This document shows, one piece after another, positions 1-64,000 of a DNA stretch of 64,000 bases. Below the pieces are notes generated by a model, which was not told where the DNA came from, searched no databases, and saw only the letters and a list, made by a program, of their open reading frames with translations. The translations under genes and the position numbers were made by a program. The stretch lies in assembly GCA_965140445.1 (NCBI GenBank), contig OZ223236.1, positions 4,775,191 through 4,839,190 on the forward strand, read 5' to 3'. This stretch comes from Candidatus Ozemobacteraceae bacterium. GTDB lineage: Bacteria; Muiribacteriota; Ozemobacteria; Ozemobacterales; Ozemobacteraceae. Each line of letters begins with the position of its first letter. Position 1 is the first letter of the stretch.

Positions 1-819
1 AACTGTTTTCAGAATTCTTGAAATAATACCATAACCGATCAAAATAATCTCAGCATCATCACAAAGATGCTTTTCAACTGCCATATCTTTCAATTCACCA
101 GTTGCGAAAGCATCAGAAATAACCTGATATTTTTGATACAGATGCCAGTTATGTTCTTCCAACTCATCCACATCAAGGAAAATTGATGTGCAGAGATTTC
201 TTTCTTTTTTATCTTCAGCACGATAGCCCAAAGCCCATTTCTTGCTCTGTATATCATAGTCAATTGGATCTGGAAGCTCTACAGGCTCCATCATTTGTCC
301 AAGAACACCATCGCTGAGAAGAATTACAGGATTTTTGTATTTGTCAGCCATTTCAAATCCTGCAATTGTCATATCGGCCATTTCCTGAACGGAGTTAGGA
401 GCAAGAACGATAGTTCTGTAATCTCCATGTCCACCGCCACGAGTTGACTGCCAGTAATCAGACTGTGCAGGAGCGATATTTCCAAGACCAGGGCCGCCAC
501 GTACAACGTTCACCATGAAACATGGCACTTCAGCGCCAGCTATATAGGAAATACCTTCTTGTTTCAAACTCATTCCAGGGCTGGAGCTACTTGTCATAAC
601 TCTTGCACCTGCGCTACCTGCACCATAAACCATGTTTATTGCTGCAACTTCACTTTCAGCCTGAACAAAAACGCCTTCAACTTCAGGGAGTCTTTTTGCC
701 AAATATGCTGGCAATTCAGACTGTGGAGTGATGGGGTAACCAAAATAATATCTACAACCAGCAAGAACAGCGGCTTCGCCGATAGCTTCATTGCCTTTCA
801 TAAGAACCTTTTTAGCCAT
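1..819 (-). CDS. 2-oxoacid:ferredoxin oxidoreductase alpha subunit (N-terminal part only; gene runs off the window edge)
   Basis: Absent from the ORF track because no stop lies in the window. My minus-strand translation from ATG 819..817 reads MAKKVLMKGNEAIGEAAVLAGCRYYFGYPITPQSE...VVRGGPGLGNI, typical of POR/KOR/VOR alpha. A GGAGAAA RBS lies upstream, and the gene follows the gamma and delta genes. Confidence 0.8.
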   Translation of the reverse strand, partial: MAKKVLMKGNEAIGEAAVLAGCRYYFGYPITPQSELPAYLAKRLPEVEGVFVQAESEVAAINMVYGAGSAGARVMTSSSSPGMSLKQEGISYIAGAEVPCFMVNVVRGGPGLGNIAPAQSDYWQSTRGGGHGDYRTIVLAPNSVQEMADMTIAGFEMADKYKNPVILLSDGVLGQMMEPVELPDPIDYDIQSKKWALGYRAEDKKERNLCTSIFLDVDELEEHNWHLYQKYQVISDAFATGELKDMAVEKHLCDDAEIILIGYGIISRILKTV

Positions 820-839
820 TATTCAATTTCTCCTTGGTT

Positions 840-1052
840 CTACTTTTCTTCTTTGTATACTTCAATTGCAACGTCAGGGCAACTTCTAGCGCAAATAGCG
901 CAGCTAGTACACTTTTCTTCGTTTAACATTTTTGAGGGACGAATTCCTTTTGCTGTCAGGTGATCAGCAAAACCCAGAACCTTCATTGGACAACGTTCAA
1001 TGCAAATTCCGCAACCCTTACAAAGTTTTTCATTAATAACCCATTTGGCCAT
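840..1052 (-). CDS. 2-oxoacid:ferredoxin oxidoreductase delta subunit (2x[4Fe-4S] ferredoxin)
   Basis: 70 aa with two CxxCxxCxxxCP clusters (CKGCGICIERCP, CTSCAICARSCP), located between the gamma and alpha genes. Confidence 0.85.
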   Translation of the reverse strand: MAKWVINEKLCKGCGICIERCPMKVLGFADHLTAKGIRPSKMLNEEKCTSCAICARSCPDVAIEVYKEEK

Positions 1053-1108
1053 CTATTTTCCTCCTGTCAAATGTTTCCCGGATTACCAGAAAACGGAAAA
1101 ACCTTTAA

Positions 1109-1660
1109 CTAAGCATTTTCGACGTATTCATAACCTTTTTTGAAAGCTTCAAGATTAATCTGTAGAAGCTCTTTTTTTGCCGAAGGTATTATCTTCGGAA
1201 ATGTTTCAACGACCTGATCATAGCTAAAAACACCAGTAGCTTTAGAGTAAGCTCCAACCATAACTATGTTTGCGACCTTTGCATTACCAAGCTCTTCTGC
1301 AATTTTATTAGCAGGAACCTCGACCACGCTAATGTCATCCCTAAATTCTTTCTTATCAATAAGAGAAGAATTATAAATCATCATACCACCAGATTTAATT
1401 TTTGGCTCAAATTTGGTGAGTGAAGGAAGATTCATTGCAATTAGTGTATCAGGTTCAAGCACCATAGGTGAAGCAATTTCCTTGTCAGAAAAAACTACTG
1501 AGCAATTCGCTGTTCCACCGCGCATTTCCGGGCCATAAGACGGAATCCAGGAAACTTTTTGCCCGATCGCCATGCCAACTTCCGCCAGCACTTTGCCGAG
1601 AAATAGTACACCCTGGCCGCCAAATCCGGCCATAATTACTTCTTCAATTTCCTTTCCCAT
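1109..1660 (-). CDS. 2-oxoacid:ferredoxin oxidoreductase gamma subunit
   Basis: 183 aa reading AGFGGQGVLFLGKVLA...SYGPEMRGGTANCSV, the characteristic gamma-subunit signature. The gamma-delta-alpha order is typical of the four-subunit POR/VOR type. Confidence 0.8.
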   Translation of the reverse strand: MGKEIEEVIMAGFGGQGVLFLGKVLAEVGMAIGQKVSWIPSYGPEMRGGTANCSVVFSDKEIASPMVLEPDTLIAMNLPSLTKFEPKIKSGGMMIYNSSLIDKKEFRDDISVVEVPANKIAEELGNAKVANIVMVGAYSKATGVFSYDQVVETFPKIIPSAKKELLQINLEAFKKGYEYVENA

Positions 1661-1735
1661 TTTTTTCTCCTTCTATTTCTAACGCCAGGCAATAGGATAA
1701 TCTATTGAGCGCTGGCGCTTCAAGCGCAATTTATT

Positions 1736-2464
1736 TTATTCGACTCCAAAATGCCAGGGAACGCTCCAGAATCTTTCTATGGCAAAAAGAATTTCTTTTT
1801 CTGTTTCTATAAAGCATCTTTCATTTAGTTCTTTTCCAGAAATTTCAGAGGCTAAATTTAAATCAGCCATGCAAAATGCAATTGGCAATCCAACTTCTTT
1901 AGAAAATTCTTTTATTGTTTCCATGCCTTCCATGAAAATTTCAAGAGAAGTCTCTCCCGATAGATTTGGGTTTGCAACAATCTGGGTAACACTTAAAGAA
2001 CTTAAACGGCAAAAGTTTTTATAACTTTCGAGCGTTTCTTCGATTGAAGTAAAACCTGGCCTATACGGATTCAAAACAAAGAAAACGTTTGCATTTCTTG
2101 CTTCAATAATTTCTTTAAGTCGGCCCAGGGGTCTTAATCCAGGCTCGCCACCGCCCACGTCACAAACAAGGGTATTTTCAGGATTCTGAATTGCGCCAAA
2201 AAGCTCAGCTGGTAACCCTGGAATGTCACCACTGGCGACACGGCTATCGGGCATAATAATATGAACCCCTTGCTCTTCCACTTCTTTTTTCAGCTTTCTA
2301 ACTCTGAAAAATGGGTTAACAATATCCAGATCAATAAGATTAGAGTTTTTACAGTTTTTGGCATTCCAAACGGCCAGATTCAAGGCTAATTCTGTTTTAC
2401 CCGCTCCAAGCCCGCCAATTAAAAAAGTCGCCTTAGGCGATCCTTGTAAATATGATAAATTCAT
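1736..2464 (-). CDS. P-loop NTPase (MinD/ParA/CooC-like)
   Basis: Walker A GGLGAGKT near the N-terminus. ATG at 2464 (MNLSYLQG...) is preferred over the TTG at 2488 used by the track. Confidence 0.5.
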   Translation of the reverse strand: MNLSYLQGSPKATFLIGGLGAGKTELALNLAVWNAKNCKNSNLIDLDIVNPFFRVRKLKKEVEEQGVHIIMPDSRVASGDIPGLPAELFGAIQNPENTLVCDVGGGEPGLRPLGRLKEIIEARNANVFFVLNPYRPGFTSIEETLESYKNFCRLSSLSVTQIVANPNLSGETSLEIFMEGMETIKEFSKEVGLPIAFCMADLNLASEISGKELNERCFIETEKEILFAIERFWSVPWHFGVE

Positions 2465-2619
2465 TAAATTTGCTCCAAATATGTGCAAATGATAACTTAT
2501 AGGATTTCAATAAACGGCTTATAACTCTTAATAAAACTATTGAGGCTATGAATCCCTATAAACATTGCATTCATTAATTATTTCGTTGACCAAATTCTTT
2601 TATTTATCTAGAAAAATCT

Positions 2620-3375
2620 CTAGATGTTTAATTTATAATCTCTACCGTAATTGTTATCCCAGCGAATTTGCAATTCTTCGTCAGTCCAGGTCGTCATTTG
2701 AAAGCAATAGCTTATCTTTGATCCGCGTGGTGCCCAAATAATTCCCTTGAAAACTCTTGGCACTGCAATACGACTAATTAAAGCTGCACGCCCATTCTCA
2801 AAAGATTTGTCCCCGCTTCGATAAAGCGCCTGGCTAACAGAAAAATCATCGCCCCATTTTATCCCATCCACTTCCAGTTCAGTAAACTGAGGGTAGGTCC
2901 AGTCATCAAGACTCCAATGAAGCTTTACATGAGTACATTCACCTGAATAGTCAATATACTCAAACTCGTGAGGGACAATCAATTGGGTGAAAGTATCTGT
3001 TGCATTTTCGCGCCCGTCTTCGTATCTCACCTGATAATAATAATGGAACAGATATTTCTCATTGCCATTATAGTGGGTGGGAAGACGAACAATCCAGCTT
3101 CGTTTTAAAGGGACACTTCCCCATTCGGGCATCATTTCAAAACTACTTGTATTGTTCCAATTTGCCGGGAGGCTAATTTGCCCAAGAGTCACAAACAACT
3201 TCACAGATGCAATACAATCGTCCTGATCAATCCATTCTTTTTTGATATAGCTATAACCTTCAAAAGGCATAGTTTCTGAGAGCTCTTGAGCTATACCGTC
3301 ACAACTGGCCTTATGAGTTTCCTCTTTAACCATTTCTTTTTGTAAAACTTCAGCGTTGTTTGCGTTTTCTTTCAC
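2620..3375 (-). CDS. Hypothetical protein with a C-terminal CBM21/CBM53-like (starch/glycogen-binding type) motif
   Basis: 251 aa. The C-terminal W-D-N-N-x-G-x-D-Y (RWDNNYGRDYKL) recalls the WDNNxGxNY motif of CBM21/53 modules. Called by eye only. Confidence 0.4.
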   Translation of the reverse strand: MKENANNAEVLQKEMVKEETHKASCDGIAQELSETMPFEGYSYIKKEWIDQDDCIASVKLFVTLGQISLPANWNNTSSFEMMPEWGSVPLKRSWIVRLPTHYNGNEKYLFHYYYQVRYEDGRENATDTFTQLIVPHEFEYIDYSGECTHVKLHWSLDDWTYPQFTELEVDGIKWGDDFSVSQALYRSGDKSFENGRAALISRIAVPRVFKGIIWAPRGSKISYCFQMTTWTDEELQIRWDNNYGRDYKLNI

Positions 3376-3448
3376 TTTTATATTCCTTATTTGTGAATTA
3401 TAACACAGATACGATTTATAAATAAAGAATCAACACTGCGTCTGGAAT

Positions 3449-4798
3449 TTATAGAGAACCGCCTCCCAAAGAGGCTTTAGCAGCTTCAATATCTCGAATC
3501 ATTGACTCGGCATCTTTAGCCATTTTTCCGGTTGGAGAAAGAGCAACAACTCTCTTGAAAGCTGTTATTGCGCGATCAAAGGATTCGGTATTTCCTGCCA
3601 ATCCTTTATCCGTGTAAGCCAACCCCATGTGATAATAGGTCTGAGAATCTTTATCATCTTTCAATATTGCCTGCTCAAACTGCAAAATGGCCTCGTCCAA
3701 ACGGCCTTTTTTGTATAGATCAAAGCCTTTATCATGGAACGCTCTTGCTTCCGCGTTTATACTGCCGGCTTTAGGCTTTTCGCCCTCAGTTTGTTTTTTT
3801 ATCTCGTCGAAAACATCTTTATTTCTAGCTGCCTCTTCGGCTTCCTGTTTTGCTCGAAGCTCCGCGGCCAACCGTTCTTCTTCAGCTCTCTTTATCGCTG
3901 CCAGCCGTTCTTCTTCCTGTTGTCGCCATTCTTTAAGGGTTTTAAAAACCTTGGTCAAACGTGGGCCAAACTTTCCGGGTTTTTCAGCAAAATATTTTAA
4001 AGTAAATTCAGCCTCTTTAAACATGCCGTTAACATAAAACAGCATCCCGGAGTAATATCTGGCTTCCTCATCATCTTTATGGTTCTCAAAGCGAGTAGCA
4101 AAAAACTCCTCCCCTTTTTGCAGCAGCCCTCGGTCATCCTGAGCTGCAAGACCAGGATCGTTTAACAGCAACTCAAAATATTTATCCAGTCCCGCAGTAA
4201 GGCCATTACCATCCCATAGCTTAAAGACTTCAGATAACGGACCGTCATTCTCTTCAAGGGCAAGTAGATCTATTTCTTTTTCCTCTTTCTTTTCAACCTT
4301 GATCTCAACATCATCAAAAACCAGCATTTTTTCTTCGGTTTTATCTGGAACAACCTTAGCTTCAGGTATAACCAGTCCATATTTCCTCAATCTTGTACCA
4401 GATCCGAGAAGAGTCAATGCTTCATAAAGCACAAGATCACTCTGGACTTTGTTTTTAACATCTCCCTCCCCACCTAGAATCTGTGTCAACTGGATTACCT
4501 TTGGATGGTCCGGAGCTTGGATTGAAGCTTCTCTCAAAACTTTTTTAGCTTTATCAATCTCTTTCATATCAGCATAAACCTGAGCAAGCCAAATCTGTGC
4601 CTCAAAGTTTTTCCGATCGATTAAAAGAATATTTTCGAACTCAATTGCGGCGCCAGATAAGTCGCCGGAGTTATAGCACTTCTGACCATACTTTAAGAAT
4701 CCAGCTATATCTTCATCTGTTTGAGCATTGGCCATCGAAAAAATCCCAAAGCCCAAAATAGCCAGAAGAAAAAAGGTTTTACGCGCTATATTATTCAT
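3449..4798 (-). CDS. Secreted TPR-repeat protein with a central charged coiled-coil
   Basis: Signal peptide MNNIARKTFFLLAILGFGIFSMANA. TPR-like repeats at both ends and a Glu/Arg/Ala-rich repeat (EEERLAAIKRAEEERLAAELRAKQEAEEA). The start overlaps the upstream stop (TAATG). Confidence 0.7.
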   Translation of the reverse strand: MNNIARKTFFLLAILGFGIFSMANAQTDEDIAGFLKYGQKCYNSGDLSGAAIEFENILLIDRKNFEAQIWLAQVYADMKEIDKAKKVLREASIQAPDHPKVIQLTQILGGEGDVKNKVQSDLVLYEALTLLGSGTRLRKYGLVIPEAKVVPDKTEEKMLVFDDVEIKVEKKEEKEIDLLALEENDGPLSEVFKLWDGNGLTAGLDKYFELLLNDPGLAAQDDRGLLQKGEEFFATRFENHKDDEEARYYSGMLFYVNGMFKEAEFTLKYFAEKPGKFGPRLTKVFKTLKEWRQQEEERLAAIKRAEEERLAAELRAKQEAEEAARNKDVFDEIKKQTEGEKPKAGSINAEARAFHDKGFDLYKKGRLDEAILQFEQAILKDDKDSQTYYHMGLAYTDKGLAGNTESFDRAITAFKRVVALSPTGKMAKDAESMIRDIEAAKASLGGGSL

Positions 4799-6075
4799 TA
4801 GTAAAAAGTTATTTCCTGATCTAAAACGGCAATTTTTATCTGTAATCTGGATCTTGTGGTAAAAACATGCAACTGCTTATCAGTATAATTGATTCCACCA
4901 GCGGCAATCATTTCAAGAAAACCATCTCCATCAAGATCGGCAAAAGTCAGTGGAGCAACAGTTTTACCTATATACTTGGGAAACCCGCGTAACGGAGTTC
5001 CGTTTTTGCTTAGAGCCATTACATATCCGGCTTTTTTTCCAGTTCCTTCAGGATTCCAGGCTGTAAAAATTAAATCCAGATTTCCGTCTCCATCATAATC
5101 TATAATTCTAGGGGCATGATAAATCGAATGCCCGGTTCGAAATGGCCAGCCTTTTAGAGACGTTCCATTTTTATTACAAACCATTACAGTTCCATCTGCC
5201 TGACCAATAATGAACTCATCCTTACCATCTCCATTTAAGTCAGCTAATTGTGGTGCCGTATGAGCACCATCGCTAAGAGCAAAAGAAGATTTCACTGATC
5301 CGTCCAGGTTCCAGAGCATAAATTTTTTGTCAGGTGTGGTTGTAAAAATCTCTTTAACACCATCACCATCAATATCATTAGCATCAACATTAAAAGGCCA
5401 GGTTTTGTTTGGAGAAGTAGCCTGTGGCCATCCGTTTATCATAGTTCCAGAGTCTCTAAGAATAGAAACCTTACCGCTATCATCTTTACAAAGAACTTCT
5501 TTTATTCCATCGCCGTCCATATCACGAGCCACAACTTTGGCTGAAACAGATGTAACCATCTTAATTTCCCATACCAGCTGACCGTCTTTATCAATACGGC
5601 TTACTGAACCGGCCTTTGATCCAATGAAAACATCCTGATTTCCGTCACCGTTAACATCAGCAATTTCTGGGGGAGAAACCAGAATTTTACCCCTGGTGTT
5701 GATTACCCACTTTTCTTTGCCAAGTGTATTGAGACAATAAACTTTACCATCCTGGGACCCGGCAATTATTTCAGGCTTTCCATCATTTTCCAGATCGGCA
5801 ATCTGAACGTCAGCCAAAATCGGCCCACCAGTCTGTTTTGGCCAATAAGGCGGGCGAAAGATTTCTGTTCCCTTTGAAGAGAAAATGTGAATTTTTCCAT
5901 CTGTAGCACCAAAAACAATGTCTTTTTTGCCATCACCATCAAAGTCTTCAATGACTTTTGGTTGTCCATAGATATCGCCATGAACCTGTGCAGAAAATTC
6001 AGGTGAAGCGCCATATAAAAAATTGGAAAAGCCAAACAACACCAGCAATAAAGAAAAAAACCTTCGATTGCTCAT
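4798..6075 (-). CDS. Secreted FG-GAP/VCBS-repeat beta-propeller protein
   Basis: Eight DxDGDG-type loops (DFDGDGKKD, DLENDGKPE, DVNGDGNQD, DMDGDGIKE, DIDGDGVKE, DLNGDGKDE, DYDGDGNLD, DLDGDGFLE). ATG at 6075 (MSNRRFFSLLLVLFGF...) has an AGGAGAG RBS and gives a signal peptide. Confidence 0.75.
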   Translation of the reverse strand: MSNRRFFSLLLVLFGFSNFLYGASPEFSAQVHGDIYGQPKVIEDFDGDGKKDIVFGATDGKIHIFSSKGTEIFRPPYWPKQTGGPILADVQIADLENDGKPEIIAGSQDGKVYCLNTLGKEKWVINTRGKILVSPPEIADVNGDGNQDVFIGSKAGSVSRIDKDGQLVWEIKMVTSVSAKVVARDMDGDGIKEVLCKDDSGKVSILRDSGTMINGWPQATSPNKTWPFNVDANDIDGDGVKEIFTTTPDKKFMLWNLDGSVKSSFALSDGAHTAPQLADLNGDGKDEFIIGQADGTVMVCNKNGTSLKGWPFRTGHSIYHAPRIIDYDGDGNLDLIFTAWNPEGTGKKAGYVMALSKNGTPLRGFPKYIGKTVAPLTFADLDGDGFLEMIAAGGINYTDKQLHVFTTRSRLQIKIAVLDQEITFY

Positions 6076-6097
6076 TTTTATGCTCTCCTTCTGTAAA

Positions 6098-6616
6098 CTA
6101 ATATGAAACATAGTCACGATAGACTTTTATTAAGCTCGTTATCTCAGCTGTAATGCCAGTTGCCTTAACCTTTCCACTGGTGACTACTTCCCAGATATCA
6201 TATCTTCCGATAATTACCCCTTTTTGTTTATGGGGAACATTGTAAAAGCTTCTGTTAGAGGTTGGACTATCGTAAGGTTTAACCGAGAGCACAGAGAAAG
6301 AACCGTCAGGAAATTCAATATTATATTCTTTGTCAGTTCTATCTTTTACAAACTTGGACGGATACTCAAGGTTGTGGTCTCCAGAAGAATAATGATTAAT
6401 AATATTAATTTTAACCTTTTCAACTGCGGCTTGAGCTAAAGCGCGAGCCTTTATTCTATGGGCCTCACGAACAATCATGTCAGTGCTTACTCTTGAAGTA
6501 AGCCAGTAAGATGTGCCCATAATTCCAAAAATGGCCAAAAGAACGAGGGCTATCATTGCAATAAACCCACCGTCATTTCTGCTTAATTTTGAAATTCCGC
6601 ATCTATAATCTGGCAT
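6098..6616 (-). CDS. PilX/GspK-like minor pseudopilin (non-canonical N-terminus)
   Basis: N-terminal hydrophobic helix GGFIAMIALVLLAIFGIMG without the G/FTLxE processing site. Sits immediately downstream of two canonical prepilin genes. Confidence 0.45.
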   Translation of the reverse strand: MPDYRCGISKLSRNDGGFIAMIALVLLAIFGIMGTSYWLTSRVSTDMIVREAHRIKARALAQAAVEKVKINIINHYSSGDHNLEYPSKFVKDRTDKEYNIEFPDGSFSVLSVKPYDSPTSNRSFYNVPHKQKGVIIGRYDIWEVVTSGKVKATGITAEITSLIKVYRDYVSY

Positions 6617-6621
6617 TTTAA

Positions 6622-7245
6622 TTATTTATCCACCATTTTTACGCAAACAAGGTCAGTATCTAATCTCACCGCAAAATTTAACTTTTCAATCATTTTTGGA
6701 TTCTTTGGGTCCTGAATATCAACCTTAACCACTATTTCTCTAATATCATCGGGGTTTAGATTAAATTTTAATTCCGATGCTTTCTCGGCTAAATACTTCT
6801 GCTTCTTATTTCCATCATAATCAGTGATTTCACGAACCAATTTTGATCCATCCAGAAAATAATGAATGGTTTCTTTTCGCCCTTCTGACTTGAGCCCGGC
6901 GTGAAAGAAGTTTAATTCTTCCCCACCGTTGAGAGCGTCATTATCTGTATTAACAAGGGTAATCAAATTTGGAAACATATCGCCGATCTTTTCGCCCTGA
7001 AACCAGATATCACCATCTGCATCTTCGAGAACCACGGGATTAATTCTTTTCAAATCAGTAAAAACCTGTTTCATAATCAGCTGAATCTGCTGATTAAATT
7101 CCATATGTTTCTGTCCCCACTTCCAGGCATTTATGTTACTTCTGAAAACCATAATTAAAACTAATGCAATCATGGCAATAATAAGCGCAGAAACACTGAG
7201 CTCAACTAGGGTGAAACCTGATTTTGTTTTGGTAGGTTTTATCAT
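6622..7245 (-). CDS. Type IV pilin/pseudopilin (prepilin-type N-terminal cleavage/methylation domain)
   Basis: MIKPTKTKSG/FTLVELSVSALIIAMIALVL: short basic leader, G/F cleavage site, Glu at +5. Confidence 0.8.
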   Translation of the reverse strand: MIKPTKTKSGFTLVELSVSALIIAMIALVLIMVFRSNINAWKWGQKHMEFNQQIQLIMKQVFTDLKRINPVVLEDADGDIWFQGEKIGDMFPNLITLVNTDNDALNGGEELNFFHAGLKSEGRKETIHYFLDGSKLVREITDYDGNKKQKYLAEKASELKFNLNPDDIREIVVKVDIQDPKNPKMIEKLNFAVRLDTDLVCVKMVDK

Positions 7246-7252
7246 TATATAA

Positions 7253-7729
7253 TTAGAAATTCGTCGAAGTCTTTAAATTAAGAGAATTAGTATTTGCCCG
7301 ATAGGTCAGCACACGGAAATTCTTTGCAAATCCATTTTCAATCCAATTTAAGATTACTGTAAGCTGGATAAGATTCTGCTCCTTGGCACCAGTCCCTATA
7401 ACCGTGTGCCCGTCGGCCTCTTCAATGGTCAGAGTAGCTGAAGCATTATACTTTTTTGCAAAAAACTCGGGAATGGTAAATTGTTTATAATCTCTACTGG
7501 GAATATTTATGGTTATAGGGATTTTTTTCCACAGAAAAGAATCGCTTTTTGCCCGGTCCAAAATGTTTTGTGCAGCAATTGATGCTTCCAGAATAACTCC
7601 ACCCTTTTCAACCGTCCTTGAGCCCGAGAGAAAAAGACCTATAACAGGTATAACACCAACCCCTATAATAAAAACGGCCAGCATAACTTCTATGAGGGTA
7701 AATCCAGCACTATTTCTGAAATTCTTCAT
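7253..7729 (-). CDS. Type IV pilin/pseudopilin (prepilin-type N-terminal cleavage/methylation domain)
   Basis: MKNFRNSAG/FTLIEVMLAVFIIGVGVIPV. ATG at 7729 overlaps the upstream stop (TGATG); the track starts one codon earlier at a TTG. Confidence 0.8.
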   Translation of the reverse strand: MKNFRNSAGFTLIEVMLAVFIIGVGVIPVIGLFLSGSRTVEKGGVILEASIAAQNILDRAKSDSFLWKKIPITINIPSRDYKQFTIPEFFAKKYNASATLTIEEADGHTVIGTGAKEQNLIQLTVILNWIENGFAKNFRVLTYRANTNSLNLKTSTNF

Positions 7730-8322
7730 CAATACCCTCGCCTTTTTCGATCCTCTACGTCAGGTGAAATATAATCTTTCTCATATACTTCAAAACTTTC
7801 GATGTAGCTGATACCAGCTCTGGCATTTTCAGCAGCCTGGCTATTTGGATAATTGGCCACGATTCTTTTATAGGTTGCCAGCGCCAGTTTGTTAGATTTG
7901 TTGCGGAAAAACATTTCGGCAATACACAATTCGGCGACGCTGGCTTCTTCAGAGTTCGGATATCGCTTTATAATTTCTTCGAAAATATTTATAGCGTCAC
8001 CAAACTCACCTTTTTCCATTAGATCAACGCCTTTGACGTATTTTTCTTCAAAGAAGCTGCCCTGACCAGTGCGGGAAGTTTTTTTTCCAGCATGACCACC
8101 TATGGAATAATTCAAGCCAGTGTTTTCAAGCTGAGCGATGGGTGTATCAGAAACTTGTTTAACAGGCTTTTTTTCACCCGAGCTTCCTGTTCCTGATGTG
8201 ATCGATGAACCTGAGCCAGCTGAATCAGAGTTTCTCTTTTGCCCCCTTTTGCAGCATCCAACAGCGAATGCCATTGCAACAATCGCAATTAGAACTAATA
8301 TGCGGCTTTTAAAAAAACTCAT
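7729..8322 (-). CDS. TPR lipoprotein (BamD/YbgF-CpoB-like)
   Basis: ATG at 8322 gives MSFFKSRILVLIAIVAMAFAVGC (lipobox AVGC). A Ser/Gly linker is followed by TPR-like repeats with a twice-repeated YPNS motif. Confidence 0.6.
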   Translation of the reverse strand: MSFFKSRILVLIAIVAMAFAVGCCKRGQKRNSDSAGSGSSITSGTGSSGEKKPVKQVSDTPIAQLENTGLNYSIGGHAGKKTSRTGQGSFFEEKYVKGVDLMEKGEFGDAINIFEEIIKRYPNSEEASVAELCIAEMFFRNKSNKLALATYKRIVANYPNSQAAENARAGISYIESFEVYEKDYISPDVEDRKRRGY

Positions 8323-8338
8323 TAAGCTATCTCTAGAA

Positions 8339-9688
8339 TCAACAAAGATGACAGGATATGGTTTGAGCAATATCCTCTACTAACCCCTTGATTTCTTTTT
8401 CATCTGGTCCTTCGGCCATAACTCTAACCAGATTCTCTGTGCCTGAAGGTCTTACCAGAACCCTTCCACGACCGGATAGTTGCTTTTCGGTATTTGAAAT
8501 AGCATCTACTATGGCGGGTATTTCATCGAAGTTTTTGTTCTTAACCCTGATATTTACAAGAACCTGTGGAAGCTTACTCATAACATTGCTTAGCTCTTTT
8601 AAGCTTGCGCCAGTTTCTCTCATAATCTTTAGAATGTAGCAGGCGGTCAATAAACCATCACCAGTTGTAGAATAATCGGACAGAATGATGTGACCAGATT
8701 GTTCGCCACCAACAATGGATTTGTTTTTATGCATTTCTTCAAGTACAAATCTATCGCCAACTTTTGTTTTTAGAACCTTAATATCAAGATTCTTCATGGC
8801 AAGATCCAATCCAAGATTAGCCATAACAGTAGTTACAAGAGAGTTTCCTGGAAGTTTATCTCTCTCTTTGAGGTATTTGGCAGTGATGGCGAGTATAAAG
8901 TCACCATCAATAACATCCCCATCACTTGCAACAGCAATAACCCTATCTGCATCGCCATCAAATGAAAAGCCCACGTCAAAATGTTCGCGCTTCATAACTT
9001 CAAGAATTGCAGACATTTTTGTTGAGCCAACTCCAGCATTAATATTGATTCCGTCTGGATTTATCCCAATTGCATCTACGCTATAACCAAGCTCACTGAA
9101 AAAAGCTGGTGCAATGCCTGCCAAAGAGCCGTTTGCACAATCCATAGCAATCTTAAGCTTTCTTGAACCTGCATTTTCGCCAACTACTTTAGACAATTTG
9201 CTCAACCAGAAGCTACAGGAGTTCTTATCAGTATTAATAGAGCCGACATGCTCACCAACAGGAAGTTCTGGTCTTTCTTTGCTAAATAAATCAGCTTCAA
9301 TAGCTTCTTCAATAGCATCACTAATTTTAAAGCCATCCGGACCAAAAATTTTGATACCGTTATCCTGGAAAGGATTGTGCGAAGCACTAATCATTACGCC
9401 GCCTAATCCTTGAAGCTCTTTTGTTACAAAAGCGACAGCAGGAGTTGGAACCACTCCAAGCAATCTGGCTTCAGCCCCCATTGAGGCTACCCCAGCGGCA
9501 ACTGCATGTTCTAACATATCCCCAGATCTTCTGGTATCTTTCCCAATAAAAATTGGGCGATTCTTTTTCTTATGATTCAAAAGAAGCTGTTTAGTCGCAG
9601 CTTGAGCTATTCTATATGCCGTGTTTCCATCAAGAGGAAACTTGTTTGCAAGGCCTCTAATACCATCAGTACCAAAGAGTCGAGTCAT
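8339..9688 (-). CDS. glmM: Phosphoglucosamine mutase
   Basis: 449 aa. MTRLFGTDGIRG start, phosphoserine loop SASHNPFQDNGIK, metal loop FDGDADR, GEQSGH. Confidence 0.95.
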   Translation of the reverse strand: MTRLFGTDGIRGLANKFPLDGNTAYRIAQAATKQLLLNHKKKNRPIFIGKDTRRSGDMLEHAVAAGVASMGAEARLLGVVPTPAVAFVTKELQGLGGVMISASHNPFQDNGIKIFGPDGFKISDAIEEAIEADLFSKERPELPVGEHVGSINTDKNSCSFWLSKLSKVVGENAGSRKLKIAMDCANGSLAGIAPAFFSELGYSVDAIGINPDGININAGVGSTKMSAILEVMKREHFDVGFSFDGDADRVIAVASDGDVIDGDFILAITAKYLKERDKLPGNSLVTTVMANLGLDLAMKNLDIKVLKTKVGDRFVLEEMHKNKSIVGGEQSGHIILSDYSTTGDGLLTACYILKIMRETGASLKELSNVMSKLPQVLVNIRVKNKNFDEIPAIVDAISNTEKQLSGRGRVLVRPSGTENLVRVMAEGPDEKEIKGLVEDIAQTISCHLC

Positions 9689-9850
9689 TCGTCTGGCTCT
9701 CCTGTCTATTTTTTTAAATAATTTTCTTATACCATTCTAAACTAAATGGGCTTTTCTCTCAATCCTTTTACCTCAAAGCAGTACCCCTAAAATAAAAAAA
9801 TCAGAGAAACCCCGCTACGAATGGAGCTTCTCCGATTAATTTAATTTTTA

Positions 9851-10345
9851 TTATTTTACAACTGCGCCTGCTACTTCAGCTGCTGCAACCATTACATTTG
9901 GATTGCTGAGAATCAAAATTCCAACAACCATCGCAAATAGTCCTACAGATTCGGCGATACCCATAGCAACAATGATGTTACCAAAGCCTTTTCCACCGTT
10001 TTCAACAAGACATCTTACTCCGGCTGCGCCGATCATGCCCTGAAAATATGCAGAGAAGAGTTCGCAAAATCCAACACCTACTGCAATACCGAACAGAACC
10101 GCACCATTGTCAGCTGTGCTTGCAAATGGAGCCATAAGGAAATAAAGAATCATACAATACAAAGTCTGGCTAACAGGCATACCAACCAAACCATTGAATT
10201 TACCAGAAAGAGGTTTTCCTTCTTTACCTTCTTTTGCCCAGGCTGCTGCTGAAGCAAGACCTGCAGCTCTAATCCCAAGACAGCTACCAAGTCCACCGAA
10301 ACCCATTATGAGACCCAATGAGAGTTTTCCCAAAAAAGCATACAT
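9851..10345 (-). CDS. ntpK: V-type ATPase proteolipid subunit K
   Basis: 164 aa with four hydrophobic helices. Motifs PVSQTLY, FQGMIGAAG and GIAESVG align with the Enterococcus hirae NtpK ion-binding helices. Confidence 0.85.
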   Translation of the reverse strand: MYAFLGKLSLGLIMGFGGLGSCLGIRAAGLASAAAWAKEGKEGKPLSGKFNGLVGMPVSQTLYCMILYFLMAPFASTADNGAVLFGIAVGVGFCELFSAYFQGMIGAAGVRCLVENGGKGFGNIIVAMGIAESVGLFAMVVGILILSNPNVMVAAAEVAGAVVK

Positions 10346-10368
10346 ATTTCTACTCCTTGAAAGTAATT

Positions 10369-12159
10369 TTACTTGATTTCTTTATAAGGATCGTATTCTC
10401 GACCCGACCAATCGAGTTCAAGATGATTTGAGAACTCTAATAGATTCAAGCGAACACCATGAGCAAGAATCGCGATAACACCCAGAATAATATTGATTGC
10501 ATGGCCAGCAACCAAAACCGGAACCTTAAAGAATATGCCAGGAACCATAAAGAACGTACTTGGAATCATCTCTGCAATATTATTAAAAGCACCGGCAACC
10601 TTACCACCAGCAAGACCAACAGCCCATAACCTGATATAACTTACGATATCAGAAAAACAGGCTGAAGCATTTTGTGCAATAGCACCCAAGCCACTCAAAA
10701 TACTTTTGAAAATGTTCCAAGATGGATTTGTGAACACAAGTATTAAGAACAGAGAGATTTTAAAGAATGGTCCAACCCATTCCTCTGGCATAACAAAGCC
10801 CTCTCCAATAATTAGCTTACAGATTATTCCATACATACCCCATACGAATATAACCCAGCCAATTTCAGATAGAACCTTTATGTCTATTTTTCTTCTCATT
10901 ACCTTCATCACATGAGCTACAGTCAGATGAACTGCACCCATAAGGAAACAAATCCCCTGGAGAAACTTCATTCCCTCTGGAGTGTCTGCATTAAAGCTGT
11001 TAACTTCAATCAAACGTGCTCCAAAATATGTGTTAGTAACGATTCCATAGACGCTAACTCCACCGAATAGACACAGAGCTAGATTTAAAGCGCGCTTATC
11101 AAACCCCTTGTCTGCCAATGGCTTATATGCAATAGCAACTGCTACAAGAACCAATAGACCATAGCCTGCATCCGCAAGAAGAAAAGAAGAGAATATCGCC
11201 AACATAAGCATAAACAGCCAGCTTGTGTCTGGTTCATTATAACTTGGTGTTAATCCCATGAAGTCATAAAGAGGCTTTACGCTTGCAGCAAAACTTGAAT
11301 TTTCCAGCTTTGTTGGTGGAATATCTTCCTCTGAAGGCTCTTCAAGCTGTATTCCGACATTCAAAGACGCTTCTTCGAAAGCAGTTTCCAGAACCTTTTG
11401 CTCACTTTCAGGACAGAATCCCTGAAGAACAAAAATTTCTGCTTCGTGATGAGCTCCAGTTTCAACTTCCGAATATTGCTTTTCATTAAAAAGCTTTTTC
11501 TGGAAGTTTTCCAAATCTTCACGGCGTAAAGCAAGAGATTTCAGATCATTCTTATGCTCTTCAATCTTTCGCTTTAAACTGCTGATTTCTGAAACTATTT
11601 CAGTATCTTCTCTCGAAGGCTTGGCAATAACTGTCAGATCGGATGGAACTTCAAATTCTTCTTTTGTAGCTCCAACTGCCCAACAGATTCCAGATTCAGT
11701 TTTACATACGTTAACCAGGAGTCCATCAAGGTTTCTAATTGAATTTTCAGCGCCTTTGAGGAAATAAAATTTCACTCCAGTTTGCTCAAGTTCTTCAATA
11801 TCTTTTAAGCCAAGCTCTCCCCAAGGGGAAATCTTTTCTAACTCCTGATTTAACACGGAAATTTTTTCTTCCAGCTTAGGAATAGCCTCATCATGCGCTA
11901 CAATCTCTTCCATTATTCTGGAAGGAGTTCCCGGAGCTGGAATTTTATCTTTTTGATTTTCGCCAGGGGCAAACTGCTCAATAATTGCAAGTGCTCTTTT
12001 ACAGTTATCTAATTCCCTTGAAACACCTTCAGGAACTATAACAGAAGATGGATCTACGGGATCTATATGGACAACTTCAGAGTTCCTGAGAACTTCAAGA
12101 ACCTTATCTTTATCGCTAATTTTGCCAGCGAGGAGGATCTTTTTCATAGGTGTAATCAT
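10369..12159 (-). CDS. ntpI: V-type ATPase subunit I (a-subunit)
   Basis: 596 aa. Soluble coiled-coil N-terminal half and polytopic C-terminal half ending ...RLWAVGLAGG...HGVRLNLLEFSNH. Position lies between D and K. Confidence 0.85.
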   Translation of the reverse strand: MITPMKKILLAGKISDKDKVLEVLRNSEVVHIDPVDPSSVIVPEGVSRELDNCKRALAIIEQFAPGENQKDKIPAPGTPSRIMEEIVAHDEAIPKLEEKISVLNQELEKISPWGELGLKDIEELEQTGVKFYFLKGAENSIRNLDGLLVNVCKTESGICWAVGATKEEFEVPSDLTVIAKPSREDTEIVSEISSLKRKIEEHKNDLKSLALRREDLENFQKKLFNEKQYSEVETGAHHEAEIFVLQGFCPESEQKVLETAFEEASLNVGIQLEEPSEEDIPPTKLENSSFAASVKPLYDFMGLTPSYNEPDTSWLFMLMLAIFSSFLLADAGYGLLVLVAVAIAYKPLADKGFDKRALNLALCLFGGVSVYGIVTNTYFGARLIEVNSFNADTPEGMKFLQGICFLMGAVHLTVAHVMKVMRRKIDIKVLSEIGWVIFVWGMYGIICKLIIGEGFVMPEEWVGPFFKISLFLILVFTNPSWNIFKSILSGLGAIAQNASACFSDIVSYIRLWAVGLAGGKVAGAFNNIAEMIPSTFFMVPGIFFKVPVLVAGHAINIILGVIAILAHGVRLNLLEFSNHLELDWSGREYDPYKEIK

Positions 12160-12171
12160 AAACTTGCCTCC

Positions 12172-12771
12172 TTAAGCCGCTGACTTGGACTTGGCGATTT
12201 TAGATCTACCAACAGCCGCAGTCTGCTCTTCAGCCAGTGCAATTCGAATAAGTCTGATATTCTCTTTTGCACGCGGAATCATAATTTTCTCAAACAGGTT
12301 AACGCGCTGAGTAACTTTTCGCAGTTCCTTTTGCAGAAGCCTTTCCTGTTCGTGAAGGACTTTTACCGTCTCACGAAGTTCCATTAAATCCTTAATAAAC
12401 GCCAGGCCTTTATCAATCCACGAAGGAGTATAAAGACGGCTATAAGGACTAACTTCGTATTCAACCTTTGCAAGAATTGGCAGTTTTATCCCCGCCACGT
12501 TTCTTATTCCACGTTGAATATCTTTTACTCTAACAAGTCTCGTCACTTTTCCAGGAAGGGATTCGCTGAACAATGAAGCCCAGCTGCTTATTTCGCGAAT
12601 GCGTGCAGCCATCTGTTCATCAAGCTTCTTGCATTCGGCTCTGACTTTTAGAATTTCAGATTGTATCTGCTGCTTCTTCAAAATCAGAGTTGGCAGGAAC
12701 CGCTGAAACATACCCAGCTGTCTTCGCTGTTTCAGTAGTTCAGGTCTGGTTTTTTTTATTTTTTCAGCCAT
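12172..12771 (-). CDS. ntpD: V-type ATPase subunit D
   Basis: 199 aa, helical and basic (TRPELLKQRRQL...); sits after B and before I. Confidence 0.85.
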   Translation of the reverse strand: MAEKIKKTRPELLKQRRQLGMFQRFLPTLILKKQQIQSEILKVRAECKKLDEQMAARIREISSWASLFSESLPGKVTRLVRVKDIQRGIRNVAGIKLPILAKVEYEVSPYSRLYTPSWIDKGLAFIKDLMELRETVKVLHEQERLLQKELRKVTQRVNLFEKIMIPRAKENIRLIRIALAEEQTAAVGRSKIAKSKSAA

Positions 12772-12785
12772 AATCCCTCTCTATA

Positions 12786-14081
12786 CTAATTCTTAGGCCA
12801 GAATTCGTCACAGAGATTTGATCTAATACCAGTTTCTCTTGGTTCAAAATGGTCAGCAAGGATTTTCCAGCATTTGTCTAAAGCATCAAACAAGCTGACG
12901 TTAGCATCAAATGACATGATTTCTTTTTCAAAAGAATCACCATATTTGATGAGCTTCATATCCCATTCAGACATTTCAAAACCCATGGCACGTTTTTCTC
13001 GAGTTTCACGACACTTTGAATATAGCTGGATACAACCATCCATAATCGCACGGTGATCATCGCGGGTTTTTCCGTTAACCTGCTGTTTTAGACGAGACAA
13101 AGAACCAAATGGATCAATAACGCCATTCTTGAGATAGAACTGACCTTCAGTGATGTAGCCAGTATTATCCGGAACAGGATGGGTAACATCATCGCCTGGC
13201 ATTGTAGTAACAGCCATCAATGTAAGCGACCCACCTTCTTCAAAAACAACAGCTTTTTCGTATCTTGAAGCGAGCTGTGAATAGAGATCTCCAGGATAAC
13301 CACGGTTAGATGGAATCTGTTCCATGGTGATAGAAATTTCTTTCAGAGCATTCGAGAAGTTTGTCATATCAGTCAGAAGAACCAGAACTCTCTTGCCTTC
13401 AACAGCAAAGCGCTCTGCCACTGTCAAAGCAATATCAGGAGTCTGCAGACATTCAACAACAGGATCAGCAGCAGTATGAATAAACATGATCGAACGTGAC
13501 ATTGCGCCACCCTCTTCAAGTTTATTTTTGAAAAACAAGTATTCATCATACTTTAGACCCATGCCGCCAAAAATAATTACATCAGCTTCAGCCTGAAGAG
13601 CGATTCTCGCCAGCAATTCGTTGTATGGCTCACCGGCAATTGAGAAAATTGGCAGTTTCTGACCTTCAACAAGTGTGTTGAAAACATCAATCATCGGGAT
13701 GCTGGTTGGAATCATACGATGTGGCATCAATCTGATCGCCGGGTTAACAGACGGGCCGCCAACTGGAATCAAATTGTCAGTCAATTCGCTTCTTCCATCA
13801 CGAGGCTCGCCGCTTCCGGAGAAAATTCTCCCGAAAAGATCTTCAGAAAAACTGAATCTCATGGATGAACCTAGAAATGAAACCTTATCTCCGGTTGAAA
13901 CGCCGCGCGTTCCAGAGAAAACCTGCAAAGCAACTTCTTCGCCGTTAATCTTAATAACCTGAGCCAGAGACTTGCCCCAGTCACCTTCAACAACGGCTAA
14001 TTCTTCATAACCAACGTCTTTGGCTTTAAGAGTGGCAACGTTACCAGCGATATTGTCGATCTTGGTGTAATACTTACGCAT
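12786..14081 (-). CDS. ntpB: V-type ATPase subunit B
   Basis: 431 aa with a typical non-catalytic B sequence ([31 protein letters not shown]). Confidence 0.95.
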
Positions 14082-15810
14082 TGGCAGCTACCCCCTTGGA
14101 TTTGAGTGTTTCATTAAGTTGCTTTTCAGCAGCTTTGAGTTTGTCACTACCCCATTCAGAATAGTTCCAATCTCTGAATTCTTCAGTTAAAGCAAAGAAA
14201 GTGTCTCGGGCTTCAGATTTTGTTTCAAAAACAAATTCACCTTCAAGAACGTTACAAACCATATCGAACAGATATTTTTGTCTATCAGTTGGACAGGCTG
14301 CATCAACTTCATCAAAGGAGTTCTGTTGCAAATAAACACTATCAAGGAATTCAGACTTCAAATAGGTAACAAAGTCATCAGTTGATGTTCCTTCTTCACC
14401 AACAACCTGCATCATCTCAAAAATTGTTTTTCCGCGTTTAAGGAAATTGTGCGCCCAGGCAACTCTTTCTGGATCGATTAATCCAGTGTATTTTGACCAG
14501 GATTCAAGAGGATCAATTGCAGGGAATCGTCTCGCATACGAACGGGCATAAGACAGTCCGAGGAAAGATCCAACAACTTTAAGAGTACCCTGAGTAACAG
14601 GTTCTTCAAAGTTACCACCAGCTGGACTAACTGTTCCGCCAATGGTAAGGGATGCTTTGCGTCCATCATTAAGTTCAACGATTCCGCCTCTTTCATAGAA
14701 ACGGGCAATTGAGCTTTCAAGATATGCCGGGAATGCTTCTTCACCAGGAATTTCTTCCAGACGTCCGCTCATTTCGCGAAGAGCCTGCGCCCAACGTGAC
14801 GTTGAATCGGCAAGCATAAGAACATTCAAGCCAACCTGTCTGTAATATTCACCAAGAGTAACAGCTGTATAAACCGACGATTCACGCGCGGCAACAGGCA
14901 TACTGGAGGTATTACAGATGATAATAGTTCTTTCAATCAGAGTTTTACCTGTTCTTGGATCTTTAAGGTGTGGAAATTCTCTAAGAGTTTCAACAACCTC
15001 ACCAGCACGCTCTCCGCAGGCTGCAACGATAACCAGATCGATTTCGGCATGTCTACTTGTGATCTGCTGAAGAACAGTCTTACCAGCACCAAATGGTCCA
15101 GGAATACAATAAGTTCCGCCCAGCATAACCGGGAAGAAAGTATCGATAATTCTCTGCTTGGTAACCATCGGTTCTGTAGGCAACAGTCTTTCTTTATAAA
15201 TTCCGAGTGGAAGTCTAACAGGCCATCTCTGGATCATATTAACAGAAAGAGTTTCGCCATCTTTTTCAAGAACAGCTATTTCTGAATCAACTTTGTATTT
15301 ACCGGACTTGGCCAATTTTTTAATCTTCCATTCACCTCTTAAAGTAAAAGGAGCCATAATGAAATGATCAAAAATCTTTTCTTTGACCTTACCAATATTC
15401 TGGGCAGCTACAACCACATCACCTTCTTTGGCGATTGGTTCAAAATCCCAGTCCTGTTCTCTATCCAGAGCAGCAAGATAGTTTCCTGGTTCCAGGAATT
15501 TTCCTACTTTTTCCGCAAGCTCAGGAAGAGGATTCTGTAGTCCGTCATAAACCATTCCTATCAGGCCAGGTCCTAATTCCACCGAAAGCAATTCGTCAGT
15601 AACCTCTACAGGGTCTCCAACCTTCAAGCCTCTGGTTAATTCAAAAACCTGCATATCAGCGCGATTACCTCTGATACGAATTATTTCTGACATGAGTTTT
15701 ACACCATCTGAACGCTGACAATATGCAACTGCGTTCTGCCTTACAGAACCTTCAACTTCAGCAGTGACCATATTGCCATATACGGTTACAATCTTACCGA
15801 TTGAACTCAC
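14074..15810 (-). CDS. ntpA: V-type ATPase catalytic subunit A
   Basis: 578 aa. Walker [24 protein letters not shown], and the non-homologous insert typical of A subunits. Confidence 0.95.
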
Positions 15811-16526
15811 AGCGCGGTAACCTCCTCAAGAATTTTTCGCCCTTCATCCAGGTTTAAACGTGCATATCGGGCATGAATACGCAATTCAAGCATATAGGCT
15901 ACCAGTTCATCAATTTCAAATGAATATTCAGAAGCCTTTTCTCTTAAGAAATCTATTCTAACCTGGTCCAGGAACATTTCTGCCTTCATTGGCTCTTCAA
16001 TAGAAGACCAGGAATGAATAATGTCCTGAAAGTGTGCTAACAAATTACTTTCATCTTCAGCTAAGAAATCAGGCAAAAGAGAGTCTGAATCATCTGGAGT
16101 AATCCCAGACTTTTTCAGGCGCTCAATCCTCAGGCAAGAGCGAAAGGCCCATTCCCAACGTGCCCATTCGGCAAGCAATCCAGACTCAGCCTTGCGACCA
16201 GTTTCAATTATTAATTTAAACCAGGCCTCATTAATGGCAGTGAGCCAATCAGCTTCTTCCAGATCTTTATAACTGAAGAAAACATTTCTAAAATCTTCTG
16301 GTAAATCTTCTGAAATGACTGGTTCATATTCTGAATCAGACATTACAAAATGGTGCAATCCAGTTTCCTGAATAACAAATTCGAGCTCCAGAAGTTCTGA
16401 GAGAGAATCAAGATTGCTCTTTCCCTCTTCCTTTAACAGTCGATAAGCATCGCTTTCTACCAGCGGCTGTCCCAACTGGGGCAAAGAAGGTAAAAGGGTT
16501 AAGAGATAATATAAGCGACTAGACAC
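15807..16526 (-). CDS. DUF2764-like protein (occupies the subunit C position in Bacteroidetes/Chlamydia-type V-ATPase operons)
   Basis: 239 aa with an N-terminal YYLLTLLPSLPQL motif. Lies between the E and A genes and overlaps A by 4 nt. Family assignment is from memory of the DUF2764 signature. Confidence 0.55.
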   Translation of the reverse strand: MSSRLYYLLTLLPSLPQLGQPLVESDAYRLLKEEGKSNLDSLSELLELEFVIQETGLHHFVMSDSEYEPVISEDLPEDFRNVFFSYKDLEEADWLTAINEAWFKLIIETGRKAESGLLAEWARWEWAFRSCLRIERLKKSGITPDDSDSLLPDFLAEDESNLLAHFQDIIHSWSSIEEPMKAEMFLDQVRIDFLREKASEYSFEIDELVAYMLELRIHARYARLNLDEGRKILEEVTAL

Positions 16527-16540
16527 AGTTATTTCTACGC

Positions 16541-17134
16541 CTATTCCTTTTCAATTATTTTCTTTAACTCTGGAGAAAGGAGCTTTTTAAAAGCTTCAGT
16601 AACCGAATCTTCAGTTACTTCTATTACTTCTGTTCCAGAATCAGATCTTAATTCAAAACCAGCTTTGTTAAGTCCTTCTGCCATTTTCACAGTCGCACCC
16701 TTTTCTTTGAACAGGTTTGCAACAACTTCGGCGAGAGGCTTTGCCACACTTTTTCCAAGAGCCAGTTCCCACTCTCTGCCAGTTTCCTGGTTTTTCAGTA
16801 GTTCAGAAATAGAACTTTTTATCACCTCTTCGGTGTTTAGCTGTTCAGCAACTTTTCCTTTTAATAGAGATGCACCAACGTCCTCTATTCTTTTTTTCAA
16901 ACCAGTCATTAAATCTCTGGCTACAAGTTGCATTTCAGACTCAGATCTATGCTTTTTATTGGTTATTTCGAGCTCAGCGTCTTTCAGCATTTTTTCAGCT
17001 TCAACCTTAGCGTCTGCAATGATCTTTTTACCTTTCTGATTGGCTTCAGAAAGTAAGCTTTCAGCTTCTTTTTTTGCGGCGTCTATGCCGTCTTCCTTCA
17101 GCTGCTTAGCAAATGCTGCAACATCAGTTCCCAT
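16541..17134 (-). CDS. ntpE: V-type ATPase subunit E
   Basis: 197 aa. Long charged N-terminal helix (AAKKEAESLLSEANQKGKKIIADAKVEAEKML) and a globular C-terminus. First gene of the operon. Confidence 0.75.
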   Translation of the reverse strand: MGTDVAAFAKQLKEDGIDAAKKEAESLLSEANQKGKKIIADAKVEAEKMLKDAELEITNKKHRSESEMQLVARDLMTGLKKRIEDVGASLLKGKVAEQLNTEEVIKSSISELLKNQETGREWELALGKSVAKPLAEVVANLFKEKGATVKMAEGLNKAGFELRSDSGTEVIEVTEDSVTEAFKKLLSPELKKIIEKE

Positions 17135-17336
17135 TGCCTTACTCCTTAATTTCAGGATACCTTGAGACGGCTTCCCGTACTCACACCATAGGATATAACA
17201 CTAACCTTCTTTTTTTTCAACTTGGACGTCTTTGCCTCCTTAATTTCGGAGTTACAATATTTTTAACTTCTGTTAAGTTTTTGTCTAATTAATGCCGATG
17301 ATTTTCCTGAATAGAAAAGCATTGAGGAGGTAGACT

Positions 17337-19691
17337 ATGAACCGTTGGAAACGCGCCGCAGTAATTGGTGCCCTTCTAACAGCCGTAAATGCGGGGACAC
17401 CAGTCCTTGCGAGTTTAAACAGAGGTATTACTGATTCCCAGACCGCAGCGATAAATGTTACCAAACATTTTCCAGCTGATATGGCCACTGGAGTTGCAGC
17501 AAACACACCTCTTACGGTTGAATTTGGAGGAGCTGTAAGCCAGTCCTTCTATCAAACAATTAACTTAAGTCTTTTTCAGGGAACTTCCCCGATTGAAGGA
17601 GAGTTATTCTATAATCCATCAGCCCGCCAGATTATGTTCAAGTCAAAAACTCCTTTAGAAGAAGGTAAGACTTATACTGCTCAGGTATCTTATTTTGACG
17701 GACTCGGTCGAACCTCAGAGAAGCTTTGGAGTTTCCAGACATCAGGGAAACAGGCCATGAACACACCAGCCGCACCACAATCTGCAGCCCCTGCTCAAGC
17801 CGCCTCAACCTCTAACAATCAGCAGGACTTCCTCAACATCTCAAATGCAAATATGGGATCAGGTTTCATAAAAGCAGAAACCCCCATGGAAATTTCATTT
17901 TCAGCTCCTCTCGATATAGCCTCATTAAAATCCGCCCCGATAAAATTGTATCAAGGGCAAAGAGCAATTGGAGTTGATTACAAGCTGTCCAGAGACATGA
18001 AAACTGTTACAGTTGGAGCCAGAGAAGATCTTAAAGCTGGCGAAGCCTATACAATTCTCGTAGACAAGTCAATTGCAGGAAATACAGGCGCCAATCTCCG
18101 CAAGAACACTTTGATTCCATTCAAATTTGGGGTTAAAGATGACGGAATAAATGTTGCAGCTCATGAAATCAATGAAACTCCTGCACCGGCGAGAAGAGCT
18201 GCTCCAGTTCGATCGGCCAATCATGGCCTCAACAATCCATTTGATAATGAAATAGCCCAGGTAAAGAATTTTACTCCCAGAAACAGAATGGCTCCTGCTC
18301 AAAAGCCTCAAGCCCTTTCTTCTATTCCAGTTCAAGTAACTGGACTCGCTCCTCAGAACGGTGCAAGAGTAACAAACTTGACTCAGCCTATTACTGTAGG
18401 TTTCAGCGAAGAAATTCGCTCTGAAACTCTTAACGAATTCACTTTCAGACTGGAAGATGATTTTGGCCCGGTTCCAGCAAAGATTCACTATTTTGCAGGA
18501 AGAAAACAAGCCACTTTAACTCCAATTGGAATGCTCGATAGCAATAGGACCTATAGAGTTGTAGTGACTCAGGGAATCACAGACCAAACAGGAAAGCCAA
18601 TTAGAACAGGAATCTCATCAACCTTCTTAACAGTTTCTCCTGTCGCCTCTCCTGCAGTTCCTCAAATGTTTGCGTCGCGCCCGGACGTTGGTGCAGCCAA
18701 CTATCAAAACACTCCTCCAATAAATGAAGCCAGAGAACTTGAATCCTTAGAGATTGAATCTGCTCAGAGAAGAGCTCCTCAGGCTGCTCAAAGACAAATT
18801 AATCAACCTATCAGAAGAGTTGCCTCTGCAAATTCCCAAAGAAGAATTCAAAACACTCAGAAATCAACTCCCGCACCTGTAGCAAAACTCGAAAACTTCA
18901 AAATTGCTGCTATTTATCCGGGAGCAAGAGCAAGCAAGGTTTCTCGAAGCAGCAAAATAGCAGTTCATTTCTCAGAACCAGCAGACCCTTCAACTGTAAA
19001 CAACATTAACATTTCGGTTTTCGGAAATCAGCGCAGAGTTGAAGGAAAAGTTGTATACGACCAGAGAAAAAACCGTGCTGTTTTTGAGCCATCATCTCCT
19101 CTCAGCTCAAATACTGAATATAAAGTAATAGTTTCAGACAAAATCAAAAGCAGAAAAGGTGAATCACTTCAGAAGCATTCATGGCAATTTGCTACTGCAA
19201 CAGACCTGAGAAGAAAATATCAGCCAAGAAAAACAGCTGAAGCTGACGCAGCGTTTTATATTCCTCTTGCAGATGGAAAAGCTAGACGCAATCCTGCCAA
19301 GACCAGAAGCGATAATCCAGGATTGAAAACTTCTTCAGGCGGAGGAGCTTTCAATTTCGTAGATCCCAAGCACTGGGCCTTCAAATCTGTAAGACATATT
19401 TCAAACAAAGGAATTCTGAATTCATTTCCGTTCCTTTATACCGACAGCGTTACCAGATATGAATTTGCCAGTGTTATCAGCTCTGCCTTGAGTAATATAA
19501 AATCCATGCAGAATTCTCCTGCCAGACCAGAGCTCAAGATAGCCGATCTTGTTCAACTGGAAAGTTTGATTATTGAATTCCGCAGCGAATTGAAATCATA
19601 CGGAATCAACCCATCATGGTTTGAAGGATTTCTTAAAGCCCAGGGTGTTAACCTCCAACAACTTGAGCTTAAAGTTCGCAAAATGAAATAA
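17337..19691 (+). CDS. Secreted surface protein with SbsA-type Ig-like repeats and a C-terminal SLH domain plus coiled coil
   Basis: Signal peptide MNRWKRAAVIGALLTAVNAGTPVLA. Repeated modules of the form 'P..GA..V....PI.V.FSE'. SLH motif at 19350..19496 (FVDPKHWAFKSVRHISNKGILNSF...VTRYEFASVISSAL). GAGGAGG RBS. Confidence 0.65.
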   Translation: MNRWKRAAVIGALLTAVNAGTPVLASLNRGITDSQTAAINVTKHFPADMATGVAANTPLTVEFGGAVSQSFYQTINLSLFQGTSPIEGELFYNPSARQIMFKSKTPLEEGKTYTAQVSYFDGLGRTSEKLWSFQTSGKQAMNTPAAPQSAAPAQAASTSNNQQDFLNISNANMGSGFIKAETPMEISFSAPLDIASLKSAPIKLYQGQRAIGVDYKLSRDMKTVTVGAREDLKAGEAYTILVDKSIAGNTGANLRKNTLIPFKFGVKDDGINVAAHEINETPAPARRAAPVRSANHGLNNPFDNEIAQVKNFTPRNRMAPAQKPQALSSIPVQVTGLAPQNGARVTNLTQPITVGFSEEIRSETLNEFTFRLEDDFGPVPAKIHYFAGRKQATLTPIGMLDSNRTYRVVVTQGITDQTGKPIRTGISSTFLTVSPVASPAVPQMFASRPDVGAANYQNTPPINEARELESLEIESAQRRAPQAAQRQINQPIRRVASANSQRRIQNTQKSTPAPVAKLENFKIAAIYPGARASKVSRSSKIAVHFSEPADPSTVNNINISVFGNQRRVEGKVVYDQRKNRAVFEPSSPLSSNTEYKVIVSDKIKSRKGESLQKHSWQFATATDLRRKYQPRKTAEADAAFYIPLADGKARRNPAKTRSDNPGLKTSSGGGAFNFVDPKHWAFKSVRHISNKGILNSFPFLYTDSVTRYEFASVISSALSNIKSMQNSPARPELKIADLVQLESLIIEFRSELKSYGINPSWFEGFLKAQGVNLQQLELKVRKMK

Positions 19692-19707
19692 AACTTTGGT
19701 AGAAAAA

Positions 19708-19741
19708 GGGCCGTCTTCAAATTGAAGACGGCCCTTTTTTT
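19708..19741. terminator. Bidirectional rho-independent terminator between convergent genes
   Basis: GGGCCGTCTTC/GAAGACGGCCC hairpin flanked by an A-run upstream and T7 downstream. Confidence 0.8.
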
Positions 19742-19781
19742 ATTGCAGCCAGTAAAATATTGTTACAATGAGATTAATCGA

Positions 19782-21419
19782 TTAATCCAGGAAAAATAAA
19801 TCATATACTAAAACATTTTTTGAAAACTTTTTGTCCCCAACATTAATAACGACATTAGATTTCCCATCATCCCAATTGCCCAAAACATCAAATTTAATTT
19901 CTTTTCCTGTTAATTGGCCAGAAAGGCGGGCGTTAAAAAAGTCTTTTCCCTTAATTACACCATCAAACATAATGTTTCTCCCCAAATTCGCTCTTAGCTG
20001 AGGAAACTTTTCCGAAAACCCATTAAAAACAGATGGCAAACCATTGAAAAACCTCTGCTTGAAATTCAGGGCAAATTCAGATTGATTGAAAGCTTTCGTT
20101 TTAAAGTTCATTTTAAAATCAACCTCTCGCTTGTCTTTTCCAATTACAATTTTATTGGAAATTACATTTGCGAACACCTCAGGAAGGTTTTTCCTAAATT
20201 TTATCGAGACTCCGGCAACTCCAGACATTGGTGGTAAATCAAGGCTGTATCTCAGCCCCCACGGCAAGTTGGCAACTAGATTTTCAACATCAATGATTTC
20301 GGAAGAAAAATCCAGAAACCATTTTGCAGGAGACTTGGCGGGAGTTTCAATTCTTCCAGAGAATGAAGCTGGAAAGCCTAGCATAGTACTGCCAACATCC
20401 TCGAAAATCAGTTCGTTATTAAAATATTTCCAATTTGCGTTCAATTCCAGAATTGTGTAAAAGAAGCCAAGAGCAACGACTCTAACTTTATTCAGAGTGC
20501 CACTAAAATTACTAAAAAAGCCATCACCGCGACTGAACATCCATGAACCATTTAAAGAAATCCCACCATCACAGCCAAAAGGCATAGAATCCTGCCAGAG
20601 TGGAATTAACCACCTGGAAATTTTTGCCAGATCTATAGTGGTAGAAGAAACGTAGCCACTAATTTTAAAATCTCTCTTTTTATCTTCAATCAAGACCTCT
20701 GACTCAAATTTCTGGTCAATAACACAAGCCGACACAACTCCAGTCATCTTGCCCTTTTTTTGTTGAAGCTCTCCAGAGTAACTTCCAATAGCAAATCTTC
20801 TATTTTTAAACTTGCTCAAAAAAGCAAAGTTTACTTGTTGGGCCTTTTCTTTTTCCACGATTGGCAAAGAAAGTGAGATTGAACTGACAGAAAAAACAAA
20901 ATCCGCATCAGAAAAAGGGAAATAGTCAATCTTTTCCAACTCTATTCTGTTTATAAAAAATGGTAAATGATTGTTTACCAGACAGCTTAATTCAGGTGGC
21001 GGTGGAATTTTATCAAGAATTGGCAATTGGATTTTTCCTGAAGCAACAATTTCAGAACATTTTAAAGAAACCCCAAGCCCGGCCTTGGTTAAAATTCCTG
21101 AAAAATCAAACTTAGCATTTATTCCTGATGCTTTAACAAAAAACGAGTTTTGCGCTGTTCGAGCACTAATTTCTTCCAGGTCTAATCCATCAAGGAGATT
21201 TCCCTTTAGTCCAGAATACTCAAATTTGCCACCATCAATGTCTATTTGCCTTGCAAGCTGATTGAATAAGAATTCCGCACCAGCATCACTATTGCAAAAA
21301 AGAAGAAGCCCCCCAGAAAGCATTCCCCCAAAAAGAAGGGCATATCCAAAAACCTTCAGAAAAAGGTTCCCAGAGGATTTGATCGGCTTGGGGCTGTCAT
21401 TGTTTTGCTTATTATTCAT
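19782..21419 (-). CDS. Membrane-anchored hypothetical protein (possibly AsmA/TamB-like)
   Basis: 545 aa with an N-terminal TM helix (FLKVFGYALLFGGMLSGGLLLF) followed by a beta-rich sequence. No catalytic motif recognised. Confidence 0.45.
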   Translation of the reverse strand: MNNKQNNDSPKPIKSSGNLFLKVFGYALLFGGMLSGGLLLFCNSDAGAEFLFNQLARQIDIDGGKFEYSGLKGNLLDGLDLEEISARTAQNSFFVKASGINAKFDFSGILTKAGLGVSLKCSEIVASGKIQLPILDKIPPPPELSCLVNNHLPFFINRIELEKIDYFPFSDADFVFSVSSISLSLPIVEKEKAQQVNFAFLSKFKNRRFAIGSYSGELQQKKGKMTGVVSACVIDQKFESEVLIEDKKRDFKISGYVSSTTIDLAKISRWLIPLWQDSMPFGCDGGISLNGSWMFSRGDGFFSNFSGTLNKVRVVALGFFYTILELNANWKYFNNELIFEDVGSTMLGFPASFSGRIETPAKSPAKWFLDFSSEIIDVENLVANLPWGLRYSLDLPPMSGVAGVSIKFRKNLPEVFANVISNKIVIGKDKREVDFKMNFKTKAFNQSEFALNFKQRFFNGLPSVFNGFSEKFPQLRANLGRNIMFDGVIKGKDFFNARLSGQLTGKEIKFDVLGNWDDGKSNVVINVGDKKFSKNVLVYDLFFLD

Positions 21420-21437
21420 AATTGGGAGATTCTAATT

Positions 21438-21468
21438 AAAAAAGTCCCGGATAGTCAACATCCGGGAC
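21438..21468 (-). terminator. Rho-independent terminator after ndk
   Basis: 9-bp stem GTCCCGGAT/ATCCGGGAC (21444..21468), followed on the minus strand by T6 (A-run 21438..21443). Confidence 0.75.
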
Positions 21469-21501
21469 CTAATCTATCATGGATTAAGGATCATCGAATA
21501 A

Positions 21502-21972
21502 TCAGGTGTAGTATATCCACTGTTCTAACGCAATTTTATATTCCACAATCTCATCCTCAGTAAAAAACACAGATGATTCATGTCTGAAACTTTCCTGCGA
21601 ATCTGACCCATGCACGATATTTTGTTTCATGTCACCGGAAAAATCCCCTCGAATAGTACCGGGTTCGGCTTTTAAAGGATCTGTTGCGCCCATTAATTTA
21701 CGGCAAAGAGGGACAGCATTTCGTCCTTCAACTATTATTGCCACCGCTGGGGCACTGGTAATAAATTCAACCAGGGAATCATAAAAAGGCTTACCTTTAT
21801 GACAGGAGTACTGTTTAGCTGCTTGTTCAGGTGTTACTTGTAACATTTTTAAAGCAACAATTTTTAGCCCCTTAGCTTCGATCCTTGAAATAACAGACCC
21901 GATGAGTCCTCTTTGGACAGCATCGGGTTTAATTAAAATAAATGTTCTTTCTTTAAGAGCAGTCTTAGGCAT
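21502..21972 (-). CDS. ndk: Nucleoside diphosphate kinase
   Basis: ERTFILIKPDAVQRGLIG... and active-site NIVHGSDS. Confidence 0.95.
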   Translation of the reverse strand: MPKTALKERTFILIKPDAVQRGLIGSVISRIEAKGLKIVALKMLQVTPEQAAKQYSCHKGKPFYDSLVEFITSAPAVAIIVEGRNAVPLCRKLMGATDPLKAEPGTIRGDFSGDMKQNIVHGSDSQESFRHESSVFFTEDEIVEYKIALEQWIYYT

Positions 21973-21987
21973 TAACTTCCACCAGTA

Positions 21988-22407
21988 TTACAAATTAAAC
22001 TGCATGGAATAACATGAACTCCGCCCCGTTTCTGAAAATACTCTAAGATCATCAGTAAGAGCTTCTACAGAACTAAGATGTTTTCTAAGATCGCTTTCAG
22101 ATATGCGAGAAATGGACCCAGAAACAGCATCCCCATCTATCAGCATGAAATCCTCAACAGTTATTTGAAGCTTATCCTTAAAAACTGAGAATTTCAAGTC
22201 AAACAATCCCTGCGATTCTACATACGAAATCTCGATGATTTTCATCAAGGCATCCTGCAATGCGGACCGCATGCGGTCTCTGGGAACATCTCCTATATCA
22301 AAATGTTCACAGATACCTTCAAGGGTTAACACTGCATTTCCCAGATAGATCTTATCTGCTGGGATTCTCATGTGTAGCGATAGTTCATCGAGGCGCTTCT
22401 TTTCCAT
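21988..22407 (-). CDS. Hypothetical protein
   Basis: 139-aa ORF packed tightly between ptsN and ndk. No motif recognised. Confidence 0.45.
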   Translation of the reverse strand: MEKKRLDELSLHMRIPADKIYLGNAVLTLEGICEHFDIGDVPRDRMRSALQDALMKIIEISYVESQGLFDLKFSVFKDKLQITVEDFMLIDGDAVSGSISRISESDLRKHLSSVEALTDDLRVFSETGRSSCYSMQFNL

Positions 22408-22459
22408 TGGGACTCCTTTAGAAATCCTCTCGAACCGTAGCGATCCAAACCATTAAACG

Positions 22460-22909
22460 TTACTCTTTAGCTGCAATAATCTTTATAACTTCTTCTTTCG
22501 AAGTGGCTTTTTTAAGATCTTCAATTAAGTCCTGATATCTGAGAAGTCTTGAGATCCTTGCAAGTAGTTTAAGATACAAACTACCAGACTCTACTGGAGC
22601 TGCGAGAAGAAAAATCAAATGTACGGGATCACCGTCAACCGAGTTAAAATCAATTCCCTTGCCTGATCTTGCAAAAGCTATTGATACTTCATTCACAGTA
22701 TTAGCCCTAGCATGAGGAATTGCAATTCCTGCTCCAATTGCAGTACTACCCAGCTTTTCTCTTTCGAGAACTGCGCTAACAAAATGATTGTGGTCACTAA
22801 CCTTACCGGAATGGTGCAACATGCCAGAGAGCTTATCGATGGCGTCTGACTTATTTTCCACGCTTAAGGAAAGATCAATGAAGCTGTCTTGAAGTAATTC
22901 TGATATCAT
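22460..22909 (-). CDS. ptsN: PTS EIIA type-2 domain protein (nitrogen-regulatory EIIA-Ntr-like)
   Basis: 149 aa. Phosphorylatable His in GSTAIGAGIAIPHAR. AGGAG RBS lies 9 nt upstream. Confidence 0.85.
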   Translation of the reverse strand: MISELLQDSFIDLSLSVENKSDAIDKLSGMLHHSGKVSDHNHFVSAVLEREKLGSTAIGAGIAIPHARANTVNEVSIAFARSGKGIDFNSVDGDPVHLIFLLAAPVESGSLYLKLLARISRLLRYQDLIEDLKKATSKEEVIKIIAAKE

Positions 22910-22946
22910 TGCTGTTTCTCCTAGCTAGACTTATACAACTTATACT

Positions 22947-22963
22947 CGCATTTTTCGTGCCAA
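22947..22963 (-). promoter_or_regulatory. Sigma-54 (-24/-12) promoter upstream of ptsN
   Basis: The minus strand reads TTGGCACGAAAAATGCG. The -24 TGGCACG element is perfect, and ATGC replaces TTGC at -12 with exact GG-N10-GC spacing. It lies about 38 nt upstream of the ptsN ATG. Confidence 0.6.
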
Positions 22964-23004
22964 CTCCAAACAGCCTGTTATTAGGATATTTGGACTAAAG
23001 AGAG

Positions 23005-23049
23005 TGTGTTTTTTACACATAGGGTACAACAGTGTAAATATAACACACT
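23005..23049. promoter_or_regulatory. Two TGT...ACA palindromes, candidate enhancer (UAS) sites for the adjacent sigma-54 activator
   Basis: TGTGT-N5-ACACA (23005..23019) and AGTGT-N9-ACACT (23031..23049), 43-87 nt upstream of the -24 element. Confidence 0.35.
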
Positions 23050-23093
23050 TTTCAGTAAACCAAAGTGAATTTTTTTATCATTCGGCATTTTTT

Positions 23094-24485
23094 TTAAAAT
23101 TCGTTATCAAGATCATGCTTTTTTAACTGATGCCTAAGAGCAAATCTGGATAAACCAAGGATGTCAGCCGCTTTACTTTTTTTGCCATCAACTTCCTGCA
23201 TCACTTCTGTAACAATCTTTTTCTCTACAGAGTCTATATAATCTTTAAAGTTGAATCCAGAGTTCTCCCAGGGTTTTTCCTGTACCCCTCCCATTTTACT
23301 CACATCTATATTTGATACTTTCTTTAAATCTTCTGGCAAACTTGATGGCCGTATCTGGTTTGATGTTTCAAGCAAAGTTGCTCGCTCAAGTATGTTTTTC
23401 AACTCACGAACATTTCCGGGATATGAGTAGTTTTCAAGAATTTTACAGGTTTCTTCTTTGTAGCCTTTAATATCCTTTGAAAACTCTTTTCTGAATTCAT
23501 CCAAAAAGTATTTCGCCAGAAGCATAATATCGTCTCGTCTCTCTCTGAGTGGCGGAAGTTGAATGGTAAAAACATTCAATCTATAAAACAGATCCTGCCT
23601 TAAACGGCCTTCATCCATTGCCTTTTCCAGATCGGCGTTGGTAGCAGAAATAATTCTAACGTCAACATGAATATCTGAAGTTCCACCAACTCTGCGAAAT
23701 TTGCGCTCCTGAAGCACTCTCAACAATTTAACCTGCAAACTGGGATCAAGCTCGCCGATTTCATCCAGAAACAATGTTCCACCACTGGCAAGCTCAAAAA
23801 GTCCTTTCTTCTGCCTCTGAGCATCAGTAAAAGCACCTTTTTCATGCCCAAAGAGTTCTGATTCAAGCAAAGTACTACTCACTGCCGCCGCATTTACATC
23901 AATAAATGGTTTGTCGGCACGATTACTTTGGAAGTGAATCTGCCTGGCAACAAGTTCTTTTCCTGTGCCAGACTCTCCCCTAATAAGAACAGTAGTTCTG
24001 TCTGTTCTGGCCGCCATTGCAATGTGCTCTCTCAATTGCTTCATTTTAGAATTTTCACCAAGGATTTGAGAGAACTGGTTTTCCAGCTTTTCCTGGAAAT
24101 GATGCAATTGGCTCTTCATAAGATTTGCCTGAACTATCTTGCCAATCAAAAGCCCAACTTCTTCCAGACTATAGGGTTTGGCTAAATAATCGTAAGCACC
24201 GCGTTTCATAGCCTCTACAGCAGTTTCCACATCCCCAAATGCGGTCATAATAACCACTATAACACTTGGATCTATTTTTGTTACTTCAAGAAGAAGATCG
24301 AGCCCATTGCTGTCAGGAAGCCTGACATCCAACAAGACTATATCCCCGCCCATTTCGTGGAAGTAGGTCAAAAAGTCCCTACCACTCTCAAAAGTTTTTA
24401 CGTTGTAACCGTCTTCTTCAAGCGCTTCTTTCAGTGTCCAACGAATCATTTCCTCATCATCAACAACTAATATATCTATTGCCAT
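23094..24485 (-). CDS. Sigma-54-dependent response regulator (NtrC family: REC + AAA+ + Fis-type HTH)
   Basis: REC with DVRLPDSNG. Walker A GESGTGKE, GAFTGA-type loop ESELFGHEKGAFTDA, and a C-terminal HTH (KSKAADILGLSRFALRHQLKK). Confidence 0.9.
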   Translation of the reverse strand: MAIDILVVDDEEMIRWTLKEALEEDGYNVKTFESGRDFLTYFHEMGGDIVLLDVRLPDSNGLDLLLEVTKIDPSVIVVIMTAFGDVETAVEAMKRGAYDYLAKPYSLEEVGLLIGKIVQANLMKSQLHHFQEKLENQFSQILGENSKMKQLREHIAMAARTDRTTVLIRGESGTGKELVARQIHFQSNRADKPFIDVNAAAVSSTLLESELFGHEKGAFTDAQRQKKGLFELASGGTLFLDEIGELDPSLQVKLLRVLQERKFRRVGGTSDIHVDVRIISATNADLEKAMDEGRLRQDLFYRLNVFTIQLPPLRERRDDIMLLAKYFLDEFRKEFSKDIKGYKEETCKILENYSYPGNVRELKNILERATLLETSNQIRPSSLPEDLKKVSNIDVSKMGGVQEKPWENSGFNFKDYIDSVEKKIVTEVMQEVDGKKSKAADILGLSRFALRHQLKKHDLDNEF

Positions 24486-24488
24486 TTT

Positions 24489-26135
24489 TTAACTCACCAG
24501 TTCAGATCTGCGCACAGCCTCAATAATGTATGGGCGAATACGCTCATCCGTAATTTTAAAGATTGTGAGAAAGCACTGGTAGAGTAACTTTGATTTGCTG
24601 AATTCAAGCTTTCCCAGAATATATCTTTGCAGTTCAAATTCTTGATCCGCAAAACTATCGACAATTATTTGAATTGTTTTCTCGTTATCTAAAGAAAGCA
24701 ATTCATCAGCAGTAGACTTTCTTGCTCTAATAGAAAGATCATCCATTAAATCTCTCATATTTTCAAGATAAGTGCTTTTGCCAGTTTCTCTATAAAAAAT
24801 ACTATTTACCGCAGCCTTAACAGCCCCATCTCCGTCTTCAAGTAAATCCTCAAGATGCCTCAAAGACTCCTTCCCCGAAAGTTTGTACAAAGCTTTTGCA
24901 GCTGAATACCTGACCTTCCAACTCCCCTCCTTTGTTGACCCAAGAATTACCGGAACGACCTCACTTCTTCCAATACTTGCAAAAGCATCAATGATTGCGC
25001 TTCTAAATATTGGTTCCTGAGCTTCAGGAAAAATCTTTTTCAGTAATCCAAGACAAGAATCACTACCTATTTCTTTTATTGTACCAAGAGCTTCAAGAGC
25101 AACCTTTTCATCGGAGTCAGACAATAGCTCCAGAAGAGGTTGAGCATGATCATCCAAGGCAAGATAGCGATAAGCAACAGCAACAGCCCTTCTTGAGGCT
25201 GCTTCTGGATGGGCTGCAAAAGATGCAATTTCATCAGGTTTGTTCCAGCCAACAAGCTCATAAATCGGAACAGCTGGTAAGGGCGATCTTAATTTAATCG
25301 GCTTCCATTCTCTAAAATCAAACAGAGGCAAAGCAGCTTTGTGTATTTTTTCATCAACATAGATAGAAAAGTCTCCAGCCGCCTCAGCAAGTGTTTCTGC
25401 TAGATAAGCAGGCATGCCAACCCACGAAGGTTCAGCGATGAAACCGCGATCAACCTTAACCATTTCACCAGAAGACAGTCCTACCGTAACTTTTGCTTTA
25501 GATTCCTGAAGCAATGCGCTGGTTTCAAGAGCTTTTTTAAATCTGGAAACCACTTCAAAAGCTACAACCAGAGCTTCAAATAATGGGTCATCACTTTCAG
25601 AATCAGAGTTAAAAAACCAGAATCTATTTAACTGAGTCGCCGGATAACAGGAAAAATCAAAGGAGAAATCCCTTTCTAACAAAAGTTCAGCTTCTTTAAG
25701 AGCTTTATTAAACTCTTTTTTGTTTTCCAGATTATCGCCTGAAAATCTCAATTGAATTGCAGCAACAACAGTCTTTTCACCTAATGACTCTACCGGCAAA
25801 GGTAGTCTTTGCCTAACATCTAATCTGAGTCTAAGATCTTCCTCTCCGCCCTTTTCGATAATTGGGATACTGTTCATTTTTTTGGTAACCCCAACTGAAA
25901 CAGGCTTAGATGGAGTTGAATTTAAAGCTGTTTTCTCGGAAGGTACAGAACCAGGGTCTGAGGCTGTAGAAGCAACTTCTTCATTAATATTTTCCCTGGC
26001 GATTACTCCTGTTTCCTCTCCATCCGGTTCTTCTGCAAGAAAATCAACCTCATCTTCTTGCTCATCAAGAGAAAACATCACAAAAACCAGTAGCAGAATA
26101 ACAACCGCAATTACGATCATTAAAATTGAATTCAT
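24489..26135 (-). CDS. Membrane-anchored protein with a degenerate class III cyclase-homology-like domain and C-terminal HEAT (PBS-lyase type) repeats
   Basis: N-terminal TM helix, then an acidic linker. The middle region (about aa 120-330) reads KVTVGLSSGEMVKV...WVGMPAYLAETLAEAAGDFSIYVDE...PIYELVGW. HEAT-like repeats follow (LLSDSDEKVALEALGTI..., KEGSWKVRYSAAKAL..., DGDGAVKAA). Confidence 0.55.
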   Translation of the reverse strand: MNSILMIVIAVVILLLVFVMFSLDEQEDEVDFLAEEPDGEETGVIARENINEEVASTASDPGSVPSEKTALNSTPSKPVSVGVTKKMNSIPIIEKGGEEDLRLRLDVRQRLPLPVESLGEKTVVAAIQLRFSGDNLENKKEFNKALKEAELLLERDFSFDFSCYPATQLNRFWFFNSDSESDDPLFEALVVAFEVVSRFKKALETSALLQESKAKVTVGLSSGEMVKVDRGFIAEPSWVGMPAYLAETLAEAAGDFSIYVDEKIHKAALPLFDFREWKPIKLRSPLPAVPIYELVGWNKPDEIASFAAHPEAASRRAVAVAYRYLALDDHAQPLLELLSDSDEKVALEALGTIKEIGSDSCLGLLKKIFPEAQEPIFRSAIIDAFASIGRSEVVPVILGSTKEGSWKVRYSAAKALYKLSGKESLRHLEDLLEDGDGAVKAAVNSIFYRETGKSTYLENMRDLMDDLSIRARKSTADELLSLDNEKTIQIIVDSFADQEFELQRYILGKLEFSKSKLLYQCFLTIFKITDERIRPYIIEAVRRSELVS

Positions 26136-26163
26136 TTTATTGCCCTTTTACTTCAAATTGCGC

Positions 26164-27066
26164 TTAACGCTTTTTATATCCGAGACGTTTGACCCACTCA
26201 TCTTTTTTACGCCAATTTTCTCTAACTTTTATCCACAACTGTAAAAAAATATCACGTCCGAGAAGTCTGTTCAACCGTTGCCTTGCTTCCTGACCAAGTT
26301 CTTTTATTCCTTTACCGCTTGTGCCAATAATAATCTTCTTGTGACTATCCTTTTCAACGGTTATGTTGGCCTCAATAAATGTTTTTCCATTTGGCCTGTC
26401 CTTAAATTGTTCAACATTTACCGCAACAGAATGTGGAACTTCCTGATAAAACTTTTCTAATGCCACTTGCCTCACAACCTCTTCAGCGATTTCTCGCTCC
26501 GAAAGACTGGTATAATACTCTGCATCATAAGCATGAGGCCCTTCGGGAAGAATGCCCTCAACATAGTTTAAAAGTTCATCCAGCCCCTGTTTCTTGTCAG
26601 CTGAGGTGGTGAAACAAGCTGTGAAGGGTGCAATTTCCATATAAGCTTTTTTGATAGCTTCAAGATCTTTATCCTTGGCCAGATCCGCCTTATTCAAAAC
26701 AAGAGCCATAGGCCCGGAGAGACCAGACTTCAATTGCTCCAGATACCCCTGATCTTCTTCAAACCTTACATCAACAACGTCTACAAGATATAAACTCCCT
26801 TGCAGACCATGTAAAGTTGCATGAATCTCTTCGTTCATAAAAGCATCAAGCTTATTTTTAACCTGATGCAAACCAGGAGTATCACAAAACACAATTTGTT
26901 TTTCTTCTTTGGTGAGAATACCTAGAATTCTTCTGCGAGTTGTTTGAGGTCTAAATGAAACAATTGAAACCTCTTCACCAACTAAAGCGTTTATTAATGT
27001 GGATTTTCCAGCATTAGCTCTTCCAAAAACGCCTATGGCACCAAATTTTAAATTACTTTTTTTCAT
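26164..27066 (-). CDS. era: GTPase Era
   Basis: G1 GRANAGKST, G3 DTPG, G4 NKAD, and a C-terminal KH domain (IIIGTSGKGIKELG). Confidence 0.95.
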   Translation of the reverse strand: MKKSNLKFGAIGVFGRANAGKSTLINALVGEEVSIVSFRPQTTRRRILGILTKEEKQIVFCDTPGLHQVKNKLDAFMNEEIHATLHGLQGSLYLVDVVDVRFEEDQGYLEQLKSGLSGPMALVLNKADLAKDKDLEAIKKAYMEIAPFTACFTTSADKKQGLDELLNYVEGILPEGPHAYDAEYYTSLSEREIAEEVVRQVALEKFYQEVPHSVAVNVEQFKDRPNGKTFIEANITVEKDSHKKIIIGTSGKGIKELGQEARQRLNRLLGRDIFLQLWIKVRENWRKKDEWVKRLGYKKR

Positions 27067-27128
27067 CTTTTTTTACCGGTTCTTTAGTAGATAAAGAATC
27101 CTTATTTCCCTTGGTTAGTTTTTCTTTT

Positions 27129-29060
27129 TCAGGCAAACTTTTTACTTTTGTTTCGCCAGTTTTTTTTTGCTTTCGTGCCTTTAGCCTTATTCTTGGCGGC
27201 ACCCGGGTTACTATTTAAAATTGGATTAAACAATACCTTGTTTCTTGGAGCAACAACCTGAATCCAAACTTTCTTTCCTTTCTTAAATACAACAGGATTT
27301 CCGCTATCATCCAGGAATTCGGTAAAATCATTTGCCGACTTTTTAGTCCACTTCCCATTTATTAAGCGTCCAGATTGAAGATAATAGGCTTTGCCTGAAC
27401 CGATAAAATCAACATCCTGACGTCCAGCTTTATCAACAGTTTTCATACTTGCTTCCTGAATCACCACCGAGTGAGGACTTATTGGCTTACTGGTGTCCAG
27501 ATCCTTGTGAATTGCACCATTCATGAATCTTAGATAGCTATCAGTTACCTTGTCGTATTTATAGGAAACTGAGTAGTTTCCATGATATTTAATCTTAAGT
27601 CTTTCGCCCGGTTTTGCCCCAATTGACTCAACAGAGCCATAAACCAAAGGCAACTTTTTTTGAGGAAGTTCCATGGCAATCTTCTTATCCATGTATTCCT
27701 TTAGCCTTTTCCCGGTTGTGTAGAGGTTATGCGGAGCTTTTCTTTTTGAAAAACGATAGAATGGTTTCCCATGCTTAATCTCATCTATTGAGTTAATTTT
27801 GCTTTTGGATAAGTATGCATAGCCCTTTGGACTTCCACCGCAATGAACATATAAAGCATCAACTTCAAGAGCTCTATCAACAAAATATTCACGGCAACTT
27901 CTAACTGGTCCCAATTTTCCTGGAACATGAAAAAATAACGCCATAAAACGTGTTATACCACCCTCAACAGGCATTTCATAAACAACTTCAGCATCAATAA
28001 GTCCAGTTTGAGGTCTCGCCTTTCTATGATTCTCTATCATTACCGCGAGAGGCCGCATGGCTTTGCCCTTTATAATTCTAGCTTCACCTTGTCCTAGCTT
28101 TGAAACAAGCGGAATTGGGCCTCTACTTGGAGGTTTTGCTACAGAAGCTGTGCCCAAATTTGCTGTAATTTCTGTTGGTTTAACTGGCTTTTCTTCTAAA
28201 GCTTTGGTGGGAACCTTCTCTTCTGCCTTTTCTGGTGGCGCAGGTGGAGGAGGGATAATGGTCACTCCCCCAATAATTTGAGTGGCTGGTTCAGATTCAA
28301 TACTTTCTGTGGATTCAATATTTGGCCTGATAGTTTCATTTTTATCAGCTGCTTTATTTATGACTTCTTCAGGCTTCGCTTCTGTAATAACTTTATTTGT
28401 TTTTGCAACATTAGAATCTTTGCCAGCAACGGCCTGAGTTTTACTACCAATATTTAAACTTCTGGGATCTGTACCCTTGGCTGCTAAACCATCGTGGTAA
28501 GGATTTCCATTAAATGGCGGGGAATTTAATAAAGCAGGACTTAACAAAGTTCTAACATCTATGGGGTGAAAATAGGGTCTATCCTGGATTTTCTGTTCCA
28601 TTGGTGGTTTTGTTGAAGCAACAGAGCGCTCACCTAGATTTGGTTTATTTACGGGTAAAGACTCTAATAAAGGCTTTGTTGGAACCTGAGCAAAAGCTCC
28701 GCTTCTGATTCGGACTATTACATTTGAATATAATTGCCTGCTCTCTTCAAATTGGGCCTTTAACCTTCTGATGTAGTGGTATTTTAAGGGCGTCTTAGAA
28801 ACAGCGAACTGCTGAATTCTATTTTCCAAAAAAAGTAATAATCTGGTCAAATTCTTTTCAGCATCAGGATTCTTTATAAGGGGCGACCTTGAATCAGAGC
28901 TGAGAGCCCTTTTCATTTCAAGATTTACCAGATTCATTGTATCGCGCAATTCAAAATACTTCTTAATCTCATCTATATTTTCAGCACTCAACATACTAAC
29001 TGAGAAAATAGAAACAAATGCTGCAATCAGAAAGGCGATTTTTTTGTAATAGATTTTCAT
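27129..29060 (-). CDS. Secreted DUF3048 (YerB-like) domain protein with a long Pro/Lys-rich linker
   Basis: Signal peptide, then a low-complexity linker. The C-terminal region RPLAVMIENHRKARPQTGLIDAEVVYEMPVEGGITRFMALFF is typical of DUF3048. Confidence 0.6.
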   Translation of the reverse strand: MKIYYKKIAFLIAAFVSIFSVSMLSAENIDEIKKYFELRDTMNLVNLEMKRALSSDSRSPLIKNPDAEKNLTRLLLFLENRIQQFAVSKTPLKYHYIRRLKAQFEESRQLYSNVIVRIRSGAFAQVPTKPLLESLPVNKPNLGERSVASTKPPMEQKIQDRPYFHPIDVRTLLSPALLNSPPFNGNPYHDGLAAKGTDPRSLNIGSKTQAVAGKDSNVAKTNKVITEAKPEEVINKAADKNETIRPNIESTESIESEPATQIIGGVTIIPPPPAPPEKAEEKVPTKALEEKPVKPTEITANLGTASVAKPPSRGPIPLVSKLGQGEARIIKGKAMRPLAVMIENHRKARPQTGLIDAEVVYEMPVEGGITRFMALFFHVPGKLGPVRSCREYFVDRALEVDALYVHCGGSPKGYAYLSKSKINSIDEIKHGKPFYRFSKRKAPHNLYTTGKRLKEYMDKKIAMELPQKKLPLVYGSVESIGAKPGERLKIKYHGNYSVSYKYDKVTDSYLRFMNGAIHKDLDTSKPISPHSVVIQEASMKTVDKAGRQDVDFIGSGKAYYLQSGRLINGKWTKKSANDFTEFLDDSGNPVVFKKGKKVWIQVVAPRNKVLFNPILNSNPGAAKNKAKGTKAKKNWRNKSKKFA

Positions 29061-29078
29061 ATAACTATTTCCTTACTA

Positions 29079-29798
29079 TTAATGGGGAATTGTCAGGTTT
29101 TCAACCGATTCTGGTTCTGGTTCTGGAAGTTCCTCAGGTTTTGGGGGTTGAACCAATCCCCCTGAAATTACAATTTTCATGGCGTCTTCAATATCCATTT
29201 CCGTATCAACAATTCTAGATTTTTCTATGATTAAAAGAAAGCCTGATGTTGGGTTCGGAGTTGTTGGCACATAAACCGTGGCCATTTGCTTTTCTTTAAA
29301 ATTATGAGATTTTAATGGAACAGTGAAATCGCCAGTTACAAAACCAAATGTCCAGCTATGTTCCTTGGGGTATTCAACCATAACAACTCTTTTGAATTCT
29401 CCCCTGTTTTTCTGAATCAAAACCCCGGCAACCTGTTTCACGCCATTATACAAAGAGCGTATAACTGGTATCTTTTCTAAGGATTTATCAATCCCGTCAA
29501 TAATTCTTTTACCAATAAAGTTTTGTGCAATAATTCCAACAACAGCACAAAGCATAGCGGTCAAGATAATCCCGACTCCCGGAATTCGATAACCCAAACT
29601 TCTTGTCACAGCACTCCCCAGGAGTCCGTCTGTGATCTGAAAGATGAAATACATTGTATAAAGCGTCACTGCAAGAGGAACAAGAACCAGCACCCCTGTT
29701 AAGAAATACCGTCTCATCTCAAGCATAAGATCATTTATCTTATCAGAAGCATTTTCGAGAGTTTTGTTCAATCGCTCATGCTGTATAGGCAATTTCAT
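29079..29798 (-). CDS. DUF502 family membrane protein
   Basis: Two TM helices followed by ...YPKEHSWTFGFVTG...VYVPTTPNPTSGFLLII. Overlaps the upstream gene by 4 nt. Confidence 0.6.
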   Translation of the reverse strand: MKLPIQHERLNKTLENASDKINDLMLEMRRYFLTGVLVLVPLAVTLYTMYFIFQITDGLLGSAVTRSLGYRIPGVGIILTAMLCAVVGIIAQNFIGKRIIDGIDKSLEKIPVIRSLYNGVKQVAGVLIQKNRGEFKRVVMVEYPKEHSWTFGFVTGDFTVPLKSHNFKEKQMATVYVPTTPNPTSGFLLIIEKSRIVDTEMDIEDAMKIVISGGLVQPPKPEELPEPEPESVENLTIPH

Positions 29799-31045
29799 GC
29801 TAATCCCTCTTCTGGAAAGATTTTCACAGTTTCAACCTTTCTTCCATCACTTTTTAAGACTCGAAACAAATACGAATTAACTTCAAAAGTTTCACCCGTA
29901 GCAGGTATTCTACCAAGAGTGGCCAGGATAATACCATTTAAAGTTGTAACTCCATCAATAGACTCAAGTTTTAGTTCGGTTTTATCGTTTATGTCAGATA
30001 GGCTTATCTCGCAACGAACCGTGTAAGACCCATCGTCATGGAATTTTATTCCAGAAACCGGCTTGTCAAATTCATCATGAATCTCTCCGACAAATTCTTC
30101 CAGCAGATCTTCAAAGGTAACAATTCCACTCATCGAGCCAAATTCATCCAGAACAACTGAAACCTGGAGATTTTTTTCTTTCATCTCCTTAAACAATTCG
30201 AATCCAGATTTCATTTCAGGAACAAAATATGGAGTGGTCATTAATTCAACAATAGTTTTAGCCTTGTCCCCTCTTAGAAATAAGTCCTTAAAATACAAAA
30301 TTCCTACAACTTGCCCAATCTCTTCCCTATATATTGGAATTCTTGAAAATCCAGAATCAAGGATAGTTTTTCTTGCAAGCCCGAGTGGAGAGTTTTCTTC
30401 CAGGCCAGTAACACTTATTCTTGGGATCATAATCTCGTTCACATGCTTTTCCCGCATCCCGATTATACCTTTAGCCATTTCACTGGAATGCTCCTGAATG
30501 GTTCCAGAGCTTAATCCATGACCCAAAAGAATTAGCAACTCATCTCTGGAAATGGTTCCTTCTTCATCATTTTGCCCAATTCCAATCACTTTCATAACCG
30601 ATCTTGTAAAAGTTGACACTATTACAACTGGAAAATGAAAAACGATTTCAAAAAAGGTCAATAAAGAGAGAAATTTTAAACAAAATTTTAGTGGGCGATA
30701 ACTGAAAGCCATTTTCGGAAGAAACTCGCAAAAAACAAAAATGAAAATAGAAACAAGAATCGTTTCGATTTCTAACCAGGCTGGATTAAATGTCTGAACC
30801 AATCCAGTCAATATGGATGTTGCAAGAACAAGAAAACTATTGGTACCAATTAAGGTTAGAGCCAAAAACCGCTCTGGTGACTCAGCAAGCCGAATAAGGC
30901 TACGTTCCTTTGATGCATTTTTGGAACGAGCCCTGTATCTGAGATAATCAATATCTAAGCTGACAAATCCAGTTTCTGCCCCGTTGAAAACGGCATTAAA
31001 AGCAAGAAACACACAAGCCAGCCCGACATAGAAAAATAATGTCAT
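29795..31045 (-). CDS. CNNM/TlyC-family transporter-like protein (DUF21 + CBS pair + CorC_HlyC)
   Basis: 416 aa. N-terminal TM domain, a CBS pair, and a C-terminal transporter-associated domain. Confidence 0.8.
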   Translation of the reverse strand: MTLFFYVGLACVFLAFNAVFNGAETGFVSLDIDYLRYRARSKNASKERSLIRLAESPERFLALTLIGTNSFLVLATSILTGLVQTFNPAWLEIETILVSIFIFVFCEFLPKMAFSYRPLKFCLKFLSLLTFFEIVFHFPVVIVSTFTRSVMKVIGIGQNDEEGTISRDELLILLGHGLSSGTIQEHSSEMAKGIIGMREKHVNEIMIPRISVTGLEENSPLGLARKTILDSGFSRIPIYREEIGQVVGILYFKDLFLRGDKAKTIVELMTTPYFVPEMKSGFELFKEMKEKNLQVSVVLDEFGSMSGIVTFEDLLEEFVGEIHDEFDKPVSGIKFHDDGSYTVRCEISLSDINDKTELKLESIDGVTTLNGIILATLGRIPATGETFEVNSYLFRVLKSDGRKVETVKIFPEEGLA

Positions 31046-31072
31046 GCCTTCCCCTGAGCACCTCTAAACTGC

Positions 31073-32383
31073 TTATGAAGCAATCTTTTCCTGCCCATTT
31101 GTACATATAGCGAATTTTACACGCAGAATTCGATTCCCTTTAATCTCGGTAACCTGAAAGGTTCCCTGGGCTTCTTCAAACATCTCACCTTTTTGTGGTA
31201 TACGTCCCAGCTTTTCAAGCACGAAGCCACCCACGGTTTCGGAATCTTCGTAATCCAATTTAGTATCAAGCTCTTCTTCCATGTCTTTGATACTAAACCT
31301 TGCATCTATACTATATACATTCTTTTCTAGCTGTAAAAGCGGTTTTTGCTCGTCAAGATCATATTCGTCAACAATCTCACCAACAATCTCTTCAAGCAAA
31401 TCCTCGATAGTTACTAATCCTGAAATTCCACCATATTCATCTACCACAAGTGCAAGATGCTGCTTTCTTTTCTGAAATTCTCTTAGCAAATCATCAAGTT
31501 TTTTAGTTTCAGGAACAAAAAATGGAGGGCGCAAAAGCTTGAATAAATCATAACTTTTTTTAATTTCATCAAGCTTCATTAAAATATCTTTTACATAAAC
31601 GATACCCACTACTCTATCCAGACTTCCATCATAAACAGGAAATCTTGAGTGGCCGTCTTCTCTAATGAACTCTAATAATTCTTCAAGTTCAATATTAATT
31701 GGCATAGAAATAATATCTGGTCTGGGAACCATTACTTCACGGGTAAAAGTGTCGCCAAACTCAAAAACAGAGCTGATCATTTCTTTCTCATCCCGTTCAA
31801 TAATTCCAACTTCCTCTCCGAGGCTGAAATAACTATCTATTTCTTCCATTGAAGTGGAAGAACCAAGGTGAGAATTCCATTCTGCATACTTCGGAAAAGC
31901 CTTTTTCAAAAACAAAACCACAGCCCCAGTAATCGGTGAAAACAAAAAGATAAAAATTCTTAAAGGCTTAACAACAACTCTTGCATAACCATAAGCACCA
32001 AAAATGGCAATTGTCTTTGGCGTAATTTCGCCAAAAATCAAAAGTAAAATGGTCATAACAACTGAAGCCACAGCAATACTAATAGGAATGCTGCTTCCGA
32101 GGTATTGTGCAATTGGCGACGTAGGCAAATATTTCATTAAAAAAGCAGTTGCCATGGCAGTGGCACCAACATTTACCAGAGTATTTCCCAGTAATAAGGT
32201 TAAGAGCATTTTCTGCTTGTCAGCAAGCACGCCCAGTATCTCATTAGCCCTGCCATCGCCCTCTGTCTCAAGTTTTTTAAGGCGCAATGGTGAAAGAGCA
32301 AAAAAGGCTGTTTCAGTTGCAGAGAAAAAAGCAGAAAGAATCAAAAAGCCTACAAATATCAACCCCGAAAAATAGTCGTCCAT
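31073..32383 (-). CDS. CNNM/TlyC-family transporter-like protein (DUF21 + CBS pair + CorC_HlyC), second paralog
   Basis: 436 aa with the same architecture (GEITPKT, REVMVPR, HLALVVDEYGGISGLVTIEDLLEEIVGEI). Confidence 0.85.
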   Translation of the reverse strand: MDDYFSGLIFVGFLILSAFFSATETAFFALSPLRLKKLETEGDGRANEILGVLADKQKMLLTLLLGNTLVNVGATAMATAFLMKYLPTSPIAQYLGSSIPISIAVASVVMTILLLIFGEITPKTIAIFGAYGYARVVVKPLRIFIFLFSPITGAVVLFLKKAFPKYAEWNSHLGSSTSMEEIDSYFSLGEEVGIIERDEKEMISSVFEFGDTFTREVMVPRPDIISMPINIELEELLEFIREDGHSRFPVYDGSLDRVVGIVYVKDILMKLDEIKKSYDLFKLLRPPFFVPETKKLDDLLREFQKRKQHLALVVDEYGGISGLVTIEDLLEEIVGEIVDEYDLDEQKPLLQLEKNVYSIDARFSIKDMEEELDTKLDYEDSETVGGFVLEKLGRIPQKGEMFEEAQGTFQVTEIKGNRILRVKFAICTNGQEKIAS

Positions 32384-32424
32384 AAATTTTTAAATATTCC
32401 ACCCTTTAAGCATTGTAAAAAGTT

Positions 32425-32928
32425 TTAATCCTCTTCAATTACTCTTTTTATCAGAGGAGCAACTTTTTTTACATCCATACATCCCAAAAGCTTTTTATCA
32501 CAAAGATGCTGGCAAATAGAAACTTCTCTTTCACGCATAACTTTGCGATCAGAAACTTTCATATGATCATAGCCAGCTAGATGTAATAAGCCATGAATCA
32601 AAAGAAAAACAATTTCAAACACCGTTTCATGTTTTAAGTTTGCAGCCTGCCGTATAGCAGTTTCAGTGCTTATTACAATATCACCAATTGGCTTAATCTC
32701 ATTCCCAAATCCATCATCTTCCAGCGGAAAAGATAGCACATCCGTAGGCTCATTTTTTCCAAGATAATCATTGTTCAGCTTTTGAATAAAGTCATCGTCA
32801 CAAAAAACCAAAGACAATTCTGAATTCTCAGAACAGCCTTCAAATTTCATTATTTCAATCGCAATATCTTTAATAAAATCCAGGTCTACTGAAAATTGAT
32901 CTTGCGTATTACTGATCAGAACTTCCAT
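32425..32928 (-). CDS. ybeY: Endoribonuclease YbeY (16S rRNA maturation)
   Basis: Zinc motif HGLLHLAGYDH. The internal ATG (MEVLISN...) at 32928 is preferred; the track start at 32985 would overlap the upstream gene by 77 nt. Confidence 0.9.
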   Translation of the reverse strand: MEVLISNTQDQFSVDLDFIKDIAIEIMKFEGCSENSELSLVFCDDDFIQKLNNDYLGKNEPTDVLSFPLEDDGFGNEIKPIGDIVISTETAIRQAANLKHETVFEIVFLLIHGLLHLAGYDHMKVSDRKVMREREVSICQHLCDKKLLGCMDVKKVAPLIKRVIEED

Positions 32929-35092
32929 TTGTAGCCCCCTTTGGTTGTTGATTCGAAAGTTTACCAGGGTAGTCGATTCTTCCATGATACATGGAAGTTA
33001 GAACTCTTACAAAAATCTGTTCAATTTTTTCTATATCTTTCAAAGTCAAATCACTTTCGTCCAACTGATTTTCATCATAAAGTTTATGCTCAATAATTTT
33101 TTGAACCAAACCTTCAATTTTACTATGCGTGTGTTGCTGCAAAGTTCTGGAGGCCGCCTCAACTGAATCGGCCAACATTATAATTGCGGCTTCCTTTGTC
33201 TGTGGTTTAGGACCAGGATATCTGAATCTTTCTTCATTCACATCCTCGCCATCTTTATTCTTCTTGGCTTCCTCAAAAAAGTAGCTTATCAAAGTAGTCC
33301 CATGATGCTGTGACATAATCGACAAAACACGTTCCGGCAACCCGTATTCTCTTCCTAGATCCAGACTGTCCCTGATATGCCCAACCAAAATCAAACTCGA
33401 CATATATGGAGTAACCTGATCATGTTTATTTTCATCACTTTGATTTTCGGCAAAATAGGCTGGTCGCTTGAGCTTTCCAATGTCATGAAAATATGAACCG
33501 ATTTTAGTTAAAAGAGCATCAGCATTGATACCGTTGGCTGCAGCCTCAGCCAGTGTGGCAACCGCAACGCTGTGTTGGTAGGTTCCTGGCGCTTCGTCTG
33601 CAAGCTTTCGCAGCAGCGGCTGGGAAAGATCCGCAAGTTCCAGTAATCTTGAACTTGTCGCTAGAGAAAATAGGCTTTCCATATATGGGAGCAAGCCATT
33701 TGCCAGAATTCCTGAGAAAATACCATTAATAAAACCAAGACCGGCTACTAATCCGATCTGTTTAAAATCCATGGTTGCAAAGCTTTCGGAATCCAGAAGA
33801 AGAAAGGCTAACAGTGAAACCGCATTTGCCACCCCTATTTTTACGCCAGTATAACCAATCAGAGTTCTGACATTGATATCCCTTGAAGCTGCCTTCCAGG
33901 CAAGAATACCAGTCAAACTTCCCAGGATACTAACTATTACAAAGCGCGAGTTGGATTCCGCAATAACAAACATCAAAAGGCCCATTAAAACAGTATTAAA
34001 TAGTGCAACAGAACTATTTAAAAGCATTGTCATCAAAAGCGCTATCGATGGCAGGGGAGACAGAAGAAAGACCAGATAAGGCTTACTGAAAGCCCCACCA
34101 ATAGTAACCACAGTTTTTGCCAGAACAATATTTAACAAGGCCAGAACGCCCAGCAGCTTGTATTGCTCAGAATCTTTAAGCATCTGAATGTGATCAAGTC
34201 GCAAAAAAACAAGTGAAAGCAACAATACCAATAACCCAATTAAAAAGTTTCCTGAAAAGGACAAAACCCTATTTTTGTGTAATTGCTTGGCTATTCTTTT
34301 TAAAACATAGTAGTCATCAGAAGTAACCAGAACCCCTTCGTCTATGATCTTCTGGCCTTTTTGAAAAGTTCTTTTCACCGGCTGAATAGAATTGGCTGCG
34401 TCTTCTCTACGTTTCCTGGTTAATTTCTCATCTTCAATAGCATTTACTGATAGCGCACCTCGAACAATTCCAGTCATCAGAATTTTGAAAATAGAATTTT
34501 CGGGAAATGATTCAACTCTTGAAGAAACTTCATCCTTAATCATTTCCAGGTTTTGTGAAGTGATGATTCTCTGGCTCATATTAGACAAGATCTGCCGGGA
34601 CGATGATCGCAACCTTTCAACCTGAGAAGGGCGCAAAGTTCTTAACTTTACAAGACGATTAGCGTCTAATAAAAGATCCGAATCAAAATATGAAGCAATG
34701 AGATTTTCCGGTCCCTGGGAAGGAGGAAGTTCACGAAGCTCCAGATAAAAGTCGGAAAGATTGTTTGAAAAACGATCAAATCGTTCCAGAGTCTGCTCTT
34801 CTGCATTTTCTATATTGGTGTAAACCGGCTTGATCTTTTGCTTTTCAAGGGCCCTAAGTTCGTTAGTCTTTCTTTCATCTTCAAAACTAATTAAACGCGG
34901 ACATCTGATAGTCTTTGGAGCAGGCTTCCCTTCAACAACATCAGGACTAAATCCACTTGGGTCAATAACCATAACAAAAACTAATAGAATGAAAAACAGA
35001 ACAACCTGAAAAAGAAACTTTTTCTGTTGCTTGGCTGGAATATTGAGCCACTCCAGAAAGCTGGACAACAATACGTTGGTTTTATCGCTCAC
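32909..35092 (-). CDS. 7TM-receptor HD/HDIG phosphohydrolase (PgpH/YqfF-like)
   Basis: 727 aa. Extracellular N-terminal domain, a 7-TM block, and a C-terminal HD domain (HSVAVATLAEAAA, FHDIGK, HHG). Confidence 0.8.
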   Translation of the reverse strand: MSDKTNVLLSSFLEWLNIPAKQQKKFLFQVVLFFILLVFVMVIDPSGFSPDVVEGKPAPKTIRCPRLISFEDERKTNELRALEKQKIKPVYTNIENAEEQTLERFDRFSNNLSDFYLELRELPPSQGPENLIASYFDSDLLLDANRLVKLRTLRPSQVERLRSSSRQILSNMSQRIITSQNLEMIKDEVSSRVESFPENSIFKILMTGIVRGALSVNAIEDEKLTRKRREDAANSIQPVKRTFQKGQKIIDEGVLVTSDDYYVLKRIAKQLHKNRVLSFSGNFLIGLLVLLLSLVFLRLDHIQMLKDSEQYKLLGVLALLNIVLAKTVVTIGGAFSKPYLVFLLSPLPSIALLMTMLLNSSVALFNTVLMGLLMFVIAESNSRFVIVSILGSLTGILAWKAASRDINVRTLIGYTGVKIGVANAVSLLAFLLLDSESFATMDFKQIGLVAGLGFINGIFSGILANGLLPYMESLFSLATSSRLLELADLSQPLLRKLADEAPGTYQHSVAVATLAEAAANGINADALLTKIGSYFHDIGKLKRPAYFAENQSDENKHDQVTPYMSSLILVGHIRDSLDLGREYGLPERVLSIMSQHHGTTLISYFFEEAKKNKDGEDVNEERFRYPGPKPQTKEAAIIMLADSVEAASRTLQQHTHSKIEGLVQKIIEHKLYDENQLDESDLTLKDIEKIEQIFVRVLTSMYHGRIDYPGKLSNQQPKGATNGSSDQ

Positions 35093-36068
35093 TGTTTAAT
35101 AATCCCTTAGCTTCATAAGTTTCAAATGCATTAATTATTCGTTTTACAAGCTCATGCCGAATTACATCTTTTGATGTTAAATCTGTGAAATTAACACTTT
35201 CAAGGCCTTCTAAAATCTCTTTTAATTTTAATAGAGAAGAAGAGCTGGTTTTTGGAAGGTCTATCTGAGTATGGTCGCCGGTTACAACAATTTTTGAGCC
35301 ATAGCCAAGTCGCGTCAATACCATACGCATTTGGGCCATGGTCGTGTTTTGCGCTTCATCAAGAACAATAAATGACTCATTGAAAGTTCTACCACGCATA
35401 TATGCTAAAGGAGTAATTTCAATAACTCCCTGCCGCAAAAACTGTTCAAATTTGGCTAATCCAATAAACTCCTGCAGAGAATCATAAAGGGGCCTAAAAT
35501 GCGGATCAACTTTTTCCTTTAAATCTCCAGGAAGATATCCCAGATTTTCGCCAGCCTCAACAACTGGTCGGGAAAGAATTACCTTGGTAACTTTCTTTTC
35601 CTTAAGAGCATTAATAGCCATAGCTGTAGCAAGGTAAGTTTTTCCGGTTCCGGCTGGGCCCCTTGCAATTGTTAAAACATTTTTTTCTATTGCTTTAACA
35701 TATTTCTGTTGAGCTATGGTTTTTGGCTTAATTGATCTGCCGGTTGAAGTAATTAAAATTTCTTTAAAAGACAAATTTTCATTTTTCTGACCCATGGAGC
35801 TAGCAACTGTTGTTTGTTCAAAAAGCCTCTGCATTTCAAACGGACCAAGCTCTTCAGGTTCTTTTAGCCTATCAGAAAGATTCTCTATAAATTTTTTCGC
35901 CAGAGCTAAACTGTCATTGGAACCTTCTAGAAAAATGCAATTCCCTCGAGCCCATGACTTTAGGCCAGGTAACTTACCTATAAGCTCCAAACCTGAGTTA
36001 GTACCAGTTGCCAATAAATACCTGGCAAGCTCTTCAGATAACTCAAGCTTTTCTTCCGGAGGACACAT
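35082..36068 (-). CDS. phoH: PhoH-like ATPase
   Basis: Walker A GPAGTGKTYLA, DEAQN, GD..Q.DL. The phoH-pgpH-ybeY synteny is conserved. Confidence 0.9.
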   Translation of the reverse strand: MCPPEEKLELSEELARYLLATGTNSGLELIGKLPGLKSWARGNCIFLEGSNDSLALAKKFIENLSDRLKEPEELGPFEMQRLFEQTTVASSMGQKNENLSFKEILITSTGRSIKPKTIAQQKYVKAIEKNVLTIARGPAGTGKTYLATAMAINALKEKKVTKVILSRPVVEAGENLGYLPGDLKEKVDPHFRPLYDSLQEFIGLAKFEQFLRQGVIEITPLAYMRGRTFNESFIVLDEAQNTTMAQMRMVLTRLGYGSKIVVTGDHTQIDLPKTSSSSLLKLKEILEGLESVNFTDLTSKDVIRHELVKRIINAFETYEAKGLLNSER

Positions 36069-36955
36069 CAGACATCCTCCTCCTCTGGAACAGAAACAAT
36101 CTGAACAGCTGGAGCAAAAAGATCTTCAAAATCCTGATCGCTTTTTTCCAAAGTAACCTGGCCAAAACCGCCGGACTGAAAACGCCTTATAATATCTGTC
36201 GCAGCGCGATATTCGTCAGGATTTCCACCCTTTAATAGAAAATTCATTCTCTTTGCGTAATGCTCAATAAAAACATCAAAATTGGATTCACATTCAGCAA
36301 AACCAGGCAATACAAATTGTTGCCCTGCACGAGTTAAAATTTCAGTTAAAAGTTTAGCTTGCTCAAACGGACTCTCAGCATTCCCTGGCATAGTATTAAT
36401 GAGCCTGAGAATATCACCACGTTTCAAAAGAGAAAAATCTAAGATTCCAGGAAGATCCAGCAATTCAAGGCTCCCAGGAAGTTTGATCCATTGAATATCT
36501 CTGGTCAAACCTGGCCTATTTGCAGCTTGGGCTGCTTTTCTACCAGCCAGAGAGTTAATAAGGGTGGATTTTCCAACATTGGGAATCCCAATGATCATAA
36601 CCCGACGAACTTTACGGGTTGGTGGCGGTACACCGGGCTTTGTTCTAAAAGCTGAAGCCTTTATTAAATTTGCAAGCTTCTTTACAGAGCTTCTGTTTCT
36701 GGCGTCCAATGCCAAAGCGGGAATACCCTCTTTGCGATAACGATCTATCCACTTTTTTGTTTCCTGCTTATCAGCAAGATCTGCTTTTCCGAGGGCTATT
36801 ATAGACTGCTTATCCAGTCTATCAATAAATCCTCTGAGTCTTGAGCCCCATGGCATTCTTGCATCCACAAGCTCAACAATAAGGTCAACAACTGGTAAAA
36901 ATCTGTCGACCGAGCGAAACGCTTTTTTAATATGACCGGGAAGTTCTTTACTCAT
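36068..36955 (-). CDS. rbgA: Ribosome biogenesis GTPase A (circularly permuted YlqF/RbgA family)
   Basis: Permuted order G4 (GKADL), then G1 (GIPNVGKSTLIN), then G3 (DLPG). ATG at 36955 is preferred to the TTG at 36979. Confidence 0.8.
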   Translation of the reverse strand: MSKELPGHIKKAFRSVDRFLPVVDLIVELVDARMPWGSRLRGFIDRLDKQSIIALGKADLADKQETKKWIDRYRKEGIPALALDARNRSSVKKLANLIKASAFRTKPGVPPPTRKVRRVMIIGIPNVGKSTLINSLAGRKAAQAANRPGLTRDIQWIKLPGSLELLDLPGILDFSLLKRGDILRLINTMPGNAESPFEQAKLLTEILTRAGQQFVLPGFAECESNFDVFIEHYAKRMNFLLKGGNPDEYRAATDIIRRFQSGGFGQVTLEKSDQDFEDLFAPAVQIVSVPEEEDV

Positions 36956-37002
36956 AATATTTTTTTGGAGACAAAACAAAAATTTCAGGCAAATCTATTT
37001 GA

Positions 37003-38022
37003 TTAATTGCCAATTCCCGCCACAGTTTCTCCTGGCGAGACATCAAGGTTGTGGTGAGGATGACTGCGAATAGGATGAATACGATTAAATGGGAGATAAG
37101 CAAAAACTGCCTGTCCCTTAAGATTCTCAAGCGGCATCTTACCCCAATATCTGCTATCTGCACTATTATTGCGGTTATCTCCAAGAACAAAAACACTATC
37201 GGCTGGAACCACATACTCAAAATCTGAAACCGGTGGTTCAGCTATGTAAGGTTCGTCTAACGGAACAGAATTAACGAATACAATTCCATTCTCAATTAAA
37301 ATATGGTCGCCCGCCAGGCCAACAACTCTTTTAATGTAGTCCTTGGGGGGAGCCGATTTATCCGGGTTTGGATATTTAAAAACAATAATATCCCCACGTT
37401 TTGGCTTTGCAAGCCAGATTCTTGGAGCAAAAGGAATTCTTCCATCAAGAGACAGATCAGCTACATAAGCAAATCTGTTCACCAGAATCCTGTCTCCGTC
37501 TCTGGTTTTTTTGCCAGTAGCATAGTCTTTTTTCTCACCCAGAAGAGTAGGTTCCATGCTCCCTGTTGGTATCCAGAAAGCCTGTAAAACTAAACTACGA
37601 ATAAGAATTGCAAGAAAAAAAGCAATAAAAATAGTCTCGTTCCATTCACGAAACGAGCCTTTATAATGCAAAGTATAACTCGAACTATCCAGGACTGAAT
37701 CATCGGGATCAATAACCTTTAATGAGAGGTTATTGACCCCGTTGTGCAGCTTTAGATCAGTCCGGAAACGTCCACGTTTGAAAGATTCGATCTGGCTGGA
37801 TTCGCTAGCTTCCTTAAAAAAAGGTCTATAACCGTGCGTAAGCACAATTTTAGCCCCTTCAGGAACCTTGCCACTGATACTACCAGTGAGCTTAAGTTCT
37901 GACTCAGCCAAAACTTCATCCAGATCAAGCGCATCTATAGGGACAACTTGATCGCCATATCGAATCGAAATGTCGTGGATAAACACCCCGACTCCCTTTT
38001 CGGGAACGGAATCATTATTCAA
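37003..38022 (-). CDS. lepB: Signal peptidase I with an approximately 130-aa N-terminal extension
   Basis: Catalytic Ser box IPTGSMEPTL, Lys box (KRVVGLAGD), and GDNRNNSADSRYWG. The TM helix comes only at about aa 135. Confidence 0.85.
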   Translation of the reverse strand: MNNDSVPEKGVGVFIHDISIRYGDQVVPIDALDLDEVLAESELKLTGSISGKVPEGAKIVLTHGYRPFFKEASESSQIESFKRGRFRTDLKLHNGVNNLSLKVIDPDDSVLDSSSYTLHYKGSFREWNETIFIAFFLAILIRSLVLQAFWIPTGSMEPTLLGEKKDYATGKKTRDGDRILVNRFAYVADLSLDGRIPFAPRIWLAKPKRGDIIVFKYPNPDKSAPPKDYIKRVVGLAGDHILIENGIVFVNSVPLDEPYIAEPPVSDFEYVVPADSVFVLGDNRNNSADSRYWGKMPLENLKGQAVFAYLPFNRIHPIRSHPHHNLDVSPGETVAGIGN

Positions 38023-38025
38023 TGC

Positions 38026-38394
38026 TTACTTTTTATCCTTTGCGAAGATTTTGTCTTTAACTCTAGTCTTCTTACCAATTCTATCGCGGAGATAATATAG
38101 TTTTGCGCGAGCAACTTTACCACGACGCATAACTTTAATGTCAGCAATGTTAGGAGAATGAATTAGGAAAGTTCTTTCAACGCCAACGCCATAAGAAATT
38201 TTTCTTACGGTGAAGTTTTCGCGCAGGCCAGCATAGCGTTTAGAGATTACAACGCCTTCAAAAGCCTGAAGTCTTTCTTTTTCACCTTCACGAACTTTTA
38301 TTTCCATGCGAATGGTGTCGCCTGGCATAAAAGATGGTAAATCTTTCTGATTTTTCTGGTAGTTTCTTTCAATACTTTCAATAATTGGATTCAT
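38026..38394 (-). CDS. rplS: 50S ribosomal protein L19
   Basis: 122 aa reading ...[29 protein letters not shown]... Confidence 0.95.
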
Positions 38395-38450
38395 GGATAA
38401 ACTCCTTCCGGAATGGTTTCAATATTATTCTGCTTATTACTTATCCAGGA

Positions 38451-39170
38451 TCAAACAAGATCCTGTATTAGCTGTCTATCTTGCTCTGATAGCTCCAGTT
38501 TTTTAAAGACATCAGGTCGAGAAATCGCTGTTGCCAGCAATGACTGCCCTCGCCTATAAGACTCTATCAAAGCGTGGTTCCCTTCTTGAAGAATTTCTGG
38601 AACTCCTTTTCCCTCCCATATTGCAGGGCGAGTATATTGCGGATGGTCCAGTGGCCCTTCATAAAAGGAATCTTGTTCAACAGATTCCTTTCTGCCAACA
38701 GTTCCCGGGATCATACGAGAAACCGCATCTACAATTGTCATAGCGGCAATTTCTCCTCCGGTGAGAACATAATCTCCCAGCGAAAGCTGAAGATCAAATT
38801 CAGGAATGATTCTTTCATCGAATCCTTCATATCTTCCACAAACCAGTATTATTCTTTCGAATTCTGCGAGCTGTTTTACGACAGACTGATTTAAGGGGAT
38901 TCCCTGCGGAGTAAGTCCTACGACCACTCCTGAGCCACCTTGTTTTCTTACATCCCTTACGCAATTAACAAGAGGTGAAGGCTTCAAAACCATTCCCGGT
39001 CCGCCACCAAAAGGCGTATCATCAACTGTTCTGTGTCGGCCATCGCCATAGTCACGAAATTGATGAATAAATATTTCGATCAGGCCGTTTCTGATTGCCG
39101 ACCCGAGAACACTTTCTTCAAATACATTGTCAAAGACCCCAGGTAGTAAAGTTACTATATCTACCCGCAT
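38451..39170 (-). CDS. trmD: tRNA (guanine37-N1)-methyltransferase
   Basis: MRVDIVTLLPGVF start at 39170, one nt after the rimM stop; an alternative ATG lies at 39188. Motif DDTPFGGGPGMVLKP. Confidence 0.9.
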   Translation of the reverse strand: MRVDIVTLLPGVFDNVFEESVLGSAIRNGLIEIFIHQFRDYGDGRHRTVDDTPFGGGPGMVLKPSPLVNCVRDVRKQGGSGVVVGLTPQGIPLNQSVVKQLAEFERIILVCGRYEGFDERIIPEFDLQLSLGDYVLTGGEIAAMTIVDAVSRMIPGTVGRKESVEQDSFYEGPLDHPQYTRPAIWEGKGVPEILQEGNHALIESYRRGQSLLATAISRPDVFKKLELSEQDRQLIQDLV

Positions 39171-39171
39171 T

Positions 39172-39756
39172 TTAACCTTCTGAAACATGAATACTGAGAG
39201 GCTGAATCAGCTTAACTGATTTAGACTCCCTGTTCACGCTTTCCAGGAATTCCTTCCTGAAAGGCACCAAAACCTCGCCATATTCTTTCGAATCAATAAC
39301 AAGATATGGAGACGGCACTTCTGATTCCAGCATCTTCACCATTCCGATCTCTATTCCTTCGGGAGAGAGAACTTTCATTCCCTGCAACTCATCAGAATAA
39401 AAACGATCTTCTGGCAATTCAGCCCGCTCGTGTCGAGGAATGACAATTGCACCTGAAACAAACCTTGAAGCTTGCTCCCTGTCTTCAATTCCTTCAAATC
39501 TCAACTCAAGCATTACATCAGAATAATGCTCTCGCACTTCTGCTATCACACAAGGTTCAGGGGTTTTGCTCTGCTTTCGTAAAACAAAAACCCTGGCGCC
39601 AGCATGAAATCTTTCTGGAAAGTCAGTTTGAAGATTAATTCTTAACCAGCCTTCCAGGGCAATCGCGTTTAGAACCTTCCCTATCGATATCCAATCCGAA
39701 TTTTCATCCGGGCCAGTCGACAGTTCTTTGAATCTAAAGACCTGCGATTTTGCCAT
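39172..39756 (-). CDS. rimM: 16S rRNA processing protein RimM
   Basis: 194 aa. RimM N-terminal barrel (GKVLNAIALEGWLRINLQTDFPERF) plus a PRC barrel. Conserved position between the KH protein and trmD. Confidence 0.85.
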   Translation of the reverse strand: MAKSQVFRFKELSTGPDENSDWISIGKVLNAIALEGWLRINLQTDFPERFHAGARVFVLRKQSKTPEPCVIAEVREHYSDVMLELRFEGIEDREQASRFVSGAIVIPRHERAELPEDRFYSDELQGMKVLSPEGIEIGMVKMLESEVPSPYLVIDSKEYGEVLVPFRKEFLESVNRESKSVKLIQPLSIHVSEG

Positions 39757-39783
39757 TGTCCATGCTCCAAAGTCTGATTAAAA

Positions 39784-40032
39784 TCAGACAAGTTCCATAA
39801 TTACTTTTTTTGCTCCGGTGCTTGCAGAGGACCTGATAATGGTTCTCAAAGCGTTGATCGTTCTTCCTTTTTTACCGATAACCTTACCAGTATCTTCAGA
39901 ATTAACTTCAACTTCGAAAACGATAGTGCTATCGCCTTCTATTGGCTTTACGACGACCTCATCAGGGTGCTCGACTAAAGCCTTTACAAGCTTTGTAAGC
40001 ATTTCTTGAACCGGTTGAATCATGTTAATCAA
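39784..40032 (-). CDS. KH-domain RNA-binding protein (UPF0109/YlqC family)
   Basis: 82 aa with GKVIGKKGRTINALRTI; conserved position after rpsP. Confidence 0.8.
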   Translation of the reverse strand: MINMIQPVQEMLTKLVKALVEHPDEVVVKPIEGDSTIVFEVEVNSEDTGKVIGKKGRTINALRTIIRSSASTGAKKVIMELV

Positions 40033-40045
40033 AAACTCCGCTTAA

Positions 40046-40351
40046 TCAGGCGTTGTCGCGCTTAGCCCATACGAGCTTCGGACTGCCATTTTCAGCTTTA
40101 GCCTGCATTCTTACGATGCCTTTCTGGCGAAGAATGTTTTTTACAGTATCAGAAGGAACAGCACCAAGGTTGAGCAATCTGAGAGCTTCATCTTCCAGAA
40201 GTTCAATCTGAGCAGGTTGCTTCAATGGAGCATACTGTCCAAGGTTTGCAAGTGTTTTCCCGTCGCGGGTCTTGCGATTATCAAGAGCAACAATCCTGTA
40301 ATAGGGGCGATGTTTAGTACCGAGCATTTTCAGTCTAATTGAAACGGCCAT
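40046..40351 (-). CDS. rpsP: 30S ribosomal protein S16
   Basis: MAVSIRLKMLGTKHRPYYRIVALDNRKTRDG. Confidence 0.95.
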   Translation of the reverse strand: MAVSIRLKMLGTKHRPYYRIVALDNRKTRDGKTLANLGQYAPLKQPAQIELLEDEALRLLNLGAVPSDTVKNILRQKGIVRMQAKAENGSPKLVWAKRDNA

Positions 40352-40396
40352 TCTAAAAACTCCTTATAATATTCTTATGTCCGAAACTAATCGAAC

Positions 40397-41734
40397 TTAC
40401 ATTCCAAATAACTTTGAGAACCTTGATTTTTTCTTACCAAGACTACCCAGTTGTTTCATCATTTTTCTCATCTGAGAAAATTGTTTTAATAGCTGATTAA
40501 CTTCCTGAATGTCATTCCCGCTTCCTTTTGCAATGCGTTTTCTGCGAGAACCATCAATCAGATCTGGATTATTTCGTTCTTTGTTTGTCATAGAAAGAAT
40601 AATTGCTTCAAATCTTTTGAATTTACTGTCATCAAAAGACATTTCAGAAACATTAGCCATTCCAGACATGCCAGGTATCATACCAAGAAGTTGATCAAGA
40701 GGTCCCATTTTCTTAATTTGCGCAAGCTGATAAAGAAAATCGTTGAAATTAAATTCAGCCTCAAGAACACGCTTCTCCATTTCTTTCATCTTTTCTTCAT
40801 CCATGTTGGCCTGAGCTTTTTCGATGAGAGTGAGAACATCACCCATACCCAAAATTCTCTGTGCCATTCTTTCTGGATAGAAAGGTTCAAGAGCAGAAGC
40901 CTTCTCGCCAATACCAACAAACTTCACAGGCTTTCCAGTTACTTCTCTTATAGAAAGAGCAGCACCACCCCTGGCATCACCGTCAAGTTTAGTTAAAACA
41001 ATTCCAGAAAGTTCGAGCATTTCATTAAAGCTTTTTGCCATATTAACAGCATCCTGGCCCGTCATGGCATCCACCACCAACAAAACCTCATGCGCATTAG
41101 CAACTTTACGAAGCTCCCGAACTTCTTCCATCATCTGTTCATCAATATGTAATCTTCCAGCGGTGTCAAGAATAACAACATCGAAGTCGTTGTCCTTAGC
41201 ATATTCAATAGCATCAGATGCTATCTGAGCCGGTCTTACCCCTACTTCGCCCGCATAAACTTCAACGCCAAGTTGATCACCTAACACCTGGAGCTGTTTG
41301 ACCGCGGCAGGGCGATATATATCGCAAGCTACAAGAAGAGGGTTTTTCTTCTCCTGCTTACGCATATAGAGGCCTAATTTAGCAGTTGTAGTTGTTTTAC
41401 CAGAACCTTGCAAACCAGCCATCATAATGACAGTAGGTTTTTTCGGCGAAATATTAATCTTAACTCTTTCTTGTCCCAGAAGACTTGTTAGTTCTTCCAT
41501 AACAATTTTCACAACTTGTTGAGTTGGAGTTAAGCTTTTCAGTATCTCTAATCCGATAGCTTTCTCTTTTACCCGTTTTACAAAGCCCTTAACAACCCGG
41601 AAATTAACATCTGCTTCCAATAAAGCCATTTTGACTTCTGAAAGAGCAAGATCTATATCTTTTTCAGTTAATTTTCCCGATTTTCGAAGCTTGTCGAATA
41701 CGGTTGAAAGCTTGTCAGAAAGGTTCTGAAACAT
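40397..41734 (-). CDS. ffh: Signal recognition particle protein Ffh
   Basis: 445 aa. NG domain with GLQGSGKTTT, DTAGR and TKLDG, plus a Met-rich M domain. Confidence 0.95.
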   Translation of the reverse strand: MFQNLSDKLSTVFDKLRKSGKLTEKDIDLALSEVKMALLEADVNFRVVKGFVKRVKEKAIGLEILKSLTPTQQVVKIVMEELTSLLGQERVKINISPKKPTVIMMAGLQGSGKTTTTAKLGLYMRKQEKKNPLLVACDIYRPAAVKQLQVLGDQLGVEVYAGEVGVRPAQIASDAIEYAKDNDFDVVILDTAGRLHIDEQMMEEVRELRKVANAHEVLLVVDAMTGQDAVNMAKSFNEMLELSGIVLTKLDGDARGGAALSIREVTGKPVKFVGIGEKASALEPFYPERMAQRILGMGDVLTLIEKAQANMDEEKMKEMEKRVLEAEFNFNDFLYQLAQIKKMGPLDQLLGMIPGMSGMANVSEMSFDDSKFKRFEAIILSMTNKERNNPDLIDGSRRKRIAKGSGNDIQEVNQLLKQFSQMRKMMKQLGSLGKKKSRFSKLFGM

Positions 41735-41893
41735 GAACTACTCCTTTTACATATTACCTGCTACAGGCAGGATGGAACGTCTAGTATATCCCAAGGAAGG
41801 TATTAAGTCAAGAATATTAGGTACCCTTTTAGCTAAGTCGTACCTTAAATTTTATTTTTTTTTAGGATTTTAACAAAATTGTTCTCTTTTTTG

Positions 41894-41923
41894 TTGACAG
41901 GTTTTTTATTCTATGCCTATATT
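41894..41923 (+). promoter_or_regulatory. Sigma-70-type promoter for the acidic-protein gene
   Basis: TTGACA (41894..41899), 18-nt spacer, TATATT (41918..41923); about 55 nt upstream of the ATG. Confidence 0.5.
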
Positions 41924-41978
41924 GCATTCAAATAATCATTAATAATTACTTTGCTTAAAACAGAAAGGGGTTTTCGTC

Positions 41979-42344
41979 ATGCCAAAAAAATATGAATTTA
42001 TTGAAATTAAAGCTCTTGCTTCTCAAACCGACTGGGAAGACCTGGACGATGATGAAGAAGAAGACGAGGAAGAGGAATACGACGATTTTGACGACGATGA
42101 ATTCTTAGATGAAGATGAAGAAGAAGACATCGACGACGATGAGGACGAAGACGATTTCGACGACGATGAAGACGAAGACGACTTTGATGACGACGATGAA
42201 GATGAAGACGACTTTGACGATGATGACGACTTCATTGAAGAAGAAGAAGACGAAGATGATTTAGACGAAGAAGATTTGGATGATGATGACTTCGACGACT
42301 TTGACGATGAAGAAGATGATCTCGAAGACGAAGATGATGACTAA
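41979..42344 (+). CDS. Extremely acidic low-complexity protein (about three quarters Asp/Glu)
   Basis: 121 aa. A normal 20-aa N-terminus (MPKKYEFIEIKALASQTDWE) precedes D/E runs punctuated by Phe/Leu/Ile (EDEDDFDDD repeated). It has its own promoter, a GGGG RBS and a terminator. Confidence 0.7.
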   Translation: MPKKYEFIEIKALASQTDWEDLDDDEEEDEEEEYDDFDDDEFLDEDEEEDIDDDEDEDDFDDDEDEDDFDDDDEDEDDFDDDDDFIEEEEDEDDLDEEDLDDDDFDDFDDEEDDLEDEDDD

Positions 42345-42367
42345 TCGTTAAAATAATAGATAATCAT

Positions 42368-42401
42368 AAAAAAACCGCCCTTTACCGGCGGCTTTTTTTT
42401 T
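42368..42401. terminator. Rho-independent terminator (A7-hairpin-T9), serves the acidic-protein gene
   Basis: CCGCC/GGCGG stem (42375..42391) flanked by an A-run and T9. Confidence 0.6.
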
Positions 42402-42423
42402 ATACAGACAATTTCGTAAAAAT

Positions 42424-42455
42424 AAAAAAAAAGCGGCTTCCGCCGCTTTTTTTTT
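42424..42455. terminator. Rho-independent terminator (A9-hairpin-T9), serves the convergent 195-aa gene
   Basis: GCGGC-TTCC-GCCGC hairpin (42433..42446) flanked by A9 and T9. Confidence 0.6.
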
Positions 42456-43041
42456 AAAAATTCTTTCTTTGAAGCCAATACCTAGCTTTCTCTTCTTCAA
42501 GAATGCGACCCATATCGCTCTCTGAAATTCCAAATTCCTTAATATCCGGGCGACTAACCAGCCAAACCCAATCTTCATGGCCCCACTGACCACTTTTGGA
42601 AATTACAAACTCCCTCAATTTACCCAGCAATATTTCTTCTGGACTAAGTTTGTGCATTACACTAGGTTTTGGAGCTTCTTGAACGGGTGCTTTTACAGGA
42701 GCTGGAGCCTTTTCTTCAAATCCAACAAAGGAATAAACTTTTAAGCCACTTCTCTTACCCTTTTCCTGAAGGTATTTTTCTCGAACCATGGCCTGAAAAA
42801 GACGGTACATTGAGCCCTTTTCATTTTTGTCCAATTTACTCTTAAAAAGATCTCTATTAACATCGTTAGCAGTAAAGTCATCTTTACCTTCAACGTATTT
42901 CATAATCTTTCGAACATTCTTAGAAATAACCTGATGCAGGTGGATGTTTCTATCCTGGTCACATCGGCGTTTATTGCGCGTGCCCTCTACAACACCTTTG
43001 CAAAAGGGAAGTTCACAAGTTCTTTTTCGTCCCACGATCAT
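42454..43041 (-). CDS. Hypothetical basic protein
   Basis: 195 aa. Cys/His-containing basic N-terminus (CELPFCKG...RRCDQDRNIHLH), an AP-rich linker and a Trp-rich C-terminus. No family recognised. Confidence 0.5.
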   Translation of the reverse strand: MIVGRKRTCELPFCKGVVEGTRNKRRCDQDRNIHLHQVISKNVRKIMKYVEGKDDFTANDVNRDLFKSKLDKNEKGSMYRLFQAMVREKYLQEKGKRSGLKVYSFVGFEEKAPAPVKAPVQEAPKPSVMHKLSPEEILLGKLREFVISKSGQWGHEDWVWLVSRPDIKEFGISESDMGRILEEEKARYWLQRKNF

Positions 43042-43259
43042 ACCTCTACATTAAATTCGTATGGTTATACACAAAATACACCCTAAACTTATCGACTATA
43101 GAGTAACTATAGCTTAAAAACTTGTCAACATTTTTTGTAAATTTTCGCATGTACGCCGTCCAAATTTAAACGACTTTTTTCAATTCAAAGCGTTGCTTGG
43201 CGGTCATTTGAAGCTATTCAAAAATAAAATCTAGTGGACAACGTGCGACATAAACACAT

Positions 43260-43808
43260 TCACTTTACAATCTTTATGGAATAGCCATCTGCCTGAAAAA
43301 AATTACCAAATTTATTCTGACCAGGAAAATCGTCAAATTCGTTTTTATCCAGGTAGTTTGTGTCTGAGGACAATTTTGTATCTGCAGATGGCTTCCAACC
43401 GTCTATCGATCCATCATTAACCTCAAAACTGGTGTTTGTAGCAAGATTCTTTGAAGACCTCCAGAAATATTCATCATTTAGCCCCCACAAATAATGAGGA
43501 ATCGTTGGATCTGAAATATCATCTTCATTCAAGTAGCCATCATTTTTCAACTGAGTAAGAGCTGCAATTATAAGCGCTTTATTGCTAAGATCAGGATCAT
43601 AAGTTGGATCTGCGGTTCTCTTTAAATCAAACGCTTCGCGTATCTGTGAAAGATTTACCTGCAAACGATTTTCTTTCTCCCTTCTAACTTTGATCTCTTC
43701 CTCAGGAAGCAATCTGGTAGCGATAATTCCCATAACGATCATGCCAACCATTAGCAAAATCATTAAAGTGCCCCTTCGTTTATTTACTGATGAATATTTA
43801 CCATTCAT
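43260..43808 (-). CDS. Pseudopilin-like protein with a degenerate N-terminus (GspG-fold-like)
   Basis: MNGKYSSVNKRRGTLMILLMVGMIVMGIIATRLLP followed by EKENRLQVNLSQIREAFDL. This is a pilin-type N-terminal helix but lacks the G/FTLxE site. The ATG at 43808 lies inside the last codons of the giant gene. Confidence 0.45.
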   Translation of the reverse strand: MNGKYSSVNKRRGTLMILLMVGMIVMGIIATRLLPEEEIKVRREKENRLQVNLSQIREAFDLKRTADPTYDPDLSNKALIIAALTQLKNDGYLNEDDISDPTIPHYLWGLNDEYFWRSSKNLATNTSFEVNDGSIDGWKPSADTKLSSDTNYLDKNEFDDFPGQNKFGNFFQADGYSIKIVK

Positions 43809-46800
43809 AATAGCTATTATCCCCACCAATAGTCTTTTCAAGAGTTGGTGAAATTAAGTGACCAGCCGGGTGAAAACTGGAAGGCTTTGGAATACCCGTT
43901 TCAGATAATTTCTCAAGCTGAACTCCATCAAACCACACCGCTGCCGGATCTCCAACACCCAAACTATTATTTTGTAAAACAATGTGAGTTGATGCAAATG
44001 GCATCGGCTCTGTATAAGTTAAATCAAAGGTAATAAAAACTCTGTAAAATTTCATATTTGTTTCAGCTGGATAATCTGGATGATTAAATGGAACAGTCTC
44101 AACAATACCTGAATCTACCAAACCCGCGCTAGGAATAACGGTTCCGTCAGCAAGAACCTTGATTCCTATTGTCGTTACAGGCTCTCCAGCCGAATCTGCC
44201 ATCACAAAAGCCAAACTAGCCGATCCGGAACCCGGGCACACCCACGCAGACAAAGCGAACCTATTATTTGGCGCCAAAGCTGAAAAAGTTGTCGTAGCTA
44301 TTTCCTGGGAAATACTTCCAGAAGCGATATTTATTCCACCCGTATCGCCAGCAATAACTTCACAAATAAAATCACAAACATCTGACGGACTCCCTGGTAA
44401 AGCTGCAGATAGAGTTTGAGGCCCATCAGGACCATACACACCAAGCTCTTGAGCAGGATCAGGAACAATATCAACCGTGCTGGTCCCGTAAGCACCAGGC
44501 GGAACTGGATCTGGAGAATAATTACCTGGGTTCACGATATCGGTATCAGGAATACTAAAAGCCCCAAAGTTCAATGCAGAAAAACTCCAGTTAAAATTCG
44601 TTAAAGATGTATTCCCAAGATTTCTAAATCCTATTTCTTTCGTTACCGAAGCTCCCTGAGCAATCTGACCAAAGTCTAATGTTGCATCAAGAATGTCAAT
44701 CTGATAAACAGGATTAATTGAAACAACAACATTAAAGGAAGCAGAAGCCTCCGCAGATTGAATATTTCCATCTGAATTATCATCTTCCCAAACCGAAGCT
44801 GTAGCAACATATTGTCCCGGAGGAGTATAATTGCCAACGTCAACAATAGCTGAGCATGATCGGCTTCCACCACCTGCAATACTAAAAGATCCAGCAGGGG
44901 TAAAGCTAAGGCTTGCAACAGGCATAGAATATGTTGCAATTGACAGAGGTGAATCAATCTTCCATTTCACTTTTGATAAAGGCACAGAAGTTCCACTGTA
45001 TACAGTAAAGCTCTGCGAATAACTACTACCTGGATTTCTTGCACCAAAATCAATGGCCGGATTAGAAGGATCTGTTTCATAAACAGATTTTTTACCAATT
45101 CTTAACAGAATTTCAAACAAATCAAATTCTTCAGCCGCATCCCAAAGAGAATTTGCTGCATTATAGTCATCATAAACTCTTTGATTTCCGGTATATGTTC
45201 CATCTGCCTGATTACTATCAATCACAACCGTAACTGTTGCCAAAGCTGAGGCACCAACAGGAAGAACGCCCAAAGAAACCGGGTTAAAAGTAATATTTCC
45301 AGCTGGAATATTTGTAAAACCAAAAATTATATCAGCTGACAGCGGTCTTACTTCAGTCAAATCAACGTTTCCAGCATTAACGACCTCTATTTGCCCCTCT
45401 ACGGTTGTATTTTCTGAACCCCAGCCCAGATCCAACTGAGTTTGAACCACATCCACCACTCTGGCTGAATTTACAGTAAGTTGCAGAGAAATTGTATCGG
45501 TTGCTTCCGCTGGATCAATCTGATTATTACTATTGGAATCTTCCCATACCGTTAGCTGAGCAAGATAAATACCTGCAGATGCATTTGCCGGAATATTTAC
45601 ATACCATTGCCCCTGTTTAGTTTGAGTTGATAGTATTGCTCCTAAAGACGACGGAACAAAAACATTCCTTGTTGCTGGAATATTAATAGGACCAGGAGCT
45701 GAAGGGATTAAAACAGTCCCGGTTGCTTTTGGATTAGAAAGTGAAAGAGAGCCTGTATTCTTAACATTAAATAAAATTGAAGTCGATTGAGCATTTGGGT
45801 CCCCTGGAGAAACCAGACTTGGCTCCAAAATATCAATTTTCTGCTCACCTATCTGACAGCGAACCTTAAACGTATATTCTGCTTCATCAACATTTCTTGT
45901 AAGATTGGCCGGGTTAAAGTCGTCATAAATCCAATAATTTGGCGCAACACTCAGATATGAACCAAAAGTTTGTCCCAGCGGCACAGTCAATTGAATATCA
46001 TGATTAAAGAATTGCCCTGCTGCAACAGTGAATGGTTCAGCAGGAGGAAAATTCACCTGAGCAGATGGAACAGTATTTGCTCCTGATACAAGATTTTGCT
46101 TTTCCCACCTTAGATCGGTCAAAGTAACATTTCCAATATTTCTACATGGAAAAGAAACTGTTCGGCTATTTCCGGGCGCAACACCACCAATGTCTACGGT
46201 TGGAATCAAAACCTGAATAAGCCTTACCAATGGAACATCAACCTGCAAAACAAATGTAGCTGACGCTTCAGAAGGGTCCCAGACCCCATTCAGGTTATTG
46301 TCTTCAAAAATAACCTGAGTGCCACTAAATAATCCCGCTGCTGTACCAGCTGGAACAAATAGCCTCATCTCGACCGGAACACTATCACCTGCATTTATAG
46401 GCAAAGAAATAGCGGGGTTAATTCCAATCCCGGAAGATGCAATTTCATTACCCAGTCCATCAGTTAACGGACTGAAAATACTTTTTAGCTTATTTAAAGC
46501 CAGCATTCCGGTATTATTAAGCGTGGGACCAAAGCCAGTTACAACAGTTGAAGGAGTCCCAATACCTGCGTCTACCGGAGAAGGCAATAAAGAAAAGCTT
46601 TTCCCACCAACCTGGACAGAAACCTGAAATGTGTCGCTAGCTTCAGAGGCATCAACAATATCATCTGAATTTTCATCATTCCACAAAGTCCAGGTCGCTA
46701 TATAACTGCCATTTGGCCCAACTGAAATAGTAGAAGAAACACTTGCCACAATTGATCCTGTTTTGGCTAATGGCCCAGGATTCACAGGATTAAGAAAAAT

Positions 46801-49800
46801 AGGAAATGTGTTTGTGGCGGTAATCTGCTTAAACTTCAAATTATCCAGAGGAAGATTTCCCCCGCTAAATGCAAATAGCTGTTTCTCTGAAGTTGTCTCA
46901 CCTATACTCCATCCACCAAGGTCAATCTTGTCATTCACAATAAAAATTCTCTTACAGGGAGGCACAGTAACAATGAACTGAAAAAGGTCATAAACCTCAT
47001 CAATATCAAAGCTACTATTTGCATTTCTATCATTAAAAAGTGACATGGTAGCAATATAGGTTCCCGCAGGTTGATTATAAGGAACAAATAAACTTCCCGA
47101 AGCAGCCACAGAACCTCCTGCCGCAATAGCTCCAACCGGAGAAGGGCTGAAGCTCAAATTTGCTTTACCTATTTTCTCGGACCCAGGCCCGTTCAAATCC
47201 GTTGTAATCCATTGCACATCGTCTAATGGGTAGTTTCCCGTGTTGTCCACCCCAGTATTTTCCATGGTCGCGTCTCCACAGAGAATAGATCCGAAATCCA
47301 AGGTAGCAGAAGACAAATCCATAGCTCGGCGATAAATAACCAGATTATTCGAAGTGGCCAGGTTGGAGGTCACAGTAGCATTTGTATTTAGATCCCTTCC
47401 TTGAAGCGAAAAAGCTGCGTCACCTGTCAGACTATAATTGCCAGCAAGACCAGTATCTTGAGTTGCTTTATATTCCCATGTGATCTGCTGACTATCCTGA
47501 GCAACCACATCAACATATGTTGGAGTCGGACCGCTCACCAGTTCGGCATCCCCAACAGCTCCACCAGCCAGAGTAAGTAATGAAGGAACGGCTGAAGCAA
47601 TAGTAGATCCATTAACAACAGTATTAGTTGCAACCATAGTTACAGTGAAATTTTCACCAACAAAAACACTTGCTGGTGTAATCGTTAAATCAGTCGTTAA
47701 ATTACCCTGATTTTGAACTTTAAAATATTGCAAACCAAGCATATTCCCACGCGTAGTGCTACTTGAATCAGCATCATCCTCAATAATAACACTCCAATCA
47801 CCAATTGCTGCGGTAACCGGAAGAGTTCTAAGATAATCCACATATCCATTAACATCAGCGGCCAAAGGTGGAGAAACATTTTCCCATCCGGTTGGCCCCG
47901 TTCCTGCTTGTGGAATCATCGAGTTATAAAGTCTGATGCGATACCACTGAGACCCTGGAGTTAATCCAGAAGCACGAATATAAACGGTTTGCGTCCTGTT
48001 AAAGTTATCCTGCAAAGGATCAAAATCACTATCCGCTGAAAGCACAATCCCAACCGGATCTATTGTCCAGCTATCATTTGGAGTCAATGCGTTCAAAAGA
48101 GTAGTTGATGCTGGCCAGTTGCTGTCATAATATTGAATTTCAGCAGAGAAATTGCTTAAACCCGTTGCTGAATCCGGAGCAACTGAAACATCATAAGTTA
48201 GAGTTGTGGTAACCCCGCTAGGTATTGAAAGCGGCAAAGCAGGCGAAGTTAAAACCTGGCCGAAAGTTCCGAGGGTAAAACTTAAACTGGCCACATCTAC
48301 AACAGCTGTGGATTGTCCATTGTTTCTAACATCCACAGTTACCTGAAGGTTCTTCTGATTAAGATACACAACTGTTGGAACAGCACTCACATTCTGGACA
48401 GACAAACTTGGAGGAGTTTGAATTAAACATATATTGCTGGTAACCGCCGGACTAGTTAAGAAATCATTGGAATTAGCGTCGAAACCATAAGCAGTAGCAG
48501 AAGCTGAAAAGTTCCCTGGAGTTAGAGCACTAAAATTCCAGGTCATGGTTGCCTGAGAATTACCAGCTACATTAATAACTGCCGGATTTGGCCCGCCAGT
48601 AGTAGAAACAGTTCCAGGTCCATTCAACTGAAGAGTGCTGGCATATCCACTTGAGATTTCTGCCCCTCCGGAGTTAATGAAGGTGAGACTTGCAATAAAA
48701 GGCTGCCCGACTGATACAGTCGATGGAAGCAACATTGAAATAGTAAGGGCTGCAGGAGAAACCACCTCAAACTTATTTTCGCAGGAAACAATAGTTCCAA
48801 TGGGGTTGGTTATTTGAATGGCCCAGTCTCCATAAGGAGAAGCCGGAGACAAAGAATATTCATGATAAAGGGTTCCTGAAGCATTTGCCGTTAGAGGGCT
48901 GGAAGAAGCAACTTCTACGCCGAAAGGATCGAGCCATCTTACAACAAACTCTCCCCATGGAAGCAAATCTTCCCCTTTAGCATAAACCTCTGTCGTTCCA
49001 ACTGTTGGTTTATTAAAACTTGCTGATGGATACAAAAAAGAAGCATCTTTATAACTGTTAATTTTTTCTGCAAGAATTGTCCAGCTTGCTGGTAAAAGCG
49101 CATTAGAATACGAAATTGGGAATAAAGTATTATTATCTGTTCCAGTTACGTCTGCATCAACCACTGAGGTTCCCGTTGCGGAAACAGGAGATATATCTAC
49201 CCCGTATCTAGCTTTAGTTTCTAAACCGCCAGGAATAGCCAGCGGAAAAACAGTATTAGCATAAACATCATCATAAGTACCAAGGGAAAAATGCGAAAGC
49301 AGATCTGAACTAGTCCAGTTTGCAATAGCCTCCCCAGGATTTGAAACCCTAATAAACACAGGGGTATTGGTTTGCCCTCTATAAACTGTAGACGAAGCTG
49401 TAACTTCCTCAATAACAAGCTGGGCAGGGTTCTGAATAGTCCACGAGTCGGTAATGCTTGCCACAAGATCTTCGGTCAATTTTCCTGAAAAAGTATTTGT
49501 GCCAGACGCAGTGGCACCAATAATTGCAACTCCAGAAGGGTTAACAGGTAAAATATTAACAGTTACGGTGGCTGTAAAACTTGATAGTCCATTAATCACA
49601 GTGCCAAGCGCCGGGCTGGTGATTAATTGAGTATAAGTCCCCAGGGTAAATGTTAAAGACGCCACATCAAAGGTATATGGAGTTTCGCCCTGGTTTTCAA
49701 AATAAATCCTGACAGGAATACCATTTTGCCCTTTGTTCACGTGGGTTGGATAAGTTTCAACCTGGGTAATAACAAGGTTCGCCTTACTTCTAACCCACCA

Positions 49801-52728
49801 TTTATGAGGAGTTTGGGCAAACTCGTCAAAAAAGGTTGTTGCCCCAACAGTTGCAGTAGCAACAGCATGAATGGTTGCCGTTCCAACAGGTGAATCATCC
49901 CACACATTTACAGAAAAAGTGGCAAGGATGGTCCCTCCAGGAGGAATAGAAGCAGGGAGAGCGGGTGATACTAAAGTAGAAGTATAGCTACCAAGATCAA
50001 AAGTTAAATCTATTTCGTCCAGGTCGACTGCCCCAGAATAAAAATTTCTGACTTCTACACTTACTTCTATATTATCCTGCCCCTGGGAAACTCCCTGCGG
50101 CGTATTTGCTGAAATAGTATCGATCGAAATACCACCGTATATGAGTCGCACTTCATCGAGATAAGGCAAAGCACCATTTGCACGTCGCTGAAACTCTACT
50201 TTATACTGCAAAAATCGCAGATCTGGAGAAGGAATTGCAGCAGAACCGTTAGTGTTGCTGGTTGCAATCGTAGACCATCCGCTCCATCCGCCAAGTTCTG
50301 GCAATGCCGTTGGACCTGTGCGAACCGAGTATTTCAGTTGCCCGTCAGCGCCGCCCGTTGCCCAATATTGCAAAGTTTGCCAATCAGGATTTGAGGTTCG
50401 CGAATCAAAAACCATAGACTGAAATTCTGCTACTGAAACCTGGGTTCCGACATTACCACCAATGATAGTTCCAACAGTATAGTTACCTCTAAATGCGTCC
50501 ATGCACTGGTAAAATGCAGTTGAAGAGTTTGCAATACCAATATTTAAAGGGGTATTTGTCATGTAGCGGGTGCCATCAGAGTTGCTTATCCCAACAGTGT
50601 GGTCTGGATCAATGTTTACTGGCTTATCCCAGACCGTTGGTCCAATAAGTCCCCTGGGGCTTAAATATCTATAGCGAAGAGCAATGTCACCTGTTTCATA
50701 AATAACTGTCTGAACGTAATAAATGTCATCAGTAGCGTTGTATCTATTACAGTTCCAGCTAAAAACAACTCTGGTCGGGTCAGACAAATCATCTCGATAC
50801 AAACCGGCATCATCCAATCCTTGCACCATCAAATCCACCCAGATTGGGGCGATAATCTTGTTAAAGCCGCCGCCAATAAATTCATTCCAGGTATTTGTAT
50901 AATCCCCATCCTGGTTTCGAGCCATATTACCGTTGATATTTAAACACCAGGTGTTTTGCAAATTAGTTCCGTAAAAATAAAAGGGAAATGGTAGATTAAA
51001 ATAGGGAGTATAACCATCATCCGTATTGGTTGTTGCCAACCCTAGAGCGGCACCATTAGGAGCATTTTCCGGCCCTGCCGGCATATTTTTTCGCGTATAA
51101 TAGGGAGTCCATTCGTTAATAGAAATATCCCCAGAGTTCATAACAAATCCGTATGCGGGATCTGCAACTCCGGTATTCCCCCAGTAAACCCAGAAAGTCC
51201 TTTTTTCTCCCCTGGCCATATTAACAAGGAAAACAATATCCGGACCAGTTGTGCTGGTATTCAAATTATATCTAGGCAGTTCATTTCCCTTATCATCAGA
51301 AACTCTGATTTCATTGACGCTGCCCATTTGTCCTGCAGGAATAGTCAGCTGAATTCTGCATGGGGCGTTTATTCTTTCAGTTACACCCGGCTCTGTAACC
51401 TCAACAGGAACTGAATATCGCCAGTAACCAGCCCCACCTGTGCCAGAAAAATTCTTTGGATATACCCTACCAGGATTAGTGGTTAAATCTATCTGATCTA
51501 AAACTCTGGCGTTATTGAAAAATGTCTGTGATGCTGTATCTGTCAAGACCTGATCTCTTCTAGATAAAAATCCATCGCTGAAACCAGAACTTTGCACCGC
51601 ACCAAGAAGATCAACAACACGTGCACCGCAGTAATAGGTTGTTCCGCTAGCCAACGTCAGCCCCGTGAATACGGCATGGTCTGAAAGTCCTACATCTGTC
51701 CACGGCACCACATCATCGCTTCCCGGAGATGTTCCAACACACGCATCATACCTTAGAATAGAAGCAGGAACGTGAGGCCAATTAGATTCAACCCTATCCT
51801 CAAAAAACGAATATGCTATATCTGGACCCAAACCGTCATTCACAATAAACTTTAATACCATAGCTTCAGGAGAATAAGGCGAAACCACTCCACCTGAATC
51901 TACATCTGTGACAACGTAATAAACAATAGGCGCAGAAAGCGGAGATGTGTCTGTATAACTATTGGTATTCGTAACCGCAATCTGAGTATAAGGGCCGCCA
52001 GAAGTAGTGCTTCTGTAAACTCTATAAGGCGAGGTTCCATGAAGAGTTACCGCATTACTGGTGCTGGGATTCCATGTAAGATCTATATTACTTCCGTTTG
52101 GAGTGGCAACCAGACCGGATGGACTCATGTTTAGACTACAGTTATCCCAGTAAACAGCTGTTTCTTCACCATTATCCGCCTGAATATGAAGATAAATACG
52201 ATATAAAAAAGAACCAACCGGGTCAACCAATGATGTGACGACGTCAGATTGCCAGCCGACATGTCTTGAATCCCAATTGGTTGTGTTCTCAGAAAAAAAA
52301 GTAACCGCAACTGTTTCATTAGGGTATCCAGCACTTCCATCAATTCGAAGTGTGCCAGCCAGATCAAAGTTATCATAAACACCTGTATATATATCTCGAT
52401 GATCAAACCGAATCCGAACATAAGCCTGATCAATTGGCCCAGGAAAGGATTGTTCAAATATAAGATCAGAATCTCTATTCCAATTGTTACCCCGGAAGTA
52501 ACAGTAATAAGAACCCACAGGATTCCCGTCTGCGTTTGTCCATGTGTAGGTATTCATATTGGAGTTATTATCAAATACTCTGTGATCAATAGTCCAACCA
52601 TTGGTGTTAGTAGTTAAACCAGTGTTTTGTAGTTGCTCAAGCGCACATACCCGCGCCGCTGGCAACAAAAACAAGACAGCCAGGCAAAGCAAAACTCCCA
52701 ATGTGGAAACTCTAAAATTAGTTTTCAT
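43798..52728 (-). CDS. Giant secreted multi-domain protein (2976 aa): jelly-roll, FN3, DUF2341-like and NIDO-like modules, CARDB-like repeats, about 7-8 ASH/choice-of-anchor-D-like Ig repeats, C-terminal CBM4_9-like jelly-roll
   Basis: Signal peptide MKTNFRVSTLGVLLCLAVLFLLPAARVCA and a single uninterrupted ORF. Recurrent modules are described in the findings. Confidence 0.85.
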   Translation of the reverse strand: MKTNFRVSTLGVLLCLAVLFLLPAARVCALEQLQNTGLTTNTNGWTIDHRVFDNNSNMNTYTWTNADGNPVGSYYCYFRGNNWNRDSDLIFEQSFPGPIDQAYVRIRFDHRDIYTGVYDNFDLAGTLRIDGSAGYPNETVAVTFFSENTTNWDSRHVGWQSDVVTSLVDPVGSFLYRIYLHIQADNGEETAVYWDNCSLNMSPSGLVATPNGSNIDLTWNPSTSNAVTLHGTSPYRVYRSTTSGGPYTQIAVTNTNSYTDTSPLSAPIVYYVVTDVDSGGVVSPYSPEAMVLKFIVNDGLGPDIAYSFFEDRVESNWPHVPASILRYDACVGTSPGSDDVVPWTDVGLSDHAVFTGLTLASGTTYYCGARVVDLLGAVQSSGFSDGFLSRRDQVLTDTASQTFFNNARVLDQIDLTTNPGRVYPKNFSGTGGAGYWRYSVPVEVTEPGVTERINAPCRIQLTIPAGQMGSVNEIRVSDDKGNELPRYNLNTSTTGPDIVFLVNMARGEKRTFWVYWGNTGVADPAYGFVMNSGDISINEWTPYYTRKNMPAGPENAPNGAALGLATTNTDDGYTPYFNLPFPFYFYGTNLQNTWCLNINGNMARNQDGDYTNTWNEFIGGGFNKIIAPIWVDLMVQGLDDAGLYRDDLSDPTRVVFSWNCNRYNATDDIYYVQTVIYETGDIALRYRYLSPRGLIGPTVWDKPVNIDPDHTVGISNSDGTRYMTNTPLNIGIANSSTAFYQCMDAFRGNYTVGTIIGGNVGTQVSVAEFQSMVFDSRTSNPDWQTLQYWATGGADGQLKYSVRTGPTALPELGGWSGWSTIATSNTNGSAAIPSPDLRFLQYKVEFQRRANGALPYLDEVRLIYGGISIDTISANTPQGVSQGQDNIEVSVEVRNFYSGAVDLDEIDLTFDLGSYTSTLVSPALPASIPPGGTILATFSVNVWDDSPVGTATIHAVATATVGATTFFDEFAQTPHKWWVRSKANLVITQVETYPTHVNKGQNGIPVRIYFENQGETPYTFDVASLTFTLGTYTQLITSPALGTVINGLSSFTATVTVNILPVNPSGVAIIGATASGTNTFSGKLTEDLVASITDSWTIQNPAQLVIEEVTASSTVYRGQTNTPVFIRVSNPGEAIANWTSSDLLSHFSLGTYDDVYANTVFPLAIPGGLETKARYGVDISPVSATGTSVVDADVTGTDNNTLFPISYSNALLPASWTILAEKINSYKDASFLYPSASFNKPTVGTTEVYAKGEDLLPWGEFVVRWLDPFGVEVASSSPLTANASGTLYHEYSLSPASPYGDWAIQITNPIGTIVSCENKFEVVSPAALTISMLLPSTVSVGQPFIASLTFINSGGAEISSGYASTLQLNGPGTVSTTGGPNPAVINVAGNSQATMTWNFSALTPGNFSASATAYGFDANSNDFLTSPAVTSNICLIQTPPSLSVQNVSAVPTVVYLNQKNLQVTVDVRNNGQSTAVVDVASLSFTLGTFGQVLTSPALPLSIPSGVTTTLTYDVSVAPDSATGLSNFSAEIQYYDSNWPASTTLLNALTPNDSWTIDPVGIVLSADSDFDPLQDNFNRTQTVYIRASGLTPGSQWYRIRLYNSMIPQAGTGPTGWENVSPPLAADVNGYVDYLRTLPVTAAIGDWSVIIEDDADSSSTTRGNMLGLQYFKVQNQGNLTTDLTITPASVFVGENFTVTMVATNTVVNGSTIASAVPSLLTLAGGAVGDAELVSGPTPTYVDVVAQDSQQITWEYKATQDTGLAGNYSLTGDAAFSLQGRDLNTNATVTSNLATSNNLVIYRRAMDLSSATLDFGSILCGDATMENTGVDNTGNYPLDDVQWITTDLNGPGSEKIGKANLSFSPSPVGAIAAGGSVAASGSLFVPYNQPAGTYIATMSLFNDRNANSSFDIDEVYDLFQFIVTVPPCKRIFIVNDKIDLGGWSIGETTSEKQLFAFSGGNLPLDNLKFKQITATNTFPIFLNPVNPGPLAKTGSIVASVSSTISVGPNGSYIATWTLWNDENSDDIVDASEASDTFQVSVQVGGKSFSLLPSPVDAGIGTPSTVVTGFGPTLNNTGMLALNKLKSIFSPLTDGLGNEIASSGIGINPAISLPINAGDSVPVEMRLFVPAGTAAGLFSGTQVIFEDNNLNGVWDPSEASATFVLQVDVPLVRLIQVLIPTVDIGGVAPGNSRTVSFPCRNIGNVTLTDLRWEKQNLVSGANTVPSAQVNFPPAEPFTVAAGQFFNHDIQLTVPLGQTFGSYLSVAPNYWIYDDFNPANLTRNVDEAEYTFKVRCQIGEQKIDILEPSLVSPGDPNAQSTSILFNVKNTGSLSLSNPKATGTVLIPSAPGPINIPATRNVFVPSSLGAILSTQTKQGQWYVNIPANASAGIYLAQLTVWEDSNSNNQIDPAEATDTISLQLTVNSARVVDVVQTQLDLGWGSENTTVEGQIEVVNAGNVDLTEVRPLSADIIFGFTNIPAGNITFNPVSLGVLPVGASALATVTVVIDSNQADGTYTGNQRVYDDYNAANSLWDAAEEFDLFEILLRIGKKSVYETDPSNPAIDFGARNPGSSYSQSFTVYSGTSVPLSKVKWKIDSPLSIATYSMPVASLSFTPAGSFSIAGGGSRSCSAIVDVGNYTPPGQYVATASVWEDDNSDGNIQSAEASASFNVVVSINPVYQIDILDATLDFGQIAQGASVTKEIGFRNLGNTSLTNFNWSFSALNFGAFSIPDTDIVNPGNYSPDPVPPGAYGTSTVDIVPDPAQELGVYGPDGPQTLSAALPGSPSDVCDFICEVIAGDTGGINIASGSISQEIATTTFSALAPNNRFALSAWVCPGSGSASLAFVMADSAGEPVTTIGIKVLADGTVIPSAGLVDSGIVETVPFNHPDYPAETNMKFYRVFITFDLTYTEPMPFASTHIVLQNNSLGVGDPAAVWFDGVQLEKLSETGIPKPSSFHPAGHLISPTLEKTIGGDNSYYEW

Positions 52729-52794
52729 TGCTAACTCCTAACCGGTACCCTTCTCTTCTTTAAGTTTAGCTGGCAAAAGCTAATTTCTGCAAGC

Positions 52795-53349
52795 CTAGGA
52801 CTTGCTTTTCCAATCCTTGATAAAAGCCAGAATCTGCCATGCCCCAATTAAAACCAAAACTAAAGCCAGTATTCCCTTCCAAAACTGGGTTTGACTTTCA
52901 ACCTTATCTAGATACATAGAATGCCGATTGACCTGACTAAAATCATTATTCTTCTTTGCAAGCTCCAGATAGATTTTTCTTGTTTCCATATCACCCGGAC
53001 TTGCGTTCAGTTGTTGCTCAAGAATAGTTTTTGCATCTTGATAGTCCATGGTCAAAACCTCAGTTTTTGGATCCACATCTAACTTTTGCTTTGTTTCTTT
53101 TGATGGGGAAGAATCAAGCCAGGCTGGGCGACCAATAGACGGGCGAACAGATTTTGCCTGCAGCCAGAAAGTTTTCGCACGATCCAAATCACCGGCATCA
53201 CGAGCTTCCATAGCCTTTCTGAGAAAAAACGAAACCCGTCCGTCTACACCATTTTTTATAAATGGCTGCTGAGCAGATGTTAGCGCTGTAAAAAAAATTA
53301 GCGCAACAAAAATCAGGGGCAGTACCCCTTTGTGTAAATTTCTATACAA
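52795..53349 (-). CDS. Hypothetical bitopic protein (signal peptide, TPR-like helices, C-terminal TM)
   Basis: 184 aa, 66 nt upstream of the giant gene on the same strand. Confidence 0.5.
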   Translation of the reverse strand: MYRNLHKGVLPLIFVALIFFTALTSAQQPFIKNGVDGRVSFFLRKAMEARDAGDLDRAKTFWLQAKSVRPSIGRPAWLDSSPSKETKQKLDVDPKTEVLTMDYQDAKTILEQQLNASPGDMETRKIYLELAKKNNDFSQVNRHSMYLDKVESQTQFWKGILALVLVLIGAWQILAFIKDWKSKS

Positions 53350-53464
53350 TAACTGGCCTTCTTACCCTATTCTTTTCTCATTACATTGTAACACAATTGA
53401 CTTATTTTTTCCCACATAAAACGTTGCCTTTTAATAGATATCAACCTCTTCTAAAATGGCAAAA

Positions 53465-53493
53465 TTGATAAAATCTCATCTTGGGAGTATAAT
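53465..53493 (+). promoter_or_regulatory. Sigma-70-type promoter for the tandem GalT-like genes
   Basis: TTGATA (53465..53470), 17-nt spacer, TATAAT (53488..53493). RBS CAGGAGGG precedes ATG 53528. Confidence 0.55.
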
Positions 53494-53527
53494 AGCCTGA
53501 GCTATCTGTCTGACAGGAGGGCATACA

Positions 53528-54529
53528 ATGCCTCAACTAAGAAAAGATCCGGTTACAAAACGCTGGGTAATCATCCTTCACGAACAGGATAAAAAACCAG
53601 AAGATTTCAAGAGAACATCTTCACCAAGACAATCTAATAATTGTCCGTTTTGCCCCGGAAATGAAGATAAAACACCAAATGAAGTAATGTCATATCGCGA
53701 ACCCGATACTCTTCCGAACCAAAAAGGCTGGGAGGTCAGGGTTATCCCAAATAAATTCCCTGCTCTTGAAATTGAAGGAGACCTTGATAGAACGGGACTC
53801 GGGCTTTACGACATGATGAACGGGATTGGGGCACACGAGGTCATTATTGAGTCCCCGGGCCACAATGACGGCTTCCACACATACAGCAAGGATCAGATTT
53901 TCAGGATTTTGAGAGCTTATACAGACAGATATAGAGACCTCAAAAGAGATAGAAGATTCAGGTACATCCTGATTTTTAAAAATCATGGGGAAGCAGCGGG
54001 CGCTAGTCTTGACCACCCCCATTCACAGCTGATAGCTACGCCGATTATTCCCAAACGAGCCATGGAAGAAATTGAAGGAGCAAGACGCTACTATTATTAT
54101 AAAGAACGCTGCGTTTTCTGTGATGTAATACGCCAGGAACTTAGCTCCGGAAAAAGAATCATTCACGAAAATGAGAATTTTGTTGCCTTTGCTCCATTTG
54201 CGTCTCGTTTCCCTTTCGAAACCTGGATCGCTCCCAAAGAGCATAAAGACTCATTTGGCGACATTGATAATAATGAAATTGAAGGATTAGCAGACATTAT
54301 GAAAGGCACGCTTTCAAAGCTTGTAAAAGCGCTGGGCAATCCACCTTTCAACTATATAATTCACACTGCACCCTGTGATGAGCATTGCTCAGACTACTTC
54401 CACTGGCATCTTGAAATCATGCCACGATTAACGAAAGTGGCTGGTTTTGAATGGGGATCTGGATTCTACGTGAACCCCATGCCACCAGAAAAAGCAGCAG
54501 AATACCTATTGAAAGTCAGCAAAGAATAA
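53528..54529 (+). CDS. GalT-family (HIT superfamily) hexose-1-phosphate nucleotidyltransferase/phosphorylase, paralog 1
   Basis: 333 aa. Zn motif CPFCPGNE, NKFPAL, and active site DHPHSQLIATP (H-x-H-x-Q). Confidence 0.85.
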   Translation: MPQLRKDPVTKRWVIILHEQDKKPEDFKRTSSPRQSNNCPFCPGNEDKTPNEVMSYREPDTLPNQKGWEVRVIPNKFPALEIEGDLDRTGLGLYDMMNGIGAHEVIIESPGHNDGFHTYSKDQIFRILRAYTDRYRDLKRDRRFRYILIFKNHGEAAGASLDHPHSQLIATPIIPKRAMEEIEGARRYYYYKERCVFCDVIRQELSSGKRIIHENENFVAFAPFASRFPFETWIAPKEHKDSFGDIDNNEIEGLADIMKGTLSKLVKALGNPPFNYIIHTAPCDEHCSDYFHWHLEIMPRLTKVAGFEWGSGFYVNPMPPEKAAEYLLKVSKE

Positions 54530-54544
54530 AGTCAGGAGAAAACC

Positions 54545-55546
54545 ATGCCACAGCTACGCAAAGACCCGGTCTTAAAACAGTGGGTAATTATTTCCCCTGA
54601 AAGGGGCAAACGCCCTTCAGATTTCAAGAAAACAAAAAAATCCGATGACGATGCAAAGGATTGTCCATTTTGCCCCGGCAATGAAACCGCGACTCCAGAG
54701 GAAACTCTCTCGTTTCGCACTGCCGGAACCGGCTCGAACGAACAGGGATGGTGGGTCAGAGTATTTCCAGATTCTTTACCGATCCTAACACCTGCTGAAG
54801 ATGCTGGCAGAGAAGGCATCGGAATGTTTGACGCCATGAATTCAATAGGAATCCATGAGGTAGTCGTTGAAACCCCCAACCACTTTTCCGGACTGCAATC
54901 CTCTACTCCAGAACAGGTAAGAGAAGTCATTTGGGCCTACAAACAACGTCTTGTAGAAATTAAGAAGAACCCAATGTTCAAACACTTTATGATTGTAAAA
55001 AACTCGGGAGAAGGTGTTTCGAACTTTTCTCATCCGCACTCACACATTGTTGCAACCCCTATCATTCCTAAAAGGATAGAAGAGGAGCTTGAGGGTTCCA
55101 GAGAATATTATCACTACCACGACAGATGCCTTTACTGCGACATGGTAAAACAAGAAGTAAAAGAACAGGTCCGCGTAGTTTTTGAGGACGACAAATTCCT
55201 GGTCTTCTGCCCATTCGCCTCAAGGTTCCCATTCGAAATGGGAATTATCCCCAAGGCTCACCACCCTTTCTTTGAAACCATAAATAACGATGGAGTACAC
55301 AGTTTTGCAAATGCTTTGCAGATTGCGCTAAAAAGGTTGGAAGCCCTGCTTCCAGGCCAGCCATACAACTTTGTTCTCCACACCTCCCCGTGCTCTGATG
55401 CCTATAAAGACTTCTACCACTGGCACATCGAGATTATCCCAAAATTAACCAAAATCGCCGGCTTCGAATGGGGCTCCGGATTTTACATCAATCCAACCAG
55501 CCCAGAGAACGCCGCAGAACTTTTAAGAGATGTAAAAATAGAATAA
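54545..55546 (+). CDS. GalT-family (HIT superfamily) paralog 2 with an H-x-H-x-H active-site motif
   Basis: 333 aa, collinear with paralog 1 without gaps. CPFCPGNE; active site SHPHSHIVATP; the NKFPAL equivalent has diverged to PDSLPIL. Confidence 0.8.
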   Translation: MPQLRKDPVLKQWVIISPERGKRPSDFKKTKKSDDDAKDCPFCPGNETATPEETLSFRTAGTGSNEQGWWVRVFPDSLPILTPAEDAGREGIGMFDAMNSIGIHEVVVETPNHFSGLQSSTPEQVREVIWAYKQRLVEIKKNPMFKHFMIVKNSGEGVSNFSHPHSHIVATPIIPKRIEEELEGSREYYHYHDRCLYCDMVKQEVKEQVRVVFEDDKFLVFCPFASRFPFEMGIIPKAHHPFFETINNDGVHSFANALQIALKRLEALLPGQPYNFVLHTSPCSDAYKDFYHWHIEIIPKLTKIAGFEWGSGFYINPTSPENAAELLRDVKIE

Positions 55547-55553
55547 TTTTTTC

Positions 55554-55582
55554 TTGACTCAATCCCCCCTTTATGCTAGAAT
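55554..55582 (+). promoter_or_regulatory. Sigma-70-type promoter for tRNA-Ala
   Basis: TTGACT (55554..55559), 17-nt spacer, TAGAAT (55577..55582); 14 nt before the mature 5' end. Confidence 0.5.
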
Positions 55583-55596
55583 TGTTGTTACCAAAT

Positions 55597-55669
55597 GGGG
55601 CTGTGGCGCAGTTGGGAGCGCGTTTGAATGGCATTCAAAAGGTCGTCGGTTCGATCCCGATCAGCTCCA
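55597..55669 (+). tRNA. tRNA-Ala (anticodon GGC)
   Basis: A 73-nt cloverleaf folded by hand. Acceptor GGGGCTG/CAGCTCC carries the G3:U70 alanine identity pair. D stem GCGC/GCGC. Anticodon stem TTTGA/TCAAA with loop AT-GGC-AT. T arm GTCGG-TTCGATC-CCGAT. Discriminator A; followed by CCG, so CCA is not fully encoded. Confidence 0.9.
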
Positions 55670-55715
55670 CCGAAAACCCGAAATCTGCAAAGATTTCGGG
55701 TTTTTTGGTTTTAGG
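55653..55715 (+). repeat. Direct repeat copy 1 (attL-like): tRNA-Ala positions 57-73 plus the downstream terminator
   Basis: 61 of 63 nt identical to 61493..61555 (offset 5840; mismatches at 55693 and 55704). Confidence 0.85.
55677..55706 (+). terminator. Rho-independent terminator after tRNA-Ala
   Basis: Perfect 9-bp stem CCCGAAATC/GATTTCGGG, loop TGCAAA, then T6. Confidence 0.8.
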
Positions 55716-56333
55716 TTTGTTTTGCCATATTTTTAATGAAACCATTGCGCTTGCAATAAGCAAGCTTGCCCTTATACTGGCATCAGATACTCTTCCGGAA
55801 TCCAAAAATTAAGTAATTTTGTGAATACAATAACGGATTGGCTGAAGGACACATCAATAAAATTAAGGTAATCAAAAGAATAATGTACGAAAAATGCAGC
55901 TTCAACACCCTAAAAAAGAAGTCTTTACTGATTCAACAATGCAGCTAATTCAACTAACCATGGAAAGAACCGAAAAATTACTTGCCATTTACAATTCAAG
56001 TTTATTCAGCGCAAAATTAGCTTTCCAGAAGACTTTAAATATCATCATGATCAGTATCTTAAACCATTAACCATTAGATTAAACAATGACCATCATCTCA
56101 GAAAGCTGCTAGTAAATAAAATAAATGAATCAAACAACATTGGAGAGAGAATTTCTTTCCTGTCCATAATGATTCCTTACTTAAGTCGAGACTTTCTAAA
56201 AAATCGCTTTGAAAAAGATGAGTTTGACTGCTTGGGCTATAGTATTTTGTCAAACAAAATTGTATCCCTCCGCGAATTATATAATTCTGCATTAGTTTCA
56301 TAAATGTTCATTCAGGTTTTATTAATAAAGGAT

Positions 56334-58118
56334 TTAGCGTTGAAGCATTTTTTCAATAGCTTGATTCACAACTTTTAATGATGAAATAACACCATCAAAA
56401 AGAAAATCCAAGGCATCAGCATACCCACTATTTAGCTTTGCAGTCTCATACTCTAGTGATTCAAGAAGCTCTTTTGCCCCTTCTTTTTCATGCGCATCAA
56501 TTACTCTTAAGTCATTATTGACAAACAAAAAAGCCAGCTCTATATTCCTCGAATTCCAATCAAAACACTCAGCAGAGCCCCTAAAAGCAGAAATCTTCTC
56601 TGCGGACTCATTAAGATTAGAAACAACGTTCATAAAAGCTTGTATAAGCCGTAATATCCTGAATTTAGAAACTTCATCTCTACCACAGCCAGCTTCTCTT
56701 AATATCCTTCGTAATGGCCCCACCTTTATCTTGTTTATAATCTCATTTATTGTCTTACATCTTGAAAGAAAATCATGCTCACCAATTTTTTCTGAAGCTA
56801 CTTTCGACAACTTTCTAAAAACTGGAAAAGCATTAATTCCTTTTTCTTCATATTCCAAGCGAGCAAATCCAACGAAATCATTAGCAGCAATTGATTCTTG
56901 AAAAAGGGCTGACGAAACTTTTTCTAAATTGTCTCCAAGATTCAAAATTTCGTCCAAAAACCTAAAAGTTTTCGATACAATACTCTCACTCTCGAACTGT
57001 TCAGAACTTATCTCCGTTTTTGAAATAGCAAAATTGCTTAAATACTCCAACTCTCTAATTGGAATTCCACTATAAAGCTCATAAATTGGAACAGACAAAA
57101 AATTTCGGCCAACTCTCTGAAAGCCTCTAAAGCCCCACTGCCCTTTATACCCCGGGCTACAAATGATTTTCCCATCTCGAGTTCTATAAATTGACGAATC
57201 AAAAACAGAATTATCTTCATACTTCTTCAAGAACTCATCTCGCACATACAATAACTCATTCATTCTTAATGATCTAGCTGCACTAGCAGATAAAGGAGAA
57301 TTAAAATCCGGCCAAACAAAAGAGTCTATACTCTTTTCTGAACAAAGCTCAGGTCCTATTGCTACAACTGTCCCCCAAACTTGTATTAAGATACCTTCTT
57401 CAAAGGTTCTTAACGAAAGTTTTCCCCAGTTATTTGGAATAGGAATATCAACATGGCTTTCCCCATTCATTAGCTCTATCAGTGAAGGAGATGTCTCGAC
57501 TTTCTTTTCATAAAAAAACACTCGAACCCCATAATGTCCCCTAAGCCATAAATATTTACGAAGATAACTGTTTTGAATTGTCCATTTTACTTCCTTGCTT
57601 GGGGAGAAATAATATTCATTTGAAACATCTCCTTCTGCAACGCTCATCTCTGGAAGAGACAAATTATCATAAACCATTCTTTGCTCTGAATTTCCCAAAA
57701 TTCTTGGAGATAAGCCAAGCGACATCCAAACTTTTTCAGCTAAGGCAAAAGAGTAATGCGAGCCATCTCCCCATGAGGCTACAATATAGTCATAGCCTGA
57801 CACACTAGGAGAAAAATTGGAAATCTCCCCCTTTTTCTGGGCCCAAGGTTCAGAGTAAGCAACAACTCCATCATTACATTCACGGCAAACAGAAATTGAA
57901 TCAACTTCTCCTTCGGGAACTGTAGCCATAAGCATATGCAAATTCTCACGTTCACCCTCAATTTGGTTCCCATTTGTCTCAAAATGTGATGTAACACAAA
58001 TCTTCTCTAATGGCGCAAAAGATTTGACTGGACTCAATAGTTCTCTAAGTTTTGGCGGCAAATCCTCCCCTTTCAGGGGTAGCTTTGATAGATAATCAAT
58101 CATCCTTAAAATTCCCAT
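56334..58118 (-). CDS. Large island protein D (594 aa), paralog of the upstream 571-aa protein; C-terminal helical region with an R-x4-H motif
   Basis: Uninterrupted ORF that overlaps the upstream gene by 23 nt (8 nt if the ATG at 58103 is used). LRVIDAH lies at aa 538-543 (56490..56507). No Walker or other catalytic motif recognised. Confidence 0.7.
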   Translation of the reverse strand: MGILRMIDYLSKLPLKGEDLPPKLRELLSPVKSFAPLEKICVTSHFETNGNQIEGERENLHMLMATVPEGEVDSISVCRECNDGVVAYSEPWAQKKGEISNFSPSVSGYDYIVASWGDGSHYSFALAEKVWMSLGLSPRILGNSEQRMVYDNLSLPEMSVAEGDVSNEYYFSPSKEVKWTIQNSYLRKYLWLRGHYGVRVFFYEKKVETSPSLIELMNGESHVDIPIPNNWGKLSLRTFEEGILIQVWGTVVAIGPELCSEKSIDSFVWPDFNSPLSASAARSLRMNELLYVRDEFLKKYEDNSVFDSSIYRTRDGKIICSPGYKGQWGFRGFQRVGRNFLSVPIYELYSGIPIRELEYLSNFAISKTEISSEQFESESIVSKTFRFLDEILNLGDNLEKVSSALFQESIAANDFVGFARLEYEEKGINAFPVFRKLSKVASEKIGEHDFLSRCKTINEIINKIKVGPLRRILREAGCGRDEVSKFRILRLIQAFMNVVSNLNESAEKISAFRGSAECFDWNSRNIELAFLFVNNDLRVIDAHEKEGAKELLESLEYETAKLNSGYADALDFLFDGVISSLKVVNQAIEKMLQR

Positions 58119-59811
58119 TCATTAAACTTTCAAAAGCCTCAATTATAAGACCTAATGATTTATCACATTCTGCACAAAGATTTTCAAAGTGCTTTTTATA
58201 ACTTCCAAACTTGGAAATTGCATTTTTTCTTATCTTTTCGGCATCTTCCTCTGAAGGATGAGCTTTTAGCTTACTTCTAAAATTGTGAACATCGTGAAAT
58301 GGGCTTAAAATTTTGTATGCCTGCTCTTTTTCAAAGCCCATACCAATAAGGCAAACTTCAAGGCATCTTAAAGCCCTAAAGTTCTCTTTTACACTGCTAT
58401 CAAATTCTTTTGCTCTTGATCGAAGCCATCCCTCTTCAAGCCCTTCAACCAAAAATTGATCCAAGTACAGTATCTCATTTGCCCATTCGTCTTTTGAACT
58501 TGATACTGGATAATTTACCTTTACAGGAAGCTTTGAGTTTCTTAACTGCCACCATCTACAGTCTGCCTCACCTAACATGGCCAACTTTCTTTTTAAGCTC
58601 AGTAAAGAGTCGTAACCTTCAAAATATTTTCCATTCCAGTCTGTTTCAATTGCACGGTCAGAAAGCCAACCTTCACCTTCAACATTATATTGCTTCCAGT
58701 GGAGCTGCTCATTATGGGGTAGATGGCCAAGATATACTAAATAAGTATGGATATACCCTTCAGAATTTACATCATAAGAACTAAGCCGCCACCCACCACG
58801 ACATGAAAGCGACCTTTCATCAATTTTATATTTTGATGTGTCACTTTTATATTTTAATAATACATCCGGTTTAAAAAAGATTGGAGTTAGTTCAAATGGC
58901 TTTCCGGTGTCTTCAAAAAAATTGTTTAGGCATTTAGGATTGCAGGACATTTCTTCAACTTCATTATTCCGTATGTTCTTTCCGAGAAAGGTAGCAAACG
59001 CCTTTTTGCCAGGGTCTTTCCCCACAATAGAATTAACAATCTCTTCCATTGTTAAATCAAAATCAATGATCTGAAATCCTCTTGTAAAGCTACCATTGTT
59101 TTGATCCCAACCAAATCTCCAATTTATATTGGCACTATGTTGTTTTTCCTCAACAAGTTCATTCCAGCCACAAAATTCACTTTGAATTCTCGTAAAATCA
59201 AAAACTTGATAAAAAACCATTTCTTGTAACACAGCATATTTGCTTAATTCATTTTTATCTATAGTTACAATTGCATTGGAATAGAGCTTTTCTGAAGATT
59301 CAAAAGGATGAATTTTTACTACATCAAAAAGATCCCCCTCTTTATCAATCTTACACCAAGCCCTCCGCTCATCAACCCAGTGTAGATCTAGGGGCTGCGA
59401 AAGTTTTTGGCTCAGCTCAAAATAACACTTTTCAAGTTCATAACCTTCAAAACTCCTGCCAAATAAAAGCTGCTCACCATTTCTGACCAAAGAATTTAGA
59501 CCATATTCTAATGGAGAGCCAACCCAAGCCTTTCTCACGGTTGCCTTGATTCCCCAAGAATCATATGGCGAATGATCCCAAGATAAAAGCTCATTAGAAT
59601 CAACCTCCCTAACCATTGATTTCGGAACCAAAATGCCATAAATCAATACGTTAGGTATCGAAGCATAAAGAATTAAATTGCTTGATTGAGCCTCTTTTTC
59701 CAAAAAAGGGATTACTTGCTTTTGTTTCAACCAATCCTTAAATTCCGCATCTCTTATTGGACTTTTCGACAAACCTATAAGTTCATTAACTCTTTTTTTT
59801 ACCATAGTCAT
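58096..59811 (-). CDS. Large island protein C (571 aa); C-terminal helical region with an R-x5-H motif
   Basis: Uninterrupted ORF starting 3 nt after the stop of the nuclease-fold gene. FRSKLKAH lies at aa 511-518 (58258..58278). Trp-rich, with no NTPase motif. Confidence 0.7.
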   Translation of the reverse strand: MTMVKKRVNELIGLSKSPIRDAEFKDWLKQKQVIPFLEKEAQSSNLILYASIPNVLIYGILVPKSMVREVDSNELLSWDHSPYDSWGIKATVRKAWVGSPLEYGLNSLVRNGEQLLFGRSFEGYELEKCYFELSQKLSQPLDLHWVDERRAWCKIDKEGDLFDVVKIHPFESSEKLYSNAIVTIDKNELSKYAVLQEMVFYQVFDFTRIQSEFCGWNELVEEKQHSANINWRFGWDQNNGSFTRGFQIIDFDLTMEEIVNSIVGKDPGKKAFATFLGKNIRNNEVEEMSCNPKCLNNFFEDTGKPFELTPIFFKPDVLLKYKSDTSKYKIDERSLSCRGGWRLSSYDVNSEGYIHTYLVYLGHLPHNEQLHWKQYNVEGEGWLSDRAIETDWNGKYFEGYDSLLSLKRKLAMLGEADCRWWQLRNSKLPVKVNYPVSSSKDEWANEILYLDQFLVEGLEEGWLRSRAKEFDSSVKENFRALRCLEVCLIGMGFEKEQAYKILSPFHDVHNFRSKLKAHPSEEDAEKIRKNAISKFGSYKKHFENLCAECDKSLGLIIEAFESLMNGNFKDD

Positions 59812-59814
59812 CTT

Positions 59815-60450
59815 TCACCATTTCCTTTTTTTGGTTGTCCAATATCCTCCATCTGCATTTGGCTTACCAGATACATCGCAACGTGTGGCTCTCTTCAATT
59901 CAAACGGCATTTCCAGTTTTAAATGTCTATAACCTTTCTCATTTATCATCCAATTAGGAATATTTGCCAGATCTAATTTTAAAGGCCTTTTCGGGCTAAG
60001 AAGGGCGAAATGCGGAACAACATGCTTCCAATCTTTTCCATCTTCTCCAAAAATACTCTTTAAACGATTCATTTTGGCATTCATTTGCTTATTAGTCCAA
60101 CCACTTGTGGCCTTTGCCTCAATAAAGATTAAATGAGTTTTATTCTTTGTTTCAAATGCGATCAGAAAATCGATATCTTCTTGTTGCCCCTTTATTAAGC
60201 CCTCGTCATTTAAGAAGATCTCTTTATTGCCTTCTTTTTCTGAAGCGATCCTTAAGCAAGCATAAACCCAATCCAAATGATAATCCATTGCTGAAAAAGC
60301 ATCTTTAGGAATGTTTAAATTCAGAATTATAGAAAGGTCATTCCTAAACTTTTCTGATAAACTAAAGCAACTATTTCCTAGACATTGCTTTACAACAAAA
60401 AATCTTTCCTTGGAGTTAAAAAGCTCAAGCTGTTGAATTATCCCTCTCAT
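59815..60450 (-). CDS. PD-(D/E)xK nuclease-fold protein
   Basis: Motif D-IDFLIAFE...(16 aa)...IFIEAKA, i.e. D104/D106 ... E123-x-K125 in track numbering (60112..60171), on alternating hydrophobic beta-strand patterns. The ATG at 60450 (MRGIIQQ...) forms an ATGA overlap with the upstream stop. Confidence 0.6.
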   Translation of the reverse strand: MRGIIQQLELFNSKERFFVVKQCLGNSCFSLSEKFRNDLSIILNLNIPKDAFSAMDYHLDWVYACLRIASEKEGNKEIFLNDEGLIKGQQEDIDFLIAFETKNKTHLIFIEAKATSGWTNKQMNAKMNRLKSIFGEDGKDWKHVVPHFALLSPKRPLKLDLANIPNWMINEKGYRHLKLEMPFELKRATRCDVSGKPNADGGYWTTKKRKW

Positions 60451-60830
60451 TTTCCATCCTCTTCCAAAAGCCAGTAAGTAACCCAACCTTCAAGACCTGA
60501 TGAAGTTCTTATTTTTCGACCATTTCCAGACTTTTTAATTATAGTCACTTTTTCCCCATGATTTGCTTTTCCAGTAAATTCTCTTGTTTGGTATTTTTTC
60601 CAAACATTTACCTTTTTCATAAGGTAATCAGCCTGTTTATCATACCCATTAATTATTGCAGGAATACTTAATTGGTCAGACTTTACATACGCATCTTTAT
60701 TTGACTCGATATCTTTTACAGGCCTTAAGCTATGATGCGTTGCCGCTGTTCCAATTTCATTTTTGCCATCTTTAATAACTGAACGATCTTCGCAGCCAAT
60801 AAATCTCACAATAAAAATGAATGCTAACAA
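60447..60830 (-). CDS. Small putative lipoprotein with an SH3b-like C-terminus
   Basis: TTG start. A hydrophobic N-terminus ends in the lipobox-like FIGC. The C-terminal GEKVTIIKKSGNGRKIRTSSGLEGWVTYWLL resembles bacterial SH3 domains. The N-terminus is atypical because it has no basic n-region. Confidence 0.4.
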   Translation of the reverse strand: MLAFIFIVRFIGCEDRSVIKDGKNEIGTAATHHSLRPVKDIESNKDAYVKSDQLSIPAIINGYDKQADYLMKKVNVWKKYQTREFTGKANHGEKVTIIKKSGNGRKIRTSSGLEGWVTYWLLEEDGK

Positions 60831-61045
60831 AATAATAAATTAGCTAGAGCAACAGCCAAAGGTTTTAGGCTTATCTTGTATTGGTTTTCCGCAATTAAGA
60901 CAAGCTTCTGCTGAAGCTGAAAAATCATTACCTCAATCTGAACTTTTTAAAAGTGCCATTTTTCTTCCTCTTATTCTTTGAATAGAAGTTTGTATATTGC
61001 TTATCTAATTTCCGAAAATTTACTCGTTCGCCGGGAGAACTCCGC

Positions 61046-61279
61046 CTATTTTATTATTGATGTGTTAATAGCAATCTGGTTCATAAAGTTTCCATGAACC
61101 TGAACAAGAGATTTAGTCACACACTCTCCGCCGTTAGGACTATTTCCCTTTTCAATAAACCATGCACATCTATCTTTGATACAAGGTTTTGAGACATTGC
61201 ACAAACATAAGTAGTCATAATATTTCCCCGCTTTATTTATTTTAGCTTTCAAAAAAGCTTTTCTAAACCAACTTCTCAA
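61046..61279 (-). CDS. Small Cys-rich hypothetical protein
   Basis: 77-aa ORF at the attR-proximal end of the island. No motif recognised; coding status uncertain. Confidence 0.3.
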   Translation of the reverse strand: MRSWFRKAFLKAKINKAGKYYDYLCLCNVSKPCIKDRCAWFIEKGNSPNGGECVTKSLVQVHGNFMNQIAINTSIIK

Positions 61280-61492
61280 CCCAAATATTATTATGTATTC
61301 TTTCTGTCTATCAATATATCATAAAGCCTGTAGAATGATTGCCTAAATTCTTGTCACAAATACCCTCTATAAAAATTGATTTTAGTGATCCGTTTTTGCT
61401 TAAGAAAAGCAAACAAAGGGTAACTTTGGGGGTAACTAACATTTTCCATGCAAAGCAAGTCGCGCCAACTAAAGCAACACGTAATACTATTA

Positions 61493-61555
61493 GATCCCGA
61501 TCAGCTCCACCGAAAACCCGAAATCTGCAAAGTTTTCGGGTTTCTTGGTTTTAGG
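61493..61555 (+). repeat. Direct repeat copy 2 (attR-like): orphan 3' fragment of tRNA-Ala plus a slightly degraded terminator
   Basis: Identical to the tRNA 3' end from T-loop position 57 onward. Upstream sequence has no tRNA 5' half. The hairpin carries one mismatch (GTTTTCGGG). Confidence 0.85.
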
Positions 61556-61721
61556 ATTTTATTTACCAACTCGACGACCATAGCATTGGCAAATTTGAGC
61601 GACTCAAAAAATCTGTATCCTGCTGAACCATTTAATTAAATAAAAGAACTGAAACTGTTTTGACCGTGACCTTGTAAGTAAGGTATCGTATATTCATATT
61701 AATCTGGCTTTAGGAGTTTTT

Positions 61722-63698
61722 ATGAACAGATGTGTGAGAATTCTTTTGGTTTTGTTGTTTTGTTGTTCTACTCAATTTGCAATGGCAGGCCCAGATAAGC
61801 CGGATCTTGTAAAGCTATTTGAAAGCGGGAATCCAACTTTTTTGCAGGTCAAACAAGCAATTCTTGATGGAGCAAATGTTAATCCAGAGACCGCATCAGA
61901 CGCTCCTCCTATTTTTGCAGCTGTTGCAAAAGCTGAAAGCATATATGTAATAAAGTGCCTTATTGATAATGGAGCGGACGTAAACCTTACCCCATTACCT
62001 GACTTTAATGTGTTAGCACTTGCTTTTTTACATAATAAACCAATTGAAATCATTGAGTATTTGCTCAAAGCCGGAGCCGCTATAACCACAACTGCAATAG
62101 AAACAGCAATTTCCAACGTAGACTTGAAAAGGATTAAGCTCCTTGAAAAGTATGGAGTAGACTTTACTAAAGAGGGACCCAAAAGAGGTTCAGCAAACCT
62201 CCATTTTGCAGCTGGTAGGAACCCCAATCCAGAGGTCATAAAATATTTGCTTTCTAAGGGATTCAAAATCAATGCCACAAATAGCATTGGAACGACTCCA
62301 CTTCATTTTGCTGTGAAAAGCAATAAAATAGCTTTGATAACAGAGCTTTTAATATCTCTGGGAGCAGATATTGAGGCAAGAGATAATCATGGAAGAACTC
62401 CTCTCCTTCTTGCAACTGAATTTAACGACAACCCGGAAGTTGCAATGGCTTTAATTAAAGCCGGTGCAGAGACTAATGTTTGTGATGACGAGGGAGTCAC
62501 GCCTTTGATGTATGCTTCATATTTTCCACTTCAAAGGCCTGTGTTAAAAGTGCTTTTGCAAAGCCGCCCAGATATAAACCAGAGCGACAAAAAAGGTTTT
62601 ACAGCTTTATCCTGGGCATGCGCGAACCCAGACAAAAAGAATCTGGAAAACATTAAAACCCTTCTACAAGCTAGTGCAAACATTGAGAGCAGAGACTGCC
62701 AGGGAAGAACTCAGTTATCCTATGCAATCTCCGTAAACAACAACCCAGAAGTAGCAGAATTACTGATTCAATCAGGAGCAGACATACATGCTGTAGACAA
62801 TAAAAAAATGACACCATTAATGCATGCTGCCTCAAAAAATGGCTTCAGTGAAGTTGTTTCAATGTTGATTAAAGCAGGAGCAAAGCTTGAAGCCAGAGAT
62901 ACAAACAAAAACACAGCTTTAAGTCTGGCTTGCAGCTTTGATGGAACAGAAGAAAATGTAAGAATTTTGCTAAAAGCAGGAGCAAGAGTTAATGTAAAAA
63001 ACTCTAAAAACGCTTACCCAATTGATTACGCTGCAACAAAATCTTTTAGCATTGAAATAATCAAAATGCTGTTAGATTCCGGTGCAAAATTTGTCAAAGG
63101 CAGCAAATCTCTATATTACGCTCTAGGTGTAGCAAGCAGAAGCTCTACAGACTTGAACCTTTTTAAAAGAATTTTGAAATTTGGATACGATTTAAATAGA
63201 CAACACGAGCTTGGAGATACAGTTCTAATAAGCGTGGCGGGTTACTGCCTTAACCCTGCAGTAATTGACTATCTTATAAGATCAGGGGCTAAAACCAATC
63301 TTAAAAACAAATTCAACATGACAGCCATGCTTGAAGCAGCTTCCTACAACTCAAACCCGGAAATTATAAGAGCCCTTGCCAGAGGTGGCGAAGAGGTTGA
63401 CTACAAATGGGACTTGAACATCACTCCGCTTATTATGGCCAGCTGGCAAAATGAAAATCCAGAGGTAGCATTAACTCTGATTCAGCTTGGCGCCAATATT
63501 GAAACAAAAGATGATCACGGCAGAACTCCATTAATTTGTGCAGCCCAAAACAATAAAAACCATGAAGTCATTAGAGCTTTGATTAAAGCAGGCGCTAACG
63601 TAGAAGCAAAAGATAAAGATGGAAAAACCGCATACGACTACATAAAAGAGAATCCGAAGCTTGAGAACAAAGATGTTCTGCAGGATTTGCTCTACTAA
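61722..63698 (+). CDS. Secreted ankyrin-repeat protein (about 18 ANK repeats)
   Basis: Signal peptide MNRCVRILLVLLFCCSTQFAMA. Repeated ..G.TPLH.A........V..LL..GA..N motifs run throughout the 658 aa. Confidence 0.9.
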   Translation: MNRCVRILLVLLFCCSTQFAMAGPDKPDLVKLFESGNPTFLQVKQAILDGANVNPETASDAPPIFAAVAKAESIYVIKCLIDNGADVNLTPLPDFNVLALAFLHNKPIEIIEYLLKAGAAITTTAIETAISNVDLKRIKLLEKYGVDFTKEGPKRGSANLHFAAGRNPNPEVIKYLLSKGFKINATNSIGTTPLHFAVKSNKIALITELLISLGADIEARDNHGRTPLLLATEFNDNPEVAMALIKAGAETNVCDDEGVTPLMYASYFPLQRPVLKVLLQSRPDINQSDKKGFTALSWACANPDKKNLENIKTLLQASANIESRDCQGRTQLSYAISVNNNPEVAELLIQSGADIHAVDNKKMTPLMHAASKNGFSEVVSMLIKAGAKLEARDTNKNTALSLACSFDGTEENVRILLKAGARVNVKNSKNAYPIDYAATKSFSIEIIKMLLDSGAKFVKGSKSLYYALGVASRSSTDLNLFKRILKFGYDLNRQHELGDTVLISVAGYCLNPAVIDYLIRSGAKTNLKNKFNMTAMLEAASYNSNPEIIRALARGGEEVDYKWDLNITPLIMASWQNENPEVALTLIQLGANIETKDDHGRTPLICAAQNNKNHEVIRALIKAGANVEAKDKDGKTAYDYIKENPKLENKDVLQDLLY

Positions 63699-63716
63699 TC
63701 CCGGGAGATTAAATAA

Positions 63717-64000
63717 ATGAAAAAGTTTGTTTTTACATTCGCCATACTCTGCCTGACATGGTTCGGTCAATCTCAGGCATGTGGCTTTGAAGTTGAGCAT
63801 AGCAAAATACTCAGCTTCACTCATCAGCTAGTTGGAACGAGTAAAATATTTCCCATTATTGATTCTTTAAAAGAAACTGCATGGAATCTTAGAAACGATA
63901 ACAAACCTGATTTAAAAGCCAAACTAGAGACGGTTCATAACTATCTCAAAGCCTGCTCAAAACTAGAAAAACACCTGCATGATTTTGAGATAGAAATATA
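63717..64000 (+). CDS. Small secreted hypothetical protein (partial; continues past the window end)
   Basis: My translation reads MKKFVFTFAILCLTWFGQSQA/CGFEVEHSKILSF... A GGGAG RBS lies upstream, and the frame is open to the window edge. Confidence 0.5.
   Translation, partial: MKKFVFTFAILCLTWFGQSQACGFEVEHSKILSFTHQLVGTSKIFPIIDSLKETAWNLRNDNKPDLKAKLETVHNYLKACSKLEKHLHDFEIEI

Follow-up and report, generated by a model that had tools for sequence, protein, structure and literature searches.

The window, by which we mean the whole 64-kb stretch of DNA that was analyzed, contains a single tRNA gene, an intact tRNA-Ala(GGC) detected by ARAGORN at positions 55597–55671. The tRNA body as delimited by Rfam spans positions 55597–55669 and is followed by CC. 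Several relatives from the phylum Rifleibacteriota possess an identical tRNA-Ala(GGC) sequence. The tRNA and the repeated sequence associated with it comprise the following features:

55554..55582, plus strand: promoter-like site 5′ of the tRNA (TTGACT, 17 nt, TAGAAT, with TG), from a consensus scan only
55597..55671, plus strand: intact tRNA-Ala(GGC) (ARAGORN; Rfam RF00005, 62 bits)
55653..55715, plus strand: repeat copy on the putative attL side, made up of the 3′-terminal 17 nt of the tRNA, the CC that follows and the terminator (blastn, repeat search)
55672..55705, plus strand: intrinsic terminator of the tRNA, a hairpin of 15 perfect pairs (−20.5 kcal/mol) with a T-run after it
61493..61555, plus strand: repeat copy on the putative attR side, without tRNA 5′ half; two substitutions leave the hairpin bulged (−14.6 kcal/mol) and the T-run broken

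The two copies align in blastn over 63 nt with 2 mismatches (96.8% identity), and a repeat search extended them to 74 nt at 92% identity (55650–55723 versus 61490–61563, spacing 5840). Both methods thus confirm the initial annotation, which had described a duplication of the tRNA 3′ end together with the terminator and counted 61 of 63 identical positions. It had also stated that no tRNA 5′ half precedes the second copy, and indeed none was found there by ARAGORN, Rfam or a short-word blastn search with the tRNA region. The window contains exactly two occurrences of the 40-nt core of the repeat, and no match arose in any of 100 shuffles. The search for further copies that had been suggested did not point to a dispersed repeat family in the 64-kb window, as there is no third copy, and the core is without a match in metagenome and viral collections. 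Both substitutions in the second copy weaken the hairpin, the stability of which drops from −20.5 to −14.6 kcal/mol. The left edge of the repeat lies inside the T-loop, and the tRNA is left whole; such an edge combined with a preserved tRNA is what is expected of att sites used by tyrosine integrases.

The two repeat copies are separated by a segment of 5.78 kb, which contains the following features:

56098..56301, minus strand: 67-aa ORF, a doubtful gene without homologues
56334..58118, minus strand: 594-aa ORF of family A2; the public gene call has 589 aa (P0120) and starts at 58103
56490..56507, minus strand: RVIDAH, the invariant Rx4H motif of family A2 (R533 and H538 in P0120 numbering), from the family alignment
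58096..59811, minus strand: 571-aa ORF (P0001) of family A1, the stop of which overlaps the start of the 589-aa gene by 8 nt
58258..58278, minus strand: RSKLKAH, the invariant Rx5H motif of family A1 (R512 and H518), located where helix 495–517 ends
59815..60486, minus strand: 223-aa ORF of family A3 with a PD-(D/E)xK-type motif; the public gene call has 211 aa (P0240) and starts at 60450
60112..60171, minus strand: DFLIAF...LIFIEAK, a D-x16-E-x-K nuclease-type motif, from the family alignment
60447..60830, minus strand: 127-aa ORF that weakly matches SH3_3 in Pfam (E = 0.005, short of the curated cut-off)
61046..61279, minus strand: 77-aa cysteine-rich ORF without homologues
61287..61314, minus strand: promoter-like site (TTGATA, 16 nt, AATAAT) at the 5′ end of the set of minus-strand genes, from a consensus scan only

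As noted earlier, the genes between the repeats lie on the minus strand, and this applies to all long ORFs. The earlier impression that the segment is comparatively rich in AT was also correct: its GC content is 0.3535 (35.4%) versus 0.403 (40.3%) in the remainder of the window, and it lies below that of all 499 equal-sized upstream windows (minimum 0.3786, z = −3.6). Tetranucleotide distance, which like GC content had been recommended as a check, ranks the segment second of 101, so that its composition is atypical by both measures. What counts against an island is GC3, which at 0.29 in the island genes is close to the value of 0.305 for a native giant gene. Rfam and tandem-repeat scans of the island for RNA genes and tandem repeats retrieved nothing other than the tRNA.

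The arrangement GalT1-GalT2-tRNA-Ala is common to 15 relatives from the Rifleibacteriota, in seven of which a conserved gene is located within ~250 nt of the terminator. The island genes are absent from all 15 syntenic relatives, as is the second tRNA tail. An empty site, the search for which had been proposed, was not detected at the level of strains, as even the closest relatives are only ~77% identical in GalT2. In the relatives, the tRNA is followed by a block that sits upstream of GalT1 here, an order that differs from that in at least 12 of them, so that the locus has also been rearranged. Could the 63-nt duplication be a by-product of a local rearrangement that moved GalT1-GalT2-tRNA relative to the giant-gene block, be it by segmental duplication plus deletion or by homologous recombination? 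The deviating block order would fit, and so would the extent of the repeat, which runs ~45 nt past the tRNA into the species-specific terminator and is long for an att core. A duplication of this kind, however, should have left sequence from GalT or the giant gene between the copies and not low-GC foreign genes, the other junction (43042–43259) contains neither a third copy nor a remnant, and the T-loop location of the sharp left edge, combined with the intact tRNA, is a classic integrase signature. We therefore consider an origin of the duplication through rearrangement very unlikely. The initial annotation had recognized the classic footprint of integration into a tRNA 3′ end, and this view is supported by the repeat, by the composition and by the relatives that lack the island.

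Islands of tyrosine recombinases that target tRNA genes carry their integrase inside the element, usually adjoining the tRNA. In the case studied here, the element is devoid of an integrase gene. None of its six ORFs matched a recombinase in Pfam, NCBIfam, PADLOC or PHROGs, Pfam searches of the non-coding ends in all six frames did not uncover integrase remnants, and phmmer, for which five tyrosine integrases served as queries and the entire 64 kb was translated into six-frame segments, yielded nothing below E = 0.29; serine recombinases were looked for by Pfam scans only. The absence of a recombinase from the island, which had been reported before, is corroborated by these searches and can be extended to remnants. 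The island might nevertheless still be functional and mobilizable in cis or in trans, similar to a CIME or a satellite, if it were excised and moved by a cognate integrase, whether from another part of the 5.2-Mb genome or from an invading element with the same tRNA-Ala as its target. Such mobility is compatible with the presence of both att copies, which are 97% identical, with integrase-bearing viral contigs that use the same tRNA species and with the observation that CIMEs, which have lost their integration and transfer genes, keep attL and attR (PMC6323972). It is rendered rather improbable by the lack of a cognate integrase within 64 kb, by the absence of the att core from viral and metagenome collections and by the two attR substitutions, which suggest relaxed constraint. 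Of the two options offered in the initial annotation, a decayed remnant or an element mobilized in trans, the decay of the attR hairpin favors the former, and the island is more likely to be immobile than to be an active hitchhiker.

Database searches with the six island ORFs yielded nothing significant in Pfam, NCBIfam, PADLOC and PHROGs, and the component models of PADLOC-DB 2.0 did not match the island proteins significantly either. Full-length profiles of the proteins retrieved nothing meaningful from PDB sequences. Three of the ORFs nevertheless belong to families with hundreds to thousands of members, for which Pfam, NCBIfam, PADLOC and PHROGs likewise provide no match. Family A1 has 119 homologues in a 90%-clustered database and at least 2395 clusters at 50% identity, family A2 more than 422 homologues and family A3 355, and not one of the homologues retrieved for the three families has a Pfam domain. 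The best homologues of A1, A2 and A3 are only 46–51% identical and stem from unrelated phyla.

The 571-aa and the 589-aa proteins are, as judged by profile comparison, distant paralogues. In hhalign, A1 and A2 match with E = 7e-5 over 455 collinear columns, R512/H518 being aligned with R533/H538, and one bridging protein matches both profiles. AF2 models of the 571-aa protein (pLDDT 90) and of the 589-aa protein (pLDDT 87) have their secondary-structure elements in the same order. The N-terminal part of both proteins is beta-rich and their C-terminal domain is helical, entirely so in A2. R512 and H518 are invariant in 37 sequences of A1, R533 and H538 in 32 sequences of A2, and both proteins thus possess the conserved Rx4-6H motif that serves to recognize HEPN proteins. 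In the models, the Rx4-5H motif is located at the end of a long helix and is followed by a loop, the position that has been described for the HEPN motif (PMC3710099). On the other side, neither the two proteins nor members of their families matched any Pfam HEPN model, no HEPN structure appeared among the Foldseek PDB matches of the two models, profiles of the C-terminal domains found nothing in PDB, and Foldseek gave no match in BFVD. Pfam searches with all proteins aligned for A1 and A2 did not return a recurrent match; among the longer family members they revealed a TIR fusion only, in an A1 protein with an N-terminal TIR domain (P0396). The C-terminal domain may be HEPN-like and cut RNA, an assignment derived from the motif and predicted helices only.

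The A3 gene lies 3 nt upstream of the gene for the 571-aa protein. Its product of 211 aa is a putative nuclease, since D94, E111 and K113 are invariant in 25 A3 sequences, as in a PD-(D/E)xK motif. Neither Pfam nor PDB provided a match, and in PADLOC the protein had weak matches only, namely to AbiU (E = 0.0037) and PDC-M47B. The stop of the 127-aa ORF overlaps the start of the 211-aa gene by 4 nt, and homologues of this ORF were encoded in none of the fetched loci.

Homologues of the cargo families are scattered, and most of them are single genes carried by prophages, plasmids, conjugative elements or satellite-like elements. A2 homologues are present on prophage contigs, on plasmids and on a P4-like element; 13 viral contigs carry them, in many cases at or near the contig ends. 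One resides in an integrase/AlpA/Bro-N/D5-primase element of Enterobacter, another between two integrases in E. coli (3 of 5426 genomes). A1 homologues were found next to a type II CBASS on a megaplasmid of P. aeruginosa, on an F-type conjugative element and beside genes for NERD and DUF4365 proteins. Among 150 nearest neighbors of A1 genes are resolvases, transposases, a match to a SmaI nuclease and others to models of the PtuA/GajA, AriA, AbiLi and MADS types, in a survey that had no matched control and in which many neighbors are housekeeping genes. In 80 metagenome A1 loci, an A2 neighbor was present once, on a marine conjugative element, and an A3 neighbor in none. A single three-gene system consisting of A1, A2 and A3 was rejected on the basis of these counts. 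As the three genes do not co-occur elsewhere, their tight packing in the island need not mean joint function.

A different role of the cargo also has to be weighed, i.e., selfish addiction modules of the toxin-antitoxin kind or other accessory functions that ride on mobile elements and do not serve in defence. A3 homologues also occur among metabolic genes; one is preceded by an overlapping gene of the antitoxin-type family DUF433 amid housekeeping genes, the other two A3 contexts examined contain no recognized defence genes, and many A1 neighbors are ordinary genes. These observations have to be set against the TIR fusion and the neighboring CBASS, Septu/Gabija and PARIS genes, which are typical of defence genes, as are positions at prophage ends and in satellite-like elements. 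Moreover, a toxin-antitoxin role and a defence role overlap and do not exclude each other. We consider a cargo unrelated to defence an improbable explanation.

The explanation that we favor, and that we regard as fairly probable, is that of a site-specific island of the tyrosine-integrase type, now likely a fixed remnant, which carries stand-alone anti-phage or abortive-infection genes. A small genomic island would have inserted at the 3′ end of tRNA-Ala(GGC) through site-specific recombination of the tyrosine-integrase type, whereby the 63-nt block of identity between element and chromosome would have been duplicated to give attR and an attL that completes the tRNA. The integrase would have been lost after integration, and attR would have started to degrade. 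The cargo would consist of a compact minus-strand set encoding the small SH3-like ORF, the 211-aa protein with the PD-(D/E)xK motif and the two paralogues of ~580 aa. In the latter, the N-terminal part may sense infection and the C-terminal HEPN-like domain may cut RNA, while the putative 211-aa nuclease could represent a separate toxin or defence module. More tentatively, we propose as a possibility that the superfamily of the 571-aa and 589-aa proteins provides single-protein sensor-effector immunity with a beta-rich sensor and a divergent HEPN-like RNase, sometimes fused to TIR or present as paralogous pairs, here perhaps with a heterodimeric active site, and that three unnamed systems are stacked in the island, making it a minimal defence islet. 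Since E. coli, Enterobacter, Serratia, Vibrio and Pseudomonas possess homologues of the cargo, the defence idea is directly testable.

The island as such is of a known kind, a decayed island or CIME with a textbook footprint, and contributes an example from the little-studied phylum Rifleibacteriota. Like CIMEs and decayed tRNA islands, it has attL and attR direct repeats and accessory cargo but no genes for integration and transfer; it differs from them in that its attR is partly degraded by the two substitutions and in that it resides in a chromosome of the Rifleibacteriota. Elements of tyrosine integrases at tRNA 3′ ends offer a second parallel. An IMG/VR contig (L168) uses a partial 3′ part of tRNA-Ala(GGC) plus terminator as att and restores the tRNA, but encodes an integrase (PDB match 3nkh, E = 4.6e-6) ~160 nt from the att copy, whereas the island has none. 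Prophage ends and P4-like or PICI-like satellites carry defence genes as cargo. A2 homologues occur in the Enterobacter AlpA/D5-primase element and beside a prophage integrase in E. coli, although the island itself lacks every satellite or prophage core gene. With regard to the cargo proteins, Avs3 (2028 aa; PDB 8dgc) was the only PDB fold match of high probability for both models in Foldseek. It covers ~200–250 columns, and the matches (probability 0.99 with E = 1.4e-2 and 0.77 with E = 0.2) are weak and local. Unlike Avs3, the proteins of 571–589 aa matched no STAND NTPase family in any of the domain scans and have little room for such a domain. An identity with Upx was rejected, as Upx exceeds 1100 aa and has a C-terminal nuclease. 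HepS of Gifsy-1 is a solo HEPN abortive-infection protein with an Rx4-6H motif near residue 100 (PMC13043305). This position suggests a much smaller protein, and HepS was rejected as an identity for the proteins in the window, which furthermore lack a detectable sequence or fold match to solved HEPN structures. The ~580-aa proteins can still be likened to solo HEPN proteins such as HepS, which combine sensing and acting in one protein, are often borne on prophages and have no partner gene (PMC13043305). If the Rx4-5H proteins turn out to be RNases triggered by phages, they would represent a further widespread immune family based on a single gene and, in the island, a natural case of paired paralogues.

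The tail of tRNA-Ala(GGC), the sole tRNA called in the 64-kb window, recurs together with its terminator, as the initial annotation had stated when it proposed an integrase-less island at this gene.

55597-55671, tRNA-Ala(GGC) according to ARAGORN (Rfam limits of the tRNA body, 55597-55669)
55653-55715, repeat copy 1 (attL): the final 17 tRNA nucleotides, CC and the terminator hairpin
61493-61555, repeat copy 2 (attR): the same as copy 1 at 61 of 63 bases

Under relaxed criteria, the similarity extends to 74 nt (92% identity). A 40-nt core of the repeat has exactly two occurrences in the window and none in 100 shuffles, and the att core was not found in JGI metagenome contigs or IMG/VR. Neither ARAGORN nor Rfam nor sequence comparison revealed a tRNA 5' half upstream of the second copy, in agreement with the original claim. 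The hairpin of attL is without mismatch (15 pairs, -20.5 kcal/mol) and passed the terminator scan. Both substitutions are located in attR, where they cause a stem bulge (-14.6 kcal/mol) and interrupt the T-run; because both affect positions that matter, they suggest that attR is under relaxed constraint and that the insertion is of some age.

The 5777 bp between the copies have a GC content of 35.35% as compared to 40.3% in the remaining window, a value below that of all 499 equal-sized upstream windows (z = -3.6), and their tetranucleotide profile ranks second of 101 by deviance. All long ORFs in this stretch lie on the minus strand; strand bias and AT-richness had both been read from the sequence beforehand and hold. 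When a tyrosine recombinase integrates an element, the latter brings along a duplicate of the tRNA's 3' part, and the signature left behind is a sharp edge in the T-loop, an intact tRNA and a foreign, low-GC insert. Here, the left edge of the repeat is sharp and lies inside the T-loop, tRNA-Ala stays intact and the insert is foreign and low in GC, all of which supports integration into the tRNA 3' end. It is therefore probable that the island arose by integration.

A comparison with related genomes points in the same direction. A search of the GTDB species genomes with the protein encoded by GalT2, the second of two GalT-like genes directly upstream of the tRNA, yielded 48 loci (best identity 77%), most of them labeled Candidatus Riflebacteria, Rifleibacteriota or Ozemobacteraceae. 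The window is therefore part of a Rifleibacteriota chromosome, and the collection does not include its species. tRNA-Ala(GGC) follows GalT2 in 15 relatives, just downstream in 14 of these; the tRNA is identical in several, whereas the terminator sequence is particular to each. The tRNA tail is not duplicated in any of the 15, and none of the relatives' loci encodes island proteins. Their gene order is TrmD-RimM-Ffh-(195-aa gene), GalT1-GalT2-tRNA-Ala, (193-aa gene)-(giant gene, about 2990 aa). The sites of seven relatives are unoccupied, the 193-aa gene following within about 50-250 nt of the terminator; four others carry 1-4.6 kb of unrelated genes that are not integrase-like by size or sequence. 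The spot behind tRNA-Ala is thus variable across the phylum. In some relatives, 3.5-4.6 kb without a tail repeat separate tRNA-Ala from the 193-aa gene, and reading of the sequence led us to name an 830-aa protein and LysM/SGNH-like, ORF6N-like, GGDEF and NHL proteins among the intervening genes:

L021, 11124-15756, intervening genes
L037, 3996-7989, intervening genes
L044, 11162-14238, intervening genes

Further features flank the island in the window:

43260-52728 (-), 2976-aa giant ORF and adjoining 193-aa ORF
53528-54529 and 54545-55546 (+), tandem GalT-like paralogues, mutual identity about 47-50%
61722-63698 (+), 658-aa ankyrin-repeat protein, N-terminus signal-like, behind attR

The GalT1-GalT2 pair is kept in every fetched Rifleibacteriota locus that reaches far enough upstream. 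Because the 193-aa and giant genes are located upstream of GalT1 in the window and directly downstream of tRNA-Ala in relatives (L014, L016, L018, L020), a block has been transposed around the tRNA locus in the window's lineage. For this reason, the comparison establishes absence of the island from relatives and falls short of a strict strain-level empty site. An origin of the repeat from rearrangement alone, without integration, is unlikely: rearrangement would not set foreign genes between the repeat copies, and the other junction carries no repeat remnant. The ankyrin-repeat protein has no homologue in the 48 relatives' loci, and the right flank of the island may therefore be variable DNA itself.

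The statement that the island lacks a recombinase withstood domain scans, translation of the non-coding ends and phmmer searches. The six island ORFs gave no significant match in Pfam, NCBIfam, PADLOC or PHROGs, the non-coding ends (55672-56340 and 60825-61500) gave no Pfam match in six frames with E up to 10, and five diverse tyrosine integrases found nothing better than E = 0.29 among the window's six-frame segments. Nor is a recombinase present among ten ORFs checked 26-43 kb upstream, which include the housekeeping genes for Era, PhoH, RbgA-like, LepB, CorC, Ffh, TrmD and RimM. Because an integrase is missing within 64 kb, we favor a fixed remnant, so that decay is the likelier of the two options initially offered, the other being mobilization in trans. 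The integrase search spans the 64-kb window alone, and the island is possibly a CIME-type element, which keeps attL and attR and has lost the genes for integration and transfer (PMC6323972). For the same tRNA species, IMG/VR contig L168 (3866-5116) provides a complete example that includes an integrase: its tyrosine recombinase (PDB matches to integrase 3nkh, 4.6e-6, IntI4 and XerC/XerA-like proteins) is separated by about 160 nt from a partial tRNA-Ala(GGC), a 3' half with terminator; contig L173 (5154-5229) bears a full tRNA with a related terminator.

The cargo consists of tightly packed minus-strand genes. The stop of a 127-aa ORF overlaps the called start of the 211-aa gene by 4 nt, 3 nt separate the end of the latter from the 571-aa gene, and the 571-aa stop overlaps the called start of the 589-aa gene by 8 nt. 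Three products define families:

571 aa, family A1, 119 homologues, best identity 46%
589 aa, family A2, more than 422 homologues, best identity 47%
211 aa, family A3, 355 homologues, best identity 51%

In a full HMM scan, A1 comprised 2395 clusters at 50% identity. Homologues of all three are scattered over unrelated phyla and mostly nameless, those with names being hypothetical apart from one stray label, and no Pfam domain was found among them. A3 contains an invariant D94...E111-x-K113, a PD-(D/E)xK-type motif.

The 571-aa and 589-aa proteins are distant paralogues. AF2 models (pLDDT 90 and 87, respectively) share the order of secondary structure elements, with a beta-rich part (residues 1 to about 360) preceding an all-helical domain, and hhalign aligned the enlarged A1 and A2 alignments over 455 collinear columns (E = 7e-5). 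A protein in L091/L094 matches both profiles (upstream L091 protein: A1 1e-10, A2 9e-9). Each family has an invariant Arg and His:

58258-58278, RSKLKAH in A1
56490-56507, RVIDAH in A2

The motifs align with each other, space Arg and His by four or five residues and sit where a long helix ends and a loop begins; a polar residue after Arg is common in both families. Position and polar residue match the HEPN Rx4-6H motif (PMC3710099). Because HEPN profiles and structures fail to match A1 or A2, we call the C-terminal domain HEPN-like, not HEPN. Avs3 (8dgc) was the sole high-probability PDB fold match for both models, a local one with weak E-values (probability 0.99, E 1.4e-2; probability 0.77, E 0.2).

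A1 homologues adjoin type II CBASS on the P. aeruginosa megaplasmid pWTJH6 as well as DUF4365, NERD, IS and CHAT genes, and occur on a marine F-type conjugative element and four viral contigs. One member (P0396, 761 aa) has an N-terminal TIR_2 domain (E = 1.5e-17) fused to the full-length family body. The 150 nearest neighbors of A1 in 59 non-redundant loci, raw counts without a matched control, included 4 resolvases, 3 rve transposases, PtuA and GajA model matches (2 each, E down to 1e-144), 4 AriA-type, 3 AbiLi-type and 4 MADS-type hits and one SmaI nuclease, and ordinary genes were numerous among them. A2 is present on 13 viral contigs, in many at or near contig ends, in an Enterobacter integrase/AlpA/Bro-N/D5-primase element, next to AAA_13, T5orf172 and RecD-like genes in Vibrio, and between two integrases in E. 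coli (3/5426 genomes). In E. coli 50EVA (L163, 10500-15612), these belong to a lambdoid prophage and a second element bearing an ABC-three-component system and a relaxase. Contexts of A3 are mixed, with homologues among metabolic genes. In L166/L167 (7777-8663), an A3 homologue behind an overlapping 81-aa DUF433 (antitoxin-type) gene, amid housekeeping genes, resembles a toxin-antitoxin pair. A1, A2 and A3 do not move as a unit: among 80 metagenome A1 loci, A2 was a neighbor in one (the marine element) and A3 in none. Tandem superfamily paralogues recur in few loci, namely the window, the marine element, L091/L094 and L134:

L091, 4895-8546, tandem pair, divergent members
L094, 6026-9677, tandem pair, divergent members
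L134, 3402-7278, tandem pair, divergent members

We lean slightly towards a defensive role for the cargo, and the island may represent a stack of independent, mostly single-gene modules. The N-terminal part of the two large proteins would be the sensor of an infection cue, and RNA would be cleaved by the C-terminal Rx4-5H domain, with abortive infection as the outcome; HEPN-type RNase chemistry is a tentative assignment. The 211-aa protein could be a DNA nuclease toxin or defense module. HEPN active sites assemble across dimers, and the adjacent paralogues might therefore form a heterodimer. The proposed sensor-RNase mechanism resembles that of HepS, a solo HEPN protein (PMC13043305). As an element, the island is of a known kind, and its interest rests on the unnamed, widespread cargo families.

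Follow-up and report, generated by a model that had tools for sequence, protein, structure and literature searches.

Within the window analysed here, a stretch of 64,000 nucleotides from a member of the Candidatus Ozemobacteraceae, four genes (A to D) are packed so tightly that the question arises whether they constitute one defence system or a set of neighbours that act independently. All four ORFs lie co-directionally on the minus strand: A (60447..60830; 127 aa), B (59815..60450; 211 aa from its ATG, or 223 aa from 60486), C (58096..59811; 571 aa) and D (56334..58103; 589 aa, or 594 aa from 58118). The ORF coordinates and a direct reading of the junctions agree with the first-pass annotation, which had described a four-gene minus-strand row with tight junctions. 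A and B share an ATGA overlap (...GGAAAATGAGAGGG), B and C are separated by a 3-nt gap (TGA-AAG-ATG), and the overlap of C and D comprises 23 nt or 8 nt, depending on the start chosen for D. Since the homologues of D begin at MIDY, the 8-nt overlap is favoured. A terminator scan detected no terminator-like site at the junctions within the row. B, C and D have more than 100 homologues each, with E-values ranging from 1e-20 (the weakest B match listed) to 1e-187, and are thus real genes rather than chance ORFs. In this genome, A to D are co-transcribed and probably translationally coupled as well.

The row fills a low-GC islet of 5.84 kb. Its limits are a tRNA-Ala(GGC) gene (55597..55671, plus strand; ARAGORN, Rfam tRNA with 62 bits), which is the integration target, and a 74-nt direct repeat. 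According to the repeat search and the terminator scan, the left copy of this repeat (55650..55723) contains the 3'-terminal 22 nt of the tRNA together with a terminator hairpin (55672-55705), while the right copy (61490..61563), 92% identical to the left one, forms the distal boundary. The GC content of genes A to D is 0.34-0.37 versus 0.39-0.45 for the flanking genes. Consequently, the earlier claim that the genes are cargo of a tRNA-flanked islet is borne out by the tRNA, the repeat and the drop in GC. As in tRNA-integrated islands and defence islets, the locus abuts the 3' end of a tRNA gene that is duplicated at the far boundary, deviates in composition and carries accessory cargo. In contrast to tRNA-integrated islands, it spans just 5.8 kb, and neither an integrase, nor an excisionase, nor a remnant of either was found among its ORFs, including those adjoining the tRNA. 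Either the islet has decayed or it was mobilised in trans. Upstream of A, the islet also holds a Cys-rich ORF of 77 aa (61046..61279, minus strand; ORF list), and the promoter scan placed the best sigma-70-like match upstream of the row at 61287..61314 on the minus strand (TTGATA-16-AATAAT), where 10 of 12 positions fit the consensus and nothing beyond this consensus match is implied.

The first-pass annotation proposed the row as a candidate four-gene system of fixed stoichiometry, i.e., a four-component defence or abortive infection system in which B would be the effector nuclease and the paralogues C and D the sensors. The location on one strand, the overlapping or nearly abutting junctions free of terminator-like sites, the similar GC content and the joint transport by one islet all speak for such a unit. 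However, a survey of 191 homologous loci by tblastn revealed A or B together with C or D in none of approximately 190 loci. B, C and D are three separate, widespread families whose members are overwhelmingly solitary, and homologues of C, D and B each occur alone in Billgrantia, Vibrio, Enterobacter, Pseudoalteromonas, P. aeruginosa, Paraburkholderia and E. coli. Around C in genomes, 77 of 80 loci contained C only, while D was present as well in the remaining three; D-seeded metagenome loci gave a similar result (75/80 with D only, a C relative in 5/80), and in IMG/VR all 14 loci held D only. Solitary occurrence thus accounts for more than 90% of the loci of C, and likewise of D. Furthermore, the same tblastn searches found no homologue of A in any fetched related locus, and homologues of B often reside among housekeeping genes. 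A four-component system is accordingly highly improbable: the co-occurrence proposed as a check for the system is not seen between A or B and C or D, and the orientation of C and D varies. We therefore rejected the four-gene operon as a multi-gene defence system acting as a unit, as its components do not consistently co-occur or co-orient across unrelated genomes. The tight junctions are a matter of islet compaction and not of obligate partnership.

The individual genes were compared against existing catalogues. None of A to D has a significant match in Pfam, NCBIfam, PADLOC v2 or the PDB sequences, and the same holds if 30-34 family members are scanned singly. As the profile searches against PADLOC-DB v2.0.0 (5027 models) delivered no significant match for A to D, the initial statement that the genes match no known defence system is upheld.

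A is an orphan ORF. Its earliest possible start is a TTG that lacks a Shine-Dalgarno sequence, and profile searches reveal a weak resemblance to SH3 in the last 57 residues. It had been described as an SH3b-like lipoprotein. The N-terminus (MLAFIFIVRFIGC) contains a Cys in a 'lipobox' FIGC, and Pfam SH3_3 is hit weakly with E=0.005. However, a basic n-region is absent, and the score of 17.4 bits falls below the 27-bit cutoff, as does that for TIGR04211 (16.5 bits, cutoff 65 bits).

For B, a PD-(D/E)xK nuclease fold had been put forward. The motif pattern of the family alignment agrees with this suggestion, as residues E15, D94, E111, K113 and Q122 are invariant among 33 sequences, with the central block D94-FLIAF...LIFI-E111-A-K113 located at 60112..60171 (minus strand). 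Judged by motif alone, B bears the D...(D/E)xK signature expected on successive strands, together with the glutamate expected in a helix, and the order E15, D94, E111-x-K113, Q122 suits the alpha-beta-beta-beta-alpha-beta core of solitary, restriction-endonuclease-like PD-(D/E)xK nucleases. In contrast to such nucleases, B has no significant match in Pfam, NCBIfam or among PDB sequences; over the motif region, AbiU, PDC-M47B, RE_XamI and HSDR_N_2 were hit below threshold. The family amounts to 1309 representative clusters, and most of its members stand alone. B would therefore represent a small, solitary protein with a PD-(D/E)xK-type motif that belongs to a large family of its own and has no demonstrable tie to C or D.

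What remains is the relation between C and D. They adjoin each other in four independent arrangements, the window included, whose C sequences share only 30-54% mutual identity. In the window, C and D are arranged in tandem, C before D, and overlap; in a cassette of Shewanella, Alteromonadaceae and Bermanella they are divergent; in locus L111 they are divergent with an intervening gene, and in L155 they stand in tandem as D before C with a 44-nt gap. Adjacency in 3-6% of loci compares with far less than 0.1% for random placement, a rough estimate from GTDB relative counts, and being far above this expectation it may reflect some functional link. One might thus think of a facultative two-protein pair, either a heteromer of distant paralogues or two sensors that serve one response, with A and B as passengers; the architecture that both proteins have in common is consistent with heteromerisation. 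However, either protein lacks its partner in the great majority of its loci, and where both are present they vary in order, orientation and spacing. The closest homologues of D (47% identity) have neither C nor B upstream, and one D subclade is paired with an unrelated protein of approximately 1072 aa instead. In addition, C is found beside Gabija or AbiE genes about as often in raw counts, so that clustering in defence islands could explain the adjacency of C and D. No other gene, large or small, was found to be a conserved neighbour of either: there is no conserved small ORF beside C or D, and C has no recurrent neighbour family, transposases and integrases being the next commonest with at most nine loci. 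Taken together, we regard the C-D pair as unlikely.

Instead, we prefer to read the islet as a miniature stack of independent single-gene modules, resembling a defence island, in which C and D are stand-alone candidates for a sensor combined with a HEPN-type RNase, and in which B and A are unrelated; to this reading as a whole we assign about an even chance.

C and D belong to uncharacterised families with the same architecture. In AlphaFold2 models (AF2; pLDDT 90.1 for C and 85.5 for D), residues 1-360 are beta-rich, followed by an all-helical C-terminal domain (366-564 in C, 375-588 in D), and the order of strands and helices runs nearly parallel between both proteins. The initial description as paralogues is compatible with this order and with a weak, collinear hhalign signal between the C-terminal domains (P=0.0019 over 103 columns, R aligned on R and H on H; mismatched-domain controls gave P=0.19-0.3), but BLASTP did not detect any paralogy (E=0.78). 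The species genomes of GTDB contain at least 542 relatives of C, distributed patchily over at least 12 phyla with 33-46% identity, a pattern consistent with horizontal transfer.

According to the first-pass annotation, neither protein contains a recognisable motif. This holds for Walker A, of which no pattern occurs in C or D, nor was an NTPase Pfam family matched. As a whole, the statement was too strong, as homologue alignments revealed exactly one Rx4-6H motif in each protein, virtually invariant within each family. Of the four conserved helices, it is the third that carries the motif, which lies at the end of a long helix in the AF2 models. In C, the HEPN-like Rx5H motif reads R512-SKLKA-H518 (58258..58278, minus strand), and 107 of 108 homologues keep R512, while all 108 keep H518. 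The Rx4H motif of D, R533-V-I-D-A-H538 in the context NNDLRVIDAHE (56490..56507, minus strand), has both residues conserved in 116/116 homologues, and in 54 of these 116 the arginine is followed by N, giving the classic RNxxxH. A conserved Rx4-6H is a hallmark of HEPN proteins, and the helical C-terminal domain of C and D is therefore inferred to be a HEPN-type RNase effector, while the variable beta-rich N-terminal part would act as sensor or regulatory domain. Nevertheless, among 64 C and D family members scanned at E<=1, the C-terminal domains gave no consistent match to a HEPN family of Pfam, NCBIfam or PADLOC, the one stray hit being CARF_HEPN (E=0.019). Foldseek searches with C and D against PDB and BFVD produced no match at E<=1e-3, and the top 50 from the PDB copy searched included no HEPN protein. 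Furthermore, conservation in C peaks outside the motif-bearing domain: residues 286-400 (FFKPxVLLKYK ... LPxxEQLHWKQYN; 58612..58956, minus strand) show a mean pairwise identity of 62% versus 29-36% for the N-terminal 285 residues, so that the active centre of C may lie elsewhere. Partial homologues that cover roughly residues 303-562 of C are found on actinobacterial plasmids.

Among known systems, C and D come closest in design to ApeA (Gao_Ape; Pfam HEPN_Apea and ApeA_NTD1), a single-protein HEPN anticodon nuclease. According to the ApeA paper, its active site lies in helix H3 of a split HEPN domain at the C-terminus (residues 335-583), with R502 as catalytic residue. C and D likewise are stand-alone proteins of similar size, with a helical C-terminal domain that carries R...H in the third predicted core helix, approximately 50-80 residues from the C-terminus, and R512 of 571 in C and R533 of 589 in D would be the counterparts of R502. 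Defence and mobile-element contexts are also common to all three, and, as in C and D, the N-terminal two-thirds of ApeA are without detectable sequence homology. However, neither protein matches HEPN_Apea, ApeA_NTD1 or the PADLOC ApeA models at E<=1, and both are beta-rich up to approximately residue 360, while ApeA is predominantly alpha-helical throughout, its N-terminal and Mid domains included. On account of both the profiles and the lack of helical N-terminal and Mid domains, we do not consider C and D to be members of ApeA.

The combination in one gene of an Rx4-6H RNase domain, which is a candidate in C and D, with a domain of unknown function is also known from other HEPN nucleases of abortive infection that consist of a single protein, namely DARNA (= PD-T7-3), PD-T4-2, AbiD/F, AbiJ, AbiU2 and AbiV, and none of the corresponding PADLOC models matched C or D. 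In DARNA, the HEPN domain is N-terminal and a helical domain C-terminal, whereas the candidate HEPN domain of C and D is C-terminal. A third comparison concerns the pattern-recognition sensors Avs3 and Upx, which join a large unannotated sensor and a small nuclease effector in one chain, as may C and D. Avs3 (8dgc) was the top Foldseek PDB match for C, although below significance (E=0.012, prob 0.99, 251 columns, TMq 0.21), and was also among those for D (prob 0.60). In contrast to Avs3, both a STAND NTPase and Walker A are missing from C and D, which are about one third the size; Avs/STAND NTPase sensors were rejected as an assignment, both the Walker A pattern and an NTPase Pfam match being absent. 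Upx exemplifies single-chain sensors that lack a STAND domain, its C-terminal domain being PD-(D/E)xK and not HEPN.

The neighbourhoods of the homologues bear on whether C and D serve immunity at all. In Enterobacter, a D homologue ends an element of integrase, AlpA, Bro-N and D5-primase genes. The E. coli homologue of D, carried by 3 of 5426 genomes, directly follows a lambdoid prophage integrase and adjoins an island with an ABC-three-component system, and prophage contigs of IMG/VR often carry D at their ends. A homologue of C adjoins a type II CBASS on a megaplasmid of P. aeruginosa. The immediate neighbours at 80 C loci comprised four integrases, two each of GajB, AbiEii and Schlafen/AlbA_2, and one each of DruA, SLATT, Pycsar-TIR and DUF4238. 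Next to D we found four DUF3800 proteins, three that match SMC_N (at least one of them also AAA_13), two each of SduA_C, pPIWI-nuclease and ResIII, and one AbiH. Overall, C and D homologues are frequently surrounded by integrases, prophage ends and genes of CBASS, Gabija, AbiE, Shedu and Druantia. Such enrichment in defence genes is to be read qualitatively, since housekeeping genes are numerous in the censuses, which are without matched control. The mobile and defence-rich context that had been assumed for the whole set applies to C and D; for B, housekeeping surroundings are frequent.

Could C and D nevertheless be cargo of mobile elements without immune function, such as addiction toxins, factors of inter-element competition or regulators, with their Rx4-6H in a site other than HEPN? 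The lack of any HEPN or defence match by profile or structure is in line with this idea, as are the many neighbours with plasmid, conjugation, prophage or housekeeping roles and the conservation peak of C outside its motif region. However, C and D are single large genes that lack a conserved antitoxin-like partner, and their position at the ends of prophages and satellites, beside the defence systems named above, is the typical placement of defence genes. We therefore consider non-immune cargo rather doubtful and return to C and D as stand-alone immune candidates. As such, they would represent two distinct, distantly related families of proteins with approximately 570-590 aa, in which the C-terminal HEPN-type RNase would be held inactive until infection. 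Upon infection it would cleave tRNA or other RNA and thereby cause abortive infection in the manner of ApeA and DARNA. C and D are thus new candidates for the ApeA-like combination of sensor and HEPN-type domain, and the large unstudied families to which they belong may provide anti-phage sensors that cut RNA.

The row of four minus-strand genes at 60830-56334, here called A to D in the order of transcription, is the cargo of a 5.84-kb tRNA-associated islet. All four open reading frames are present exactly where the first-pass annotation had placed them: ORF A (60830..60447; 127 aa, with a TTG start), gene B (60450..59815; 211 aa from ATG, or 223 aa if an upstream TTG is used), gene C (59811..58096; 571 aa) and gene D (58103..56334; 589 aa, or 594 aa if it starts at 58118). 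The tight junctions claimed for them were borne out as well: reading the sequence, A and B share an ATGA overlap, B and C are separated by a 3-nt gap, and C and D overlap by 8 or 23 nt, of which the 8-nt overlap is favoured because D homologues start at MIDY. B, C and D are real genes, as they have more than 100 homologues each, with E-values from 1e-20 (the weakest B match listed) to 1e-187. The islet extends from tRNA-Ala(GGC) (55597-55671) to the distal copy of a 74-nt direct repeat (55650-55723 and 61490-61563; 92% identical), which comprises the tRNA 3' end and a terminator hairpin. Together with the low GC content of the four genes (0.34-0.37, against 0.39-0.45 in the flanking genes), these features confirm the proposed tRNA-targeted islet. 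Neither an integrase nor a recognisable remnant of one was found among the ORFs and non-coding ends of the islet, and an Rfam scan of it revealed no RNA element except the tRNA.

Between A and the right repeat, the islet also contains a 77-aa Cys-rich ORF (61046-61279, minus strand) with no similarity in the fetched homologous loci. Directly upstream of tRNA-Ala, two tandem paralogues of 333 aa (53528-54529 and 54545-55546, plus strand; 47% identical) are both galactose-1-phosphate uridylyltransferase-like HIT-family enzymes (top PDB match 1z84, E=2e-72). The N-terminus of a 2976-aa giant ORF (43798-52728, minus strand) resembles a signal peptide, long segments of it are repetitive and Ig/fibronectin-like, and its product is probably a surface or adhesin-type protein. 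Just beyond the right islet boundary starts a 658-aa ORF (61722-63698, plus strand), again with a signal-peptide-like N-terminus and with long repetitive sequence that appears ankyrin-like by eye.

The first-pass annotation had interpreted the row as a single, candidate undescribed defence or abortive-infection system with fixed stoichiometry. Co-occurrence was analyzed by tblastn of A-D against all 191 loci collected. A C profile retrieved at least 542 relatives from GTDB species genomes, of which 80 loci were kept for context; a D profile delivered 80 loci from metagenomes; 14 D, 4 C and 1 B loci came from IMG/VR, and further loci from exact-protein look-ups, plasmid searches and E. coli searches. 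Neither A nor B was found beside C or D in any of the 191 loci. C stood alone in 77/80 C-seeded genome loci and together with D in 3/80, while D was alone in 75/80 D-seeded metagenome loci, accompanied by a C relative in 5/80, and alone in each of the 14 viral D loci. When the neighbouring ORFs were all clustered, C had no recurrent partner, the next commonest families being transposases/integrases in at most 9 loci, and no conserved small ORF was present within 700 bp of C or D. Upstream of the nearest D homologues (46-47% identity) lies neither C nor B. A 208-aa gene preceding the nearest D homologue was considered as a B relative and rejected, as it is unrelated to B; its product (L195 435-1061 / L196 1-702) carries an R-x4-H motif of its own (LRHVNVH) and may be another small HEPN-like protein. 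Because homologues lack co-occurrence across loci, a single four-gene system is not supported. The observation of the first-pass annotation stands, and its interpretation is supported in part, namely in the islet cargo, the lack of a match in the catalogues searched and the mobile-element and defence-gene surroundings of C and D homologues. From the tight junctions it follows that the genes are co-expressed in this genome, not that they are obligate partners; the modules are quite likely independent of one another.

A looser arrangement, in which C and D cooperate facultatively, deserves consideration at this point. Both genes adjoin in four independent arrangements, between which the C sequences are 30-54% identical: in the window they lie in tandem, C then D, and overlap; in a single cassette common to Shewanella, Bermanella and Alteromonadaceae (L065-L067, L148 and L159; 94-100% identical within the cassette) they are divergent; in L111 they are divergent with a 261-aa gene in between; and in L155 they are again in tandem, but D comes first and the gap is 44 nt. 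Adjacency on this scale far exceeds the expectation for two rare families placed at random. However, the partner is absent in more than 90% of loci, the orientation varies between arrangements, and another D subclade adjoins an unrelated protein of ~1072 aa instead. We regard a facultative C-D partnership as a serious rival explanation, though one of low probability. The ~1072-aa protein is encoded co-directionally and directly upstream of D in seven loci (L127, L128, L130, L131, L139, L141, L145), convergently in L120, and is 51-100% identical among its loci. It displays an Mrr-like N-terminal pattern (FEIFCRKL...GGGDSKAD...ERWxFAFSxK), matched no PDB sequence and was not similar to B, C or D in hhalign; it may be a further defence candidate that unites nuclease and sensor in one chain.

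The two small genes of the row were examined separately. ORF A, previously described as an SH3b-like lipoprotein, does give an SH3_3 match, but this is weak and sub-threshold, the lipobox is doubtful and the TTG start lacks a Shine-Dalgarno sequence. Pfam, NCBIfam and PADLOC held no significant match for A, no homologue was detected in any related locus, and A is an orphan ORF. Upstream of it (60860-60985, minus strand), other frames hold a short ATG ORF (MALLKSSD) and a CxxC-containing stretch (ACLNCGKPIQDKPKTFGCC), both ending at a stop codon; these pieces may be left over from a frameshifted zinc-ribbon/TM/SH3-type gene with A as its tail.

Gene B belongs to a family of 1309 representative clusters at E≤1e-3 with the invariant residues E15, D56, H58, D60, W61, D94, E111, K113, Q122 and K126, where E111/K113, numbered from the ATG, correspond to E123/K125 of the first-pass annotation. 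The order E...D...ExK...Q is the PD-(D/E)xK nuclease pattern. B gave neither a significant profile match in Pfam, NCBIfam and PADLOC nor a PDB match, and single scans of 33 homologues against Pfam and PADLOC revealed no consistent family. B would stand alone as a protein with a PD-(D/E)xK-type motif. Its homologues are solitary genes of ~210 aa, several of them among housekeeping genes (for example an inositol phosphatase on one side and SlyX plus an RNA methyltransferase on the other, or metabolic enzymes) and one in a region with BrxA, PLD and AAA_15 genes; plasmids contained no match. A Rosetta-stone search found a single fusion, with DUF6508 N-terminal to B (P0424; DUF6508 E=2.6e-39), and a separate DUF6508 gene (L009 3396-3800) lies 4 kb from the B homologue of the BrxA/PLD/AAA_15 region, so that a functional link between DUF6508 and B is possible. 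Homologues of 305-343 aa (P0249, P0263, P0279, P0295) carry a conserved C-terminal extension of ~100 aa (…NYRGxLxFxEMVxKCxxEGDxxVVGYxGG…KWDW…NW…) without a Pfam match.

The large proteins C and D belong to no family or defence system in the catalogues searched: neither matched Pfam, NCBIfam or PADLOC v2, single scans of 34 C and 30 D family members against Pfam and PADLOC (E≤1) gave no consistent family, and profiles as well as single proteins found nothing among PDB sequences. Neither family has a DUF number, although both are sizeable, the D family comprising at least 422 clusters at 90% identity. C occurs in at least 12 phyla at 33-46% identity, a spread typical of horizontally moving accessory genes; D matched none of the INPHARED phages. 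AF2 models of C and D (pLDDT 90.1 and 85.5) share one architecture: up to about residue 360 they are beta-rich, their strands and helices following in near-parallel order, and the C-terminal domain after that is all-helical. Foldseek returned no structure at E≤1e-3 for either model against PDB or for C against BFVD. The top PDB match of C, Avs3 (8dgc), is a weak similarity above this cut-off (E=0.012, prob 0.99, 251 columns, TMq 0.21), and the same entry turns up for D (prob 0.60). The two proteins had also been called paralogous. BLASTP detected no similarity between them (E=0.78), and full-length hhalign gave a probability of ~1%. However, their C-terminal domains align over 103 collinear columns (P=0.0019; mismatched-domain controls 0.19-0.3), and equivalent elements of the N-terminal parts yield another weak match (P=0.02-0.03). 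It is hence plausible that C and D are paralogous, solely as distant homologues.

Both proteins contain exactly one Rx4-6H motif, and this one is invariant. Rx4-6H is the hallmark of HEPN RNases. In C (R512-SKLKA-H518), R is present in 107/108 and H in 108/108 homologues; in D (NNDL-R533-VIDA-H538), R and H are found in 116/116, with the classic RN...H form in 54/116. The motifs align to each other in hhalign and lie in the third of four conserved helices in both proteins. While the motif is present and the all-helical domain is compatible with HEPN, no profile or structure similarity to a recognised HEPN family was obtained, and membership in the HEPN superfamily is tentative; we put HEPN RNase chemistry of C and D at slightly less than an even chance. 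The motif position parallels that in ApeA, whose single polypeptide ends in a split HEPN domain (residues 335-583) with R502 as catalytic residue and the active site in helix H3; once activated, ApeA cleaves tRNA anticodon loops. A further abortive-infection nuclease of this single-protein HEPN kind is DARNA (PD-T7-3). Within C, mean pairwise identity is lowest across residues 1-285 (29-36%) and highest across residues 286-400 (62%), which fits a variable sensor with a conserved core. The catalytic centre of C might also lie in this middle segment instead of the motif region. Partial C homologues, covering about residues 303-562, occur on actinobacterial plasmids.

The genomic surroundings of C and D homologues point to mobile elements and defence genes. 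In Enterobacter, D occupies the terminal position of an integrase/AlpA/Bro-N/D5-primase element; in E. coli (3/5426 genomes) it immediately follows a lambdoid prophage integrase and flanks an island with an ABC-three-component system; and in IMG/VR it is located at the ends of prophage contigs. Its neighbours in Vibrio are an AAA_13 ATPase and T5orf172, and on Paraburkholderia plasmids it adjoins RepA. A C homologue carried by a P. aeruginosa megaplasmid adjoins type II CBASS. Direct neighbours at the 80 C loci include four integrases, two each of GajB, AbiEii and Schlafen/AlbA_2, and single cases of DruA, SLATT, Pycsar-TIR, DUF4238 and a resolvase. Those of D include four DUF3800, three SMC_N-matching proteins (one, shown in detail, also matches AAA_13), two each of SduA_C, pPIWI-nuclease, ResIII and DUF4238, one AbiH, and conjugation and phage lysis genes. 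Housekeeping genes are likewise among the neighbours of both, and the enrichment of defence genes is qualitative, given as raw neighbour counts. On balance, we lean slightly toward a defence role for C and D. They would be sensor plus HEPN-type candidates, ApeA-like in logic, from two large unannotated sister families. One might speculate, with rather low confidence, that they form a hitherto unrecognised class of single-protein immune sensors spanning more than 12 phyla, in which a new beta-rich, faintly Avs3-like fold recognises a phage cue and thereby activates a highly diverged HEPN-type RNase, the occasional C-D pairing then being a cooperation of paralogous sensors.

Taken together, the best explanation, to which we give about even odds, is a compact islet that stacks independent single-gene modules, with C and D as sensor plus HEPN-type candidates. 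A new four-component system would have been more remarkable. As to method, overlaps of start and stop codons in a compact islet do not prove one system, and cross-genome co-occurrence is needed before a gene row is called one. Direct testing is practicable with accessible homologues of D in E. coli 50EVA (WP_192954900.1) and Enterobacter bugandensis and of C on P. aeruginosa pWTJH6 (WP_023628959.1). If the defence role of C and D is true, two sizeable protein families would gain a function, and a new sensor fold would be added to the few abortive-infection nucleases, such as ApeA and DARNA, that combine a sensor and a HEPN domain in one protein.
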